This document shows positions 1 through 64,000 of a DNA stretch of 64,000 nucleotides, piece after piece. The stretch is taken from the NCBI GenBank assembly GCA_020632265.1, contig JACKFW010000001.1:401892-465891 (forward strand), written 5' to 3'. The stretch comes from Pseudomonadales bacterium. Lineage in GTDB: Bacteria; Patescibacteriota; Microgenomatia; UBA1400; PJMF01. Under the pieces are notes generated by a model, which was given only the letters and a program-made list of their open reading frames with translations, was not told the origin of the DNA and made no database searches. The translations under genes and the position numbers were made by a program. Positions within the stretch are counted from its first letter, which is position 1, and every line of letters begins with the position of its first letter.

Positions 1-75
1 CTTTTGAGAATGTTGGGGAAATGGAAGTGTTAAAGATTAGATGGGAGGAGATAAAGAAGTTGCATGCTCAACCTG

Positions 76-1458
76 CTACGATCTTACAACCGCAATAAGT
101 TTAACTTGAGCAAATTCCTTCATCCCGATTTCCCCATACTCTCTGCCCATACCACTCTTTTTATATCCCCCAAAAGGACACTCTGGCTTAAAGAAGTTAT
201 CTGTATTAATCGCAACAGTTCCAGCATGTATTTGCTTGGCAACTCTTTCTCCTTTTTCCAAATCTGTGGTGTAAATCTCTGCACTCAATCCGTATTCGGT
301 ATTATTTGCCAGCTCAATAACTTCTTTCTCCGATTTAAAAGGCACTATTGGCAATATTGGTCCAAAAACCTCTTGTGTTAGCACCTTCATATTGGGCTTT
401 AAGCCTGTTAATACTGTGGGTTCAAAATAATTTCCTTTTCTGAGTTCTTGATCGCTAGGCTGTTTGCCTCCAATTTCTACTTTTGCACCCTTAGTTACCG
501 CGTCTTTCATTTGAATTTTAAGTAGCTCTAGTTGTTTAGGTGAAACCAGCGGTCCTATATCATTTGACTTGTCCATTGGATTACCAACTTTGACAGAACT
601 TAACTTATCTACAAACAACTTAACCACCTTGTCATAAACTGGTTTTTCGACAAACAATCTCTTTATGGCAGTACAAACTTGTCCGCAATTTAGAAACCTA
701 GCCCAATATAAATTATCCATAGTTAAATCTAAATCAGCATCGGCAAATATTATTCCTGGACTACTTCCCCCCATTTCAAGGAGTGCTTTGATAAATTTTT
801 TGCCACACTTCTCATAGATTTCCTGACCAACTTTAGTACTGCCTGTAAACCATGCCAGATCAATGTCTTCATCGATTAACATGCTTCCAACATCACCCTT
901 GCCAATAAGCACATTTACAACTCCTTTAGGTATCCCTGTTTCATTTAGAAGATCAACTACCATTTTTTGGCTCAGGCTCGTATATTCTGAAGGTTTAAGA
1001 ATTACTGTGTTTCCAGCAATCAACGCTGGGGTTACACCTGAATTTGCCATTGATATAGGAAAATTCCAAGGAGCGATACAGGCACAAACACCATATGGCT
1101 CATGGGTTACCCTGAAGTGTTCCTTCCCCTTTTTAAGTACTGTTTCATCTGCGAAAAACTTCGGTCCGTTTTTAATGTAATAGTCAATAAACTCTATCTC
1201 CCAACTCACATCATCCAAAGACTGCTGTAATGGTTTGCCCATTTCAAGAGTGGTTAGCTTAGCAATTTTGTTCTTGTTTTTTAAAAGGAGTGTTCTGAAC
1301 TTTTTAATAAAACTGACTCTCTTTTCAACAGGTGTATTCTTCCAAGTTTCAAAGGCCTTCTTGGCATTCTTGACCGTGTTCTTAACATCTTTTTGTGTAG
1401 ATGTCTTTAATTCTCCGACTACTAATTGATCGTGGGGATTAATAATTTTCATCTTCAT
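76..1458 (-). CDS. NAD(P)-dependent aldehyde dehydrogenase family protein
   Basis: 460 aa with ALDH hallmarks: LEMGGSSP (ELGGKSP-like), catalytic Cys motif FLNCGQVCTA, FTGSTKVG. Confidence 0.85.
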   Translation of the reverse strand: MKMKIINPHDQLVVGELKTSTQKDVKNTVKNAKKAFETWKNTPVEKRVSFIKKFRTLLLKNKNKIAKLTTLEMGKPLQQSLDDVSWEIEFIDYYIKNGPKFFADETVLKKGKEHFRVTHEPYGVCACIAPWNFPISMANSGVTPALIAGNTVILKPSEYTSLSQKMVVDLLNETGIPKGVVNVLIGKGDVGSMLIDEDIDLAWFTGSTKVGQEIYEKCGKKFIKALLEMGGSSPGIIFADADLDLTMDNLYWARFLNCGQVCTAIKRLFVEKPVYDKVVKLFVDKLSSVKVGNPMDKSNDIGPLVSPKQLELLKIQMKDAVTKGAKVEIGGKQPSDQELRKGNYFEPTVLTGLKPNMKVLTQEVFGPILPIVPFKSEKEVIELANNTEYGLSAEIYTTDLEKGERVAKQIHAGTVAINTDNFFKPECPFGGYKKSGMGREYGEIGMKEFAQVKLIAVVRS

Positions 1459-1460
1459 AT

Positions 1461-1931
1461 CTATACTCCTCCTCTTTGGTCAACTAGACCTCCAAGATAA
1501 CTTGCTTTATATATCAATTTATCGCCTTTTACAATGGCTTCTTCTCCTGAGAACCTGTCAACTTCACCCTCCCATTTATTGGTATAGGTAAATTCGCCCT
1601 CCGTAAATTCTTCTGGTCCACGAAAAGGATAATCTTCCGGCATTTGTTTCAATGCTCCTCTCAGAACTGCATATACCGGATCAGTTTCTACACCTTCCTC
1701 AACCCAACCATAATAAACCATCATCCAATAAGGTTTATCTTCATGAAATACAACAGTTCTGCCTCCATAAGGCTCACCACCAAAAAAGTTATCGTGTGAT
1801 TTCCAAGAATCCTTCTCGAAAGGAATGGTAGTTGATCCGTCTGGTTCTTTTATCCACTTTTTTTCCTCACCACCAGCATAACCAGCTTTATTTGAATCAA
1901 CCAAAAATTGTCTTAATGCTTCTTTACTCAT
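1461..1931 (-). CDS. hypothetical protein
   Basis: 156-aa ORF tightly coupled to the neighbouring genes with no recognisable motif. Confidence 0.4.
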   Translation of the reverse strand: MSKEALRQFLVDSNKAGYAGGEEKKWIKEPDGSTTIPFEKDSWKSHDNFFGGEPYGGRTVVFHEDKPYWMMVYYGWVEEGVETDPVYAVLRGALKQMPEDYPFRGPEEFTEGEFTYTNKWEGEVDRFSGEEAIVKGDKLIYKASYLGGLVDQRGGV

Positions 1932-2563
1932 TTTAATTCTTTTAATAACTCATCAGATGTGATTGTTTTTCCATACATCTTAGGAAAAGTAAATTTAATT
2001 AATAACTTCTGGAGTTCTTGCCTAGTTTTATCATCCGTAGTTTCAATTAGGTCCTTAAGAATTACAAAGTTAAAACCTTTTGCAAAACCGCTTACAACCG
2101 AAGCTAAAACACAACCATCTGAAAAAATACCAGCAATCACAATATATCTAATGCCTTTTTCTTTTAGTTTTTTTAATAAATCTTCATTTGTGAAAGCATC
2201 ATAAGTATTTTTGGCAATAACAAAGTCGCTTTTTTCGGGTTTAACTGTATAGAATTCTTCATCAAAACCAGTTGCGTCTTCAGAGTAGTATTCTGCTTCT
2301 GGATCGGTGTAAAGCTCGTTTAAGTTGTCTGGCAAATGTTCTTTTGTCCAAGGCGTAATGGTGGTTAGCACAACAAGACCACCAACCTCTTTACGATATC
2401 TTTTTACAAACTCATCAAGCTTGGGAAGCATTTTTCTGATCTTAGAGAAGTAAATATTCCATTCTGGGGTTTCGCATTTCTCATGAGCACATGAATTAAC
2501 AGGATCAATGACTAACAATGCAGTATTAACTTTGTCCATGTCTTTATATATCTTCATATTCAT
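1928..2563 (-). CDS. isochorismatase-family cysteine hydrolase
   Basis: N-terminal ALLVIDPVNS and IVIAGIFSDGCVLASV, typical of isochorismatase/cysteine hydrolases. Confidence 0.7.
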   Translation of the reverse strand: MNMKIYKDMDKVNTALLVIDPVNSCAHEKCETPEWNIYFSKIRKMLPKLDEFVKRYRKEVGGLVVLTTITPWTKEHLPDNLNELYTDPEAEYYSEDATGFDEEFYTVKPEKSDFVIAKNTYDAFTNEDLLKKLKEKGIRYIVIAGIFSDGCVLASVVSGFAKGFNFVILKDLIETTDDKTRQELQKLLIKFTFPKMYGKTITSDELLKELK

Positions 2564-2825
2564 TTTTAAAAAAACTCATTTAATGACAAATTGCTGGGAA
2601 CGAAAAACATATTATACCAGAAAGCAACTGCCATATAATCCTTGCTCTTAGCTTTCTTTGCAAACTGCATAAATGTTGCTTTGGCTTTTTTCTTTTTCAT
2701 TCTTCTTTTTTAACACCCAATAGGTGCAGACCTGTATTAATGTGAATTGTCCTTGTATTTGCGCTTTTTGCAAGCGGTTTTTGAAAGCCTAAAGCCAGAG
2801 TAGATGTAGCAATGCTTTCGATAAA

Positions 2826-3083
2826 TCAACCTTCTTCACTAACCAGCATTTTGTCATCTATATCCATTCCCTGAGCTTTCAACCACTTCAAGCCTTTTAC
2901 CATCTGAAACCCTAGGGGCATAGTTAAATCATCAAGGTTCTCATTATCCCAAAGATCAGTCCTGTAAACCGCCATGATCTTAAATGGAGCTAATAATGTC
3001 CAAGCCCCAAAGTGTTTCAACTCCTTTTTCCTGTATAGCCTGTGAGAAACCCATGTCATGTAATTTCTTTGAAGATCAACCAA
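2826..3083 (-). pseudogene. short ORF / gene remnant abutting a partial repeat copy
   Basis: 85-aa ORF; upstream reading frame broken by a stop; ends at truncated repeat E1. Confidence 0.25.
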
Positions 3084-3152
3084 TCCTTCTGCGCTGGAAT
3101 CATCTTTAGGAAGTTTATCCTTGCCGATTGTTTCAATTACTGTTTTCCAGTT

Positions 3153-3207
3153 CCCTCAACAGGTTGTTACTCGAACTAGAAAGTGGGTTGAACACTATTT
3201 ATTTTTA
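3153..3207. repeat. repeat family copy E1 (partial R-arm plus extension a)
   Basis: CCCTCAACAGGTTGTTACTCGAACTAGAAAGTGGGTTGAAC, a degenerate match to the R-arm GCTCCCCCGACAGGTTGTTACTCGAACTAGGAGGTGGGTGGAAA. Confidence 0.6.
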
Positions 3208-3225
3208 GGTTAAGAAAAGATTCTT

Positions 3226-3738
3226 CTAATTTTTTTTATTAACAACTGGTTCATGTGAAAATGAAGCTTCTCTAATCGCAACTAAATCAGGTTCATCTTC
3301 AACCATTCTCATAATTGTATCTTGAAAAGCTCCAGCAGTAGCATGATATGCAAGCTTAATAAGTGCATCTTCTGTCAAGTTGGATACATCATCAAGAACC
3401 TGAAAAGCGTGATAAAACCACAACATCCAAAGTCTCTCAGAGTCATCTTCATAGTGAATTTCTGTATCATCAAAAATATCAATTCTATATTTCAAAACAC
3501 TATTTTGAGGATTTTGCATATAAGCTACATATGCAGCTTTTTCTGTTGGAGAATATGATTCCCACTTAATTGGCTTGCCAGTCATACCGTCATCAACTTC
3601 CATAAAATTGACTTTAGGAAATGCTTTTCTCCAAGCCTCTAAATCTGATAGCTCACCATGATTTTTAACTATATCAAAAATAATTTGTTTTTGTGTGTCA
3701 AAATCAACTCTTTTTTCTGCTCCACTCCATCTACCCAT
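3226..3738 (-). CDS. hypothetical protein
   Basis: 170-aa ORF flanked by repeat copies E1 and E2. Confidence 0.45.
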   Translation of the reverse strand: MGRWSGAEKRVDFDTQKQIIFDIVKNHGELSDLEAWRKAFPKVNFMEVDDGMTGKPIKWESYSPTEKAAYVAYMQNPQNSVLKYRIDIFDDTEIHYEDDSERLWMLWFYHAFQVLDDVSNLTEDALIKLAYHATAGAFQDTIMRMVEDEPDLVAIREASFSHEPVVNKKN

Positions 3739-3826
3739 AAATACCTTTCAATATTAATATTTAGTCAGTTAAGAATAATATATTTCCACACTGACTAAAT
3801 GTCAAATTATATTAAAATGTTTCAAC

Positions 3827-3993
3827 GGTTCGAGTCCCAGACCAACCTGTCCTATCGGGGGTATATTAGTGAAAAAGATTGGTATATAGTCATAATTAAA
3901 CCTATAATTGTAAAAGCTCCCCCGACAGGTCGTTACTCGAACCGATTTAGCCTGGAGAACAAATGTTGAAAAATATGTTATGGGATTTTTGTT
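3827..3993. repeat. repeat family copy E2 (L-arm, spacer, R-arm, extension b with mini-ORF)
   Basis: GGTTCGAGTCCCAGACCAACCTGTCCTATCGGGGG ... AAAAGCTCCCCCGACAGGTCGTTACTCGAAC ... CCTGGAGAACAAATGTTGAAAAATATGTTATGGGATTTTTGTTT. Confidence 0.8.
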
Positions 3994-4039
3994 TAATTAT
4001 TCTAAATCTAATTGATATATTAATATACAAACTTAGCTT

Positions 4040-4342
4040 TTAATTTTTATTCTTCATTCTTAAGTAATTTTTTCCATTTTTTGCATTAACAGTTTCCTCT
4101 ATTACAAAACCGTTTTGATTATATAAACTAACAGCAGCCTCATTAGTTTCATCAACTTCTAAAGAAATGGTACCAGTAATCATTTCTCGTATTTTTTTTA
4201 AAAGACGAGTAGCTATACCACGTCTTCTTTGATTTTCATCCACAGATAAATCTTGTATATAGAAACCTTCTTCTCTTCTATTTTTTCTAATTTTAGCGCT
4301 TCCTACGACTTTACCACCCTCTATTTCTTCTATATTTCGCAT
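4040..4342 (-). CDS. GNAT family N-acetyltransferase (small)
   Basis: GNAT motif A-like VDENQRRRGIATRLLKKI. Confidence 0.6.
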   Translation of the reverse strand: MRNIEEIEGGKVVGSAKIRKNRREEGFYIQDLSVDENQRRRGIATRLLKKIREMITGTISLEVDETNEAAVSLYNQNGFVIEETVNAKNGKNYLRMKNKN

Positions 4343-4522
4343 AATTACTCCCAGTATGTTTTATTTGCATTATTATAGCAAATTATTTTCATTTAATTAA
4401 CTTCACATACCAAAAGAGTTTTACTTAAAAAATATATTTATCCTCCTAAGCTGCCTCTTTCATAAAATTATATCTATACAACAATTAAAGACTCAGTGTG
4501 GAAATATCTCAATTAAAAAAAA

Positions 4523-4652
4523 TCCCAGGCTAACCTGTCCTATCGGGGGAATATTTGTGAAAAAGGATTGATATATGGATGTAATTAAACCTATAATTTA
4601 AAAGCTTTCCCTACTGGACTCATTACGGAACGGGTATGAGGAAGAATTGCTG
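4523..4652. repeat. repeat family copy E3 (truncated L-arm, spacer, R2-arm)
   Basis: TCCCAGGCTAACCTGTCCTATCGGGGG ... AAAAGCTTTCCCTACTGGACTCATTACGGAACGGGTATGAGGAAGAATTGCTGA. Confidence 0.75.
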
Positions 4653-4695
4653 ACTATTTCAAAAAGAGACATTAATGAATTTGAAGCATATTGTC

Positions 4696-5001
4696 CTAAA
4701 ATAGTCCAGAAAAGAGAAGAACTAAAACTCCAATAGTGATAACTGCAAAGATTGCTATTGTTTTAACAAATAAGTTTACAGCATCTTTTTGCTTTCCTTC
4801 AATAAAAAGCATAAGAGGTTGGTAAAAAAACAAGAACGCCATTACTGCAACAGAAAGGGTAAGTACAAATAAAACTGTGATTGGAGCAAAAAATGTGTCA
4901 GGCTTATCCCTTAACGGTTGAGTTACAAAGTTCATAATTGAAACAACAAGAAATATATATGCTGAAGCACTAAAAGCATTAACAACAGGATTTTTAGACA
5001 T
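4696..5001 (-). CDS. small integral membrane protein
   Basis: 101 aa with three predicted hydrophobic helices. Confidence 0.45.
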   Translation of the reverse strand: MSKNPVVNAFSASAYIFLVVSIMNFVTQPLRDKPDTFFAPITVLFVLTLSVAVMAFLFFYQPLMLFIEGKQKDAVNLFVKTIAIFAVITIGVLVLLFSGLF

Positions 5002-5092
5002 AATGAAATTATATACTAAAATTGCTCTTCATATTAGTCTATGTTTAAAAAATACTCAAGAAATAAATAACTATTGAACATACTGTGCTAAA

Positions 5093-5317
5093 ATGAGTAC
5101 TATGAAATTAACTAACGACAGTTATGTCATAACAATGGGAACAAAAAACTTTACTGAAAAATATTATCGTGATAAAGATGGATGGGTAAAGATATCTGCA
5201 AAAGGAAATATGTTTCGTATGACTGCAGAACAATTTCTTAATCATTTACTTCCTGCTATTGCAGAAGTTAAACCAAACCTGACTTGGAAAGTAAAATATA
5301 TTCCAAAAGAAGATTAG
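5093..5317 (+). CDS. hypothetical protein
   Basis: 74-aa plus-strand ORF inside the otherwise minus-strand array. Confidence 0.35.
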   Translation: MSTMKLTNDSYVITMGTKNFTEKYYRDKDGWVKISAKGNMFRMTAEQFLNHLLPAIAEVKPNLTWKVKYIPKED

Positions 5318-5345
5318 ATTGATTTAATGGTATAAATTAGACTTT

Positions 5346-5426
5346 GCTCCCCCGCCGGGTCGTTTCTCGAACTAATTTAGCCTGGAGAACAAATGTTGAG
5401 AGATTTGTTATGGGATTTTTGTTTGA
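5346..5426. repeat. repeat family copy E4 (R-arm plus extension b with mini-ORF)
   Basis: GCTCCCCCGCCGGGTCGTTTCTCGAACTAATTTAGCCTGGAGAACAAATGTTGAGAGATTTGTTATGGGATTTTTGTTTGA. Confidence 0.75.
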
Positions 5427-5441
5427 AAAAAATGAAGGTGC

Positions 5442-5828
5442 TTATATTATTTGATTAATAAGATCTAACATTTTCTCAGAAAAATCTTGAGGTCTTTGAG
5501 CTATATCGGTATCAGAATGATTTTTGAATCTAGGATCTTGAATTTGAATCATTAATGATTTTAGCCTGTTCAATTGTTCTAATGAACTTTTTCTTCCTTT
5601 AAGAACATAACCCCAAGGCACAGAAATTAAATACGCTTCCGTTTGCCAACCACTACTTTTTAACATCTCGTCTTTTAACAAAGCACGAAGATTCCTAGCA
5701 TCTTGAAGAATAGTAATTTCCTCTAACGAGAATGGAACATCAATCTTCACAGTTCTATCATGTTCTGGAAAATAAAATTCATAAAATGTGTTACCAACTA
5801 CAGGTTCATCATCTTTTCTTTTTATCAT
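5442..5828 (-). CDS. hypothetical protein
   Basis: 128-aa ORF between E4 and the next unit. Confidence 0.45.
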   Translation of the reverse strand: MIKRKDDEPVVGNTFYEFYFPEHDRTVKIDVPFSLEEITILQDARNLRALLKDEMLKSSGWQTEAYLISVPWGYVLKGRKSSLEQLNRLKSLMIQIQDPRFKNHSDTDIAQRPQDFSEKMLDLINQII

Positions 5829-5850
5829 TTTTAAATCCTTAATGTAATTG

Positions 5851-6135
5851 TTAATTACTATAACGAGCTCTTTGTCTCACTAAGTACTCCTTATTAGGAA
5901 ATTCTAAACTCTGATCTGTATACCATTTTTCTAATCTATCTAATAATTCTAAATTGTCCGCATCTGAAAAATCTGTTGACTCTTTTTCGATAATCATTTC
6001 TGTATTAATCATGCTCCTCACTAAGTCAGGAGGAACTTGGGTTGGGTCAACAAATGAATCCATTCTTTGTTTAATCAAACTCAGGTTATCACGATAATTT
6101 TCTATTATTGTTGGTTGTAACTTGTATTCCTTCAT
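5851..6135 (-). CDS. hypothetical protein (start trimmed to internal Met)
   Basis: Track ORF 5851..6186 reads into the E5 L-arm; MKEYKLQ start at 6135 is more plausible. Confidence 0.4.
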   Translation of the reverse strand: MKEYKLQPTIIENYRDNLSLIKQRMDSFVDPTQVPPDLVRSMINTEMIIEKESTDFSDADNLELLDRLEKWYTDQSLEFPNKEYLVRQRARYSN

Positions 6136-6167
6136 ACTAACGCATATTATAGCAAAAAAAATTGAAC

Positions 6168-6300
6168 GGTTCGAGCCCCAGGCCAACCTGTCCTATCGGG
6201 GTATATGTATTGAAAAAAGATTGGTATATAGGCATAAATAAGCCTATAATTTAAAAGCTCCCCCGACAGGTTGTTACTCGAACTAGGAGGTGGGTGGAAA
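6168..6300. repeat. repeat family copy E5 (complete: L-arm, spacer, R-arm, extension a)
   Basis: GGTTCGAGCCCCAGGCCAACCTGTCCTATCGGGG ... CCTATAATTTAAAAGCTCCCCCGACAGGTTGTTACTCGAACTAGGAGGTGGGTGGAAA. Confidence 0.85.
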
Positions 6301-6305
6301 ATTAT

Positions 6306-7475
6306 TTATTTATCACTAACAAACCATTTTCTTCTTGCAAAATATAATATACTTAAAATAATCAATAAAATAAATGAGTTAAACATTAGGGCTGAAGTTA
6401 ACCCATATCTATCTCCAACAAATCCAAGAACTGGACCAAAACCAGCATAGATAAATCTTCTAATTAAATTCATAAATGAAAGTACTGTAGCTGCACGATT
6501 AGTTGGAACAAGTGCTAATACCTTATGAGAAATTAGTGTTTGATTTATTACCATAAAAATACTAAAAAATGCCCACAACGGAATTACGTAAATCCCAGGA
6601 AAAGCTCCTAGTACAAATAAAGAAATAATTGTAACTAAACTCATAGTAATAAATGGTCTTTTTATCAGTTTCTCTAAATTATTTATTTGTGATGATGCAA
6701 GAGCTGCGAGAATGTTAAAACTTGCGAAAATTACACCAAAATAAACCACTGGTACATTTAACATTTGTAAATATGGTTGTGAAAACCAGTTTGTTGACCA
6801 AATTAGAGCATTAAACGAAGCAAAAAATAGAATAAACCATAATACTCTCTTTTCTTTAGTAACAATCTTCAAACTTTCTTTAATAATTTGAACATATTCG
6901 GTTCTTTCTTCCCTAGGAAGCTCTTCTGAAGTTTTGGCAAAAAATAAACTAGTAATAAACGCTAAAAACGTTGAAACTGCGGTCACTAATAAAGTTAAAC
7001 TCAATGAAATTGAACCCAATAAACCACCCAACACATTACTGGTAGCTCTGGACATACTGGAGAGACCACGGACTTTCCCCTCTACATTTTTATATTCAGA
7101 TTCTCTATTGTTTGACTTTAGTGATTCGTGTAAAAATGCACTATCAGCCCCAGAAATGAGGGCTGAACCAACACCAAGAATTAGTTCTCCAATTATAAAG
7201 TGCCAAAAAACGTTTCCCATTCCATAAATAAAAAATCCTAGTGAGAAAAAAAGTGCGCCAAAAACCAAGCTTATTCTTTTCCCAAAATAATCAGCTAATG
7301 CTCCAGTTGGTAGTTCCAGAAAAACTACACTCACTGCATAAATTGACTGCAATAACATTATTTGAGAAAAATTCAGTCCTTTTGATTGCCAAAACAAAAC
7401 AATAACTGGAGCAAAAAATCCTAAGTTATTAAAAAACTGAAAAGAATAGTATTTTTTTTCATTACTAAATGTCAT
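6306..7475 (-). CDS. MFS transporter
   Basis: 389 aa with ~11 TM helices and MFS motif A GALADYFGKRISL. Confidence 0.7.
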   Translation of the reverse strand: MTFSNEKKYYSFQFFNNLGFFAPVIVLFWQSKGLNFSQIMLLQSIYAVSVVFLELPTGALADYFGKRISLVFGALFFSLGFFIYGMGNVFWHFIIGELILGVGSALISGADSAFLHESLKSNNRESEYKNVEGKVRGLSSMSRATSNVLGGLLGSISLSLTLLVTAVSTFLAFITSLFFAKTSEELPREERTEYVQIIKESLKIVTKEKRVLWFILFFASFNALIWSTNWFSQPYLQMLNVPVVYFGVIFASFNILAALASSQINNLEKLIKRPFITMSLVTIISLFVLGAFPGIYVIPLWAFFSIFMVINQTLISHKVLALVPTNRAATVLSFMNLIRRFIYAGFGPVLGFVGDRYGLTSALMFNSFILLIILSILYFARRKWFVSDK

Positions 7476-7505
7476 TTAGTAATTATAGCAGGCAAATATA
7501 TCTCA

Positions 7506-7637
7506 GTTCGAGTCCCAGGCTAAGCTGTCCTATCGGGGTCATATTAGTGAAAAAAGGATTGATTTATAGGCATAAATAAGCCTATAATTTAAATGCTCCC
7601 CCGACAGGTTGTTACTCGAACTAGGAGGTGGGTGGAA
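7506..7637. repeat. repeat family copy E6 (complete, extension a)
   Basis: GTTCGAGTCCCAGGCTAAGCTGTCCTATCGGGG ... AAATGCTCCCCCGACAGGTTGTTACTCGAACTAGGAGGTGGGTGGAAA; 95% identical to E5. Confidence 0.85.
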
Positions 7638-7639
7638 AG

Positions 7640-8305
7640 TTATTTATTCAAAAACTTTTCAATTTCAGACATTACAATATCGCATTCATCCTGAGACAGT
7701 CTAAAATCATGTCCCATGTCTGGCTGACGAACAACGTGTGGGTTTTTTGCATTAGCCACTATTCTTTCTGTATCGGTGGGAGGAATGCTTTTATCATCTA
7801 AAGCAATAAATATCATAATTGGCTTATGAATATTTTTAACTTCATTAGCAGCTGAATATTGCATTCCGTCAGTAACAAAAGCATAAGGAATATCAAAAAA
7901 TCTAAACTTCTCTGAATTATTTGGAAGATCTCTTTTTGAATGTCTTGACTTATCTTTTTCCCAACGCAATGATGGACCAATTCTATCTGGAGGTGGACAA
8001 AGGGAAATAATTCTGGTAACTTCTGAAATTCTAGCTCCTGCAACAATAGCTGTAAAACCTCCTAAGCTATGACCTATTAAAATTATTTCTTCTAGATTTT
8101 GCTTACTGTAAAAATTAACTCTATCTTTCACTTGCTTAATATAATTGGTAATTAAATAGTTTTTTGTATCGCCAGTTTCCCATAAGTGACAGGGATCTAA
8201 TATTTCGACTGTATAACCAAGCTCCCTCAACCTTTTCTCAAAACTTATCATATGTAAATAATCAGGAGAATCTAGGTATCCTGGAAGTAATAATGCAACT
8301 TTCAT
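7640..8305 (-). CDS. alpha/beta-hydrolase fold serine hydrolase
   Basis: Nucleophile elbow ILIGHSLGGFTAIV (GxSxG) plus downstream D/H. Confidence 0.7.
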   Translation of the reverse strand: MKVALLLPGYLDSPDYLHMISFEKRLRELGYTVEILDPCHLWETGDTKNYLITNYIKQVKDRVNFYSKQNLEEIILIGHSLGGFTAIVAGARISEVTRIISLCPPPDRIGPSLRWEKDKSRHSKRDLPNNSEKFRFFDIPYAFVTDGMQYSAANEVKNIHKPIMIFIALDDKSIPPTDTERIVANAKNPHVVRQPDMGHDFRLSQDECDIVMSEIEKFLNK

Positions 8306-8307
8306 AT

Positions 8308-8928
8308 TTACTTTTCCCCCAATCCTATTCTTGTTTTACAAAGTTCTAAAACAAGCGGAAATTCAGTAAATACTCCTCCCATATGTCCTCCCCCTTTAAC
8401 AAAAATTTTACTGCTATTAATTTTGTTGGCAAAATCAATTGCAATTTCCTTAGTAACATATGGATCGTTTTCACTTATGAGAGAATAAGAAACAGGAATA
8501 ATTTTTTTTATATTATCAAAATTAAACTTTTCATTATAAAAATCGCTGTTAATTTGATCAAAAATTGGTACTCCAAGATTTTGAATAAATGGTGAGACAA
8601 AAATAGCTGAATCTAAGTTTACATCAAATTTTGAGACCATGTTTAATACAAATGCTGGAGATAGTGAATGACACACTACAATAAACTTCTCATTTTTAAC
8701 TTTATCCAACACATCACTTTCAAAATAGGTAAACCAATTCTTCAAAGTTTGGTTTTTGGGAATATAATCACCAGTTTGCTCTAATTCTTTTTCAGCAACT
8801 TCGTAATTGTCTACTGGCATTTGAGGTCTTATTACTTCTTGCTTTAATTTAACTAGCTCTTGATCTAACCAAGGGAACCAATTACCATCTCTAGAACCAA
8901 ATGTTCCATGAAGAATTAAGAATTTCAT
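8308..8928 (-). CDS. alpha/beta-hydrolase-like protein (YdeN/RBBP9-like?)
   Basis: 206 aa with VVCHSLSP elbow-like segment; translationally coupled to the upstream hydrolase. Confidence 0.45.
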   Translation of the reverse strand: MKFLILHGTFGSRDGNWFPWLDQELVKLKQEVIRPQMPVDNYEVAEKELEQTGDYIPKNQTLKNWFTYFESDVLDKVKNEKFIVVCHSLSPAFVLNMVSKFDVNLDSAIFVSPFIQNLGVPIFDQINSDFYNEKFNFDNIKKIIPVSYSLISENDPYVTKEIAIDFANKINSSKIFVKGGGHMGGVFTEFPLVLELCKTRIGLGEK

Positions 8929-8958
8929 ATGGAGGAATTATAGCAAAGTTATTTATTT

Positions 8959-9057
8959 GTTCGAGTCCTATCGGGATCTATTAAATCTACTTTAGGAAAA
9001 AAGTGGTGCTCCCCCTATTGGACTCGTTACGGAACGGATATGAAGAGGGGTTGTTGA
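8959..9057. repeat. repeat family copy E7 (short L-arm, alternate spacer, R2-arm)
   Basis: GTTCGAGTCCTATCGGG ... AAGTGGTGCTCCCCCTATTGGACTCGTTACGGAACGGATATGAAGAGGGGTTGTTGA. Confidence 0.75.
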
Positions 9058-9480
9058 GGATTTCTGCAAGTGAAACTAGTGTGATTTTTAAAGAATTTAG
9101 AAATACACTATTCGTTATTTCACAACCAATTTAATAAAAAACTTATTGTCGCAACTCTTTTACTCGAATATACAGGTATTTTAGCTAATGTGTGTTAACC
9201 TCTAGATTCTGAATTTGCACAGTGAATAGCACCAATTAAAACTTCTGACTTATTACCTTGCTTGTTTCATTTTGAAACAATTAACAGCAAATTTCTTGAG
9301 GATACAAAATAATACTTAAGCTGGTACAATTAGACAAGGCAAAATGTGTCATTGAATTATATGACCCCGTTGTAATTATTAAAGAATAATTTTCCAGAAT
9401 ATAAGAAACTTTAACAAAATTGGTCGTTTACTTATAATAAGATGATATAATAATATTGTAAATTATTATAAGGATTAATT

Positions 9481-10023
9481 ATGATTTCAAAAGAAGAAGA
9501 AGTGATACAAAAAACACTTATTACTCCATACAGAATAAATACACATATAGCCAATTATTGTGACCATGAATTATTTGAAAGTGAGATCCAAAAGACTCAG
9601 ACAGGTACTAAAGCAGAAGTACATATTACAAATGGTGAACCTCCATCTAGTGCAGATTATTGCGATGTAAATGCTACAGTGAGTAGGGGTTTTCAAAAAG
9701 AAATTGATGGAATTCATTATTCAGTTGATGAAATGCGTTTAACTCCAAATGGAAAAAACCAAGTATTAGTAATTGAAGTATTTAATCCAATAGGAGTTGT
9801 GCCAATTGAATTAGCTGTTTTAACACAGAGAAGAACAGTTGCCCGAACTGATAAGCCAGCAAAAATTGTGCTCAAAATTTATAGGTATGAAGGCAAAGAA
9901 GTTTCTGTTATTGATTATGTTTCCAATCGAGCTGAAATTCAAAACTCTCCATATAGTCCACCATCCTTTTTAGTCACTGATGAAGAAAAAAAACTTATGG
10001 AATTACTAGAAATGAAATCTTAA
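9481..10023 (+). CDS. hypothetical protein
   Basis: 180-aa plus-strand ORF after a 420-bp AT-rich region carrying several TATAAT-like boxes. Confidence 0.45.
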   Translation: MISKEEEVIQKTLITPYRINTHIANYCDHELFESEIQKTQTGTKAEVHITNGEPPSSADYCDVNATVSRGFQKEIDGIHYSVDEMRLTPNGKNQVLVIEVFNPIGVVPIELAVLTQRRTVARTDKPAKIVLKIYRYEGKEVSVIDYVSNRAEIQNSPYSPPSFLVTDEEKKLMELLEMKS

Positions 10024-10080
10024 AACTTCCTCCAACCCTCAAATCTTTCTCTAAAGTGACGTATGCGGAATATTAAAGTA

Positions 10081-10142
10081 ACTTGAGGAAAAGTGGTACT
10101 TCCCCCGACAGGTAGTTACTCGAATTAGGAGGTGGGTTGAGA
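10081..10142. repeat. repeat family copy E8 (R-arm variant plus extension a; no L-arm)
   Basis: ACTTGAGGAAAAGTGGTACTTCCCCCGACAGGTAGTTACTCGAATTAGGAGGTGGGTTGAG. Confidence 0.65.
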
Positions 10143-10152
10143 ATTATCTACA

Positions 10153-11085
10153 CTACAGTTCTGCGCTATAATCTGCAATAAATTGCGCAGTCTTCCAATC
10201 TTTTCTAAAAGCATTGTAAGCTATTGCGTCCGCTCCAATTCTCAATTGGTAACACAACAATCTTTGCTCTATATTTGCAGTATTGGAGTTAGGATCTGTC
10301 TTAAAGTCCTCGATTAGTCGCTGTACCAAATGTATATCTTTTGAAGCAGGAAACCATGGCTCACAAAACTTTATCCAAGCTATTTCATATAGAGGATCTC
10401 CAAAGAAAGCAGAGCCCCAGTCAAGAACTGCAGAAATTTTACCCTTATCTACTAAAACATTTCTATTAACAAAATCTGAGTGAACAACACCTCTTACCTC
10501 TGGGCAGTGATCTATTAGATTCTGAAATTTTCTCCAAAGCTCATTGTATGAATCCATTCCCATGTCTGAAGCCTCTAGGATTTCTCTCCACCCATGATTT
10601 AAGCTTCCCTCTGACTCATTTCTATCATCAAGTAAAAAAGCTTTCCAGCTATCATAAATTGCCTTGCCATCTTTATTCCAAAAACCAAAACCTGTGCTAG
10701 TAGACATATCTATTGCTCTTAAAGCACGAAAAATTTCAATTACAGATTGAGAAGCAATTTCTAGATCATTCGGAGAAAGGGATTCAAGAAAATTACCAAC
10801 AACAAATGGAGAAATTGCATAGTAGCGATTATTTTCTTGTCCTATATCTTTTATAGGCGGCACTGGCAGTAGATCGCTATTAAAAGTATGGGCAAATGCG
10901 TCCCTCTGAAAATTATCAGGAACATTTCCCCACCTAATTACATTTTTAACACCTTTTACAACAAAAGTGAATGCGTATGACCATGCTCCTTCACCAAGTG
11001 ATTGAACTGAAGAAACATTCTTACCAAATTTGGCTACTAAAAAAATTTCTGTTTCTTTTGCTGATACTCTTAGCTCTTCTGTCAT
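10153..11085 (-). CDS. aminoglycoside/antibiotic phosphotransferase (APH) family kinase
   Basis: Brenner motif VVHSDFVNRNVLVD and DWGSAFFGDPLYE; APH/ChoK fold. Confidence 0.7.
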   Translation of the reverse strand: MTEELRVSAKETEIFLVAKFGKNVSSVQSLGEGAWSYAFTFVVKGVKNVIRWGNVPDNFQRDAFAHTFNSDLLPVPPIKDIGQENNRYYAISPFVVGNFLESLSPNDLEIASQSVIEIFRALRAIDMSTSTGFGFWNKDGKAIYDSWKAFLLDDRNESEGSLNHGWREILEASDMGMDSYNELWRKFQNLIDHCPEVRGVVHSDFVNRNVLVDKGKISAVLDWGSAFFGDPLYEIAWIKFCEPWFPASKDIHLVQRLIEDFKTDPNSNTANIEQRLLCYQLRIGADAIAYNAFRKDWKTAQFIADYSAEL

Positions 11086-11186
11086 AAGTGAATTTTAAGT
11101 GTGCCTAAATCTGGAACTTCTTTCTACATTCTTCTTGAAATTTTCAAGAATTTCTATTATAAAAGGATAATTATACACGAATGAAA

Positions 11187-11324
11187 GTTCGAGTCCTACT
11201 GGGATCAAACAAAATTACTTGAGGAAAAAATAAAAGCTCCCCCGACAGGTTGTTACTCGAACCAATTTAGTGTGGAAGAAAAATGTTGAGAAATTTGTTA
11301 TGGGATTTTTGTTTGATAAAGTAA
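11187..11324. repeat. repeat family copy E9 (short L-arm, alternate spacer, R-arm, extension b with mini-ORF)
   Basis: GTTCGAGTCCTACTGGG ... AAAAGCTCCCCCGACAGGTTGTTACTCGAACCAATTTAGTGTGGAAGAAAAATGTTGAGAAATTTGTTATGGGATTTTTGTTTGA. Confidence 0.8.
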
Positions 11325-11344
11325 TTATTTAAGCTTAGTAGTAC

Positions 11345-11818
11345 TCAATCCAGCAATACTCTTTTGCTTATTTTATTATCTTCCGCGCCAGTTTCGTAAA
11401 ATTCAATTATAATATTTTTGTTTTCTTGAGTAATTCTCAAATTATATATTCCAGTTGCATGTGGCTGCAATCTAGATGTTTCAACATCTGTTATCTTAGC
11501 CTTTTTTTTGATGGCTTCAGTTAAGTAGTTAAGTCTGTCTTCATTACTACCTAATGCATATGCTCCATATATTTTTTCAACATCGTAAAGATCATTCCAT
11601 AAAGAAGCTGTATCTTTTACATGATCCATAAAAGGCAGGTGAGCGATCCACAAACCTTTGGAAGTAATAACAACTCCCGCAGGACAGTTAATAAATCCTT
11701 TTGCATCTATTACTTCCGATAAAGGCAGGGCAATCATGCCGTTATAGCCAGGTAACAACTCATTTTCAGGGATGTTTCCAGACAAGAATCTTTCAAATAA
11801 TGTATGTAGTTCATTCAT
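11345..11818 (-). CDS. hypothetical protein
   Basis: 157-aa ORF between E9 and E10. Confidence 0.45.
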   Translation of the reverse strand: MNELHTLFERFLSGNIPENELLPGYNGMIALPLSEVIDAKGFINCPAGVVITSKGLWIAHLPFMDHVKDTASLWNDLYDVEKIYGAYALGSNEDRLNYLTEAIKKKAKITDVETSRLQPHATGIYNLRITQENKNIIIEFYETGAEDNKISKRVLLD

Positions 11819-11864
11819 TAAGAATATTTTACCATGATAATAACCTTGCTAGAGTCATGAACTA

Positions 11865-11985
11865 AACTGTCCTATCGGGGGAATATTTGTGAAAAAGGAT
11901 TGATATATGGATGTAATTAAACCTATAATTTAAAAGCTTTCCCTACTGGACTCGTTACGGAACGGGTATGAACAAGAATTACTAA
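11865..11985. repeat. repeat family copy E10 (truncated L-arm, spacer, R2-arm)
   Basis: Near-identical to E3: ACTGTCCTATCGGGGGAATATTTGTGAAAAAGGATTGATATATGGATGTAATTAAACCTATAATTTAAAAGCTTTCCCTACTGGACTCGTTACGGAACGGGTATGAACAAGAATTACTAA. Confidence 0.8.
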
Positions 11986-12311
11986 ATATTAATTTTAGTG
12001 ATATCAAAAGTCCTATTAAAATCTTCGGTAACTTACAAAATTCAAGCATTTACTAAACTAGAAGATATCTTTAATTAATTTCCTACAAATAATAATGCAG
12101 GATAACGCTTCATTAATCTTTAGTGTAATCTGAGCTAAGAAATGATGAAATTAGCTGACATTCCCATAATCCAGAACTAGAATCACTCGCTAAAGACCTA
12201 GTAATTGCCATTATCAAAGTCCAAGAGTTAATCGAAAGTATTGGATGTAAATCATACCTAATAGGTTCAATTGGTGCTCATCTGGCAGGAGAAATTCCAA
12301 TTGAAACCTTA

Positions 12312-12767
12312 TTGCAAAATATAAATAATGGAACTTTCACAATTATATATAAGGATGTAGAAGCACACTTAGATCCTCTTGTCTTTACAGGTGTAAATAA
12401 AAAGTTTATGTATCCTTCTGCAAAAAGAGCAATAGCAACATTCGACCCAATGACTCTCTTTCAACTATACAGTATTTACGGACCTATAAGAAAAAAAGAC
12501 TTTCCCAAGTTAATGAAGCTGAGACGAGCCATCTACCAAAATAATTTTTCACACATCTCCAGAGAATACTTTATACCATTCTTCAATTTCAGAAAAAAAA
12601 TAAGAGAAAAATATCCTAATGATTTTCTCTTAGGAAAAATAAGATATGCTTATCATGATAAATTTTCTCAATCTACAAGAGAAAAAACACATCATATACT
12701 TAATATATTAAGAAAGATATTTACTGGAATACTTATTGATAAGCCTGAAAGTTTGAAAAAATACTAG
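12312..12767 (+). CDS. hypothetical protein (start uncertain)
   Basis: 151-aa ORF from a TTG; protein-like frame continues ~150 nt upstream with no start codon. Confidence 0.35.
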   Translation: MQNINNGTFTIIYKDVEAHLDPLVFTGVNKKFMYPSAKRAIATFDPMTLFQLYSIYGPIRKKDFPKLMKLRRAIYQNNFSHISREYFIPFFNFRKKIREKYPNDFLLGKIRYAYHDKFSQSTREKTHHILNILRKIFTGILIDKPESLKKY

Positions 12768-12856
12768 TTCCAGATTCTAAATACATATAACAAAATTATA
12801 TCAAAATGAATTTATGCAAACTTCTGGTTGTTCATTTCTATCAGGGTATATTAAAC

Positions 12857-13075
12857 TCAATCGTGCTCAATTGTGACTGCGATAACAATCCTTTGTCCAT
12901 CGCCATGATTTACAGATGTTGATTTTACAACTGGGTGTAAATCTTTCAAGCGTTCAAGCTCTTGATTTATAACTATAGTAGCGTCATCAGCGAAACCCTC
13001 AAAAACAAGTACTTCATTTTTACGAAACAATCTTTGTTCTACTGGAAGATATCCTGTTTCAACTCCATTGTTCAT
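12857..13075 (-). CDS. hypothetical small protein
   Basis: 72-aa ORF upstream of E11. Confidence 0.3.
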   Translation of the reverse strand: MNNGVETGYLPVEQRLFRKNEVLVFEGFADDATIVINQELERLKDLHPVVKSTSVNHGDGQRIVIAVTIEHD

Positions 13076-13130
13076 AATTCTCCTTTTCTTTATTATATTA
13101 CAAATTATTGTAACAGATATTTATTTTTTG

Positions 13131-13270
13131 GTTCAATTCGAGTCCCAGGCGAACTAGTCCTATTGGGGGTATATTAGTAAAAAAGGATTGATATATGGCT
13201 GTAATTAAACCTATAATTTTAATGCTCCCCCGACAGGTTATTGCTCGAACTAGGAGGTGGGTGAAAAATT
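13131..13270. repeat. repeat family copy E11 (complete, extension a)
   Basis: TTCGAGTCCCAGGCGAACTAGTCCTATTGGGGG ... AATGCTCCCCCGACAGGTTATTGCTCGAACTAGGAGGTGGGTGAAAA. Confidence 0.85.
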
Positions 13271-13283
13271 ATTCATCATTAAG

Positions 13284-14363
13284 CTATGAACAAAATACTG
13301 CTAGTGGACTATAGTGCGCACTTTCTGGGTGATCACCAATTGAATAATAGTGCTCACTATCTGACTCTGGTCGCATATATACTGGATTTCCGTTTCCAGC
13401 GTCCATTAATGCTAATTTATATGCCCCGTCTGATGATAGTTCCTTACAAATTTTAGCTAAGTGCCAAACGGCAAGTCTATCATTCCCACCATTCAAAACT
13501 AGTAAACCTTTTTCTTTGTGCCCCATACTATTTGTGTATTCAATATATGCAGACCATGTATAAACACTATTACCGATTTCCGATTCTACTCTCTGATGCG
13601 TCCATTTCTGAGATAGTACCTGACCTTCATTCTTCTCATCAATAGTAAACCAAGCTTGCATAAATGATTTGTTTTGACTTTGTGCTTCCTCTAATCCATC
13701 TTTGTCAACAATTTCAAAAATGTTGCTACTAAAAACTATACCTCCTGAAGCACTACTATTTACTTCTGGTGTTACATTAAATGGCAACCTATCAACAAGC
13801 TTTTCAGGACCATAGTATCTTCCATTCTCATCTCTAGCTGGCATTTGCATATCAACTTGTCTTTGTTCAACTCCATTATCTTCAGAATATTCATAATTTC
13901 CACTTACTAGACTAACGGGTCCTGAAACACCTGTTTGCTCTACTAATAAATAGTTTCTTCTTCCCGAAATAGTTGGTTTTAAACCTACAATAGCTTCTTG
14001 TTTGTATGCAACAAGAGTAACTTTTGCAGAGCTAGCACGTAAAGGAGTTTGTCCCATGTTGTTATTTATTCTCACTCTAACTTGCTCAGCTACATAACTT
14101 CTTTCATCTAAAAACCTTGTTCTAGATAGTTCTACTTGATCATCAACGTAGTCCATTGCTGACTCAACCCAAATTGGAACTTTTTCTTGAACAATTAGTG
14201 AAGGCAAACCTGTCTTCCATTCAATAAATGCTGTAGCAGATGCAACTGATCCAGTTAATGCTGTTACAATAGCACGTATTAAAAATTTTCTTCTTGAAAT
14301 TCCATGAATATTTTCTGGAGTGTAATTACTTTCATTTCTCACAGATACTATAATAGCAAACAA
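13284..14363 (-). CDS. secreted protein with Tat-like signal peptide
   Basis: N-terminus SRRKFLIRAIVTALTGSVASATA resembles a twin-arginine signal; no other domain recognised. Confidence 0.5.
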   Translation of the reverse strand: MFAIIVSVRNESNYTPENIHGISRRKFLIRAIVTALTGSVASATAFIEWKTGLPSLIVQEKVPIWVESAMDYVDDQVELSRTRFLDERSYVAEQVRVRINNNMGQTPLRASSAKVTLVAYKQEAIVGLKPTISGRRNYLLVEQTGVSGPVSLVSGNYEYSEDNGVEQRQVDMQMPARDENGRYYGPEKLVDRLPFNVTPEVNSSASGGIVFSSNIFEIVDKDGLEEAQSQNKSFMQAWFTIDEKNEGQVLSQKWTHQRVESEIGNSVYTWSAYIEYTNSMGHKEKGLLVLNGGNDRLAVWHLAKICKELSSDGAYKLALMDAGNGNPVYMRPESDSEHYYSIGDHPESAHYSPLAVFCS

Positions 14364-14373
14364 AACAATCCAG

Positions 14374-14470
14374 TTCGAGTCCTATCAGGCTCTATAAAAT
14401 TTACTTGAGGAAAAAATGAAAGCTCCCCCGACAGGTCGTTACTCGAACCAGGAGGTGGGTTGAAAATTAC
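14374..14470. repeat. repeat family copy E12 (short L-arm, alternate spacer, R-arm, extension a)
   Basis: GTTCGAGTCCTATCAGG ... AAAGCTCCCCCGACAGGTCGTTACTCGAACCAGGAGGTGGGTTGAAA. Confidence 0.8.
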
Positions 14471-14507
14471 CTATTTATTTAGGCGTTTAGTACAAATAAA
14501 ATACTTT

Positions 14508-14972
14508 CTACTTGGAAAGCCTTTGTTTAAGAGCCTGATCAATCAAAAATAATTGATTTTTCCGTAATAGTGGAAGATTTTCTAAGGAATAAAAACCATA
14601 TTCAACGACTTCATGAGTTGGCTTAAACTCACCACCGATAAATAAACCAATACAGCAAAAATCGATTCTAGCAGAGCTCCGATCAGTCCTGATTATTAAC
14701 AACTCATCGGCACTAACGATTAATCCAGATTCCTCAAGTATTTCACGCTCTACTCCTTCTAAAGGATGTTCACCAGATTTTATGTAACCTCCAGGCAAAC
14801 TCCAAGAATGAGCACGATAGACATGTTTAAAAACTAAAACCTCGTTCTTTTCATTGAAAATAATTCCCGTTACTCCGATAAGAAAAACATCTTGAAACCT
14901 TCTCATTATAAAAAGTTGTATATTTTTTGGAAAACGAAGAAACTTCCACAATTTTGCCAAAAGTAGTTTCAT
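14508..14972 (-). CDS. NUDIX hydrolase
   Basis: Nudix box GGYIKSGEHPLEGVEREILEESGL. Confidence 0.65.
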   Translation of the reverse strand: MKLLLAKLWKFLRFPKNIQLFIMRRFQDVFLIGVTGIIFNEKNEVLVFKHVYRAHSWSLPGGYIKSGEHPLEGVEREILEESGLIVSADELLIIRTDRSSARIDFCCIGLFIGGEFKPTHEVVEYGFYSLENLPLLRKNQLFLIDQALKQRLSK

Positions 14973-15340
14973 AATGAAAACTTATCAGTATCAATTTTTA
15001 GACCAACATTTTCCAATTCGAGTTGGTGAACCTTTTTAGTGAGTTCAGCTACAGATTTTTTTTCCTGCTTAAGCTGTTGGTGTTGCCCTCTGATTTTCAT
15101 AGCTGTAGAAATTGAATTTATAAAACTAATAAAAAAGGCTAGAATAACTCCAAGTAGTATTGAACCAATAATCACATAATTTATTGGTAAATTGGAAAAA
15201 GAGTAATTAAGAAAATTCAGAGATACAAGCTGTGTATTTTGCATCGACAAAAATGTAAAACCAGCACCAACCAGTATGAGAAAAATTAATATTAACATAA
15301 TTTGATCAAAATATTTATTATTTATGTAAAATTCTTCCAA
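14969..15340 (-). CDS. LapA/DUF1049-like membrane protein with C-terminal coiled coil
   Basis: Two N-terminal TM helices then charged helical tail. Confidence 0.4.
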   Translation of the reverse strand: MEEFYINNKYFDQIMLILIFLILVGAGFTFLSMQNTQLVSLNFLNYSFSNLPINYVIIGSILLGVILAFFISFINSISTAMKIRGQHQQLKQEKKSVAELTKKVHQLELENVGLKIDTDKFSL

Positions 15341-15560
15341 TATAAATGATTACTGCAGCACCTAGAGTAGCAACAATAATGCTGTATAGATTGAATCCAG
15401 TTACTCCAGGCTGACCAAAAAAGTTCATCACAAAACCACCTACAAACGCTCCAATAACTCCCAACACTATATCTACAATTGTACTGTTGTTACTTTTCAT
15501 GAAAATGCTGGCTAACCAACCAGATAATGCACCAAATAGTATCCATATTAATATGTTCAT
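15318..15560 (-). CDS. GlsB/YeaQ/YmgE-family transglycosylase-associated membrane protein
   Basis: 80-aa MNILIWILFGALSGWLASIFMK...GVIGAFVGGFVMNFFG, characteristic of this family. Confidence 0.65.
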   Translation of the reverse strand: MNILIWILFGALSGWLASIFMKSNNSTIVDIVLGVIGAFVGGFVMNFFGQPGVTGFNLYSIIVATLGAAVIIYIGRILHK

Positions 15561-15587
15561 ACTGCTCTCTCTTTTAACTTTTATATT

Positions 15588-15869
15588 TTATAAAACAATT
15601 TCTGTTGTGCTGAGTCGTTCTAGTTGATCTAATAACTCATCTTTTGAATATTCTGACGTTGATAGTTTTTTGTTTTCAAAAGTCCTGAGACCTTCGATAA
15701 TTCTTCTTGCGTAAACCGCTTCGCTTTGTCGCAAATTTCGAATCTTTATTTCATTTTCTTCAAAAGTTTTTGAAATTATCACCAGCTGTGAAAAAAATAT
15801 TGAAGTATTTATGAGAATATTTGATATATATCTAATATCTACACTATAAACCTGTGAGGTAAATAACAT
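15588..15869 (-). CDS. hypothetical protein
   Basis: 93-aa ORF in the same operon-like block. Confidence 0.3.
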   Translation of the reverse strand: MLFTSQVYSVDIRYISNILINTSIFFSQLVIISKTFEENEIKIRNLRQSEAVYARRIIEGLRTFENKKLSTSEYSKDELLDQLERLSTTEIVL

Positions 15870-16075
15870 TCTGGTGACTATATTGACTCTTCCTTCTTCA
15901 ATTACCAGAGTATCTGGAAAGAAATCAAATGGAAATGCATGCGAGGAAATACTTAGTAAAATTCGATTTGATTTTTTATTTAATCCATCAACAATAATCT
16001 TATCTGAAATTTCTTGTTGTGAGATTTGTTTTTGTTCTGATTTTATTTTTTTTGAAATATGGTCCTATTGCGTGA

Positions 16076-16462
16076 TTATTTCTCTACGTCTTTTGTAGAA
16101 ATTGGATATATGAGTTCGAAAAAATAAACAAGTCCCCAGGCTACACACAGATACACTATGCCAGCAATCACTGTCGACCAATCAAAAATTGAATTTCCAA
16201 ATGTATATACTCCTAAAATTCCAGTAAATGGCTGAGTGAGTGGGGTAGTAATACTATAAATAATATTAGTAAAACTAGATGATTGGCTTGCGCCTAGTAT
16301 CTTCATTACAAACCTAAATACAAGCAATACTTCGACTAGTCCTACAATATACCAAATAATTTGGTTAGCTCTAATAATTGTTTTCTTCTTTTCAAAAACT
16401 TTTTGTGGTTGTTCTTCTTGCGCCAGGGCTGGCGCTGTTTGTGGGGTATTAACATCATTCAT
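16076..16462 (-). CDS. YggT-family membrane protein
   Basis: IIWYIVGLVEVLLVFRFVMKILGA ... ITTPLTQPF, typical of YggT/Ycf19. Confidence 0.55.
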   Translation of the reverse strand: MNDVNTPQTAPALAQEEQPQKVFEKKKTIIRANQIIWYIVGLVEVLLVFRFVMKILGASQSSSFTNIIYSITTPLTQPFTGILGVYTFGNSIFDWSTVIAGIVYLCVAWGLVYFFELIYPISTKDVEK

Positions 16463-16667
16463 TTTTGATTTTAACTTTCTTGATTATTGTTTCTTGAGGC
16501 AAATATTGAATTAAGGCTTTTTCAACCAATAAAGTTAACGATGTTTCTTTAAGCACAGCTTCTGCTTTTGCTTGTTTTAAAATATGTTTATTTAAGAAAA
16601 GGGTTACTCTTTGAGTATCATTACTTGTCATAGTTGTAATACTACAAGTATTTGAAGTAGTTGTCAA
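16455..16667 (-). CDS. ribbon-helix-helix (CopG-like) DNA-binding protein
   Basis: RVTLFLNKHILKQAKAEAVLKETSLTLLVEKALIQYL fits the RHH beta-strand plus two helices; likely start at the internal Met. Confidence 0.5.
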   Translation of the reverse strand: MTTTSNTCSITTMTSNDTQRVTLFLNKHILKQAKAEAVLKETSLTLLVEKALIQYLPQETIIKKVKIKNE

Positions 16668-16726
16668 GGGTGAACATAATATATCCTACAAATAAATCTT
16701 TAAAAGATAAATTTTGACTTTATATT

Positions 16727-16826
16727 GTTCGAATCCTATCGGGCTCAATTAAATTTACTTGAGGAAATAAGTGGTGCTCCCCCTACTGGACTCGTTACGG
16801 AATGGGTATAAAGCAGGATTGCTAAG
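16727..16826. repeat. repeat family copy E13 (short L-arm, alternate spacer, R2-arm)
   Basis: GTTCGAATCCTATCGGG ... AAGTGGTGCTCCCCCTACTGGACTCGTTACGGAATGGGTATAAAGCAGGATTGCTAA. Confidence 0.75.
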
Positions 16827-16907
16827 AATAAATGAGCAAGATATTTTAAAATTTACAAAAAACAATACCATTTATAATAATTAAGTAATATACAATTATG
16901 CCTACAT

Positions 16908-17351
16908 ATGAATAATACGAAGGAAATATTTAATTCTCAAAAATTAAAGCAACTAAATTTACCAAATGCTGATAATGAATTGATCAGATTAAAGATAATT
17001 GAAATTCTAAAAAAAGAGATTTCCTTAGATATTAGTACGCTTAGGTTTAGACTTATCAATCCAATGCAAATTGAACAAACATTAATGACAGGTAGTGATA
17101 GATATAGAAACTCAGATTCTGTCACAGTTCCTGGGTATGAGGACCAACCAGAAATTGTTACCTGGACACATAGTAGTTATTCATTCCTAGCAAGAGATAG
17201 TGTTTTTTACCCAAACCTTGAAAATGAGAATACTGCAATTGTTGTGTATAAGCCAGATAATATAAAAGAACTTTACTCTGATGGAACATGTATATTTACA
17301 AAAAAACCAAGCGAAAAAGATGTGCTTCTAGTAATACATTTAAAAACATAG
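16908..17351 (+). CDS. hypothetical protein
   Basis: 147-aa plus-strand ORF. Confidence 0.4.
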   Translation: MNNTKEIFNSQKLKQLNLPNADNELIRLKIIEILKKEISLDISTLRFRLINPMQIEQTLMTGSDRYRNSDSVTVPGYEDQPEIVTWTHSSYSFLARDSVFYPNLENENTAIVVYKPDNIKELYSDGTCIFTKKPSEKDVLLVIHLKT

Positions 17352-17421
17352 CATTTTAAATACTTTATTTTATGGCAATAAATATAAAATTAATAACTTT
17401 ATATAGATCTATTTTATCGTT

Positions 17422-17448
17422 GCTCCCCCTGTGGAACTTTATCCGAAC
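17422..17448. repeat. minimal tRNA-3'-end-like motif copy E17
   Basis: GCTCCCCCTGTGGAACTTTATCCGAAC just downstream of the FHA gene; near-identical to E16. Confidence 0.6.
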
Positions 17449-17461
17449 AATTTGGTAACAC

Positions 17462-18727
17462 TTAATTTTTAACTGAATCAATAAATAATTTGACAAAAGC
17501 TTCTGGCTGTAATCTCTGTGCTGCCAGATCTAGGTTTCCGTGAGGTATTCCTCTATAACCAAGTAACTTGAGTTGTGCATTAGCCAAATTCATAAATAAT
17601 GAATTATTTATTTGATTAAATGGTCTAATAATTGCACCATATTGATACTGTTTACCAATTAACTCAGCTACTTGTTGTGTATCTCTGTTTTCACTATTGG
17701 TGAGCTTTGTAATTTCACTCCCTAAATTATTGATTTGCTTCATATAAGCTGGAATTGCTTCGCTTGATGGATAGAAAAACATATAACCCATATAATCATT
17801 ATTCTTATCCACTGGTAAAAACTCATCAGGTATACCTGCTAGTCTAACTTTCATGTCTCCTGAACTCTCAAATCGCCTAGAGTAAGGATCTCCATATTTA
17901 TTTGCAATAGATGCCACTTCTCTTGCTTGCCTTTCTCTTCTATTTCCTAACCCTCCATAATCAGAACGAAACTGATCATTTTCAACATTTAGAGAACCTG
18001 CTCCAACTCGACCATAAACATCATTCTTATTGGCTATGCCATGTGCTTCTTGAATTTTTAAGGAGAAATTTTCTCCACTTACATCGGAATAAAGTGATCC
18101 ATCTGAAATAGCATCAACAAAAAACTCTCTTACTCTAGTTTGGTTATTTATGTATTCTTGATCTAGTGGTCTACCATCATTATCAGGAGTTCTTGTAAGC
18201 TCATGATTCTCTACCTGTTTTGCAAAAACAGTATTGCCGGCAACCTCTCCTTGTCTGATACTAGAAATCTCATTATCTTTCTTAATTAATGAAGCAACCC
18301 TATTAAATACATCTTTTGTTCCATTTGTGCTTCCTAAGTCAATAACATTTACCCTTCCATCTTTCAAACTCACTTCTACATGCCTTCTAGATACAGTCTG
18401 GTCAAAGGCAAACCTTGATTGGTCAACTCGACCTAAAATAACTTTTTGACCTTCGCGAAGGCCTTTGTAGTTGTCTAAACTGACCCTCATATGCCTACCA
18501 AACTGCAAGATCAAATACGGAGTTGTTATTGAAACACTGGGCGAACTGGGAAAACAATTTGGTTTATCTATCTTGAAAACACCAAACACCTGCTCTCCTA
18601 TTTGAAATGCAGTACTTAGGCCTGCTTCAATTCCAAATGTTTTTTCACAATCCTGAGGACTTAATTCTTTATGGCTTAATACCACATTTTCTTTAGTCAC
18701 CATATCATAATCATTCATACTTACCAT
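17462..18727 (-). CDS. FHA domain-containing protein
   Basis: FHA core GRVDQSRFAFDQTVSRRHVEVSLKDGRVNVIDLGSTNGT. Confidence 0.65.
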   Translation of the reverse strand: MVSMNDYDMVTKENVVLSHKELSPQDCEKTFGIEAGLSTAFQIGEQVFGVFKIDKPNCFPSSPSVSITTPYLILQFGRHMRVSLDNYKGLREGQKVILGRVDQSRFAFDQTVSRRHVEVSLKDGRVNVIDLGSTNGTKDVFNRVASLIKKDNEISSIRQGEVAGNTVFAKQVENHELTRTPDNDGRPLDQEYINNQTRVREFFVDAISDGSLYSDVSGENFSLKIQEAHGIANKNDVYGRVGAGSLNVENDQFRSDYGGLGNRRERQAREVASIANKYGDPYSRRFESSGDMKVRLAGIPDEFLPVDKNNDYMGYMFFYPSSEAIPAYMKQINNLGSEITKLTNSENRDTQQVAELIGKQYQYGAIIRPFNQINNSLFMNLANAQLKLLGYRGIPHGNLDLAAQRLQPEAFVKLFIDSVKN

Positions 18728-18773
18728 AATAACAAATCTACATAGTGTTTAACAACATAATTTACTCATATAA

Positions 18774-19236
18774 CCTGCCTACAGTGCTACCAATGCTACC
18801 AGCACCAGATAACTCTCAACCCTTCTGGACCCTGCAAACATGGCAATACTGGTAACAAAAAGCCCCCATCCATAAGATGAGGCCTTCATTGGCGTTTTTA
18901 AGAAGAACTAACTATTACAGTCCCACACTGTCAGCACCGTAAGCAGCTTGATCAGTGGTGAAACCTTCAAATTCTAGTTGTTTTATAAGGCCATCTCTTG
19001 AGAAGCCTGACAAATCTTGATAGCTTTTAGCTTTTTTAGCTGCCTGCTCATCCCAATCTGGGCTAATTTTATCTACTGCATAGGTAGCATCTTCTGTTGA
19101 AAACTTTTCAAATTCAAGTTGCTTAATCAAACCACTTCTTGAAAAGCCTGTCATGCTGAGATAAGAATTTGCTTTTCTAACAGCATTCTTCTGTGCGGTA
19201 GTTTCGTTGGAAGCTTCTTCAACTTCAGCTCTGTAA
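18774..19236. repeat. segmental duplication copy 1 (3' part of Ltp gene plus 150 bp downstream)
   Basis: ~90% identical to 30490..30950 over ~460 bp. Confidence 0.85.
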
Positions 19237-19253
19237 CTTCCACTGTGCAGCAT
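18915..19253 (-). pseudogene. truncated Ltp-family lipoprotein copy (no signal peptide)
   Basis: 112 aa, near-identical to the C-terminal two repeats of 30633..31100; fused upstream to an unrelated stop-interrupted frame. Confidence 0.6.
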
Positions 19254-19485
19254 TGGACATAAATATCCAGTAATAATACCTACAATCTTTTCACCATCTG
19301 TGCAAACAAATATTCCATAGTCATCTCTATCTAAAAGCTCTGCATAAATATTTCCACCTTGTTTTATGGCTGAATCAGAATGACCTTCCTCACCTATTAT
19401 CTGAAAAATACAGTCTGCTCAAAACTCATCAAGAAGATTAAGGACAGCAACTTTATCTGATTCAATTACTTCTCTTATGTTTACT

Positions 19486-19737
19486 TTATCCATCTTTATA
19501 TATTCCTTGTATCCGTTTGTGATGTTTAATGTTCATTACAGCAACCCAAACAGAATAACTAATACCAAAAAGCCCACCACTAATTACTAAAAAATCTTGC
19601 AATCTTTGAGCGGTAACATACTTATTTACTAAATAAATACCAATAGCAATAGAAGAGTTAACCATTACAGCTTCAACTGCTAGTATTATCTTTCTTCTAT
19701 GTAAACTCTCAACTAAAAACTTCTGTTCTTCTTGCAT
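19486..19737 (-). CDS. small membrane protein
   Basis: 83 aa with two hydrophobic helices. Confidence 0.35.
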   Translation of the reverse strand: MQEEQKFLVESLHRRKIILAVEAVMVNSSIAIGIYLVNKYVTAQRLQDFLVISGGLFGISYSVWVAVMNIKHHKRIQGIYKDG

Positions 19738-19752
19738 TTTTTCCTTTGAATA

Positions 19753-20232
19753 CTAGCTGCTTTCTTTAATAACTTGTTCAACAATAGGTGGCAATCTATA
19801 TTTGCTTCCTACTTCATCAACTAAAACAAAGTCACGCCACTCGACATCACTTTCAGTTGGTTTTTGTAAATCCCCTACAAGTTCAGCGTCATAGAAAAGT
19901 TGCAAGGTTTGATAGTAGTTTCCATTTCTGTGATAAAACCAATCAACGTGAGCCTTCAACAAGTTCCCCATCTTGATCTCAGCGCCACCCTCTTCCATGC
20001 ACTCTCTTTCCAGAGCTTCGGCTATATCCTCACCAAACTCAATCCCGCCACCTACAACGTCATATAGTTTCTCAAGTTTATTTTTGATAATGAGGATTTT
20101 GCTATCTTTTTTTACCAAAGCATATGCAGAAACCCTCCAACTGAGTGGTGAACCATCGTATTCAACAGGTTCTTGATTTGCATCTGAAAATTGTTTATCT
20201 GAAATGTTACTCATGTTACTTTTGCTTCCCAT
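19753..20232 (-). CDS. NUDIX hydrolase
   Basis: Nudix box GGGIEFGEDIAEALERECMEEGGA. Confidence 0.65.
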   Translation of the reverse strand: MGSKSNMSNISDKQFSDANQEPVEYDGSPLSWRVSAYALVKKDSKILIIKNKLEKLYDVVGGGIEFGEDIAEALERECMEEGGAEIKMGNLLKAHVDWFYHRNGNYYQTLQLFYDAELVGDLQKPTESDVEWRDFVLVDEVGSKYRLPPIVEQVIKESS

Positions 20233-20259
20233 TAGATAAAATATTTTAGTTACTAATAC

Positions 20260-20757
20260 TTATATCTCACTTATTTTTAATTTACCAATTAAATCAAGAT
20301 ATACATTAAATGGCTGAGATATAACTTCTTCTGAATCTAAACCTAGTTCTGCTTCGACTTGTAATAAGTTATCACCTACATGACTCAGTATTATTGCATG
20401 TAACCAATCATCAATAAGATACAAGCGCACTAAGCCCTCACTATAATCGAATGTTTGGCTTTCCATTTTTACTTCACCAATTTCTTTAAAACCATGAGAT
20501 CTTAGCCAAGAAAAACCCTCTTTTTTTGTGCTAACTGGAATAATTTCTTTTAGAGAAAAAAGACCATCACTTTCTTCTAAAATATGTATTTCCTGCTTAT
20601 CAGCATATTGCACAAGTTTCGTAACATTATTAGTATCTTGTTGACCATAATAATGGTATGTAAGACTACTTCGTATTGGTAAAACGTTCTTTTGTGTTAA
20701 AAACTCTTTAATAGAATCAAACGACTTAATTCTATATTTCTTCTCTTGTTTACTCAT
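20260..20757 (-). CDS. hypothetical protein (possibly CYTH-like)
   Basis: 165 aa; N-terminal EKKYRIKSF weakly resembles the CYTH EIERKF start. Confidence 0.35.
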   Translation of the reverse strand: MSKQEKKYRIKSFDSIKEFLTQKNVLPIRSSLTYHYYGQQDTNNVTKLVQYADKQEIHILEESDGLFSLKEIIPVSTKKEGFSWLRSHGFKEIGEVKMESQTFDYSEGLVRLYLIDDWLHAIILSHVGDNLLQVEAELGLDSEEVISQPFNVYLDLIGKLKISEI

Positions 20758-20774
20758 AAGGTTATTGTAACAGA

Positions 20775-20900
20775 GGTTCGAAAGTCCCGTTCGGGTACAA
20801 AAAAACTCGAACCTATTTACTTGAGTAAAATCAGTTCGAGTCTACGCAGCTCCCCCTATTGGACTCGTTACGGAACGGGTATAAGGATAATTTGTTGGGA
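20775..20900. repeat. repeat family copy E14 (extra hairpin GGTTCGA...TCGAACC, alternate spacer, R2-arm)
   Basis: GGTTCGAAAGTCCCGTTCGGGTACAAAAAAACTCGAACC ... CAGTTCGAGTCTACGCAGCTCCCCCTATTGGACTCGTTACGGAACGGGTATAAGG. Confidence 0.75.
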
Positions 20901-21054
20901 ATTAGTGAGGAAGATGCTAATTGGTTTAGTGAAAAATTTGCTAGGTTGTTAATTAAAACTAATAACATTACATAGACGCAAAAAGACTCCCTTTGGTTTT
21001 AACCGCAAGGAGTCTTGATGCACATATTTACCAAAAACAATTTTTGAAACTGAT

Positions 21055-21489
21055 TTACCGTTCAATCCGCTCAATTTCTGTGACAATCCCACCACTGTGG
21101 GTGATTTGCCACATGGAATTGATGTTAAAAGTTTTAAGTTCATCCAATGAATTAGGGTGATATGTAAAATTACCATCACCATCTAATTCATCAAAATAAA
21201 CAGAAAAACTCATTTCACGACCGCTTTCACGATGCGTGTCATCAATGCGGTAATCTGTTGGCCAATAAGGGTCATAGTTAGAGCCTGTTGCAACTGCAGA
21301 GCGAATGAAAACCCATTCCCATTGCATATAGGTGTACCAAGTCTCATAGACTGGTTGGTCCACCATGTTTGGAACTTGTCGTGTACGTGGTTCATCCCAA
21401 CAGTCAGGTTTGTAATGATCAATAGTGTCGGTTGTGCCGTCATCATAGGTCACCACCTCTGTGTAGTCATAAACATCTGGACCACACAC
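21055..21489 (-). CDS. hypothetical protein (possible downstream fragment of a frameshifted gene)
   Basis: 144 aa, aromatic/Asp-rich; region is GC-richer than surroundings; separated from the upstream ORF by a frame change. Confidence 0.35.
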   Translation of the reverse strand: MCGPDVYDYTEVVTYDDGTTDTIDHYKPDCWDEPRTRQVPNMVDQPVYETWYTYMQWEWVFIRSAVATGSNYDPYWPTDYRIDDTHRESGREMSFSVYFDELDGDGNFTYHPNSLDELKTFNINSMWQITHSGGIVTEIERIER

Positions 21490-21528
21490 ATGCTCGGTAT
21501 AATTTTCAGTCTTTGTACCTTGCTGAAC

Positions 21529-22299
21529 CTAAATTGTGTGATGCTCTTTCTGTCTAGTCGAAACCAAATCTGCTCCAGCAGGAAGTGACCATCCTTCATG
21601 CTGATTATACTGGTATTCTTGTAAGAAAACCTCTGCTTTCCAACCAACGCTTTTCACCTGCACTTCTGCCTGACGTGGCCAGAAAATTAAAGCCATTAAA
21701 GCAATAAAAAGCAATCCCAAAGCAGGAACCCATACACGTGGGTCTGTAAGATCAAAACCTGTGCTGGTTTCTCTGCGATGAGTAGTCGGATACGAAGTTG
21801 TTGGCCGATATGCTTGAACAGTTTGCTGATGTAGTGGTTCACTCTTCAAGCGAGTTACCGCCCCACAATTAGGACAGGTTCCCTCACTCGTTTCACGACC
21901 ACAGTTGTCACAAATACGGTTAGTCCGAGCAACATCAGCTAACGATGCACCACATTGATTACAAGTTTGGGTTCCAGGTTTGTTTTTGGAACCACAAAAT
22001 GAACAGGTTTCATCGCTATGATGTTGAGCATCAACCCCCATTTTATCAAGCTCATGCTTTGTCAAAGCTGGAGCGTCAGAGCCAGGTTCGCGATATTGCT
22101 CACCTGCATCTTTTGTGTGGCCACAATTTGGACAAATTTTATTTCGTCCTTTAATTCCAGTTGTGCCGCAACTGGTACAGTCCCATAGGGATTCTTGTGT
22201 TTTTACAACAACACTTCGCGTAGAGCCACTTGGCTTGGTTTTACCAACCTTTTTTGGGTCTACAAATGTCCTTCTTGAAACAATTCTTTTCTTTGTCAT
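21529..22299 (-). CDS. zinc-ribbon membrane protein
   Basis: Three CxxC...CxxC ribbons (CTSCG..CPNCG, CSFCG..CNQCG, CDNCG..CPNCG) then TM helix LGLLFIALMALIFW. Confidence 0.5.
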   Translation of the reverse strand: MTKKRIVSRRTFVDPKKVGKTKPSGSTRSVVVKTQESLWDCTSCGTTGIKGRNKICPNCGHTKDAGEQYREPGSDAPALTKHELDKMGVDAQHHSDETCSFCGSKNKPGTQTCNQCGASLADVARTNRICDNCGRETSEGTCPNCGAVTRLKSEPLHQQTVQAYRPTTSYPTTHRRETSTGFDLTDPRVWVPALGLLFIALMALIFWPRQAEVQVKSVGWKAEVFLQEYQYNQHEGWSLPAGADLVSTRQKEHHTI

Positions 22300-22615
22300 T
22301 TTTGCACCTTTATACTTTTAAGGAAATATAAAACCAATAAAATTAGTGAAAACTTTTAAGAACAACACTCCAAATATAAAAAAGTTTTATATTCAAAATG
22401 TTGTTCTCAAAAAAAGATGAATTAAAAATGTAAGTCTTTTGTAAATTTATTAATGTGCAACAAAATATTTAAAGATAACGAAACAAACACCGCTTTGGTG
22501 TATCACATTATTCTTGATATTTTATAGAGTAATTATAGCCTATTTTAGGTAAAAAGTAAATATTATAGGATAGAAAACTCCCTGTCATCGACCAAGTTCG
22601 AATGGCATTTATGCA

Positions 22616-23251
22616 CTAAACTTTACCCTCAATAATGATGTCAAACGAATTTTTTGGCTGTATCTTATCAAAGTAGTAGTTCTCAGCTTCATCCCACTTT
22701 CGATGCCAATCTGTCATAAACACTTCACCTTCTCTTTTCAGCAAGCGTTTTCTTCGTGACTCGTCTGGAAACTGAACCAACACTGAAATATCTGCTAAAT
22801 GAGCTAACTTATCAGCAGAATAAACACCATCAACAACTACAACCCTTCTTGGGTTCAACTCAACCACCTTAGCAGACAAACCCTCCCCGTTTTCAAAATC
22901 AAAAGGATGGTACGTTGCTTGTAAATCAGATAGTAGCGGTATGAGTGCCTCTTCTTCCAATCTTTTGTAATCTAATACTGTATCAACTTTTTCTTTAGCT
23001 GTTTTATTATTCCAGTTAGCTTCTTTGCCCTCTGGTGGTCCTGTATAGAAGTCGTCAACCTTGATAATCACCGCATCTAATTCTGAAAATAATTTTTCTG
23101 CGATACTAGACTTGCCAACCCCACTTCTACCATCTAACACAACAACGACGTGTTCTTGTTGAGAAACAAGTTCTTCAATTTGATTGAGAAGTTCTTGGTA
23201 AGTATTTTCTTTAGACATGATGAAAGTATAACAAAAAGTTCGAGCGTCCAA
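22616..23251 (-). CDS. P-loop NTPase / small-molecule kinase-like
   Basis: Walker A VVVLDGRSGVGKSSIAEKL; probable start at MSKEN. Confidence 0.55.
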   Translation of the reverse strand: MDARTFCYTFIMSKENTYQELLNQIEELVSQQEHVVVVLDGRSGVGKSSIAEKLFSELDAVIIKVDDFYTGPPEGKEANWNNKTAKEKVDTVLDYKRLEEEALIPLLSDLQATYHPFDFENGEGLSAKVVELNPRRVVVVDGVYSADKLAHLADISVLVQFPDESRRKRLLKREGEVFMTDWHRKWDEAENYYFDKIQPKNSFDIIIEGKV

Positions 23252-23345
23252 GTTGGGGTACTAAAAACTCGAACCCGTTTACTTGAGTAAAATTAGTTCA
23301 AGTCTCATTTGCTCCCCCTATTGGACTCGTTACGGAACGTTAATC
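23238..23345. repeat. repeat family copy E15 (hairpin GTTCGAG...CTCGAAC, alternate spacer, R2-arm)
   Basis: GTTCGAGCGTCCAAGTTGGGGTACTAAAAACTCGAACC ... TTTGCTCCCCCTATTGGACTCGTTACGGAACG; parallel to E14. Confidence 0.75.
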
Positions 23346-23397
23346 AAAAAGGTATATTGACAATTATCTATGATGATACAAAAAAGTTTATCTGAAA

Positions 23398-23781
23398 TTA
23401 CTTAGAATCTTCGTTTCTGCCTTCAACATAAGCTGTTGTTTGTTCATTAGGAGTTGAATTGCTTCGTCTAGCTTCAAGAACAGCCCTAATCATATCAGTT
23501 TTTTGTGTATCACCGACATTTCTTTGTGCCTCAGCTAAAAGATCTTCATCGCTTAGGAATCTTATGTATTGCTCATATTGCTCTTGTGCATATTCTGGAT
23601 CACCCTTCGCATCTCGCTGAAGTCTGTGCAGTGCTTCACCATCTTTCACTTGAGTGTCTAGCTCTTTCAATTCTTTACTATCAGTATTTTCGGCCAGTTT
23701 TCTCACCTTTTCACGAAAAGCCGGGCTATGTTGTTCATGCATTTTTGACCACTTTCTTTTTTTTACTATATTGTTAAACAT
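23398..23781 (-). CDS. hypothetical protein
   Basis: 127 aa, charged/helical. Confidence 0.4.
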   Translation of the reverse strand: MFNNIVKKRKWSKMHEQHSPAFREKVRKLAENTDSKELKELDTQVKDGEALHRLQRDAKGDPEYAQEQYEQYIRFLSDEDLLAEAQRNVGDTQKTDMIRAVLEARRSNSTPNEQTTAYVEGRNEDSK

Positions 23782-23823
23782 ATCAGTTCAATTAAGAAAC
23801 TACAACAAATAATTCTACATATT

Positions 23824-23851
23824 ATAAAAAAAGACCTATGAATAGGTCTTT
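23824..23851 (-). terminator. rho-independent terminator of the 30408-to-23892 operon
   Basis: Minus strand: AAGACCTAT-TCA-TAGGTCTT hairpin followed by seven U. Confidence 0.7.
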
Positions 23852-23856
23852 AATTT

Positions 23857-23883
23857 GCTCCCCCTGTGGGGCTTTATCCGAAC
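23857..23883. repeat. minimal tRNA-3'-end-like motif copy E16
   Basis: GCTCCCCCTGTGGGGCTTTATCCGAAC between the APH-like gene stop and the terminator. Confidence 0.6.
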
Positions 23884-23891
23884 TATACCAA

Positions 23892-24830
23892 TTAAATAAA
23901 TTGCTTGATCAGCGGATATAACCATCCCTCATCTTCGAACAATTCTTTTTTCATTTGTTCAAAGTTGCTCTTTTTGTGACTTTCGCTAAACTCTCCAAAT
24001 ATTTCTGCCCAATATTCAATAAGGTCATTAAAATATCTACTAAATAAATAGTACTGTGCACTGAGCTCATTTACTTTGTAGTCTTTTCTGACAGATTGAT
24101 AACCTTGCATAAAATCTTTTTTATCCAGCAAGAACCATAAGTCACGTTCAGCTGGAGCAAATAATATATCGTCCCAATCGACAATATAAAAATCAGTAGG
24201 AGATTTAACCAAGATATTTCCTGGTGCATCTCCATGGGTGAGAAGCATTTGCCAATTTTTCTTTTGACATGTTGAAGAAAGATTTTGGAATATTTTATAA
24301 AACTGCAAAAGAGTATCTTGGCTTTTTCGCAACAAAGTTGAGGCTGCTTGTTCTGTTATATTGGGGCTTTCTAGTTCAACAAGATCAGACAGTCTGTTTT
24401 CAAAAATATCGGCATGCTTGAAATGGAATGTTTCTTTTGGTGTATCTAAATTCAGCTGTTCAGAAAGTAGGTGTATTTCCCCAAGTAATTTTCCAAATAA
24501 AAAGTTGTCATAGTCATAGCTTTGGGGAGCCTCTATGTAGTTAAAGAGAACTAACAATGATCCATTATCCATAACAAATAGATTATTATGTAGTGTTGTT
24601 AATGGATAATTTATCCTGTTTTGTCCAAGAGTATGCAACTTTTTTAATATCGGCAGGCTTCTAATAACACCAGGAATAAATAACTGCTTATCAATAACCT
24701 TACAAAAAAACTTTCCTCTATCAGTTTCAATAAAATATGTTTCAGCTACAAACTGACGTGGAGCATCAGTAATCGAACTAACTGAAAAGCCATAATTAAG
24801 CTTTATGAGTTGTTTTAGATTTTTTTGCAT
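23892..24830 (-). CDS. phosphotransferase (APH/choline-kinase family) protein
   Basis: LLTHGDAPGNILV (HGDxxxxN) and IVDWDDILFAPAERD. Confidence 0.6.
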   Translation of the reverse strand: MQKNLKQLIKLNYGFSVSSITDAPRQFVAETYFIETDRGKFFCKVIDKQLFIPGVIRSLPILKKLHTLGQNRINYPLTTLHNNLFVMDNGSLLVLFNYIEAPQSYDYDNFLFGKLLGEIHLLSEQLNLDTPKETFHFKHADIFENRLSDLVELESPNITEQAASTLLRKSQDTLLQFYKIFQNLSSTCQKKNWQMLLTHGDAPGNILVKSPTDFYIVDWDDILFAPAERDLWFLLDKKDFMQGYQSVRKDYKVNELSAQYYLFSRYFNDLIEYWAEIFGEFSESHKKSNFEQMKKELFEDEGWLYPLIKQFI

Positions 24831-27150
24831 TAGACACCTTATTCTTTTTCTTCGTCTTTCTAGCTATACTTGGCTTTGGCATTTTACTTGCTAACAAATC
24901 AAAATAAACATCAACGTATATCTTCATTCCAAAAACCTCGGTGAGCGTTACTGGCTTGGTGTCTTCACCCTTTTTTGCAGCCACTAATTCTTCACCCAAC
25001 GCAAGTAACTTCTCCATGTCTTGAAACTCACCAAACTGACTGAATACTTTTTTGACAGCTTCAATAAAATCTATAGTGCCATCCCAATCTCCGCTTATTT
25101 TCATTGCATCTTTGAGACTTAGGTAAAAAGCAATAAAAGCCTCTGCTTCTGTCCTTAAGTGAAAGTCATTTTTTGAAGTTAAAGCAAGTCCAAATGCATA
25201 TCTACCCAAGGCCTGCTCCATTGGTTTACCTTTGTTACTTGTCACAAATGCAAAAATTTGTGTTGTTTTCGCTAGATCTCTCTCTTTCAGCGTCCATCGG
25301 AGATCCTTCCAATTCACTGCTAGTCTTTTTTTTGGCCTAGCTTCAAGCCTCATTTTTTTCTCAACATCCCAAATTTCCTCATAGTACTTTTCAATATCTT
25401 TTTCCACATTCCACCAAATAAAACCTCTTGTAGCGATATTGAGGGCTACTGCAAAACTTCTGGCAATGCCCCAACCTTGAGGCCAAAGGCCATGTGGAGA
25501 AAAGATTTTAGTCAAGTTGAACGTACAGTAGAGCGTTCTTTTGTCATCAGTATCAAGCTGGATAAAATCCACTTTTTCATTCCACTCATTTAACACTTTT
25601 TTTCTAATTGAGTGAGAATCGCTATATAGCTTGATTTTAATCTTATATTTGGGCTCGTTGGCTTCTTTTCCTCGTGGCTTCTTCCTGCTTAATTCTTCTT
25701 CAACAATTTTTCTTATCTCATCGTTATTATCATCGACCTGCTTCTTCAACCACTTGACCCATTTTCGTGCATCACCTTGAAATTCAACTAGTTTTTTGTG
25801 CGATGCACCCCCAAATACTAGATCTCTTTTTTCTGGATCTTGTGTGGCATCCAAAAACCATTTTAGTTCTTCCTTATCAGGATCATCCTTATCAAATTCA
25901 AATTCTCTGTGTTGCTCCATACCAAGTCTTGCTTCTGCCAAGGAGAGGAGTTGATCAGCTTCATCTTGCGTCACATTTTCTTTTGCAGGTTTAACTGAGT
26001 AAGTATTGGTATAAAGTGAATTCAATCTTGTCCAATGTACTGTTTGGGCAAGCCCTTTATACGAATCAAGCTCCTGCTCTGTCATTAGATGTTTTCCAAA
26101 ATTAGGACCCCAAAATGCCCAAAAAAGCTTCCTTACATGATCATCCATCGAACTAGATTCAAAATTTGTAGCAGACTGGTCATCTACTACGTGTTGCATG
26201 ATGACGAGCTCTGCTTTGCCAATCTCTTCTAGTGCAAGAGCAGATAGGTGGTACTGAATATGAGGAAGATCACTTTTTTGGACTTTCTTGGCTGACTTAA
26301 TAAAATCATCTGCACTGGATATACAGTTGGCTCGAATGTTTTGAGTAAAAAAAGATTTTGATTTATCCTTGAAGAACCTGACTATATGATCGGTGACAGT
26401 TGTTTCGAACGGCTCATCATGAAAGCCATGCTCACTTTTCTCTATAGTTTCAAATGATTTATAAGCGTTTGTTAGCGTTTTATAGACATTCTTCGCATCT
26501 TGATAAGAAACTTTACTGTCTTTAGTACCATGAATAATTAACAAGGGATTGTGGTACTTTTCAAGATTTTTAAATGGAAAGAATTTCTTCATCTCCTCAA
26601 ATAACTGCCTTCTCACCTTAAACTGCCTACTCCCAATCTTTATATATCCGTTTTTTTTCAATCTCTCAAAGACATTTTCAAAATGCTTCTTAGCCCAGGA
26701 AGTAGAAGGTTTCAAAAATGCTTTCTCATAATCTAAAACAGGATTGGCTAGTAATAAGGCTTGAATTTTATCTTGATTTTTCCCTGCATATAATGCAGCG
26801 ATGCCTCCACCGAAACTTGCACCAGCTAAACCAATCCACTCATAACCTTCTTTTAACGCAAATTGAACTATAGATTCTAAATCTTGCAACTCACCAGATA
26901 TAGTAAAATCCTCTTCACTTTTTCCAGTGCTCTCTCCATGAGCTCTAAAATCAAAACGAATAGTTGAAACACCCAAATCATTAAGCTCACGCTCAGAACG
27001 AACAAAAATACCTTCATCATCTTTATTAACTGTCATCCCATGAGCCATTATCACTACTCTAGAAGAGTCTGGAAGATTCTTATAAATGACGGCTAGTTTG
27101 TGCCCGTCAGAAGTCTTAATTTGTATGTCACTTTTATCTTTATTTTTCAT
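24796..27150 (-). CDS. alpha/beta-hydrolase fused to a ~530-aa uncharacterised C-terminal domain
   Basis: N-terminal 250 aa with GxSxG elbow (GLAGASFGGGIAALYA); remainder unrecognised. Confidence 0.6.
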   Translation of the reverse strand: MKNKDKSDIQIKTSDGHKLAVIYKNLPDSSRVVIMAHGMTVNKDDEGIFVRSERELNDLGVSTIRFDFRAHGESTGKSEEDFTISGELQDLESIVQFALKEGYEWIGLAGASFGGGIAALYAGKNQDKIQALLLANPVLDYEKAFLKPSTSWAKKHFENVFERLKKNGYIKIGSRQFKVRRQLFEEMKKFFPFKNLEKYHNPLLIIHGTKDSKVSYQDAKNVYKTLTNAYKSFETIEKSEHGFHDEPFETTVTDHIVRFFKDKSKSFFTQNIRANCISSADDFIKSAKKVQKSDLPHIQYHLSALALEEIGKAELVIMQHVVDDQSATNFESSSMDDHVRKLFWAFWGPNFGKHLMTEQELDSYKGLAQTVHWTRLNSLYTNTYSVKPAKENVTQDEADQLLSLAEARLGMEQHREFEFDKDDPDKEELKWFLDATQDPEKRDLVFGGASHKKLVEFQGDARKWVKWLKKQVDDNNDEIRKIVEEELSRKKPRGKEANEPKYKIKIKLYSDSHSIRKKVLNEWNEKVDFIQLDTDDKRTLYCTFNLTKIFSPHGLWPQGWGIARSFAVALNIATRGFIWWNVEKDIEKYYEEIWDVEKKMRLEARPKKRLAVNWKDLRWTLKERDLAKTTQIFAFVTSNKGKPMEQALGRYAFGLALTSKNDFHLRTEAEAFIAFYLSLKDAMKISGDWDGTIDFIEAVKKVFSQFGEFQDMEKLLALGEELVAAKKGEDTKPVTLTEVFGMKIYVDVYFDLLASKMPKPSIARKTKKKNKVSNAKKSKTTHKA

Positions 27151-27715
27151 AGATTTCTACAAACTCTCCCTCATTGAGCACAATAATTGGCTTATCGCTA
27201 TCAAGAAGACTAAGTTTCATCTCTTTCTGTTCTTCAACATCCCAGTGGCACAGTGTCTGAATTGGCAGCAGTCCAACTCCTTGGTGCTTGGTGTCAGAAT
27301 CTTGACTGTCAAAAGACAGAACATAGCTTTCTGATGCTAAAAATGCACCCATGGAGCTCCCAGCATAGATTTTGCCATCAAGCTTCTTTTTTAGTTCACC
27401 GAGACTCTCATAATGTGGTTCAAGTAACTCAGCATCACCGCCAGCTACATACAGCACATCATACTTATCAATTTTAGAAAACAGATCTGACTCATCCTCA
27501 ACGACATGAAATGTTACCTGTTTTTCAGTATTCTTCTGGATTTTGGCAGAATCTCTCTCAATTAGTTTTTGCCACTCATCTCTATTTCTGGACCAATAAC
27601 ACAAGAGGGTTTTTACTTGATCTTTCTCAACTAAATCTGTGAACTTAGCAAAGAATCTATCGTTTTCTGGTAAATCTTTGGATGTTGCTCCACCGTGGAG
27701 TAAGAATGTTGTCAT
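27140..27715 (-). CDS. peptidase S51 / cyanophycinase-like (class I glutamine amidotransferase-like fold) protein
   Basis: 191 aa with LYVAGGDAELL and YAGSSMGA nucleophile-like segment. Confidence 0.45.
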   Translation of the reverse strand: MTTFLLHGGATSKDLPENDRFFAKFTDLVEKDQVKTLLCYWSRNRDEWQKLIERDSAKIQKNTEKQVTFHVVEDESDLFSKIDKYDVLYVAGGDAELLEPHYESLGELKKKLDGKIYAGSSMGAFLASESYVLSFDSQDSDTKHQGVGLLPIQTLCHWDVEEQKEMKLSLLDSDKPIIVLNEGEFVEIYEK

Positions 27716-27717
27716 AG

Positions 27718-28638
27718 TTATTTTTTTCGCAGCACATTCTGAGGTTTGCCTTCTATGAATGTCTCAATGTTTCTAATAGCAACTTCGGCCCCACCAGCAA
27801 TAGCTTGTTTAGTAGAAAAGGCAATATGAGGAGTCACTAGGATCTTTTCGTTGCTCATGCACTTTTGATAAAAATCATTAGTGGTATCGCCGAATTTTTC
27901 TGGATCACAATCAATCGCAGCACCAGCAACCACGCTCGATTCGATAGCCTTAATCAAACCATCAATGTCGTAAGTATATGGTCTAGCAAATGTTAAGTAA
28001 TAAGTGCCTTCACTCAAATTCATGAAGAAATCTTCATTCAACAGATTTTTACTAGAAGTATTGCAGTTTAGAGAATTAACAATCAAATCTCGGTCTTTTG
28101 ACTTCTCAGATAAGTCGTCTCCTCTGTCAAAGTATTCAACTTTCATCCCAAAGGCATTACACAAAACTCCAATCTGACTACCAATTGCTCCATGTCCTAC
28201 GATTAAAACTTTTTTACCTACTAGAGTCTCTTGCAACTCTACTGGAAAGTTCTCTTCAGCCCTAACCATCGGTCCAAAATTCCTAAAAAGTGATAGGACC
28301 ATGTACATCACCCACTCGACAATTGAATCACGGTTTCCACCCGAACCATTAGCTACTGTCACGCCATTTTGGGAGAGTTCTTCCGTATCGAAGGTGCCAA
28401 GCTCTACATATGGATAAGTAATAAACACATTTCTAAGTTTAACTAAGCTATCAAACAAAAAATCACCATTGCTGTAAATAATATCTGCACCATTAGTCTT
28501 ACTTATAAAATCATCAACTGAAATTGGTGAATCTTTAATTTCAAGTTCCCCTACATCTTGCAACCTTTTTTTGTGATCATCTGATAGGTTAACTCCTAAA
28601 GTTATAATTTTTTTCATAATATTATTCCTTTCTGTCAA
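27718..28638 (-). CDS. D-isomer-specific 2-hydroxyacid dehydrogenase family protein
   Basis: NAD-binding VLIVGHGAIGSQIG and catalytic-His region VTPHIAFST. Confidence 0.75.
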   Translation of the reverse strand: MTERNNIMKKIITLGVNLSDDHKKRLQDVGELEIKDSPISVDDFISKTNGADIIYSNGDFLFDSLVKLRNVFITYPYVELGTFDTEELSQNGVTVANGSGGNRDSIVEWVMYMVLSLFRNFGPMVRAEENFPVELQETLVGKKVLIVGHGAIGSQIGVLCNAFGMKVEYFDRGDDLSEKSKDRDLIVNSLNCNTSSKNLLNEDFFMNLSEGTYYLTFARPYTYDIDGLIKAIESSVVAGAAIDCDPEKFGDTTNDFYQKCMSNEKILVTPHIAFSTKQAIAGGAEVAIRNIETFIEGKPQNVLRKK

Positions 28639-29878
28639 AAGAGTAATCTGCTGTTTGGTACTTATTGATAAATGCAGTTACTTGATCTGCTAATTGCTCA
28701 CCTTTGAAGCTTTGATCAATAAATTCAGCAATTTGCTGCATCTCAGCTTTTTTCATGCCCCTGCGAGTTACTTCTTGGGTACCAAGGCGAATGAAAATAC
28801 CTTGATCGAACAAATTATCGAAATTTACGGCGACATTATTATCAAATAACTGGTCGTATAGTTTTTTGTAATCACCAACCTCGCTAGTCAATAAATGAAC
28901 CTGATGGTTTTCAGAGTATCTGCCTGTATTTGCTTTTCTTACTTTATAGCCCATACCTACGAGTGCCTCAGCCAGAGCATTGGAGTTAGCAATAATCTGC
29001 TTGGCATAGTCTTCACCAAACTCTTTCATCTCTAAAATTGTCGTGGCTAAAGCAATTAAATGATGTGTGTGAGGACTGGAAAATAAACAAGCGTTGATGA
29101 TTCCATTGGCTTTACTTCCTAACTCTTCGTCTCTAAACGCAATCATTCCTTTCTGTGGTCCAGGAAGTGTTTTATGTGTATTTGCACAAACAACATTTGC
29201 TCCTTCTCTGAGAGGGGCTTGAAACTCTTGGCCCATAATCAAGCCCATGGTATGGCTGGCATCATAAATAATGATTGCCTCTTCACCCAAAGCTTCTCTT
29301 ATTTCTTTCAAGTTGTGTGGATTCAAATAATAAGACACATCCATATAAAACGCTTTCGCACCAGATTCTTGATAGGTCTTCTTTATAGATTCAACGTCAA
29401 AAGACAGTGATTCAAAATCATAGGATGCAAAAACATGACTGCGTCCAACTCTTTCAATTATGCCTTTTGTAGCAAAATGACCGCCATGGTCATGGTGAAC
29501 CGTCATTACTACATCACCTGGTTTTGTAGTGGATAAAATGGCACACATCATTGCGTGAACACCAGACAAACAATTTAAGTTGACATATTTTGCACTCAAC
29601 ATTTGTTTAGCAGCTTCTTCGGCTGCTGTCACTAATTCTTCAATTCCTGGAAAACCGAGAGCAGTAAATGGTCCTAAATCAACTTTACTGTCTTCACCAC
29701 CACCCATGTAATACCGATCTGATAGTCGAGAGCTCATAAAAGCTCTTGCTGTATCCGACATCAGAGGTTCATTTGCGGTTAAGTGGAGAAATGCATCATT
29801 TCTCTTTTCTTCATCTTTAATTTTTGAATAATAGGTTTGAATATTCATAATTTTCCTTTTTATAATGCTTTTTTCCAA
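28622..29878 (-). CDS. serine hydroxymethyltransferase-like PLP-dependent enzyme
   Basis: PLP-Lys motif CANTHKTLPGPQKG (SHMT TTHKTLRGPRGG-like); fold-type I length. Confidence 0.7.
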   Translation of the reverse strand: MEKSIIKRKIMNIQTYYSKIKDEEKRNDAFLHLTANEPLMSDTARAFMSSRLSDRYYMGGGEDSKVDLGPFTALGFPGIEELVTAAEEAAKQMLSAKYVNLNCLSGVHAMMCAILSTTKPGDVVMTVHHDHGGHFATKGIIERVGRSHVFASYDFESLSFDVESIKKTYQESGAKAFYMDVSYYLNPHNLKEIREALGEEAIIIYDASHTMGLIMGQEFQAPLREGANVVCANTHKTLPGPQKGMIAFRDEELGSKANGIINACLFSSPHTHHLIALATTILEMKEFGEDYAKQIIANSNALAEALVGMGYKVRKANTGRYSENHQVHLLTSEVGDYKKLYDQLFDNNVAVNFDNLFDQGIFIRLGTQEVTRRGMKKAEMQQIAEFIDQSFKGEQLADQVTAFINKYQTADYSFDRKE

Positions 29879-30408
29879 GTTTTTGCATGTCTACCTGTTC
29901 CATATTTGTCTTCAATAAAACCAGTCTGCTCATCGGTCATTTTGTCATAAAAACCCCAACTATCCTGATATCTTGGACCACTGTGAATCAATAACTGCCT
30001 TTTAGCTTCTTGTCTGCCAGCGTCACATATCGCATCAAATAGTTTTCTTCCAACTCCACCACCACGAAATATTTCTGGTGAGACGAACGCATTAAGAAGC
30101 TCAATTGAGTCACTTGGGTCATCAAGCTGAAAGTGTTGAACCATATCAGGGTCTGGAACTGAATAGGCCATACAGCCAATAACTTTACCCGATTGATCAC
30201 GGGCAACTATGTAAGTACGAGTTCTACCATACTCATCTTGCTCACCTCTCATGTAGCCTTTAATCGCTTCAATTTCATCTGTAATAACTTGACTTGTGCT
30301 TCGATCCCAGACATGAGCTTCTAAAATTGGGTCAAATTGGTCAATATCAGCTTCAACAAGTGGGCTAACTTCTACTTGAATTGGAGAGGGCTTTTCTTTT
30401 TGAGTCAT
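29860..30408 (-). CDS. GNAT family N-acetyltransferase
   Basis: Motif A NAFVSPEIFRGGGVGRKLFDA. Confidence 0.6.
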   Translation of the reverse strand: MTQKEKPSPIQVEVSPLVEADIDQFDPILEAHVWDRSTSQVITDEIEAIKGYMRGEQDEYGRTRTYIVARDQSGKVIGCMAYSVPDPDMVQHFQLDDPSDSIELLNAFVSPEIFRGGGVGRKLFDAICDAGRQEAKRQLLIHSGPRYQDSWGFYDKMTDEQTGFIEDKYGTGRHAKTWKKAL

Positions 30409-30489
30409 AATTTACATCTTAATAGTATTAACTTTACTTATATGGCAATTTTACAATATAAAACTGGATATCCCAATTACAAAACATGC

Positions 30490-30950
30490 TCTGCCTACAG
30501 TGCTACCAATGCTACCAGCGCCAGATAACAATCAATCCTTCTGGACCCTGCAAACATGGTAAGACTGGCAACAAAAAAGCCCCATCCATAAGATGAGGCC
30601 TTCATTAGCGTTTTTATAAAAAGTACTTACTATTACAGTCCAACGCTGTCAGCACCGTAAGCAGCTTGTTCAGTTGTGAAGCCTTCAAACTCTAGTTGTT
30701 TTATAAGACCATCTCTTGAGAAACCTGACAAGTCTTGATAGCTCTTAGCCTTTTTGGCAGCCTGTTCATTCCAATCTGGACTAATTTTATCTACTGCATA
30801 GGTAGCATCTTCTGTTGAGAATTTTTCAAATTCGAGTTGCTTAATTAGGCCACTTCTTGAAAACCCTGTCATGCTAAGGTAAGAATTTGCTTTTCTAACA
30901 GCATTCTTCTGTGCTGTAGTTTCATTGGAAGTTTCCTCTACTTCGGCTGC
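30490..30950. repeat. segmental duplication copy 2 (3' part of Ltp gene plus 150 bp downstream)
   Basis: Partner of 18774..19236. Confidence 0.85.
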
Positions 30951-31100
30951 TTCCTTAGTGTCACCTTTTTCCATTACTTCTGCCGATGGAGCTGAAGTAT
31001 CAGATTTAGGAGTGTCATCACCTGAGCCTGCGATGGCACCAATAACAAAGAGTACTACTAAGGCAATAGCACCCCATTTAAGTAATTTTTTCATATTCAT
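30633..31100 (-). CDS. Ltp-family surface lipoprotein (phage superinfection-exclusion-like)
   Basis: Signal/anchor MNMKKLLKWGAIALVVLFVIGAIAG plus two Ltp repeats (SYLSMTGFSRSGLIKQLEFEKFSTEDATYAVD / SYQDLSGFSRDGLIKQLEFEGFTTEQAAYGAD). Confidence 0.65.
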   Translation of the reverse strand: MNMKKLLKWGAIALVVLFVIGAIAGSGDDTPKSDTSAPSAEVMEKGDTKEAAEVEETSNETTAQKNAVRKANSYLSMTGFSRSGLIKQLEFEKFSTEDATYAVDKISPDWNEQAAKKAKSYQDLSGFSRDGLIKQLEFEGFTTEQAAYGADSVGL

Positions 31101-31161
31101 CCTTTATTTGGTATTTCTATCTGGGTGGTTCCAATATTATCACAATCTTTCCATATATGGA

Positions 31162-31437
31162 ATGGCTAAATATGGAAAGCACAACCAAAATAAAGATGTG
31201 CCAATAAGTACCAAAAATGACCAGTACCTGCCATATCGTGAGAAGCTTGGTGAAAGAATCAAGGACCTCAGAAAGAAGCGTGGACACACTCAGGAAAGCT
31301 TTGCTCTTGATGTAGTTAAGATGAACGTGTCTTATCTGGCAAAAATTGAAAATGGTTACGTCAACACATCGGTAAACTACCTTATCCGCATCGCCAAGGG
31401 CCTGAATGTGAAGGTCCGTGACTTGGTTGAGTTCTAA
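31162..31437 (+). CDS. XRE-family HTH transcriptional regulator (cI-like)
   Basis: LGERIKDLRKKRGHTQESFA...ISYLAKIENGY...LIRIAKGLNVKVRDL; track ORF 30925 start runs antisense into ltp, so trimmed to MAKYG. Confidence 0.7.
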   Translation: MAKYGKHNQNKDVPISTKNDQYLPYREKLGERIKDLRKKRGHTQESFALDVVKMNVSYLAKIENGYVNTSVNYLIRIAKGLNVKVRDLVEF

Positions 31438-31511
31438 TTTCCCTAAAATTTCACGAAGAGATCTTTTATAATCAAGGTAGATTACCATTACTACCAAAGA
31501 TTGAAATTACT

Positions 31512-32687
31512 ATGCCAAAATTAGTGAAACTGCGTCAGATACGCAAAGTGGAAGAAGAAAAAATCCTTAAAGAGGATGGAAAAAAGAAAACTGATTTCAA
31601 GTCATACAAAGAATATCGTGATTACATTAAAAAAAGATTTAAAGAAAAAAACATAAGAATTGATGCCGAAGAAGTATTTACATCCTCAGAAATAAGTGAA
31701 TTTCTCGGAGTTGTTTCTTCGATACAAAACGTTATAAAAACCTTTCAACCCTACTTTGTAGGGCTACAAACATCGAATTTAATCATCAAGCACCCTTTCG
31801 CATCTCTCATTGAACCTGTTGAACAACTCCAAAAAAATCTTTTGATTTCAAAAGTTAAGATCACTGATTTTATGTCTACGATTCGAGTAGCTCATGAGGC
31901 ATTCTTAGATCTAGCTGCTAGATTTAGTGAAATTGCTGAAAGCTACAATCGTTCATTTCAAATGATTAGTGACGTGTTTACATTCAATGCAAATGCTATC
32001 AAAAGATTATTCGTATTTATGGAAGATCAATCGAGTAAAAGATGGAGTTTTGACTTTATTGTGCCTGTTATTCGTTTCCCTTTACTAGAGAGTAAAAATC
32101 TTGGATTACCCAGCCAAAAAACTGACGATCAACTTGAGGAATATCAACAAAGAGGAATTTTTGGGTTCTATCATCAGTCACTACATATAGATAAGCAAGA
32201 AGATGAGGCACTTGTTATCACTGAGAGGAACACTATTGATGATTCACACCTCATCGAAGAAGCGAGCCATGAGCCAGATATCATTGATGCCTCTATCATT
32301 CCTTATGCAGATAATGGTCCTCTGAATACAACTCTATCTGTAAAATCAGACGGAGAAAATCATTACATCTATGTTAGTGGCATTGGTCGATCAAAAACGA
32401 TAGAAGGTAACCCAACTTGGCTAAAAGTATTGATGGGTTACGAGAAAAACCTTGGCATAATGAGAAAAAAGGATATTGTAACTATATGGAATCAGGCTAA
32501 TAAAAACAGCTGGAAAAATACTCCCGACCCCAAAAAAGAAGACTATATTCCGACTATTCACAGGCTGGTTAGAGATAATGTAGCCAAATATTTTGGCCAA
32601 AACTATCGCTGCATCAATTTCAAGAGATCTAAAAGCCAAAACTTTCCAAATTCATATCAAATGGTAGTTCAGTTTAGGAAAAACTGA
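31512..32687 (+). CDS. hypothetical protein
   Basis: 391-aa ORF downstream of the XRE gene. Confidence 0.45.
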   Translation: MPKLVKLRQIRKVEEEKILKEDGKKKTDFKSYKEYRDYIKKRFKEKNIRIDAEEVFTSSEISEFLGVVSSIQNVIKTFQPYFVGLQTSNLIIKHPFASLIEPVEQLQKNLLISKVKITDFMSTIRVAHEAFLDLAARFSEIAESYNRSFQMISDVFTFNANAIKRLFVFMEDQSSKRWSFDFIVPVIRFPLLESKNLGLPSQKTDDQLEEYQQRGIFGFYHQSLHIDKQEDEALVITERNTIDDSHLIEEASHEPDIIDASIIPYADNGPLNTTLSVKSDGENHYIYVSGIGRSKTIEGNPTWLKVLMGYEKNLGIMRKKDIVTIWNQANKNSWKNTPDPKKEDYIPTIHRLVRDNVAKYFGQNYRCINFKRSKSQNFPNSYQMVVQFRKN

Positions 32688-32846
32688 ACTCCAATATCTT
32701 TCCTCTGAAAAGATACTGATTTCTTGATATTTTAAATACAAATCATTTTTTATTCCAGACGAGAAGTTCAGTTTTTTCAATGGAGTATTTATACGAAGTT
32801 CAGTGATTATTTGATTTCATAGTGTCTGTACCAAAAAAAGGACACT

Positions 32847-33098
32847 ATGGATAATTACAATTCAAATACACAACAATTTTCTTCTTACGACCTCGGCCTT
32901 GCCGCATCTTTAGTATGCAGCGGCTTTCCTGTCGATTTCTTAGATAAATCAAATCCTCGAAAAGTTGAGTTCTATTTTCAGCGAGCCGATGGCTTGGATC
33001 AAGCCATCCAAATGTATTGGGCTAATCAGTTGCAAGTTCCCGCTCTGTCCTACTTCAATGCCCTGAAAATGCTCAAAAACAGGATATATAGCGAGTAA
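32847..33098 (+). CDS. small conserved protein (paralog of 54918..55166)
   Basis: 83 aa; shares LALAA...GF...YF.ALK.LK.RIY with the equivalent gene upstream of the second primase. Confidence 0.5.
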   Translation: MDNYNSNTQQFSSYDLGLAASLVCSGFPVDFLDKSNPRKVEFYFQRADGLDQAIQMYWANQLQVPALSYFNALKMLKNRIYSE

Positions 33099-33116
33099 CC
33101 ATGCGGAGAAATAAAG

Positions 33117-33302
33117 ATGAATATTACAAAAGACAAGTCCCCATCTCTCCAAACTGAACCTATTGCAGGTAGCTTTTATTCTTTGGCCCAGCTCCTTCAA
33201 GGATTTGCTGAACGACACAACCTTGGTCAACTCTTGGATGAAATGTCACCTGATGAAGCTGTCGATCACGTTCTAAAAAAGAGAAAGGAGAAAAATATGT
33301 AA
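33117..33302 (+). CDS. hypothetical small protein
   Basis: 61-aa ORF. Confidence 0.3.
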   Translation: MNITKDKSPSLQTEPIAGSFYSLAQLLQGFAERHNLGQLLDEMSPDEAVDHVLKKRKEKNM

Positions 33303-33353
33303 GTCTCAACTGCATCAACCCAAACCCAATTACAAATTACACAAAGGAAAAAT

Positions 33354-33740
33354 ATGTCATCAAAAAACATGACGCTAACAGTAAAAACAACAAGTGCTCC
33401 TGAACCAATACCAACAGGCGTATATCAGGCAAAGCTATCAGATCTTGAAAAGAGTGAGGGTGATTTTGGTCCCTATCTTAAACTCACGTTTCTCATTACT
33501 GACGGTGAGCACAAGGATACCGAGAGGACCACCATCGCCAGTATGAAGCTGAGCACAGGTGCTAAAAATACCAAGCTCTACGACATTGTAGCCGCACTTA
33601 TGGGCAAGTCACCTGAAACAAGCACTGAGATTGACCTAGGTGCTTTGGTAGGTAAACCCTGCCAGATACTTGTAAAAGATAAGCCTGGTGATAAAGATGG
33701 CTGGCAAATTATTTCAGAAGTAATGCCAGCGAGTAAATAA
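33354..33740 (+). CDS. hypothetical protein
   Basis: 128-aa ORF with a good RBS just upstream of the primase. Confidence 0.45.
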   Translation: MSSKNMTLTVKTTSAPEPIPTGVYQAKLSDLEKSEGDFGPYLKLTFLITDGEHKDTERTTIASMKLSTGAKNTKLYDIVAALMGKSPETSTEIDLGALVGKPCQILVKDKPGDKDGWQIISEVMPASK

Positions 33741-33755
33741 AACGAAAGCAGGAGG

Positions 33756-36101
33756 GTGTGTCTATTAGGATGCACCCTCCCACAGATTGATATGCCTACT
33801 ATAACAAACCGCACACCAGCAAACAATCAAGAATGGGAAGAGCTTGGTGCATACTACTTGAGCCTTGGTTGGTCCATTATTCCTGTCACGAGAGATAAGA
33901 AACCGTTGGTTAAGTGGAAGAATTTTCAAACCCAAAAGCCAACTACAGAACAAGTTGGCGAATGGGCTTCCAACTCAAAGATAGCTGGTTATGCCCTTGT
34001 CACAGGTTCAATCTCTGGTGTCGTAGTCCTTGATCTTGATGAGGGTTCTGAGTTCGATACCTCTACTTTACCTGCTACACCTTTCTCCCAAACTGGCTCT
34101 GGTGGCCGACATTATTTTTTCAAGTCACCAGAAAAACCTATTAAAAATGCTGCTGGTTTTGTAAAAAATACTGACTTTAGAGGTGAGGGTGGTTACGCCA
34201 TTTTGCCACCCAGCAAACATCCTTCTGGAAATCAATACTTTTGGCTCAGCAGTCCAGAGGATACCAAGCTGGCTGAGATGCCTGGCAGTCTTATTGACTC
34301 AATCAATGGTAACCAACAGCTAATGCTCAGCGTAAAAAGCGATGAAAATGTCTTTGAAGGTGTAGAAAAGTCTACCCGTAATCACTCGGCTACTCAGGTG
34401 GCAGGATCACTTCTGAGTCGTTACCCAAAAGACGAATGGGGAGCAGTTGTTTGGCCTTTACTGCAAGGCTGGAACACACAAAACAAACCGCCTCTTTCAA
34501 CAACCGAGCTAAGAGCTGTATTTGACTCAATTGCTGAGCGTGAACAAGGACAGCCAGATCAAGATGACGGAGGCTCTAATCGACCTAGCCAAGCCAAACT
34601 ATTGGTTGAGATGGTTCTGAGCAGTAGTATCAAACTTTTTACTAATCAGTTCCACGAACCAGTCCTCACTTCCCCTGAAACTGGATTCTTAACCTTCAAG
34701 ATTAGTTCATCAGCTACAAAGCAACTTCTTTTCAAGATGTTCTGGGACAGTGAAGGCAAACCCCCTAGCTCCGAGGCAGTGAATAATGCTCTTACTACGT
34801 TGCAAGGGATTGCCACCTATGACCGAGATAAAATCACTGTTTTTAATCGAGTAGGTAGACATAAAAACACTATCTACTATGACATTGGAGATGGCACTCA
34901 TGTGGTAGTCATCGACAAGGATGGTTGGAGCATTGATAGCAGCTGCCCTGTCTACTTCAACCGTTTCTCACATCAAAAGCCACAAATATTGCCAAAGCGT
35001 GGTGGCAATTTGGAAGAGATCCTTGCTTTCATGAATGTTCAGGACCAACAGCAAAAGTTACTAATCCTAACCTTCTTAGTCGTTAGCTTAATTCCAGATA
35101 TTCCCCGAGCAATGTTAGTACTTCATGGTGATCAGGGTTCAGCAAAATCAAGTTTGCTCCGTATTCTTAGAGAAATGATTGATCCCAGCCAAGTGCCACT
35201 TCTTACTCCACCAGACTCTATACGTGAACTGGTCCAATTTGCCAGTCATCACTACGCTGTCTTTTTGGACAACCTTTCAACGCTTTCAGTGTCATTGTCT
35301 GATGCCCTTTGCCGCCTGATAACTGGTGATGGGTTTACTAAAAGACAACTATTTACTGATGATGAAGACGTACTCTATGCCTACAAGCGAGTAGCTGGCC
35401 TTTGCGGTATCAACCAAGTTGCAACAAAAGCCGATCTTCTTGACCGAAGTATCATCGTACCTTTGGAGCGAATACCTGATGGGGATAGACGTGAAGAGAA
35501 GAACCTGTGGCAACGTTTCAAAACAGACAAAGCTCTTATTCTTGGAGCCTTATTTGATGCCGTAGCTGCCACTCTCCGCACTGTCCATGACATTGAACTT
35601 ACTACCAAACCTCGTATGGCCGATTACTTCAAATACGCCACTGCTGCGGCAATACATCTGGGCTACACCGAACAGGATCTTTCCGATGCCTTTAATCAAA
35701 ACGTTAAGCAACAAAATGAAGAAGCCATAGACTCTTCGCCCGTTGCTCAAACAATTATGGAGTTCATGAGGAATAAATCAAACCAAGAACTACGCAGTTC
35801 AGATCTTTACAAAGAACTTTTTGAAATAGCTGAAAACCTCAAAATCAAACAAGGCTTTCCCAAATCACCTACGTGGCTGTGGCGAAAAATCAAAGATGTC
35901 CGTCCTAATTTGATGGCCTATGGCCTCAATGTCACCAAAGAAAAAATGGAGGATGGCACTTACATAAGAATCATAAAAACTGCCACCACTGCTTCCAGCA
36001 CATCAGCACCAGACAGCTCTGGGCCTGAAAGCACTGGTAACACTGACAACAAAACCGTAGAAAACATGACCGAGGAGGAGATCAAGGAGGCACTCTTCTA
36101 A
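33756..36101 (+). CDS. bifunctional Prim-Pol DNA primase/polymerase fused to D5/P4-type helicase-like NTPase
   Basis: Prim-Pol motifs GVVVLDLDEG (DxD), SQTGSGGRHYFF, GGYAILPPSKHPSGNQYFW; C-terminal Walker A VLHGDQGSAKSSLL; AGGAGG RBS before the GTG start. Confidence 0.8.
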   Translation: MCLLGCTLPQIDMPTITNRTPANNQEWEELGAYYLSLGWSIIPVTRDKKPLVKWKNFQTQKPTTEQVGEWASNSKIAGYALVTGSISGVVVLDLDEGSEFDTSTLPATPFSQTGSGGRHYFFKSPEKPIKNAAGFVKNTDFRGEGGYAILPPSKHPSGNQYFWLSSPEDTKLAEMPGSLIDSINGNQQLMLSVKSDENVFEGVEKSTRNHSATQVAGSLLSRYPKDEWGAVVWPLLQGWNTQNKPPLSTTELRAVFDSIAEREQGQPDQDDGGSNRPSQAKLLVEMVLSSSIKLFTNQFHEPVLTSPETGFLTFKISSSATKQLLFKMFWDSEGKPPSSEAVNNALTTLQGIATYDRDKITVFNRVGRHKNTIYYDIGDGTHVVVIDKDGWSIDSSCPVYFNRFSHQKPQILPKRGGNLEEILAFMNVQDQQQKLLILTFLVVSLIPDIPRAMLVLHGDQGSAKSSLLRILREMIDPSQVPLLTPPDSIRELVQFASHHYAVFLDNLSTLSVSLSDALCRLITGDGFTKRQLFTDDEDVLYAYKRVAGLCGINQVATKADLLDRSIIVPLERIPDGDRREEKNLWQRFKTDKALILGALFDAVAATLRTVHDIELTTKPRMADYFKYATAAAIHLGYTEQDLSDAFNQNVKQQNEEAIDSSPVAQTIMEFMRNKSNQELRSSDLYKELFEIAENLKIKQGFPKSPTWLWRKIKDVRPNLMAYGLNVTKEKMEDGTYIRIIKTATTASSTSAPDSSGPESTGNTDNKTVENMTEEEIKEALF

Positions 36102-36146
36102 TCTCCCCTCCACCCATAACTGTTACTAATAAACCAGGAGAAAACT

Positions 36147-36530
36147 ATGCAATGCACTTATATCAAAGCTAATAATCAATCTTGTAAGGCTCATGCCATG
36201 AAAGGAAGTGAGTTCTGCTTTACTCATAATCCCGAAACTCGTGATGAACACGCCCAAGCTGTAGTGCTTGGTGGACTCAACTCATCCAGAAAAGACAGCA
36301 TTGAGTTACCTGCAATTGATGTTCGCCAACCTGATGGTGTAGTCCAACTTCTGGAAGAAACAATCAACGGCGTTCGTGATGGCAGTATTCCACCTAAAGT
36401 AGCCAGCACTGTTGGTTACTTGGCTGGGCACTTACTCAAAGCCATTGAATCAGCAGACCTCGATAAACGATTAGAAGTGATTGAGCGAGTGATTTTGGAA
36501 CGTAAATCCATAATGAAAGGTTACAAATGA
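36147..36530 (+). CDS. hypothetical protein with Cys-rich N-terminus
   Basis: CTYIKANNQSCKAHAMKGSEFCFTH may be a zinc-binding segment. Confidence 0.45.
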   Translation: MQCTYIKANNQSCKAHAMKGSEFCFTHNPETRDEHAQAVVLGGLNSSRKDSIELPAIDVRQPDGVVQLLEETINGVRDGSIPPKVASTVGYLAGHLLKAIESADLDKRLEVIERVILERKSIMKGYK

Positions 36531-38035
36531 AAAACTTTTCTATCCAAGCACTAGCTGGTGTTTTAACTGCCAAAGAACGAGCCAAAATCATTGCGGAATA
36601 CATCGTTAAAGGTGATGAAACTGGCGAAGACTTAGGCCATGAAATCAACAAGATAAAAATGAACATGAGCAGCAATCAGATAACCGAATTCAACTTCTAC
36701 ATGGATATTATTCAAACCGTTCATGTCGTCATGGAGGCTGACTTTCAAACTATGTACTTGCGATTTTTTCTCTACTCTCAGCAACTCGAAAAAATATATC
36801 AACAATGGTCCATGAGTATTTACAGCCACTTCACTCACCGAGATCTGAACTGGTTACCTAAAATTGTGACTCAACAGGGTTATCAAGAATTGTACGAAGA
36901 ACAAAAAGCCCAAGAACTGTCAGCTGTTTTCTCTTTAGAAACTTTGGCTGAGCATGAGGCACTCGCCAAACTCCAATCAGAAGGTTGGTGGAAAGACACC
37001 GATCTATTTATGGTCCACAAACAGCTGGTAGCTGATGCCAATAAAACCGAGGACCAACTGATAGATGAATATCTTGACCACGTTGAAGAGCGAGTAGCTA
37101 CCTACCTCGAATATAAAGATAAGAAGAATGCTTTTCTACACCTTTATCAGGAATATGCCGAGTATGAAGGCAAGAGTCGTGACGAAATGAGAGAAATGGT
37201 GACAACTAAGTACGACTTTACTCCCACCGATCCAGCAGATACTCAAAAATGGCTTGGTGAGATTGAAAATCAAAAACAACGGCTCCAAAAACTGATTAAC
37301 GAAGGAGTGCTCGAAGCCGCTACAGTTGGCAGTGAGTTTGGTTTTTACGGGACCTCCGAAGATACAGGTAGGCCAGGAATCACGGCTGTTAGTTGGTATA
37401 ACTACTTAGAAAAATACGATACAGACTTCAACGATTTTATTGATGATGTTGATAACTTCATTTATTTTTGCCACAACGATGTAGCCATTATTCAAACCAA
37501 ACAAAGCCAGGAAAAGAAAACTGATGAGCTTACCGCTAATATCATCAAGAAACGATTGCTTGAACACTTAGATCACTTCAACGCCATTACTTACGAACCA
37601 ATAAGCGGTGATAAAAAACTACACCTAGAAGCCAAGACTTTAGAACGAATTAAAGAACTGCTTTTCTCTATATCAGTAATCAAATTAAGACTCCTTGCTT
37701 ATATCAAAGTGATTGAGGCAGTCGAGGACTTTTACTTTGATGGCACTCAGATTGTGTCTCGTAATACTTGGTATGCCAAAGCAGCTCAAGAACACTATGA
37801 TTTTATGCTCCAACAGCATCAACAGTATCTTGATTTTGTCTACAACTATTTTGGCAACTTTACTATTGGCTCAGTGAACCCTATTTTTGACTGCCACGAT
37901 GACCTTCAATTTATAGAACCAAACAAGGAAGAAATTCAAAGAGTTACTAAGGAGCAGATGAGCTTTATGCTGGAAAAAGCGGTAAAGGGCAGCCACTACC
38001 GTCCACCGCGAACTCCATTTGACGAAAGAGTATGA
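36527..38035 (+). CDS. hypothetical protein
   Basis: 502-aa ORF overlapping the upstream gene by 4 nt. Confidence 0.5.
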   Translation: MKNFSIQALAGVLTAKERAKIIAEYIVKGDETGEDLGHEINKIKMNMSSNQITEFNFYMDIIQTVHVVMEADFQTMYLRFFLYSQQLEKIYQQWSMSIYSHFTHRDLNWLPKIVTQQGYQELYEEQKAQELSAVFSLETLAEHEALAKLQSEGWWKDTDLFMVHKQLVADANKTEDQLIDEYLDHVEERVATYLEYKDKKNAFLHLYQEYAEYEGKSRDEMREMVTTKYDFTPTDPADTQKWLGEIENQKQRLQKLINEGVLEAATVGSEFGFYGTSEDTGRPGITAVSWYNYLEKYDTDFNDFIDDVDNFIYFCHNDVAIIQTKQSQEKKTDELTANIIKKRLLEHLDHFNAITYEPISGDKKLHLEAKTLERIKELLFSISVIKLRLLAYIKVIEAVEDFYFDGTQIVSRNTWYAKAAQEHYDFMLQQHQQYLDFVYNYFGNFTIGSVNPIFDCHDDLQFIEPNKEEIQRVTKEQMSFMLEKAVKGSHYRPPRTPFDERV

Positions 38036-38054
38036 AATCAGGGAAAATAGCTAT

Positions 38055-38141
38055 GCACTCAGCTTATAGAAATGGCTTTTTTTAATGGCCGTCTTGGACA
38101 ATTGGAAGTCATTTCTAGTTGAGTGCACCAGGGCGGCCATT
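38055..38141 (+). promoter_or_regulatory. conserved interleaved inverted-repeat element upstream of recombinase A (candidate att/res site or 5'-UTR structure)
   Basis: GCACTCAG(38055-62) / TGAGTGC(38120-26) interleaved with AATGGCCG(38084-91) / CGGCCATT(38134-41); homologous block upstream of recombinase B with compensatory changes. Confidence 0.55.
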
Positions 38142-38152
38142 TAAGTATAAGG

Positions 38153-39772
38153 ATGAATATGTATCAAAGCACAGACACCTCACAATTTGACCACGTTAAG
38201 AACTGTCTCATTTATGCTCGTGTTAGTACTAGCCGACAAGTTGAAGAAGGTCACTCACTCGAAGATCAAATTGAACGCCTAACAAAATTTGCTAAAGATC
38301 GCGAATGGCGAATTTTAGAAGCGTTCAAAGATGGCGGAAAAAGTGGTGGTTCAACATCTGGCCGAGCTGAGTTCAACCGTATGTTGGAACGCTGTGCTGA
38401 TGATCCTGATGTTCACGCAGTGTTACTAGAAGAAACTGATCGTTTTGCTCGTAATGCTCAGGACCACTTGGCCGTCAAATCATTTCTCAAAAAGCATAAT
38501 GTAGTCTTGATTGCTACTCAGCAACCTAATTTTGGTGATGACCCCGTTGGCAATTTTGTTGATCTCATTATGGCTGGTGCTAATCAGCTACAAAGAGAAA
38601 TAACTGGTGTTAAAACCAAGCGAACAATGGTTGGTCTGGCAGAGAAAGGACTACAACCTGGTGGAGCTGTGCTTGGATACCTAAACTCTTACGAAAAAGG
38701 TGTGCCCTGGAAAATTGATAAAGAGCGAGTGTACTATGTAAAAGAAGCCTTCAGCAGATACAACACAGGCAACTACTCCATCCATACCCTTGGTGATGAA
38801 CTATATGCAGAAGGCTTTCGTACTAGAAATGGCAAACGTGTTCATTCAAGTAACATTCAAAAAATCCTAACCGATGTTCGTTATCTTGGTTGGGTAAAGT
38901 ACGATGGCAGAATCTATAAAAATGGCCAACACCCTCAACTTATCAATATCACGGAATTTAAAAAAGCGGAGGCAATTATGAAAAAACATAACAAGGGAGC
39001 AAATAGGTCACGCAAACATAACTGGTTTCTGGCAGGATTAGTCTACTGCCAGCATTGTGGTTCATTGATGTCAGGTGAAAAACATGAGAAAAGTACTGGC
39101 AAAATCTACAAGTACTATCGCTGCATGGGACCTAAAAATCATGGTCATACTTGTAATGAACCATATGCCAATATAGAGAAGGTTCATGACCAACTGTACA
39201 AATGGATTACTGGTTTAGAGTTTACCGATACCTTTTTTGACGGCCTTCGCCAAGAATTGATGTCACTCATGGAAAATCAAGGTGATACTGTCAAAGACAG
39301 GCTGGACACACTCCAAAAACGTAAAGAATCAATAGAAAAGAAAATGGATAAGCTGGAAGATCAAATGCTTTCAGAGGTGATTCCACAGGATAGAATCGAG
39401 AAAAAGTACAAGCCATTGCGAGATGAGCTAACAGCCGTTGAAGCCAAAATCGAAAAGCTGAACAGACCCTCAAATAATATGGATGAAGAAAAGATCGAAA
39501 CGATCATCAAGTTCATGAAACGCTTGCCCGAACTTTATGATGCCTTCAACAAAAAAGAACGTAAACAATTTCTTAAGTGGTTCACCACAAAGATCATGAT
39601 AAAGGATAAGAAAATCGTTGATATTACCTATACACCAGGCTTTCAAGCCATGGTTGATAGAGACATCGTTCGGATAAGCGAAACGTGGCTCCGAGCAATA
39701 GACGCTATTCGAACCTGTGTTATGCAGGAAAATGTTAGATTTTATCGCTTATTAGATGCTCCATTGTCTTAA
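38153..39772 (+). CDS. large serine recombinase (integrase)
   Basis: Catalytic IYARVSTSRQ, DRFARN, recombinase domain, zinc ribbon CQHCGSLMSG...YYRCMGPKNHGHTC, coiled-coil tail. Confidence 0.85.
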   Translation: MNMYQSTDTSQFDHVKNCLIYARVSTSRQVEEGHSLEDQIERLTKFAKDREWRILEAFKDGGKSGGSTSGRAEFNRMLERCADDPDVHAVLLEETDRFARNAQDHLAVKSFLKKHNVVLIATQQPNFGDDPVGNFVDLIMAGANQLQREITGVKTKRTMVGLAEKGLQPGGAVLGYLNSYEKGVPWKIDKERVYYVKEAFSRYNTGNYSIHTLGDELYAEGFRTRNGKRVHSSNIQKILTDVRYLGWVKYDGRIYKNGQHPQLINITEFKKAEAIMKKHNKGANRSRKHNWFLAGLVYCQHCGSLMSGEKHEKSTGKIYKYYRCMGPKNHGHTCNEPYANIEKVHDQLYKWITGLEFTDTFFDGLRQELMSLMENQGDTVKDRLDTLQKRKESIEKKMDKLEDQMLSEVIPQDRIEKKYKPLRDELTAVEAKIEKLNRPSNNMDEEKIETIIKFMKRLPELYDAFNKKERKQFLKWFTTKIMIKDKKIVDITYTPGFQAMVDRDIVRISETWLRAIDAIRTCVMQENVRFYRLLDAPLS

Positions 39773-39780
39773 AATAGCCT

Positions 39781-39938
39781 CCATTACTTCCACTGCTTCC
39801 ATTTTTTGTGTAACGATTACACGCTTTGTTGTGGCACACCACCCCCACCCCACGGGAGGCTCAATAAAACCCTTCCAGGAGGTAGATGGAACTGCGGGCG
39901 AGTAAAGAGATAGTATGGTCTAGACAGAGCCACCAATT
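39781..39938. other. GC-rich noncoding block with hairpins (candidate element junction)
   Basis: ~50% GC versus ~33% background; GTGTAACGATTACAC hairpin; CCCCACGGGAGGCTC is an inverted near-match of GAGCCTCCCACGG at 53758. Confidence 0.3.
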
Positions 39939-41735
39939 TTACAAGCTTTGGTAGTATCTCTTAATTTTCTCAGCCATTAACTTTCTTCTTTCCGCTAAGA
40001 AAGTTTCATAATCCAACAAATCAGCTTCTAAAATCATTTCTGGAATACAGTTTTGTTGCAAATTGTTTAATAGCTCATCATGGTCAGTAATAGCACCATA
40101 TAACATGTCGCTATTTTGAATTTGCTCTACAATCATAGAAAAGTAGGCTTTTGGCTCCTTGTTGCCAATTTTGATATTAGTTTCTGATTGCATGTATACG
40201 TAATTGGCTATTTGGTTGTACTCACTTCGTTTCTTGCCATTCTTCTTTAGAAAATCTCTGGGAAACAAGTGATGAATATCGCCTCTGTGAGTAATCAAAT
40301 CTTGTACAGTAATTTCTCTAGATAAAAATCCTTTATCCTTATCTTTCACTTGTGCAGCCAAATACACATTAAAATAGGGACTGGTAGAAACAGAGGTATT
40401 TAAGCTCTGTACTAGACTGGCTGACCAAAAAGCTTCAGATAAATCGGCTGCTTCGACATCCTCCAGATACTTTTCAATAGATTCTTCAGAAATTTTCTTA
40501 ATATCAAAATCCATTTGGGATTCTGGAGAACCTGAGTATCTTCCCGTGAGTATTGAGAGCACAAACCAGCGTCTTACGAATCTTTCAATCTTCTCTGGTG
40601 GATAATTTAGCGATTTTAACTTGAGGTAAACAATGTAGGCAAAATTAAGAGCATTACCAGACCTGATCATTGATTTATCAATAAAACCAGTTGATTTGAT
40701 AATCATTAAAAATCTCTTAAAATTTGTTTCATTCACAAAGCTAGTTACTGAGCTCTTTAATCGTGCAAAAGTATCCTCAGCAATTTCTTCCTCGTAGGTA
40801 CGAGTTTCAAAATTTCTTCCAGAAAGTAAGCCGACCAAATCAGCTAGTTTTCCTCTGCCAAACTCACTCACAAAAGAAACTCTCAAAACATCTTTGTAAT
40901 CTGGATCATACAAATCATCATTTTCGTCTTTTAACCATCTTAAGTGTGAATAGTAGTCACCCTTAACAAAGGTTTCATCAACTTCACTCATGCGAGCGTA
41001 AAAATCAGGAGCAACTGCCAAATGACAGAAATAATCAATACATTTTCGTAGTTCTGGACCACCATATTGATCATTTGAGGCAATCTTACTCATCGCAAAG
41101 TCTGCCTGACTCAAAACTACTCCCTGGCTATTAATACGCACAAAAATTTCTGTGACAGTTTCAATATCAAGCTCCCCGCTTAATTCAATTAAACCAATTT
41201 GTTTTTTAACCATGCCCTGCAATCTCTGCAAAACTGCTTCAATGGTTTCTTCACTGGCTGAAGGGTTTTTCTCGCAATAATCTCTGATAAGTTTCAATAA
41301 ACTTATGTTTCCTTGAATAACTGCTGAAATATCAGGAATCCAAGACACATCCTTTTCAATAGCTGGGTTAAATACCTCAAACTTTTCTTTGAGTGGATGG
41401 AATGCGATTTGAATACGTTTTTTCCTGTATTCTTGATCGATAATTTGTTCACCAAGTATGGCTGCAGCCATAGCAGTTACACGCTGTTGTCCATCAATCA
41501 AAATTTTTTTACCTTCTGAAGAACTACCATCTTTTAGACGAATACTTGGATTTCTCCAAGAAATCAAATACCCAATCGGATAACCCTGATAAAGTGAGTC
41601 CATGAGGTTTCTAACTTTAGTTGCATCCCAGACAAAAGGTCTTTGTATTTCTGGAATAGCTATCTCTCCAGACTTGACCCATACTAATATGGTATCGATT
41701 AAATGTTGATTAACAGAGTATTTTTGTAGTTGCAT
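39939..41735 (-). CDS. GmrSD-family type IV restriction endonuclease (DUF262 plus DUF1524)
   Basis: N-terminal ParB-like IPEIQRPFVW and LIDGQQRVTA (DGQQR); C-terminal His-Me finger DIHHLFPRDFL. Confidence 0.75.
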   Translation of the reverse strand: MQLQKYSVNQHLIDTILVWVKSGEIAIPEIQRPFVWDATKVRNLMDSLYQGYPIGYLISWRNPSIRLKDGSSSEGKKILIDGQQRVTAMAAAILGEQIIDQEYRKKRIQIAFHPLKEKFEVFNPAIEKDVSWIPDISAVIQGNISLLKLIRDYCEKNPSASEETIEAVLQRLQGMVKKQIGLIELSGELDIETVTEIFVRINSQGVVLSQADFAMSKIASNDQYGGPELRKCIDYFCHLAVAPDFYARMSEVDETFVKGDYYSHLRWLKDENDDLYDPDYKDVLRVSFVSEFGRGKLADLVGLLSGRNFETRTYEEEIAEDTFARLKSSVTSFVNETNFKRFLMIIKSTGFIDKSMIRSGNALNFAYIVYLKLKSLNYPPEKIERFVRRWFVLSILTGRYSGSPESQMDFDIKKISEESIEKYLEDVEAADLSEAFWSASLVQSLNTSVSTSPYFNVYLAAQVKDKDKGFLSREITVQDLITHRGDIHHLFPRDFLKKNGKKRSEYNQIANYVYMQSETNIKIGNKEPKAYFSMIVEQIQNSDMLYGAITDHDELLNNLQQNCIPEMILEADLLDYETFLAERRKLMAEKIKRYYQSL

Positions 41736-41744
41736 TGTGACTTC

Positions 41745-43250
41745 CTATTTTACTAACTTTTGTAATTCTTCATAAATTCTGACCATGGCGTAGGTATCCA
41801 AAGTACAGTATTTGCTGAGATTTTCCATAATCTCGGCTCTTCTGTCCTGGTGCTTGTCCTCTAAAACAGTTTGTGTCCACATTCTTCTGGCTAGTAAACC
41901 ATTGTTTACATCCAATTCTTTATAACTAAGCTCAGGTGCCATTACTGGCAACACTTTTTTAACTGAGGCACTACCGAAAAAATCTTTGTGGAAATACCAC
42001 ATTTCAGAAAATGGGATCATGAGGTCGTTAATTCGCTCGTTAAGCTCCATTAAAAACTCAGAATATTCTGGATAAAGAGCTGCCATCCGATCGTTGCATC
42101 CCTTTTCATAACTCATATTCCAAGCCAAAACTGTTCCTTCATCCCCAATATCCTGTTTAAGCTGACTTAATAAGCCTGGCATGGGATTGGAATTGTCAGC
42201 ATGCAAATATTCATAATGTTCAACTTCGCTTGTCGGTGATCTAAGTATATGAAGTGAATATTGAAATGGGTAATCTTTATATGGACTCATCCCATCAAAA
42301 GTTGGAATGATAGAAGACATAGTTTCGTAGTCAAAAAAATAGAGTGGATATTGAAATGTATCTAAAAATTCCTTGATCTTCTCTTTATCAACCAGCGGCT
42401 TGTCTTCTCTAGTGGTTTTGATTTGAGCAAACTGCTTGGGTCGTAAAACCAACTCATCAGGCACATCAGCAATCCTTGTTATACCAGTATCTTCTAGCTT
42501 GCCAATTTGTTCACTGCTGGGATAACTTAATTCGTACACATTGTAAGGGTCAGTATTTGGCTTTAGCAATTTAAAAATGCCCATCCATTCTTGAAACCAT
42601 TGAGAAACACCAGGAATTCCGACTTTGTTTACATACCTTGGTGAAATATCTGGCATTGTTGAACTATTCAACACAGCTTGAGCAGCTAAAATTTGCTGCT
42701 CTGTAACATCTGAAAGAGATCGAACTTTATCAGTGATATCAGTTTGGGTACAAAATTGTTGTACATCAATAGCTCCATCTCTCACATAATCTTTGTTTGC
42801 ATGGATGACGACAATATTTCTTACCTTATAATCAGATTTTTCTAATACTAATAATTGAAAAGCCAAGTCATATTCATGTTCAGGCTTGGCTTTAGTAGTT
42901 GATTTAATTTCAATCAAATCAAATTCTTTTTCACCTACTTTTTGCAATACGTCAAAAATACAAGTTAAGCCACTTGCTTCTAATCTTCCTTGCAAAATAA
43001 CTTGAGTGCCATTGTTAATTTCATTAAGTGTTTTGTCTGCCAACGCCAAATAGCTGTCGTAATTACTAAACCCAAGTCTCACTGCTCCAGGAAATAACTG
43101 TTCAGCATAGCTCTCAAACTCGTGTCCCACATCAAACATGGCTTGTGTGTCTTCATCAATCGGTGGCAGCTTAGACTTGTCATACTTTTTCAACCAGAGC
43201 CACGCTGGATGACGGAGAAAAAGCATGTAGTCGGATTTGGAAAGTGTCAT
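41745..43250 (-). CDS. PD-(D/E)XK nuclease-like protein (DUF2779-like)
   Basis: FDVLQKVGEKEFDLIEIKSTTK gives D...EIK core; co-operonic with hsdR. Confidence 0.5.
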   Translation of the reverse strand: MTLSKSDYMLFLRHPAWLWLKKYDKSKLPPIDEDTQAMFDVGHEFESYAEQLFPGAVRLGFSNYDSYLALADKTLNEINNGTQVILQGRLEASGLTCIFDVLQKVGEKEFDLIEIKSTTKAKPEHEYDLAFQLLVLEKSDYKVRNIVVIHANKDYVRDGAIDVQQFCTQTDITDKVRSLSDVTEQQILAAQAVLNSSTMPDISPRYVNKVGIPGVSQWFQEWMGIFKLLKPNTDPYNVYELSYPSSEQIGKLEDTGITRIADVPDELVLRPKQFAQIKTTREDKPLVDKEKIKEFLDTFQYPLYFFDYETMSSIIPTFDGMSPYKDYPFQYSLHILRSPTSEVEHYEYLHADNSNPMPGLLSQLKQDIGDEGTVLAWNMSYEKGCNDRMAALYPEYSEFLMELNERINDLMIPFSEMWYFHKDFFGSASVKKVLPVMAPELSYKELDVNNGLLARRMWTQTVLEDKHQDRRAEIMENLSKYCTLDTYAMVRIYEELQKLVK

Positions 43251-43267
43251 ATTTTTGTTTACAATTT

Positions 43268-46200
43268 TTAACTATTTACATGCTTCTTAAAATTTTCAGC
43301 TTGCTCAAAAATATCTTTATATGCTTCATCATGGGCAATTGGTGGATAATCATTCTCTGATAACAACACTACTAGATCAGCACGAAGCTCAGCTTTGATA
43401 TCTGCCCTTTCATCCCAAGCTGGATAACGAGTTTTATCATCGACAACTTCTTTTACTTTCTTAGATAATTCAAGCAAGCGATCCTCAGGATATTCAAAAT
43501 CATATTTAATAGTCAAAGCTTTTAAGATGTCATAAAATGATTTTTCTTCAATATCAATTCCAAGTTGTTTAAATGATTCTTTCTCATCTCCCAATTCATT
43601 AACTAAGTTAATAATTTCTTCCGTGAATTCTTCTAAAACTTTACTAATTAATACGTCTTGTTCCTTTCGGTTATTGTATTTATCAACAAGTTTTTTAAAT
43701 CGATCTGCAAATTCTATGCCCTTAACTTTATTTATCTTCTTAAGTGCATTTATCTCCTTTTCTAACAACATCTCCAACAAGCGTATTTTCGCATTTGGCA
43801 TTTTAATCTTACGGATTTTCTCAAGGAAATCAGGGTCAAATAAATTTATTTCTTTGGAAGATTTATCTCCTAGTTTGAAAATTTCTTCAACCCCTTCACT
43901 TTGCAATGCTTCATGCACCATCTCAGTTACCACTTTATTCATCTGAGCTGTGTCAGGTGCATTGCCACGCGTTAATTTAAAAACAATTGTCCGTACAGCA
44001 AGATAAAAGTGAATTCGATCACGCTCGCTATTATCAAAAGCCTCTAGATTGCCAGCACAAATATCATATGCTGCTTTTAGTCTACGACAGAATTCTATAA
44101 AGCGTTTTTCTTGTTCATCACTGCGCATAACAAATTCTGCACTAAGATTTAGAGCCATTAAACGCTCAACAGCGCTCCCATCAAAATAGACATCTTTTTG
44201 AGTAAATCCATGAAAATACTTATCAAGTAAGTCTAGGTAATCTTTAGTGTTTTTTATTGCTTTTTCAATATCTTCAATCGTAGTACCTGCGCCACCACCA
44301 CTACCATATTGACCGAGTGCCTTGTTCATTTCTCGTTTAAAGCCAAAGTAATCAACAACTAAGCCTCGATCTTTAGTTTTGTATTTGCGATTTACTCGTG
44401 AGATGGTTTGTATAAGTGTGTGCTTGCTGAGTGGTTTATAGATATACATGGTATCTAGGGATGGCACATCAAAACCAGTCAGCCACATGTCAACATTAAT
44501 AATGACTTTTAGATTAGATTTGTCACTTTTGAATTGCTTGGCAAGTTTATCGTGATAGGCTTTATCTCCAGCTATGTCCCACATATCTTGACTGTCGTTG
44601 TTGCCACGATTCATAACTAATTTAATTCGTTCAATTGGGTACAGTTCCTGTCTTTGTGTTTCATTTAAACCTTCCAAGTCTACAGCCTCCCGAACCTCAG
44701 CCCATGCTGGTCTAAGATTTAGTATTTCTGTATACAGACTGAATGCAATGGGGCGTGATGGACAAACCAACATAGCCTTTTCTGCAATGGTTGCTCCTTC
44801 ATTTATTCGCCCTTCGTAGTGGTTGACAAAATCTATTGCAATTGCACGTATTACATCTGGATCACTAAGCAGCACGGTCATTCTAGACATCTGCTTTTTA
44901 CTTTCTTCTACCTGATATTCACTTGCACCAACTTCAATAGACTCTTGATAATAATCTTCAATTTCTTTGAGAGATTCTTCATTTAATCGAACCCTTGCAG
45001 CGCGTCCTTCATAAACAATTGGGACAGTAATCTCATCAAAAACCGATTCTGTCATTGTGTATTGGTCAACTACTTCTCCAAAAACATCAAATGTTGCATC
45101 TATTGGTGTTCCAGTAAAGCCAACATAAGTTGCATTTGGCAGAGAATCGTGAAGATACTTGGCAAAACCATATGTAACTTCAGTACCATCTTCGGTGATC
45201 TTTACTTTTTGATCAAGGTTAGTTTGTGAACGATGCGCCTCGTCAGAAATACAAATAATATTTGAGCGATCACTTAATAAACCAGCTGATTCAGTAAATT
45301 TGTGTATTGTTGTCAAAAATACGCCACCACTCTCGCGACCACCTAAAAAATTGCCAAGCTCACTTCGACTCTCTACATTGGTTATGTTTTCTTCACCAAA
45401 GAATTTTTTTGCTTCTACAAATTGCCCCGTTAGTTGGTCATCAAGATCAACACGATCGGTAATGAGCACTATTGTTGGGTTTTCAAATTCAGGACTACGC
45501 ATTAAGAGACGTGTGAGATACAGCATTGCATAACTTTTTCCAGAGCCAGTTGCCCCAAAATATGTTCCACCTTTTCCATCACCTTCTGGTCTCATCGCCT
45601 TATAAATACTTTTATAAAGTTTAGTTGCAGCAAAATATTGAGGATAACGACAAACAATTTTTTCTTCTTTTTTACTACTATCAGGGAAGAAAATAAAATC
45701 TTTAGTTACTTCCAATAATCTTTCCTTGGTAAATAATCCATCTATCATTGTTACAAGTGAGTCAATGCCCTCGCTTTCAACCACTTCATCACCAGTCACT
45801 TTACGCCAAGCATAATAATACTCATAAGCAGCAAAAAATGAACCCATCTTGCTGTTTACACCATCACTAATCACACATAACGCGTTGTACAAAAATAATG
45901 AAGGGATATCACGCTTATATCTTTTGGTAATCTGCTCAAAAGCGTCGAAAATAGTTGCTTCTTCACGAGTGGTTGATTTGAATTCAAATACGACTAAAGG
46001 CAGACCATTGATATAAATTAGAGCATCTGGTATTCGATAAGGCGTGTAGTTTTCTAAAATTTGCAACTGATTAACCACTTTATAGGTATTGTTATTAGTA
46101 CTTTCAAAGTCTATAAACCGAATCAAAATGTCTTTTTGAGATCTGTCAAAGCGAGTCAATTTATATCCATCCTGCAACCAGCGAATAAATTTTCTATTAC

Positions 46201-46438
46201 TGTCATAGAGTAAGGCACTGTCAAGCGATTCTAGTTCCCTGATTAAAAAATCTATCTCTTCTGAAGTTATACCCTCTTTTTCATACTGTTTCCTGAGATA
46301 GTTTCGAATATCATCTTTGATGAGCACATCGGTTATTTCTCGATTGAGGATATTTTCACCTAACAAATGTTCATAACCCTTATCAGTTAGCATTTCTACT
46401 ATTGCTTCTTCTAGTTGTTGCTCTGTAAATATACTCAT
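43268..46438 (-). CDS. hsdR: type I restriction enzyme R subunit
   Basis: 1056 aa; Walker A GATGSGKSYAMLYL, DEAH box ISDEAHRSQ, helicase motifs. Confidence 0.9.
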   Translation of the reverse strand: MSIFTEQQLEEAIVEMLTDKGYEHLLGENILNREITDVLIKDDIRNYLRKQYEKEGITSEEIDFLIRELESLDSALLYDSNRKFIRWLQDGYKLTRFDRSQKDILIRFIDFESTNNNTYKVVNQLQILENYTPYRIPDALIYINGLPLVVFEFKSTTREEATIFDAFEQITKRYKRDIPSLFLYNALCVISDGVNSKMGSFFAAYEYYYAWRKVTGDEVVESEGIDSLVTMIDGLFTKERLLEVTKDFIFFPDSSKKEEKIVCRYPQYFAATKLYKSIYKAMRPEGDGKGGTYFGATGSGKSYAMLYLTRLLMRSPEFENPTIVLITDRVDLDDQLTGQFVEAKKFFGEENITNVESRSELGNFLGGRESGGVFLTTIHKFTESAGLLSDRSNIICISDEAHRSQTNLDQKVKITEDGTEVTYGFAKYLHDSLPNATYVGFTGTPIDATFDVFGEVVDQYTMTESVFDEITVPIVYEGRAARVRLNEESLKEIEDYYQESIEVGASEYQVEESKKQMSRMTVLLSDPDVIRAIAIDFVNHYEGRINEGATIAEKAMLVCPSRPIAFSLYTEILNLRPAWAEVREAVDLEGLNETQRQELYPIERIKLVMNRGNNDSQDMWDIAGDKAYHDKLAKQFKSDKSNLKVIINVDMWLTGFDVPSLDTMYIYKPLSKHTLIQTISRVNRKYKTKDRGLVVDYFGFKREMNKALGQYGSGGGAGTTIEDIEKAIKNTKDYLDLLDKYFHGFTQKDVYFDGSAVERLMALNLSAEFVMRSDEQEKRFIEFCRRLKAAYDICAGNLEAFDNSERDRIHFYLAVRTIVFKLTRGNAPDTAQMNKVVTEMVHEALQSEGVEEIFKLGDKSSKEINLFDPDFLEKIRKIKMPNAKIRLLEMLLEKEINALKKINKVKGIEFADRFKKLVDKYNNRKEQDVLISKVLEEFTEEIINLVNELGDEKESFKQLGIDIEEKSFYDILKALTIKYDFEYPEDRLLELSKKVKEVVDDKTRYPAWDERADIKAELRADLVVLLSENDYPPIAHDEAYKDIFEQAENFKKHVNS

Positions 46439-47556
46439 ATTACTGTCTCCATACAGATATCTTTTGCATTCTTTATGAGAACTGGACTTATTTCTTTAGT
46501 AATTTTTTTAAGTTTTTGAGTAAGTTTTTTGCGACTTTGCAATGCACGATGTATTTCCACGATTGATTTTTGTACTTCTATAGGTGGTACTGGCAAACGA
46601 ACTCTTTGCATTTCAGACCAATCAAAAGTCTCTCGAGCGCTACCCCATGAATTGTATCGAGCATAGCGATCAAACTCTGGTCTTTTAAACCATAGTAATA
46701 AGAACTCAGGAAGTAACTTTGATTTATCAGTTAGTTTGAATGTTTGATAAGTGCTTGATATAACACATGGTTTCCAATCGTCATTAAGAGCAATTGATAA
46801 CTTCTCACCATTTCTAGAAGTAACAGTCACATAAGCAAACTGTTCTGGTTGTACAACTTTATAGTTATCTAAACTGACGCCATTCATATTAGCTTTAGAT
46901 TCTATGAACTTCTTCTTAATCGAAATTCCTTTTAGATCACTACTACCAAGTTCATGATTGCGCTCATCAGTAGCTTGAATGTATTCTCCAAGCTCTTTCA
47001 TTCCGTATTGTTTAACTAAGTTTTCAGTAAAAGTATTGGAAATAAGTTGTAAATCAGAAAAGCTATTTTCGTGATTATCGATAAGTTTTAGTAAATTACC
47101 ATAAATCTTTACATATTCTCTTTGTTTTTCAATGGGTGGTAGTGGTATTTCAATATTTTGCATATTGATCCAATCAAAAGTGTCTCTGGTGCTACTCCAC
47201 GCATTGAATGCCGCATATCTGTCAAATTCTTCTCTACTGAGATATATCAATAAATATTGGGGATGCAATATGTTGGTATTTATCACTTTAAATGCCACAT
47301 AAGATGGAGATACAAGTATGGGATGCTCATATGAAGACAAGGCCAAAGCTAAAGGCTTAAATGGATTCATTCTTGGAATATAAGCAAACTCATTTTTATG
47401 TACGATAAAATGATTAGATAAATTCTCTCTATTAACCTTCCCTGCAGGTTCACGAAAAACCTTTTTTTCACTAATTCCAACCAAATAATCTAATGAATCA
47501 TCGTTATTTTTGTCTGTTATTCGTTGAATGAAATCACCAAGTTTTTTATATTTCAT
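46435..47556 (-). CDS. hsdS: type I R-M specificity subunit
   Basis: Two TRDs each followed by the conserved repeat FDRYA.FN.W.S.R.TFDW..MQ...P.PPIE.Q. Confidence 0.85.
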   Translation of the reverse strand: MKYKKLGDFIQRITDKNNDDSLDYLVGISEKKVFREPAGKVNRENLSNHFIVHKNEFAYIPRMNPFKPLALALSSYEHPILVSPSYVAFKVINTNILHPQYLLIYLSREEFDRYAAFNAWSSTRDTFDWINMQNIEIPLPPIEKQREYVKIYGNLLKLIDNHENSFSDLQLISNTFTENLVKQYGMKELGEYIQATDERNHELGSSDLKGISIKKKFIESKANMNGVSLDNYKVVQPEQFAYVTVTSRNGEKLSIALNDDWKPCVISSTYQTFKLTDKSKLLPEFLLLWFKRPEFDRYARYNSWGSARETFDWSEMQRVRLPVPPIEVQKSIVEIHRALQSRKKLTQKLKKITKEISPVLIKNAKDICMETVI

Positions 47557-49102
47557 ATCCTAAGCCTTTAAATGCCTCCCTCAGTTCCTTTTCTGCGGTT
47601 GTTTCTTCACTCAATATCTTGCTCATATCTTTTTGGATTCGTTTCATTTCTTTGTCAAAGTCTATTGTGTTATCTCGATCAACAAACTCAATGTACTTAC
47701 TTGGAACAAGACTGAAATCATTATTTTTGATTTCATCAAAACTCACACCTCGACATGTTTCTGGAATATCTTGGTAATCTCCATCAACTTCTTGCCATGA
47801 GTGAAGGATGTTACTCGCTTTGGAAATATCTTCGGGTGTCAGTTCTATGTATTTTTTCTCAAATTCACTACCCCAAGTGCGTAAATCCATAAACAAAATT
47901 TCTCTTTCTCGGTCTCGCAATTTCCTATTGTCATCTCCAACTTGAACATCTCGTGCTTTTTTATTTTTACTTAAAATCCAAAGAGTAACTGAGATATCAG
48001 TACTGTAAAAAGTATTTCGTGGCAAAACAATGATTGCTTCTACAAGATTATTCTCAATGAGGCGACGACGAATGTTTCTGGTATCACTATCGCTTAACGC
48101 GCCATTAGCTAGCAAAAATCCTGCAGTTCCATTAACACTCAATTTACTCACAATATTAAGAATCCAGGCGTAGTTAGCATTACTAACTGGAGGAACATCA
48201 TAGCCTGCCCAACGGGGGTCATCTTTCAATTCACTCTCAGCACGCCAATCCTTTTGGTTGAATGGTGGATTAGCCATAACATAATCCGCCTTAAGGTCCT
48301 TATGTTGATCGTTTGCAAATGTATCGGCATTTGTTTTGCCCAGATTTCCCGAAATGCCTCTTAGTGCCAAGTTCATTTTGGCAAGACGATAGGTTGTATC
48401 AATAGATTCCTGTCCAAAGACGGCAACTTTCTTAGTATCACCTTTGTGAGCTTCAATAAATTTGAGGGACTGCACAAACATGCCACCTGAACCACAACAA
48501 GGGTCATAAATCTTTCCACTATATGGCTCGATCATCTCGGCGATAAGATTAACTGTGCTTTTTGGAGTATAAAATTCTCCCTTACCCTTTCCCTCTAGTA
48601 CTGCAAATTTTTGCAAGAAGTATTCATAAATTCGTCCCATCAAATCAAATGATTCATCCCCAATATGAATATTATTGTTAATGTGATCAATAAGAGCGGC
48701 GATTTTTGAGCTGGATAGGTTCAATCGTGAATAGTAGTTATCAGGTAATGCGCCTTTTAAACTAGGATTATTTTTTTCAATATTGTTTAGAGCTGTATCA
48801 AGTTTAATTGAGATATCGCTCGACTTAGCGTTTTTAACAATATAGCTCCAACGAGACTCTTCAATTAGGTAAAAGACGTTATCTTTTTGATAAAACTCCT
48901 TCATCTCAATAAACTTAGTCTTACCCTCATTTGTAAGTTTCTCTCGTTGCAGTTCAAATTTATCACTGACAAACTTCAAAAATAATAAAGGCAAGGTTAC
49001 ATGTTTATATTCTGCAGCTTCAACAACACCTCTTAAGGTTTTTGCGATATCGTTATAGAGAATTTCCTCTAATGCTTTCGTTTTATTTTTAGATTTAGCC
49101 AT
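47546..49102 (-). CDS. hsdM: type I R-M N6-adenine DNA methyltransferase subunit
   Basis: NPPF motif VMANPPFNQKDW and AdoMet motif I DPCCGSGGMFV; start trimmed to MAKSK (49102). Confidence 0.9.
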   Translation of the reverse strand: MAKSKNKTKALEEILYNDIAKTLRGVVEAAEYKHVTLPLLFLKFVSDKFELQREKLTNEGKTKFIEMKEFYQKDNVFYLIEESRWSYIVKNAKSSDISIKLDTALNNIEKNNPSLKGALPDNYYSRLNLSSSKIAALIDHINNNIHIGDESFDLMGRIYEYFLQKFAVLEGKGKGEFYTPKSTVNLIAEMIEPYSGKIYDPCCGSGGMFVQSLKFIEAHKGDTKKVAVFGQESIDTTYRLAKMNLALRGISGNLGKTNADTFANDQHKDLKADYVMANPPFNQKDWRAESELKDDPRWAGYDVPPVSNANYAWILNIVSKLSVNGTAGFLLANGALSDSDTRNIRRRLIENNLVEAIIVLPRNTFYSTDISVTLWILSKNKKARDVQVGDDNRKLRDREREILFMDLRTWGSEFEKKYIELTPEDISKASNILHSWQEVDGDYQDIPETCRGVSFDEIKNNDFSLVPSKYIEFVDRDNTIDFDKEMKRIQKDMSKILSEETTAEKELREAFKGLGYEI

Positions 49103-49103
49103 A

Positions 49104-49283
49104 CTATTCTTTCTGATTGATAAACTTATTAATCTCACTTAATTTAAATCTTCTATCGCCTCGCTCATTAATAACCACAGCCTTTAGCTTTCCTTCGTTG
49201 TCCCATTTGCGAAGAGTCGCGGGGCTGACGCCTAACAATTTCGCCGCTTCTTTAATTCTTAATAATCTTGCAGATTTATCCAT
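49104..49283 (-). CDS. small HTH DNA-binding protein (MerR/AlpA-Xis-like), not in ORF track
   Basis: 59 aa MDKSARLLRIKEAAKLLGVSPATLRKWDNEGKLKAVVINERGDRRFKLSEINKFINQKE; stop 1 nt from hsdM start. Confidence 0.55.
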   Translation of the reverse strand: MDKSARLLRIKEAAKLLGVSPATLRKWDNEGKLKAVVINERGDRRFKLSEINKFINQKE

Positions 49284-49433
49284 AACTTACATTTACTTGT
49301 AATTAATTGCACATATATTTTAGCTCTTTAACATGCGGCTTGTCACAGGCAAAACTTAGAATATTTGACTTGTGTAGTGATTACACGCACACACTTTCAA
49401 GAAAATATTATTTTTTTATTTATTTCACTAAGA

Positions 49434-50333
49434 CTAACCCAACTCAATTTTAAAATTACAATTGTTGCATTTATAAATTTTTTTAGGTTGATGAAACCCA
49501 AAATCACCGCATTTTGGACAGGTGTTTTTTAAGAAGTAATCTTTATGATCTGTGAAATAAGGTACCAACTGAATTTTAAGTTTTTTATATATTTTAGTTA
49601 GATTATGAAGACTAGTTAATTTTGAATAATTTGAGTAATAGTGAGAAAGAAGATGGGATAGTCTATTAATATAGGAACCATCTAATTTGAAAGAAAAGCG
49701 AGAGGGGACATAAGAATTAGGTAAAATCCGATCACTTATTCCAATAAATGAATCAAAAATAACTAATACCGTAAACAAATCTTCAAAGCCAATTTTAGCT
49801 GGCTGGACATTTAGTTTTAGATTTCTAGTTTTCCTTGTTCTCTCTGAGACTAAACCGCTATTTAATCTTTTGGAGTCACCATAACTTTCTAATAGTCTTT
49901 GCCTATGACCAATCATCTCCCAATTTTCATCATTGATTATTTCAACCTCATATAAATGATTGTGAACAATAACATCTCTGACAATCACCAGCTCAGTTAA
50001 AATTTCTTCAAAAAAATCATTCGGGAATGAATGCTCTTTTAATTTGAAAACTTGACTTAAACTTTTTACTAGCCCCATCTTATTTAAGGGCTTATTAAGC
50101 ATGTAATAGATCCTGTTCCTATATGCTTCCAATGCAAGTATTGTTAATACTATTCCAGCGGTTGCATAGGTGTTTTCAATAACACTAACTTGAAAATGTT
50201 TCTTTATGAAATCCCTTTTTTTATAAGCCTCAAAACTTTTTTCTAATAATTCAGGTATTAATATATCAACATAATTTGCAGCAACTACAGTAACTATTTT
50301 TTGCTTATTAATTTCTTTTGTAGTCTTCCGCAT
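49434..50333 (-). CDS. uncharacterised protein Z with C-terminal zinc ribbon
   Basis: 299 aa; CPKCGDFGF...CNNCNF ribbon; internal ELVIVRDVIVHNH is an Rx4H (HEPN-like) candidate. Confidence 0.45.
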   Translation of the reverse strand: MRKTTKEINKQKIVTVVAANYVDILIPELLEKSFEAYKKRDFIKKHFQVSVIENTYATAGIVLTILALEAYRNRIYYMLNKPLNKMGLVKSLSQVFKLKEHSFPNDFFEEILTELVIVRDVIVHNHLYEVEIINDENWEMIGHRQRLLESYGDSKRLNSGLVSERTRKTRNLKLNVQPAKIGFEDLFTVLVIFDSFIGISDRILPNSYVPSRFSFKLDGSYINRLSHLLSHYYSNYSKLTSLHNLTKIYKKLKIQLVPYFTDHKDYFLKNTCPKCGDFGFHQPKKIYKCNNCNFKIELG

Positions 50334-50344
50334 ATACCAATTTT

Positions 50345-51031
50345 TTATTTTTCTAATACCTTGAAATTCTTTAAACTTTTTGACGGATTTGATAATAGAA
50401 ATTCTTTCGTGTATTCGTGACCATCAGCCAATAAACGAATTTTTAACCAATACTTATTATCCTTTAATTCGAAGTCTGGATTTTTCCAATTGTGTAAATA
50501 ACTCTCATTATTGAATAGAAAAAAAGAATCATCACCATTTTCCTTTATGGCAATAGAAATATTAGCTTCTTCTCCTTGAGGAATAGTTTCTCTAGACGGA
50601 ATAAGAATTTCAGGTATAAGAGGTTGACCAGAACTATAATCAATTGGTTCCCTAGTCGAAGCCCATCTCCCGTTAGCTTTTAGTATTTCTTTCCTTGAAT
50701 TGTAATCTTTAAAAGTTAGCCAAACTCTAGAGTTATTAAGATTTTGATTGCCAAAGAAAAATTTACTAAGAAAATTTTGTTTACTGTTCCTAATTGTTAA
50801 ATTTATAAATTTAAACTTTCTACTATTCCTAGTAAATTCGTGGTCTTTAATTATTACAAATTCTATCTTTGGTTTTTGCAACATCTCCATCATTCTTGAA
50901 ATAATCCAACCAAGAATTGCACCAATCCACAATTGATTAGAATTTATGAAATTTTTTATGTAGTCAAACATGCTATTGTCCTTTTTTAATCCAAGGAATA
51001 GTAAACATATTTTGCCAATCTGTTTGATCAA
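50345..51031 (-). CDS. uncharacterised membrane-anchored protein Y
   Basis: Single N-terminal TM helix LWIGAILGWIISRMM then soluble domain; likely start MFDYIKNF. Confidence 0.45.
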   Translation of the reverse strand: MIKQIGKICLLFLGLKKDNSMFDYIKNFINSNQLWIGAILGWIISRMMEMLQKPKIEFVIIKDHEFTRNSRKFKFINLTIRNSKQNFLSKFFFGNQNLNNSRVWLTFKDYNSRKEILKANGRWASTREPIDYSSGQPLIPEILIPSRETIPQGEEANISIAIKENGDDSFFLFNNESYLHNWKNPDFELKDNKYWLKIRLLADGHEYTKEFLLSNPSKSLKNFKVLEK

Positions 51032-51671
51032 TTGGTATGAGATCGTTTCCTCCTTGTTTAAGTAGTAAATAATACTTACTAGTAATGGCTCTTACTGTTT
51101 CTATTGCTTTGTCCAAATCATTAAAATTTACATCAAAAACCAAATTATCATTCGAATCACGATGGGCAATTCTCTTATTTCTATATTTCTTAATTTCCTT
51201 CGTATTTCTTATCAACTTTGTAATGTCTTTTCTAATAACGTCTGGATCAACAAATTCTTTTGATCCAAAGTTGTTTTCAAAATCATCCTCTCCAATTCCT
51301 TCCATAAAACCAGGCATTATGTCGTTATCTCTATGATATCTGCTCGAATACCATTTTTTTGTTAAAAGCATCGTCACATCTGCTTGAATCAATTTATTTA
51401 GTAAGTTAATTAAACTGGAAGATCGTGTGTCCGAGTCAATCTGTCTACAAACGGCTGAAACCATCAAAGAAACATAACTCTCTTTAAAAAAATCCCAAAA
51501 TGAATTCCCTCTACTGGTTTTTGGATTTTTTTGTGAAATAGTTATTATTTCCTTAAAGATTGATTGATTTCCCATCATTCTAATTACTTCAGATTCGATT
51601 GGATCAAACATCTTAATTAAATCATCAATGGTTTTTTGTTGTTTACTCTTCGTCATACAAAAAAAGCCCAA
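50973..51671 (-). CDS. uncharacterised protein X (possible HEPN/Abi-like)
   Basis: 232 aa; YRNKRIAHRD Rx5H motif in a helical region; likely start MTKSK; first gene of a three-gene overlapping operon. Confidence 0.45.
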   Translation of the reverse strand: MGFFCMTKSKQQKTIDDLIKMFDPIESEVIRMMGNQSIFKEIITISQKNPKTSRGNSFWDFFKESYVSLMVSAVCRQIDSDTRSSSLINLLNKLIQADVTMLLTKKWYSSRYHRDNDIMPGFMEGIGEDDFENNFGSKEFVDPDVIRKDITKLIRNTKEIKKYRNKRIAHRDSNDNLVFDVNFNDLDKAIETVRAITSKYYLLLKQGGNDLIPIDQTDWQNMFTIPWIKKGQ

Positions 51672-52027
51672 TTAAGGGCAGGCAACGAGGCGTATTCTGT
51701 TTCCAACCTCTACTGTATTTTACATTCTTTACCTAAAAAGTTATAAACCAATTTACTACCTCGAGTGGCTCTTGTTTAATAAAATCAATAAACAAGTCAT
51801 TTGATCAACACTTTTTCCAATAGAATTTGCTGTTAATTTTCCTCTAGAAATTGATTTTGTGGTAATTGCAACTCGAGTTAATTGGCAGTTATTTACTTAC
51901 AGTCACTAAAATAGTTGTTTTTAATATTTTTATCTCAAGTACAGCTGAAGTATCGGACAGTAAGCCAGAGGTTAACTACACGATGAGCTACTATTATGAG
52001 CCGACAGACAAAAACAAAAAAGGCGCT

Positions 52028-52666
52028 TTATTTCACTAAACCAGAGTAAACATTTTCAGTACATAGCTTGCGTAGCAACGGCATCGTGTCATCAGTACTT
52101 TCTACTAGGTCATAGTAAATACGTCCATAACCAGCCGAATAATCCTCTTCTACAATTTCCGCAACAGTTCTCTCCTCTTTATATCCATTTGATTGATAAC
52201 CGTTTTCGTCAGTGGGGATTTTAGGGTTAAATACTAAAATATTTTTATCTATAGAAAAACCAAAACCAGTGATTGTTTGAGAAGGATAATATGGAACATA
52301 ATCAATAATGTCTCCCGTCAAAACATCTACAATTGCGTATCCTATACAATTTGTGCCACAACCCCAAGTTGCCATAGTGTAGTGCCCAGCAAAGTTAGCA
52401 CCTTCTGCAACTTGATTAGTGATGGTCGTGCGAAATAATTTTGCATCAGGATTGGACTCAAAATTAACTAGCTTTGGTTCACCTTCAAAAATTTCAATAT
52501 TAGTTTTCTCGTTTTGCTCTACTGCCACATCACAAACTGTTTTTGAATATCGATTTAATTCATGGCTTTCTTGCTGGCTATTTTTAAAAAGGAATATCCC
52601 TGAAAACACCAAGATTATCAGTAAAATTACGTTGATTGCCAAGAACAATTTGTTTAATTTATTCAT
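52028..52666 (-). CDS. secreted/membrane-anchored hypothetical protein
   Basis: N-terminal hydrophobic anchor LFLAINVILLIILVFSGIFLF. Confidence 0.45.
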   Translation of the reverse strand: MNKLNKLFLAINVILLIILVFSGIFLFKNSQQESHELNRYSKTVCDVAVEQNEKTNIEIFEGEPKLVNFESNPDAKLFRTTITNQVAEGANFAGHYTMATWGCGTNCIGYAIVDVLTGDIIDYVPYYPSQTITGFGFSIDKNILVFNPKIPTDENGYQSNGYKEERTVAEIVEEDYSAGYGRIYYDLVESTDDTMPLLRKLCTENVYSGLVK

Positions 52667-52673
52667 ACTTGAT

Positions 52674-53117
52674 TTAGTTTCCAGCAGCTAGAGCAAGAGA
52701 AAATACTAACATTAATAAACCAAAAATTATCCAGGAAATCAAATTTCGTTTTTTACCTTTTTCGTCAATTTTTACATTATCCCCAACTTGCTTCCAACCT
52801 TTACTAAGAAGGCTGTTGTAATTATCTTTATTGATTGTAAATGCAGAATAAATCATGACTAAATTACCAATTATAGATTGGTTAATTTCCAGTCCAGCCA
52901 TCGCAAACAAAATATCTTGAATGATGAACAAAAAAAACATGATGACAAATAACATCGAGCCTTTCTTCCACATCCCCCATCCAATATAAAGTAGCGGACC
53001 CAAGATCAATCCACCCAAACTAAATCCACTAGTACGGACTTCTTTAGTTTTATTTTTATCATCTGGATGTTGAAGTTTTACATATTTTTTCATATTTTCC
53101 TTTCCTAGTATTGGCAA
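52674..53117 (-). CDS. membrane protein
   Basis: Four hydrophobic segments. Confidence 0.45.
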   Translation of the reverse strand: MPILGKENMKKYVKLQHPDDKNKTKEVRTSGFSLGGLILGPLLYIGWGMWKKGSMLFVIMFFLFIIQDILFAMAGLEINQSIIGNLVMIYSAFTINKDNYNSLLSKGWKQVGDNVKIDEKGKKRNLISWIIFGLLMLVFSLALAAGN

Positions 53118-53374
53118 AATGTTTCAATACCATCCAAGTCATAGTAAGCATCTTGATAATAACCACTCTCTAAATTTGACTTAGCAGAATCAATAGCATA
53201 TTGAAATTCCTTTTTGCATCTCTCTAAGTCTGATATTTCGTACTCCAAATCTGAAACTTGTCTTTTCAAACTAGAGACTTCACTTTTATAAGAATTGTTT
53301 CTAGAGCCACTCCCTAAATTTATTAATATAAAAATGAAGATGATAGCCCCACCAATGATTAGAGAATTTTTCAT
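53105..53374 (-). CDS. small secreted coiled-coil protein
   Basis: Signal-like IIGGAIIFIFILINLGSGS then helical charged region. Confidence 0.4.
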   Translation of the reverse strand: MKNSLIIGGAIIFIFILINLGSGSRNNSYKSEVSSLKRQVSDLEYEISDLERCKKEFQYAIDSAKSNLESGYYQDAYYDLDGIETFCQY

Positions 53375-53682
53375 GATTTCTTCCCTGGTATTTGATTAGC
53401 TGAATAGAAATATAAAAATGAAGTGATCAAATCAATACCAATCCAAGTACTTTTGTCCAAATAAACAGGAAATATAGGATTGAAAAGCAATGCAGCAATA
53501 CCAAGCAAAGAAGCTAAGATACTTTTCTCAACTTCGTAAAAGCGATAGGCTGCATATAAGCCACTTACAAAAATTACTAATCGAAGAAATTGATAGTAAC
53601 CATATGGTAAATTGCTAATAGCAAGAACTAGCATTAAACCAGAGACAATTAAAATTGTTTTCAAGATTTGGTTATTTTTCAT
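53371..53682 (-). CDS. small membrane protein
   Basis: 103 aa with three TM helices; overlaps the previous gene by 4 nt. Confidence 0.4.
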   Translation of the reverse strand: MKNNQILKTILIVSGLMLVLAISNLPYGYYQFLRLVIFVSGLYAAYRFYEVEKSILASLLGIAALLFNPIFPVYLDKSTWIGIDLITSFLYFYSANQIPGKKS

Positions 53683-53749
53683 AAACTGGTTTTTAACCTA
53701 CTAACTATTTTTAGTCAAAATCATTCACATCTGTTTGAGGAAAGCTTTT

Positions 53750-53870
53750 AGACGCAAAAAGCCTCCCACGGTCGGTGACTTTCGTCACCCGCATCTCTTT
53801 CGAGATACGACGGTTCAACGTAACCCCATGAGAGGCTTGCTACCGTTGAACCGATTTTTCACCATGCCCA
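53750..53870. other. GC-rich structured noncoding segment (candidate ncRNA or recombination site)
   Basis: Hairpins GGTGAC-TTTC-GTCACC and ATCTC-TTTC-GAGAT; 10-bp stem CGGTTCAACG/CGTTGAACCG interleaved with AAGCCTC/GAGGCTT; ~50% GC. Confidence 0.4.
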
Positions 53871-53963
53871 TTAAGACTAATGAGTTTAGGCGATTTGTAG
53901 TGCCATTATTATATCAAAGTAATTTACTTTCCCATAGAAGCTCGGGGTATAATTAGCACTAAC

Positions 53964-54821
53964 ATGAATATCAATATAAATAGTAATGGCTATCTGGAAG
54001 AGTCAAATCACGAGTTGTCTTTATTAAAGCAGGTTTTACTGAAACAACCTCTCGTTCTTGAGGATATTGAAAATATAAAACAGGGTTACCAACTTTTAGC
54101 CAAAGTAGTCGCCATTTCTAAAAGAAATGTCCTTGATGTTATTGATCCTAAACTTAACAATTGCTATCAAGAATTGGTAAAAATTGTTAAATCTTCTTAC
54201 GAAAACTTCGAACAAATTATCAATGAAAGATATAACACCGATTCTGCCAAAAGTTTACCTGATTTTTACAGCAATCCGCACATTTTCGGCGATTATCCAT
54301 ACTTCCCATTTACTAGTATTTTCGAAAAACCGCTTGATAGTTGGGATGAAGTCGAAAATAAGCTCAATGAGTCTTTGAACAGAATAACTCAAGCCTACAC
54401 TCTACTTGATATTAAAAACAACAAGACAAACCATGCTAGCTTCTTTAATGAGGTTGAAAAATATTTAGCCAATTTCTTTAAATTTACTTGCGGGGATTTA
54501 GTTTTAGATTTAGAAATACCAGCTCTAATTTACAAAAATGGCACACCACTGCCAATTCAATTAAAGAGAAAAGAAATTCAATTTTTAATCCTTCTGCTAA
54601 GAAACAAAGGTAATTTAGTGAGCTACAAAACGGTGGCTGAGACTCTAGATACAAACTACTATCATCCTGGCTTAGACAATTTAGCTACTGGAGAGAAGCT
54701 GAGACTGTTGAAGAACGATTTGGGGAAAATGCTGCTGCAGGCTGGCATGAGCAGAGATACTTTCAAACAAATGATTACCACCCACGCTACTAAAGGCTAT
54801 GTGCTGAACTGCACAACCTAA
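53964..54821 (+). CDS. OmpR/CadC-type winged-helix DNA-binding protein without receiver domain
   Basis: C-terminus LPIQLKRKEIQFLILLLRNKGNLVSYKTVAETL...KLRLLKNDLGKML...THATKGYVLNC fits the trans_reg_C pattern. Confidence 0.45.
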   Translation: MNININSNGYLEESNHELSLLKQVLLKQPLVLEDIENIKQGYQLLAKVVAISKRNVLDVIDPKLNNCYQELVKIVKSSYENFEQIINERYNTDSAKSLPDFYSNPHIFGDYPYFPFTSIFEKPLDSWDEVENKLNESLNRITQAYTLLDIKNNKTNHASFFNEVEKYLANFFKFTCGDLVLDLEIPALIYKNGTPLPIQLKRKEIQFLILLLRNKGNLVSYKTVAETLDTNYYHPGLDNLATGEKLRLLKNDLGKMLLQAGMSRDTFKQMITTHATKGYVLNCTT

Positions 54822-54917
54822 TTTTTTCCTTTTTTCCTACATTTTTCCTACATTGCGGTTAATGTTGGTTTTTGGTCATAAGACGTATCCTTCAATTATT
54901 GAGGATAAAAAAATCTT

Positions 54918-55166
54918 ATGGATCAAAATACGCAGACAACTACTTCACTAGCACTTGCGGCTTATTTAGCAACATTGGGCTTTCTTTGTGCAAGCGTTAC
55001 ACCGACTGAAGTTAATAACCAACTAGCTTTTCATTTTGATATTTCCGAGGAGGACTTCATGTCTCACTCGGATATTTTTTGGTCAAGAAAAACGAAAATT
55101 GATGGGCTCACTTATTTTGAAGCATTAAAAGTATTAAAAAGTAGGATTTATCAATACAAAAATTAA
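54918..55166 (+). CDS. small conserved protein (paralog of 32847..33098)
   Basis: 82 aa in the same position and with the same motifs as the element A gene. Confidence 0.5.
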   Translation: MDQNTQTTTSLALAAYLATLGFLCASVTPTEVNNQLAFHFDISEEDFMSHSDIFWSRKTKIDGLTYFEALKVLKSRIYQYKN

Positions 55167-55176
55167 GAAAGGATTT

Positions 55177-57432
55177 ATGAAAAAACAACTACTTTCCACA
55201 GGGAGACAGTACATTAGTAAAGGTTTCCCAATTTTCCCAGTCAATTTATGGTGGGATCAAGAAAAACAAAAATGGATGAAGCAACCACTTATTAAAAAGT
55301 GGGAACAACAATCAGTTCCAACTGAAGAAGACTTACGGAAGTGGAGTAACATTTCGAAATTTAATGCTTGGGGTTTAGTTACTGGCAAAAAATCTGGTGT
55401 TGTTGTTTTGGACATTGATAATCCTGATTTAATAAAAGAATTTAATCTCCCCCACACACCCAGGGTTCGTTCAATCTCTGGAGGTTATCATTATTACTTA
55501 GAATATCCCAAAGATGCTGAGGTTAAAAGCCATAAAGGTATCTTGCCTAAAGTCGACATTCGTGCTGATAAAGGGTTCATTGTCATTCCGCCATCAGCAG
55601 CTGACCAAGAACATGCATACACTTGGGAAGTGTCACTTGATGCAGCAGTGCTTGCAAGTATTCCAACTTGGTTAATGGATTTGTTGGAAGTTACTCAATC
55701 ACCAGAATATATCCAAAATAATTTTGACTCTGATAAACCTATAGAGCCAGGAGAACGGCATAAAACTGCTTTACAGGCAATCGGATACTTTTCCCTGAAA
55801 TATAGAGATGAAGACCTGGAAAAAATTTGGCAACGCCTTAATGACTGGATGAAAAGTAAATTCACTATCCAATTTGGACAAGAAGAAATGACTTGGCTAA
55901 AAAAGTCTTTTGACCAATACGCTCCAAGAAATATTACTAACACTAGTGGTAGTAGCTCATCAGAAACAGTTTCAAGTCGAGTAATCAAGCTCATTATTGA
56001 CGACAAGTTTGATCTTTTTAAAACTGAAGATAAAACCACATACATTGGTCTCCCAGATAAACCTCTTACTGTTCTTCCAACTGATAGTGAAGAATTTTTC
56101 GAAGTCGTTTCTCTAAGTTACTACAACGAATTTGGAATACCGCTCATGAAAGATGCTTTAAAGAGGGTTATGCCAACTATACGAGCTTTAATCAACAAAC
56201 AAGGAGAGAAAATAGAGTTGTTCAACCGTGTGGCAGCAAGGGGCGGAATTTTCTTTGATCTGTTTGAAGATGATGTGTTTGTACGTGTTGATATAGAAGG
56301 CGTTAGTTTAGTTGGCGCCAACGTCATTAAGGAAGCGGGACTGCGGTTTGTTCGCTACCCTCATCAAAGAAAACAAGTTAAACCAGACCTAAGTGCATCA
56401 ATTCAAGATGCCTATCGCCTGTTTGATTTCCTAGCAATTAAAGATGAGGAGCAACAAAAATTGTTGTTATGTCACCTAGCAGCTTGTCTTGTTCCCAACA
56501 TTGCTCGGTGCATGCTGGTGCTGCATGGGTCAAGAGGTTCTGCAAAATCAACAACACTAAAATTTGTTCGGTCACTCATTGATCCTGCAAAACCCATGTT
56601 GGTTCGCATACCAGAAAAAGACAATGATCTTCAAATATTTCTAGAAAAAAGTTATTTTTGTTGCTTTGACAATGTTTCAGGCATTTCAAAGCAAGTATCT
56701 GACTCACTGGCAATGATGATCACTGGCGGTGGAACTATCAGTCGCAAACTTTATTCTGATAAAGAAATTGTTACCACTGACCTAAAAAGTTGTTTAGCGC
56801 TGAATGGTATCAATCTAGCCATCCGTGAAGCAGACCTACTAGAAAGATCATTAATTATCGAAACTAAAAGACTAACTGAAGTTAAGTCAGAAGAAGAAAT
56901 TACCAACGAATTTGAAGAGGCTAAACCGATTATTTTTGGTGGCTTGTTAGCTCTTCTCTCCGCATCAATAAAAAGTGTTATTTCTGGGGAAGCAGCTGGC
57001 TACATACCGACTTCCTTCAGAATGGCTGATTATTACCGTTTTGCCTCAGGCGCAGCATGGGGACTGGGAATATCAGATCATGAATTTGATGCGATGTTTC
57101 AAAGAAATGTTAATAGGCAGAATGAAGCCGCAATTGAAAGCTCACCACTTGCTCAAGTTGTAGTCGATTATATGGCTGATAAAGCAGTCCCTGTAGAAAT
57201 GCGCTCCTCAGAACTTTATACATCATTGACTGAAAGAGCTAAGGAAATGGGCGTCGACAAGGGTATGCCCAGAGGCGCTCACATGCTTTGGAAACGACTC
57301 AATCCTCTTCGCATTGATTTGGAAGCAGTAGGTATTGTTGTAGAGCGTGTTGACCGAAATGATGCCTCATACATTCGTGTAGAAAACAAAAAGGTAGCTG
57401 TGGCAGCTGAGGAAGCTGCAAATAACTTCTAA
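55177..57432 (+). CDS. bifunctional Prim-Pol DNA primase/polymerase fused to helicase-like NTPase
   Basis: GVVVLDIDNPD, SISGGYHYYLEYP, GFIVIPPSAADQEHAYTW; Walker A VLHGSRGSAKSTTL; paralog of 33756..36101. Confidence 0.8.
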   Translation: MKKQLLSTGRQYISKGFPIFPVNLWWDQEKQKWMKQPLIKKWEQQSVPTEEDLRKWSNISKFNAWGLVTGKKSGVVVLDIDNPDLIKEFNLPHTPRVRSISGGYHYYLEYPKDAEVKSHKGILPKVDIRADKGFIVIPPSAADQEHAYTWEVSLDAAVLASIPTWLMDLLEVTQSPEYIQNNFDSDKPIEPGERHKTALQAIGYFSLKYRDEDLEKIWQRLNDWMKSKFTIQFGQEEMTWLKKSFDQYAPRNITNTSGSSSSETVSSRVIKLIIDDKFDLFKTEDKTTYIGLPDKPLTVLPTDSEEFFEVVSLSYYNEFGIPLMKDALKRVMPTIRALINKQGEKIELFNRVAARGGIFFDLFEDDVFVRVDIEGVSLVGANVIKEAGLRFVRYPHQRKQVKPDLSASIQDAYRLFDFLAIKDEEQQKLLLCHLAACLVPNIARCMLVLHGSRGSAKSTTLKFVRSLIDPAKPMLVRIPEKDNDLQIFLEKSYFCCFDNVSGISKQVSDSLAMMITGGGTISRKLYSDKEIVTTDLKSCLALNGINLAIREADLLERSLIIETKRLTEVKSEEEITNEFEEAKPIIFGGLLALLSASIKSVISGEAAGYIPTSFRMADYYRFASGAAWGLGISDHEFDAMFQRNVNRQNEAAIESSPLAQVVVDYMADKAVPVEMRSSELYTSLTERAKEMGVDKGMPRGAHMLWKRLNPLRIDLEAVGIVVERVDRNDASYIRVENKKVAVAAEEAANNF

Positions 57433-57441
57433 ACAACCACT

Positions 57442-57612
57442 ATGCTCTCTCAGAAAGCAATCATCGAGTTTCAAAAAATCTACCAAGAAGAACTTGGCAC
57501 TGAAATCTCTATTGAAGAAGCGTCTGAGAGAGCTGAAAAATTTCTTCGCTTATTCAAAATGATTTACCAACCAATCCCAGATAAATGGTTGGAGGAAAAG
57601 ACCGATAAATAG
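57442..57612 (+). CDS. possible small ORF (56 aa), not in ORF track
   Basis: MLSQKAIIEFQKIYQEELGTEISIEEASERAEKFLRLFKMIYQPIPDKWLEEKTDK starts 10 nt after the primase stop; weak RBS. Confidence 0.3.
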   Translation: MLSQKAIIEFQKIYQEELGTEISIEEASERAEKFLRLFKMIYQPIPDKWLEEKTDK

Positions 57613-57670
57613 ACATAAATACATTAAATAAAAGTTTGTGATTTTGGAGGAAAAATAGTATAATAACAGT

Positions 57671-57750
57671 GCACTCAGATACCCTATCGGGCTTTTTAAT
57701 GCCCTCATTGGACAGATCCTGATAGGTCTGAGTGCACCAGTGGGGGCATT
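57671..57750 (+). promoter_or_regulatory. conserved interleaved inverted-repeat element upstream of recombinase B
   Basis: GCACTCAG(57671-78) / CTGAGTGCACCA(57728-39) interleaved with AATGCCC(57698-704) / GGGCATT(57744-50); CCTATC/GATAGG pair; homologous to 38055..38141. Confidence 0.55.
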
Positions 57751-57754
57751 AATT

Positions 57755-59455
57755 ATGCAAATGAAATACTTTATCTACTGCCGAAAAAGCTCTGAGCAAG
57801 AGGATAGGCAAATTCTTTCTTTACCTGCACAGGCTGCCGAATTACAAAACTTAGCTGAAAAAAACAACCTTACTGTTGTTGATATTTTCCAAGAATCTAA
57901 AAGTGCTCACACTGCAGGAAGATCAAAGTTTGATGTAATGATTAAACGTTTTGAGGCAGGTGAAGCCAATGGCATTATTGTTTGGGACGAGTCACGAATT
58001 GCCAGAAACTCACTTGATGGTGGTAAGGTTATCTACATGATGGATTTAGGGCAAATTGTCGAAATTCGAAAGCCTGGAAAAACATATAGAAATACCCCTG
58101 ATGACAAGAGTTGGTTACAAATGTGTTTCATGATGAGTAAAAAAGAGTCTGATGATAAAGGTGTAAACGTTAGGCGTGGTTTACGTACCAAAGCTGAAAA
58201 AGGATGGTATCCATCCTCTTGGACTAAGCCTGGTTATATGTGGGACAACGCTGAACGTGGCAATAAATCATTGCTGATTGATCCAATTAGGTTTCGACTC
58301 ATAAAACAATGTTGGGAGTTAATGCTAACTGGTGCTTACACCACTCCACAAATACTACAAAAATTAAATGATGAATGGGGCTATCGTAGTCCTATTCGCA
58401 AATCCCTTGGTGGCAAACCTATGCATCGAAGCCAGCTTTATAACGTATTTAGTGACCCCTTTTATTATGGTTGGTATGAGTATAAAAACTCAAGCGGTGA
58501 GACTGTCTGGAAAAATGGCAATCACAAACCAATGATAACTGAAGAAGAGTTTAACCGAGTGCAAATGCTTTTAGGAAGAGGTAGTAAGAAGCGAATGAGG
58601 AAGCAAAACTTTCCACTTACTGGGATTATCCGCTGTGGGGAATGTAACGCCATGGTAACTGCAGAAGAAAAATGGCAAACAATTTGTACTAATTGCAAAC
58701 ATAAGTTCTCTTCTCTCAATAAGGATGAGTGCCCTAAATGTCACTTAAAAATTGAGGAAATGGTTAATCCCACTGTACTTCACTACATCTACTATCACTG
58801 TACCAAACGTAAAAACGCAAACTGCACTCAAAAAAGCATATTGGCTGATGATTTGATCAAACAAGTTGATAAAAAGCTTAAGAAGGTAAAGGTGTCTCCA
58901 CGCTTTGTTAAATGGGCTCTCAAGTATCTGGGATCATTGCATGATGAAGAGTCAATTGCTCATACCGCAACAATCACTCAACTACAAAATAGCTATAACG
59001 ACTGTGTGAAACGAATGGATAATTTAGTCAAGTTAAAGATTTCGCCTGCTAACTCTGATGGTTCCCTTCTATCTGATGATGAGTTTTTAGCTCAAAAAAC
59101 AGTTCTTGTTTCAGAAAAAACCAAGCTTGAGGAGAGCTTGAATAACCAAGGGCAACGGGTTAACAACTGGCTTGAAACAGTTGAAGAGCACTTTAACTTT
59201 GCCCTACACGCACGCCACCGCTTTGAGGTGGGCAGTCCCGATGAGAAAAGGGAGATTTTAGTCACAATTGGTTCGAACCTAACACTTCTTGATAAGGTTC
59301 TCGGTCTAGACTTAGAAAATGAGTATGCTTTTCTAGAATATGTGAAGGAAATTGAACCGTCTGTTTCAGAAGAGTTCGAACATGAAAAAAGCGTTGATAT
59401 ATCGATGGATTTAGAGTCGCTATGGGCTCAAAATCGGTTGGTGCTCCCCCGGTAG
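57755..59455 (+). CDS. large serine recombinase (integrase)
   Basis: IYCRKSSEQ catalytic Ser region, DESRIARN, zinc ribbons CGECNAM...CTNCKH / CPKCH...YYHCTKRKNANC; stop TAG at 59453-55 inside tRNA-Asn. Confidence 0.85.
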   Translation: MQMKYFIYCRKSSEQEDRQILSLPAQAAELQNLAEKNNLTVVDIFQESKSAHTAGRSKFDVMIKRFEAGEANGIIVWDESRIARNSLDGGKVIYMMDLGQIVEIRKPGKTYRNTPDDKSWLQMCFMMSKKESDDKGVNVRRGLRTKAEKGWYPSSWTKPGYMWDNAERGNKSLLIDPIRFRLIKQCWELMLTGAYTTPQILQKLNDEWGYRSPIRKSLGGKPMHRSQLYNVFSDPFYYGWYEYKNSSGETVWKNGNHKPMITEEEFNRVQMLLGRGSKKRMRKQNFPLTGIIRCGECNAMVTAEEKWQTICTNCKHKFSSLNKDECPKCHLKIEEMVNPTVLHYIYYHCTKRKNANCTQKSILADDLIKQVDKKLKKVKVSPRFVKWALKYLGSLHDEESIAHTATITQLQNSYNDCVKRMDNLVKLKISPANSDGSLLSDDEFLAQKTVLVSEKTKLEESLNNQGQRVNNWLETVEEHFNFALHARHRFEVGSPDEKREILVTIGSNLTLLDKVLGLDLENEYAFLEYVKEIEPSVSEEFEHEKSVDISMDLESLWAQNRLVLPR

Positions 59456-59515
59456 GATTCGAACCTACAACCTTGAAGTTAACAGCTTCCTGCTCTGCCA
59501 TTGAGCTACAGGGGA
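59444..59515 (-). tRNA. tRNA-Asn (anticodon GTT)
   Basis: Hand-folded cloverleaf: acceptor TCCCCTG/CGGGGGA, D-arm GCTC-AATGGCA-GAGC, anticodon loop CTGTTAA, T-arm GTAGG-TTCGAAT-CCTAC; CCA not encoded. Confidence 0.8.
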
Positions 59516-59726
59516 TAATTAGTTTTCTTGCAATATAATTAAAAATATTAATATTCAAAAAACCAGATTTTAAAAGCGCAGTCATTAAAAAGATATTTTA
59601 CAGATAATTTTAAAATAAACCAATCAAACGACAAGAAGTATTATACCTCAACTTTTTGCTTTTTTTAACTCGTTTCTTCTCAAGATTTATAAACTAAAAT
59701 TATATTTTGAATGATACAATGGCAAC

Positions 59727-60500
59727 ATGGCTTCAAAATTTGCTCCAATATCTGTGGTAATTCCTGGATTAAATGAGGACAAAAACATAATAAACTGCCT
59801 TGATTCGCTACTCAATCAAAATGTTAAACCTAAACAAATAATTTTCGTCAATAATAATTCAATCGACGACACACTCAAAATCGCCAATTCATATAAGACT
59901 AAATTTAAAGAAAGAAATATTAACTATGTTGTGGTCACTGAAATAAAAAGAGGAGTTGCGAATGCGCGTAATGCTGGTTGGAGTATCGCTACTCAACCAA
60001 TTATTGCGTCAACTGATAGTGATTGCAGACCTGCAAAAAATTGGATTGATAGCATTGATAAATTTTTTAATAGCAATGATGTCATTGCATGTGCAGGAAA
60101 AATTGTTCATTATGATAGCCCAAAATTTTTAAAATCGGTAACTAAAAATGGTTATTACAAAATATTTTATCAATTAATGAACTTTGTAAACAATTTTTAT
60201 CCACTTTCAACTGCAAACTGCGCAGTAAAAAAATCTGCCTATATTGAAGTCGGTGGTTTTGATTCAAACATTATCTCAACTAATGGTCTAGATGATATTG
60301 ATATTGCAAGTAAATTAACATTTATAGGCAAAATAAAATACAACAACGAAATGATAGTTCATAGTTCATTTAGAAGATTTAATAGTATCAATAAATTAAC
60401 AATTTCACTTATAAAAAGATCTTTATCTCTATTAAAAATTAAAAACAATTTTCAAAAGAAAAAATTCAAACTATTATTATCCAAAGTTTTCAAACAATAA
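59727..60500 (+). CDS. family 2 glycosyltransferase
   Basis: N-terminal ISVVIPGLNEDKNIINCLDSLLNQ and STDSDC (DxD-like). Confidence 0.7.
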   Translation: MASKFAPISVVIPGLNEDKNIINCLDSLLNQNVKPKQIIFVNNNSIDDTLKIANSYKTKFKERNINYVVVTEIKRGVANARNAGWSIATQPIIASTDSDCRPAKNWIDSIDKFFNSNDVIACAGKIVHYDSPKFLKSVTKNGYYKIFYQLMNFVNNFYPLSTANCAVKKSAYIEVGGFDSNIISTNGLDDIDIASKLTFIGKIKYNNEMIVHSSFRRFNSINKLTISLIKRSLSLLKIKNNFQKKKFKLLLSKVFKQ

Positions 60501-60553
60501 TTGCTTAAATCGATCATTAAAAAAAATCATGCTTAATTTATTAGATTAAATAT

Positions 60554-62062
60554 TTATTCCAAAAAATCTTGAAGTTTTTTTCTTCGACTTGGATGTTTAA
60601 GTTTTCTTAAGGCTTTTGCTTCAATCTGACGAATTCTTTCTCTTGTTACACCAAATTTCTTACCCACCTCTTCTAAAGTCATCATTTTATTATCGTTAAG
60701 ACCAAACCTCATTTTCAAAACTTTTGCTTCCCTATCTGACAAAGCACTTAAAACTTCTTCAACATTTTCTCGAAGCATTTGTTGGCTGGTTGCCTCATAT
60801 GGAGAAAGTTGTCTATCGTCAGAAATAAAATCTCCTAAAACACTATCATCATCTCCATCTCCAACAGGAGACTCTAGCGAAGTAGTATTTTGGGCAATTT
60901 TAAGAATCTCACGAACCTTTTCAGGGTCCATATCTTCCATTTCTTTACCAATTTCTTCTGGCGTTGGCTCACGTCCAAGATCTTGCATCAATCTTCGAGA
61001 AGTTCTCATTAGTTTATTGATGGTTTCTACCATGTGAACAGGAATACGAATAGTTCTAGCTTGATCAGCGATTGAACGAGTAATAGCCTGTCTGATCCAC
61101 CAAGTGGCATAAGTAGAAAATTTAAATCCTTTAGTCCAATCAAATTTTTCGACTGCGCGAATCAAACCCTTGTTGCCTTCTTGTATCAAATCCAAAAAAG
61201 TCATACCACGACCAATGTATTTTTTAGCAATTGAAACAACCAATCTTAAATTTGCATCGGTCAAATGCTTTTTTGCCATCAAATCACCTGCTTCAACCTT
61301 TTGAGCCAATCTAATTTCATCTTCACGATTTAGAAGAGGAATTCTACCAATTTCCTTAAGATACATCCTGACAGGGTCAGCAATAGTCTTAGCAGTTAAG
61401 GTAGTTAGAGAATCGAGTTCTTGTTTTAAAGAATTATCTTGCTCTTTTTTATCTTTATCTTCGGAAACTGATTCAAATACGTCTATGTTATTTCTTACAA
61501 TTTTATCGTATAAATCATCCAATTCCTCAACAAAGTTTTCCGGCTCAATAAAGGTGTCAAGAATATCATCTTGAGTAACGTATCCTTGTTGCATGGCTTT
61601 AGACAACAATCTCTCAATATCACGAATTAATGCTTTTGAAGCTTTCTTAGATTTCATTGGTAATTCAAGTGAATCTGTTATTTCAGAATCATCAAAATTT
61701 TCTTCCTCAATTTCTGCCTCAATTTCTGCCTCAATTTCTGCCTCGAATCCTTCGGCATCAACTGGTTCTTCAAATTCATCCCCAACTGTTTCAACTTCTT
61801 TATTAAGTTCCAACTTTTTATTATTTTTTGCTATTGTTTTTTTTGACTTCGAGATAACTTTATCGACTTTAAATTTTTTCTCAATTTTTGCATTTTTTGC
61901 TATTTTGACTTTTTTATCAACTTTGACTTTTTTATCATCCGCAATTTTTTTATCAACCCTAGCTTTTTTATTGGTTTTTTGGGTTATACTCTTTTTGCCG
62001 TTTTTATTAGCCTTTTTAATTTTTTTAGTATCATCAACCTCTTTTACTGAAGATTTTGCCAT
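60554..62062 (-). CDS. rpoD: primary RNA polymerase sigma-70 factor
   Basis: Region 2 [29 protein letters not shown], region 4 [28 protein letters not shown]; Lys-rich N-terminus with acidic EAEI x3 repeat. Confidence 0.9.
61706..61741. repeat. 12-bp tandem repeat x3 inside rpoD (encodes [12 protein letters not shown])
   Basis: CTCAATTTCTGC x3 on the plus strand. Confidence 0.8.
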
Positions 62063-62154
62063 ATGAGCCTTAAACTATAATTTTGAAAAAATATAATGTG
62101 TCAAGTAGTTTTATATCTGGACAGGTATATAATTATACACGTAAATGAAAATAA

Positions 62155-62208
62155 AAACATGGGCAATATGTTGTTAGTAATGTTAAACATGGGTAATATG
62201 TTGTTAGT
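62155..62208 (-). promoter_or_regulatory. duplicated dyad-symmetric 24-bp motif upstream of rpoD (candidate operator/promoter element)
   Basis: AAACATGGGCAATATGTTGTTAGT at 62155 and AAACATGGGTAATATGTTGTTAGT at 62185 (30-bp period), each containing AACAT-N7-ATGTT. Confidence 0.45.
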
Positions 62209-62225
62209 TTTATCAACAAAAATTT

Positions 62226-63530
62226 CTAGATTGAACCTCTTAGAATCATGATATCAACGACTTTTTTGACTGCACTCATATATGTCGCAATTCTAGCAGA
62301 TACCTTATGCTGAGTCTTCAACTGCCACATTCTAAAAAAAGCATCATCCATTAATCCTTTCAATCTACTTAAAACCAAATCTTTTTCCCAATAATAGCCC
62401 TGCAAGTTTTGAGCCCATTCAAAATATGAAACTGTCACACCACCAGAATTTGCCAAAATATCAGGAATTACAATTACCTTATTTTTGAACAAAATTTCGT
62501 CTGCCTCTGGGGTAGTAGGTCCATTTGCAAGTTCTAGTACAACTTTTGCCTTAATACTTTTGGCATTTTGAGCATTAATAACATTTTCCAAAGCTGCTGG
62601 AGCTAAAATATCAACCTTTAGTTCCAATAACTGAGAATTGGTAATTTTTGTTCCCTTATTTGAGCAACCTTTAACACCGCAACTGCAATTTCCAATAGTA
62701 CTTCCTGCTTGTTTACATGCTAAAACTTTTTGAGGATCTAAACCTTTTAAATTATAGATTGCACCTTTTGAATCAGATAAACCAACAATTTTATATCCTG
62801 CTTTATAAACATAATATGCAAACCAATATCCAACATTTCCAAATCCTTGAATAGCAACGGTGGTATTTTTTGGAGTCATTTTTAATTTTTTAGCCAACTG
62901 TTCCAGAATATGAAAACCCCCAAGCCCCGTTGCTTCCATTCTTCCCTTCGAGCCACCCAACAAAAGTGGCTTGCCCGTAAAAGTTGCAATAGGATTCTCT
63001 ATGTATGTCTTGTATCTTTTTAAAGCTGTCTTTTCATACTCGTCTACCATCCATGCCATAATCTGACCAGTTGTATTAACATCTGGAGCAGGAACATCCA
63101 TCCATGGACCAATATATGGAGCAATCATTTTAGCGTAAGCACGACTAAGTTTTTCAAGTTCAGACATACTTAATTTTTTGGGATCGACAATTACTCCACC
63201 TTTAGCACCCCCATACGGAATTCCAGTCACACTACATTTCCAAGTCATCCAGGTGGATAGAGCCATTACTTCCTCTTTTGTAACATCTTGATGAAATCGA
63301 ATTCCACCCTTATACGGACCAGCCGCATTATTATGTTGTGATCTAAAAGCCTTAAAGGCCACGGTTTTTCCACTATCCATTTTAACTCTAATTGTTCCTT
63401 CAATAATTCGATCGGGTGATTTGAGTTTTTCCACCGCTTTATCAAAAAGCTGCTTATCATCATATTGTTCTCTTAAAATTTCAGCTACTTTTTCAAGTTG
63501 TTTAATCGAATTCTTGTGTGGATTATTCAT
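62226..63530 (-). CDS. gdhA: NAD(P)-dependent glutamate dehydrogenase
   Basis: Catalytic GIPYGGAKGGV, NAD-binding GFGNVG, full-length 434 aa. Confidence 0.9.
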   Translation of the reverse strand: MNNPHKNSIKQLEKVAEILREQYDDKQLFDKAVEKLKSPDRIIEGTIRVKMDSGKTVAFKAFRSQHNNAAGPYKGGIRFHQDVTKEEVMALSTWMTWKCSVTGIPYGGAKGGVIVDPKKLSMSELEKLSRAYAKMIAPYIGPWMDVPAPDVNTTGQIMAWMVDEYEKTALKRYKTYIENPIATFTGKPLLLGGSKGRMEATGLGGFHILEQLAKKLKMTPKNTTVAIQGFGNVGYWFAYYVYKAGYKIVGLSDSKGAIYNLKGLDPQKVLACKQAGSTIGNCSCGVKGCSNKGTKITNSQLLELKVDILAPAALENVINAQNAKSIKAKVVLELANGPTTPEADEILFKNKVIVIPDILANSGGVTVSYFEWAQNLQGYYWEKDLVLSRLKGLMDDAFFRMWQLKTQHKVSARIATYMSAVKKVVDIMILRGSI

Positions 63531-63614
63531 ATGGCTCCATTTATAAATACGCCTACCATGTTAAATTATCATACATTTTCATACTTTTACAAATACAATA
63601 AAAAGTTTATGTAT

Positions 63615-64000
63615 TTATGATTGTTGCTCCAACCATCTTTCAGCATCCAATGATGCCATACAACCTTGACCAGCAGCAGATATTGCTTGCTTATATCTTA
63701 CATCTACTCCATCTCCCGCGGCGAATACCCCTTCCACAGACGTCATTGTTGGAAATTGAACCAAACCTTCAGGACTTAATGCAGATTGTGCCATTTCTAC
63801 GCCCTGCTTAGTTGCACTTTGCCTAGTTATGACATAACCATGATTATCAATTAAGATTTGATTTTTAAAAATATCGTTCATAGGCTTATGTCCAATAGCC
63901 AAGAAAACTCCTTGCGCAGGATATTCAACTTCATTACCATTCTCATTTATCTTGACTTTTTCAACCACTTTATTACCTAAAATTTCCTTTAAAGTAGAAT
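63615..64000 (-). CDS. trxB: thioredoxin-disulfide reductase, C-terminal part (runs off the window)
   Basis: C-terminal GVFAAGDGVDVRYKQAISAAGQGCMASLDAERWL is the conserved TrxB tail. Confidence 0.8.
   Translation of the reverse strand, partial: STLKEILGNKVVEKVKINENGNEVEYPAQGVFLAIGHKPMNDIFKNQILIDNHGYVITRQSATKQGVEMAQSALSPEGLVQFPTMTSVEGVFAAGDGVDVRYKQAISAAGQGCMASLDAERWLEQQS

Follow-up and report, generated by a model that had tools for sequence, protein, structure and literature searches.

Large serine recombinases drive the integration of prophages and islands and are leading tools for the insertion of large DNA into genomes; to our knowledge, little is known of how their own synthesis is controlled. 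The window examined here (the whole 64,000-nt stretch of DNA that was analyzed) contains two such genes, designated A and B. A preliminary description, made from the sequence alone, had noted interleaved inverted repeats just upstream of both genes and had offered three readings of them: an attachment or crossover site, an autoregulatory operator, or an RNA structure in the 5' untranslated region that controls translation. The question addressed below is which of these the blocks are and how they might act.

The window sequence was re-read, and every string lay where it had been reported. In copy A, these are GCACTCAG (38055), AATGGCCG (38084), TTGGACA (38094), TGAGTGC (38120), and CGGCCATT (38134); in copy B, they are GCACTCAG (57671), AATGCCC (57698), CTGAGTGCACCA (57728), and GGGCATT (57744). 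The a-b-a'-b' order of the interleaved pairs was also correct in both blocks. The stretches TGCACTCAG, TTTTTAATG, TTGGACA, and CTGAGTGCACCAG are identical between the copies. The blocks are two copies of one structured RNA motif, 80-87 nt in length, with the following parts.

38055-38141, plus strand: leader RNA motif, copy A, 87 nt (covariance model 61.1 bits, E 3.9e-11; fold z = -4.63)
38055-38063 with 38118-38126, plus strand: P1 of copy A
38067-38078 with 38106-38117, plus strand: P2 of copy A
38079-38083, plus strand: U-run of copy A
38084-38097 with 38128-38141, plus strand: pseudoknot of copy A
38098-38100 and 38127, plus strand: ACA and linker A, respectively, of copy A
38099-38105 with 38115-38121, plus strand: alternative hairpin of copy A
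57671-57750, plus strand: leader RNA motif, copy B, 80 nt (covariance model 83.7 bits, E 2.5e-16; fold z = -3.75)
57671-57679 with 57727-57735, plus strand: P1 of copy B
57683-57691 with 57718-57726, plus strand: P2 of copy B
57693-57697, plus strand: U-run of copy B
57698-57711 with 57737-57750, plus strand: pseudoknot of copy B (3' strand GUGGGGGC, Shine-Dalgarno (SD)-like)
57712-57714, plus strand: ACA of copy B
57713-57718 with 57725-57730, plus strand: alternative hairpin of copy B

Both pairs of the preliminary description are real, and both had been drawn too short. The outer pair is in fact a 9-bp helix (P1, consensus G-NNNN-CA-NN), and the inner pair is a 14-bp helix formed by AAUGSSCNNNUUGG with CCAGNNNSSSCAUU. 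A third helix, P2, had been overlooked; it is an inner hairpin of 9-12 bp whose sequence is free, and its loop holds the 5' strand of the inner pair. The consensus of this loop is U5-AAUGSSCNNNUUGG-ACA, the central 14 nt of which pair with the tail CCAGNNNSSSCAUU that comes after P1 and a single A. Given this position in the P2 loop, the topology is that of a hairpin-loop-to-3'-tail pseudoknot across P1.

Further copies were retrieved using two patterns. The strict one, derived from the conserved unpaired parts (TTTTTAATG-N6-TTGGACA-N12-42-GCACCAG), found 18 loci in species-representative genomes, whose titles name Patescibacteria (Woesebacteria, Roizmanbacteria, Gottesmanbacteria, WWE3), candidate division TM6, Bacteroidota, one Acidiferrales genome, and several "Gammaproteobacteria" metagenome bins. 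The looser pattern found at least 120 metagenome loci. Altogether, more than 130 further copies were present in genomes and metagenomes, the hosts being Patescibacteria, Dependentiae, Bacteroidota, and others, for the most part uncultivated; after duplicates and six chance matches were dropped, 113 unique copies were retained among the matches listed. Annotated phage and plasmid collections had no match to the motif. In viral contigs, the strict pattern had 0 matches and the relaxed pattern yielded no true copy (the match L139 was rejected as a coding-region false positive without a model score). When the whole window was compared to Rfam 15 at the gathering threshold, only LOOT and a tRNA were returned; at E values up to 10, block A had only chance-level microRNA/snoRNA matches and block B had none. 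A search of the full-text literature returned nothing on the motif. Judging from these searches, the motif is a widespread RNA family that was not previously described.

A covariance model was constructed from 24 gap-free copies; it comprised P1 and P2 only, with the pseudoknot left out. With this model, 101 copies were recovered (in the window and in 99 loci among the matches listed), and these constituted the alignment used. Although built solely from loci outside the window, the model matched the window exactly twice, with scores of 61 and 84 bits, which is far above what chance would give. In the 101 sequences (among the matches listed), P1 is 98.1% paired with compensatory changes in six of nine pairs, P2 is 94.4% paired with such changes in all nine, and the pseudoknot is 99.5% paired; two-sided changes occur in 21 of 32 pairs and in all three helices. 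The six central pairs of the pseudoknot display GC, CG, AU, UA, and UG and are 99% paired in the alignment (again among the matches listed). Because the pseudoknot was absent from the model and these six pairs were free in both search patterns, their pairing constitutes an unbiased test. The covariation score was 0.589, compared to 0.159 for shuffled alignments (0 of 500 reached 0.589) and 0.06-0.12 when the partners were slid. Thus, the covariation originally claimed from two copies was borne out on 101 sequences, in which the three helices are 94-99.5% paired.

That AAUG, UUGGACA, CACCAG, and CAUU do not vary is in part a consequence of the patterns used for searching. Four loci that were found via the protein, with no DNA pattern, carry the test into these ends: in L152-154, UCAG/CUGG replaces UUGG/CCAG, a double change that keeps the pseudoknot, and L149 features an extra pseudoknot pair (UUUGG/CCAAG). 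The unpaired U5, ACA, and linker A are conserved, also in copies found without a DNA pattern. Mimicry of a tRNA acceptor stem (G1-C in P1, then ACCA, with tRNA 3' ends as targets) was considered and rejected in view of the CUGG and CCAAG variants, which have compensating changes in the loop. Since these pattern-free variants compensate there, the constraint is on pairing, not on a CCA sequence.

The folding strand was evident from the mismatches. Among the non-Watson-Crick cells of the alignment (among the matches listed), 253 are G-U/U-G and 19 are A-C/C-A; the variable mismatches of the pseudoknot are nearly all T-G in one orientation (59 G-U vs. 4 A-C). Because the opposite strand would render every G-U an A-C, it is the sense strand that folds. 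The pseudoknot mismatches, along with the covariation of the two other, non-concentric helices, suit folding as RNA rather than a dyad read as DNA. Both sense strands fold far better than shuffled ones (z = -4.6 for A and -3.8 for B), and the antisense strand of A folds poorly (z = -1.9).

The genes that follow the blocks, and the spacer that precedes the first of them, are these.

38142-38159, plus strand: spacer of copy A (UAAGUAUAAGGAUGAAU), with its own SD-like AAGGA at 38150-38154
38160-39772, plus strand: large serine recombinase A (Pfam; start aligned with that of L001; alternative ATG at 38153; mechanical ORF from GTG at 38123)
57755-59455, plus strand: large serine recombinase B (Pfam; start 4 nt past the pseudoknot; stop inside a tRNA gene)

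Both proteins have the full domain set of large serine recombinases, i.e. a resolvase catalytic domain, a recombinase domain, and a zinc ribbon (Pfam Resolvase, Recombinase, and Zn_ribbon_recom at 7e-26, 8e-11, and 1e-10 for A and at 7e-18, 2e-7, and 1e-6 for B). The start codon of B does come soon after the block, as had been reported (4 nt, at 57755). That of A had been taken as the ATG at 38153; it is likely at 38160, which has AAGGA before it and aligns with L001. The two recombinases are only 24% identical, and the blocks, in a motif that is ~80% identical among its copies, are far better conserved than the genes. The copies are therefore not the product of a recent duplication, a possibility that had been raised against their significance.

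A serine recombinase is located downstream in 16 of 16 genome loci that have enough downstream sequence. Among the matches listed, the recombinase ATG lies 3-24 nt past the pseudoknot (mode 6) in 69 of 113 unique copies, and the recombinases behind the motif are very diverse: they fall into 51 clusters at 70%, with 30% as their median pairwise identity. The preliminary description had also held that homologs without any such structure would count against it. Ten relatives of recombinase B (49-69% identical) were sampled via the protein database, and both kinds were present: four carry the motif, and in the other six the gene lies directly against the ORF upstream of it, leaving no separate leader. 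The motif is thus not required for recombinase function. A split recombinase was observed in L152-L154 (2160-2504 and 2501-3883), where a 114-aa resolvase-domain ORF and a 460-aa ORF overlap by 4 nt. The split is found in six 90%-identity clusters from different samples (P0024, P0025, P0030, P0032, P0034, P0052), with the leader motif kept; instead of decay, it may reflect programmed frameshifting or a recombinase made in two parts.

The relationship of the pseudoknot to the ribosome site was assessed in the 69 copies (among the matches listed) that have the ATG nearby. The 3' strand of the pseudoknot is SD-like (GAGG/GGGG) in 32 of them, and an SD-like tetramer is present in 13 of the 69 spacers between pseudoknot and ATG. 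None of the 32 copies with an SD-like 3' strand has an SD in the spacer, as opposed to 13 of the other 37. In about half of the family, therefore, the pseudoknot covers the only SD. In most of the remaining copies, the end of the pseudoknot would fall inside the ribosome footprint. In copy A and 12 other loci, the SD is at least 9 nt downstream of the pseudoknot, and occlusion is less obvious there.

Upstream, promoter-like sites were found at the same distance from both copies.

38019-38048, plus strand: promoter-like site of copy A (TTGACG, 18 nt, GAAAAT); the -10 ends 6 nt before the motif
57636-57664, plus strand: promoter-like site of copy B (TTGTGA, 17 nt, TATAAT); the -10 ends 6 nt before the motif

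A TATAAT-like (sigma-70-type) -10 box was identified in 106 of 110 loci among the matches listed, and in 95 of 110 the distance from its end to the initial G of P1 is exactly 6 nt. Judging from this spacing, transcription would start at that G. With the -10 box so fixed, the structure starts at the predicted first transcribed base and reaches the start codon; thus, it would be the whole leader. Two other leader devices were sought and rejected. In neither block is a stem followed by a U-run, as it would be in an intrinsic terminator or attenuator, and an upstream ORF from the conserved AUG of the loop was, upon inspection, not conserved between subtypes in length, frame, or stop.

The alignment also provides evidence of a second conformation. 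The CANN that comes after the loop is complementary to the same NNUG that closes P1 (its last 4 bp), and 98.9% of the cells are paired. The three columns involved vary together (A/A/U 44, G/G/C 33, and six other combinations), and both pairings are kept in 98 of 98 sequences among the matches listed, on 10-13 different P1 backgrounds. RNAalifold preferred a nested fold featuring the 14-bp helix and a small hairpin (CANN.../...NNUG). For the 98 sequences among the matches listed, the energies of the two folds, from calculations that cannot score pseudoknots, were nearly equal (-30.7 ± 4.2 vs. -30.0 ± 2.4 kcal/mol), and the 5' domain alone adopted P1 and P2 in 94. Pairing in the inner portion of the alternative hairpin reaches only 68%; the second state thus rests mainly on the four covarying pairs and the energies. 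On these grounds, the leader RNA appears to be two-state, with either P1 and P2 intact or the full 14-bp helix accompanied by the small hairpin.

The borders of the surrounding elements, which bear on the attachment-site reading, are defined by the following features.

32843-39692, plus strand: integrative element A (91.7% identity to L005 over exactly that span; Pfam)
39686-39692, plus strand: right junction of element A, TGGCTCC (reverse complement of the tRNA ...GGAGCCA 3' end; relatives diverge after it)
59443-59515, minus strand: tRNA-Asn(GTT), the 3' end of which faces and overlaps the end of recombinase B

Element A consists, in order, of a DUF5659 protein, a 128-aa ORF, a Prim-Pol/PriCT primase, a 127-aa ORF, a 502-aa ORF, the promoter and leader, and the recombinase. 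Element B has the same plan, with a DUF5659 protein, a Prim-Pol primase, small ORFs, a promoter, the leader, and the recombinase. The DNA homology of element A with five independent relatives stops at 39692, 80 nt before the recombinase stop codon; past the junction, L008, L078, and L100 have the reverse complement of a tRNA 3' end, with the tRNA gene on the opposite strand. The junction of element B is at ~59443-59455, where the 3' end of the recombinase gene is beside the tRNA 3' end, and tRNA-Asn(GTT) is the integration target of this element. With the recombinase 3' ends at the junctions, both elements are situated at tRNA 3' ends, and the leader is ~1.6 kb away. When compared to the junction of its own locus, the motif was neither more identical nor more complementary than to those of other loci (average longest match of 7.4 nt vs. 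7.1 nt). Guide-like complementarity to the att junction, a candidate that was also tried, was not above this background, which additionally argues against a guide-RNA role.

Several other observations were made on these elements and their surroundings. The last codons of both recombinases come from flanking DNA, namely a degenerate tRNA-like remnant for A (39693-39772) and tRNA-Asn for B (59443-59455); where the element integrates thus alters the C-terminus of the recombinase. L005, L006, and L008 (from bins labeled Gammaproteobacteria, Pseudomonadales, and Woesebacteria) match element A at 90-92% identity along as much as 6.85 kb, which reflects either very recent inter-phylum transfer or mis-binned contigs. 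What is probably the left end of element B carries a LOOT RNA (RF03000; 53774-53892, minus strand), oriented opposite to leader B and ~3.8 kb upstream of it. The layout of LOOT plus leader recurs in two unrelated motif loci (L049, 8373-8498; L043, 8226-8352), and LOOT therefore appears to be part of this recombinase element family. The DNA between the elements is a defence island (39939-53682, minus strand): a GmrSD-type restriction enzyme is encoded at 39939-41735, a type I restriction R subunit, with ORFs next to it, at 43268-46438, and an AbiU2 HEPN protein at 50973-51671. Tandem repeats with periods of 12 and 18 nt (61699-61971) occur in or beside a minus-strand ORF (60554-62062) and are unrelated to the motif.

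About 31 of the 113 copies among the matches listed are ~300 nt, or a tRNA gene, away from the recombinase start. In these loci, termed class II, the tail consequently does not abut the ribosome site. Downstream of the motif and a conserved UAAGUU come, in turn, a 33-bp sequence, a hairpin, and a box. In L061, a real tRNA gene is present on the opposite strand, and the box is the reverse complement of its 3' end. In ten class II loci, an inverted copy of the 33-bp sequence occurs 180-300 nt later, up to the SD and ATG of the recombinase.

Motif +80 to +450: repeat-flanked segment of ~300 nt with 33-bp inverted repeats (GTTTTGTTCTTTAAAATTTTTGCGTTTTTCTTT), in L018, L027, L038, L055, L079, L089, L093, L096, L103, and L121

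This segment starts 6 nt after the motif and holds tRNA 3'-end remnants, and its two 33-bp copies change together. Class II also includes L058, L061, L067, L084, and L125. In other loci, the left repeat is followed directly by a hairpin and an opposite-strand tRNA gene; in L125 and L062, parts of the insert are in the opposite orientation beside tRNA genes. Class II could be an insertion whose RNA is folded out of the way, the integration of a minimal recombinase cassette between a tRNA and a resident promoter-motif module, or a DNA inversion. One further locus, L033, contains a degenerate second motif copy (4313-4386, 36 bits) that lacks the 5' strands of P1 and P2; it is 2.3 kb upstream of the intact copy, and the class II repeat comes next.

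Of the readings offered at the outset, a 5'-UTR RNA controlling translation fits the fixed promoter distance, the start codon 3-24 nt on, and the 3' strand that is SD-like in half of the copies. On balance, we favor the interpretation that the motif is a cis-acting, probably two-state, translational control RNA that accounts for the whole 5' leader of the recombinase mRNA; the output, judged from its placement in the sequence, would be an effect on translation. In the nascent RNA, the P2 hairpin would form first, followed by P1. The 3' tail, ending 3-24 nt before the start codon, would then nucleate on the P2 loop and pair with it. The resulting pseudoknot of up to 14 bp would be in the ribosome landing zone, and translation of the recombinase would be held down or gated. 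Pairing over more than one helical turn would need P2 and P1 to be opened, a cost that the alternative hairpin, made from the freed 3' halves of P2 and P1, could pay. Candidate triggers of the shift are the refolding time after transcription, a protein (e.g. the recombinase), a small molecule, or temperature.

Other explanations were weighed against this one. A role as a DNA site, whether an att/res crossover or a double-stranded operator for the recombinase, is largely refuted and retains the least probability of all. Many phage serine integrases do have attP beside the gene, the 14-bp arms do form an inverted repeat, and the repeat-flanked segment of class II starts 6 nt past the motif. However, the element junctions are ~1.6 kb off, at the recombinase 3' ends and tRNA 3' ends; P1 and P2 covary yet are not symmetric about any single center; G-U outnumbers A-C by 253 to 19; and the match of the motif to its own junction is no better than that to others (7.4 vs. 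7.1 nt). The same covariation and G-U excess render an autoregulatory operator read as DNA unlikely. Binding of a protein to the leader as RNA is possible. The specific proposal that the recombinase, or another protein of the element, binds the folded leader and represses or traps initiation, as S15 does on rpsO mRNA and gp32 on its own mRNA, is unlikely in our estimation. The pseudoknot is located at the ribosome site, mobile-element recombinases are commonly autoregulated, and conserved helix ends (AAUG/CAUU, UUGG/CCAG) around a freely covarying center are what a protein site of shape plus sequence would be expected to have. Yet a nearly constant RNA beside recombinases whose median identity is 30% fits poorly with co-evolution of the two, and no other protein is universally beside the motif.

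A metabolite or second-messenger riboswitch, in which a ligand would stabilize the pseudoknot and tie recombinase synthesis to a cell signal, is judged quite unlikely. It would suit the hairpin-loop-to-tail pseudoknot with its SD-like 3' strand (32 of 69 copies among the matches listed), the conserved unpaired U5, ACA, and linker A, the near-equal energies of the two states, and the presence of the motif in several phyla, which fits a universal ligand. No pocket is obvious, however: the inter-helix junctions vary in sequence and length, and the conserved bases are nearly all within the pseudoknot helix. The sole associated gene is the recombinase, which gives no metabolic clue, and no Rfam riboswitch model matches at E values up to 10. 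That the RNA stays with the recombinase of the same message as a partner in recombination (a scaffold, directionality cofactor, or guide) is very improbable, even though its place in the recombinase gene leader is that of IS110 bridge RNAs, its conservation far exceeds that of the protein, and in class II it is found with its promoter but with no recombinase ORF next to it, where it might be an independent RNA. Against such a partnership, all variable positions are paired internally, leaving no variable single-stranded loops; complementarity to the junctions was not found; and neither recombinase A nor recombinase B lacks any of the Recombinase and zinc-ribbon domains, serine recombinases being known to recognize att sites via protein domains. 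Finally, P1 begins at the predicted first transcribed base, as a passive 5'-terminal stabilizer might, and transposase and recombinase genes often carry constitutive folds that occlude the ribosome site; but a stabilizer or damper that does not switch would have no need for three covarying helices, for the conservation of U5 and ACA, or for NNUG to covary with a second partner, and we accord this explanation hardly any weight.

The two-state translational control RNA that we favor was compared to known systems. SAM-II (RF00521), SAM-V, and preQ1-II (RF01054) are likewise compact leaders, with pairing between a tail near the start codon and either a hairpin loop or a 5' strand; they share with many motif copies an SD-like stretch in the 3' strand and with the motif a U-rich strand beside the pseudoknot. 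Unlike them, the motif has a far longer pseudoknot (14 bp) that spans the extra helix P1, a covarying alternative hairpin, and a downstream gene that is always a serine recombinase rather than one for metabolism or transport of a ligand; no similarity in sequence or model (Rfam) was found. The E. coli rpsO/S15 and alpha-operon/S4 leaders and that of phage T4 gene 32 also place a pseudoknot just upstream of or over the initiation region and share the logic of 30S entrapment or occlusion; however, they are single-lineage and are bound by the protein they encode, whereas the motif is common to ~30%-identical recombinases across phyla. Fold-back inhibition in IS10 and the 5' stem-loop of IS200 are precedents for a mobile-element recombinase whose translation is limited by its own leader, keeping levels low. 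Those leaders are simple hairpins without deep conservation, in contrast to a three-helix pseudoknot with a family-wide consensus on serine recombinases. Like hok-type mRNAs and metastable leaders, the motif appears to have two exclusive, similarly stable folds, the first-formed of which differs from the nested alternative; hok-type mRNAs differ in having an antisense partner and 3' processing, and refolding of the motif is suggested by covariation and energies only. The IS110 bridge RNA is also a structured non-coding RNA in the recombinase leader of a small mobile element. Its recombinase, however, is of the DEDD (RuvC-like) type and its loops are programmable, whereas the motif accompanies the serine type, its variable positions are paired, and it has no complementarity to target or donor. 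The motif belongs to none of these families. We classify it as an RNA family that is itself new but whose general kind is known; the pseudoknot across its closing helix is unusually long, and its alternative fold covaries.

The finding provides a new RNA family for curated databases and an example, open to experiment, of a pseudoknot whose alternative fold also covaries. It is also a marker of 6-7 kb tRNA-targeting elements (DUF5659, Prim-Pol, recombinase, and sometimes LOOT RNA) in organisms with poorly charted mobile elements, and a compact candidate switch for synthetic biology. There is a small chance that the leader is a true sensor, i.e. the first riboswitch class dedicated to a site-specific recombinase, or a cofactor RNA that works with the serine recombinase (in directionality or cis-preference); if it were a sensor, a mobile element would time its integration and excision by a host signal. 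In class II, the same promoter-motif module is separated from the recombinase gene and has tRNA genes and 33-bp inverted repeats as its neighbors, which leaves room for a DNA rearrangement that links or unlinks the recombinase and the leader. The conservation of one RNA on ~30%-identical recombinases across phyla implies a common, portable device for their control.
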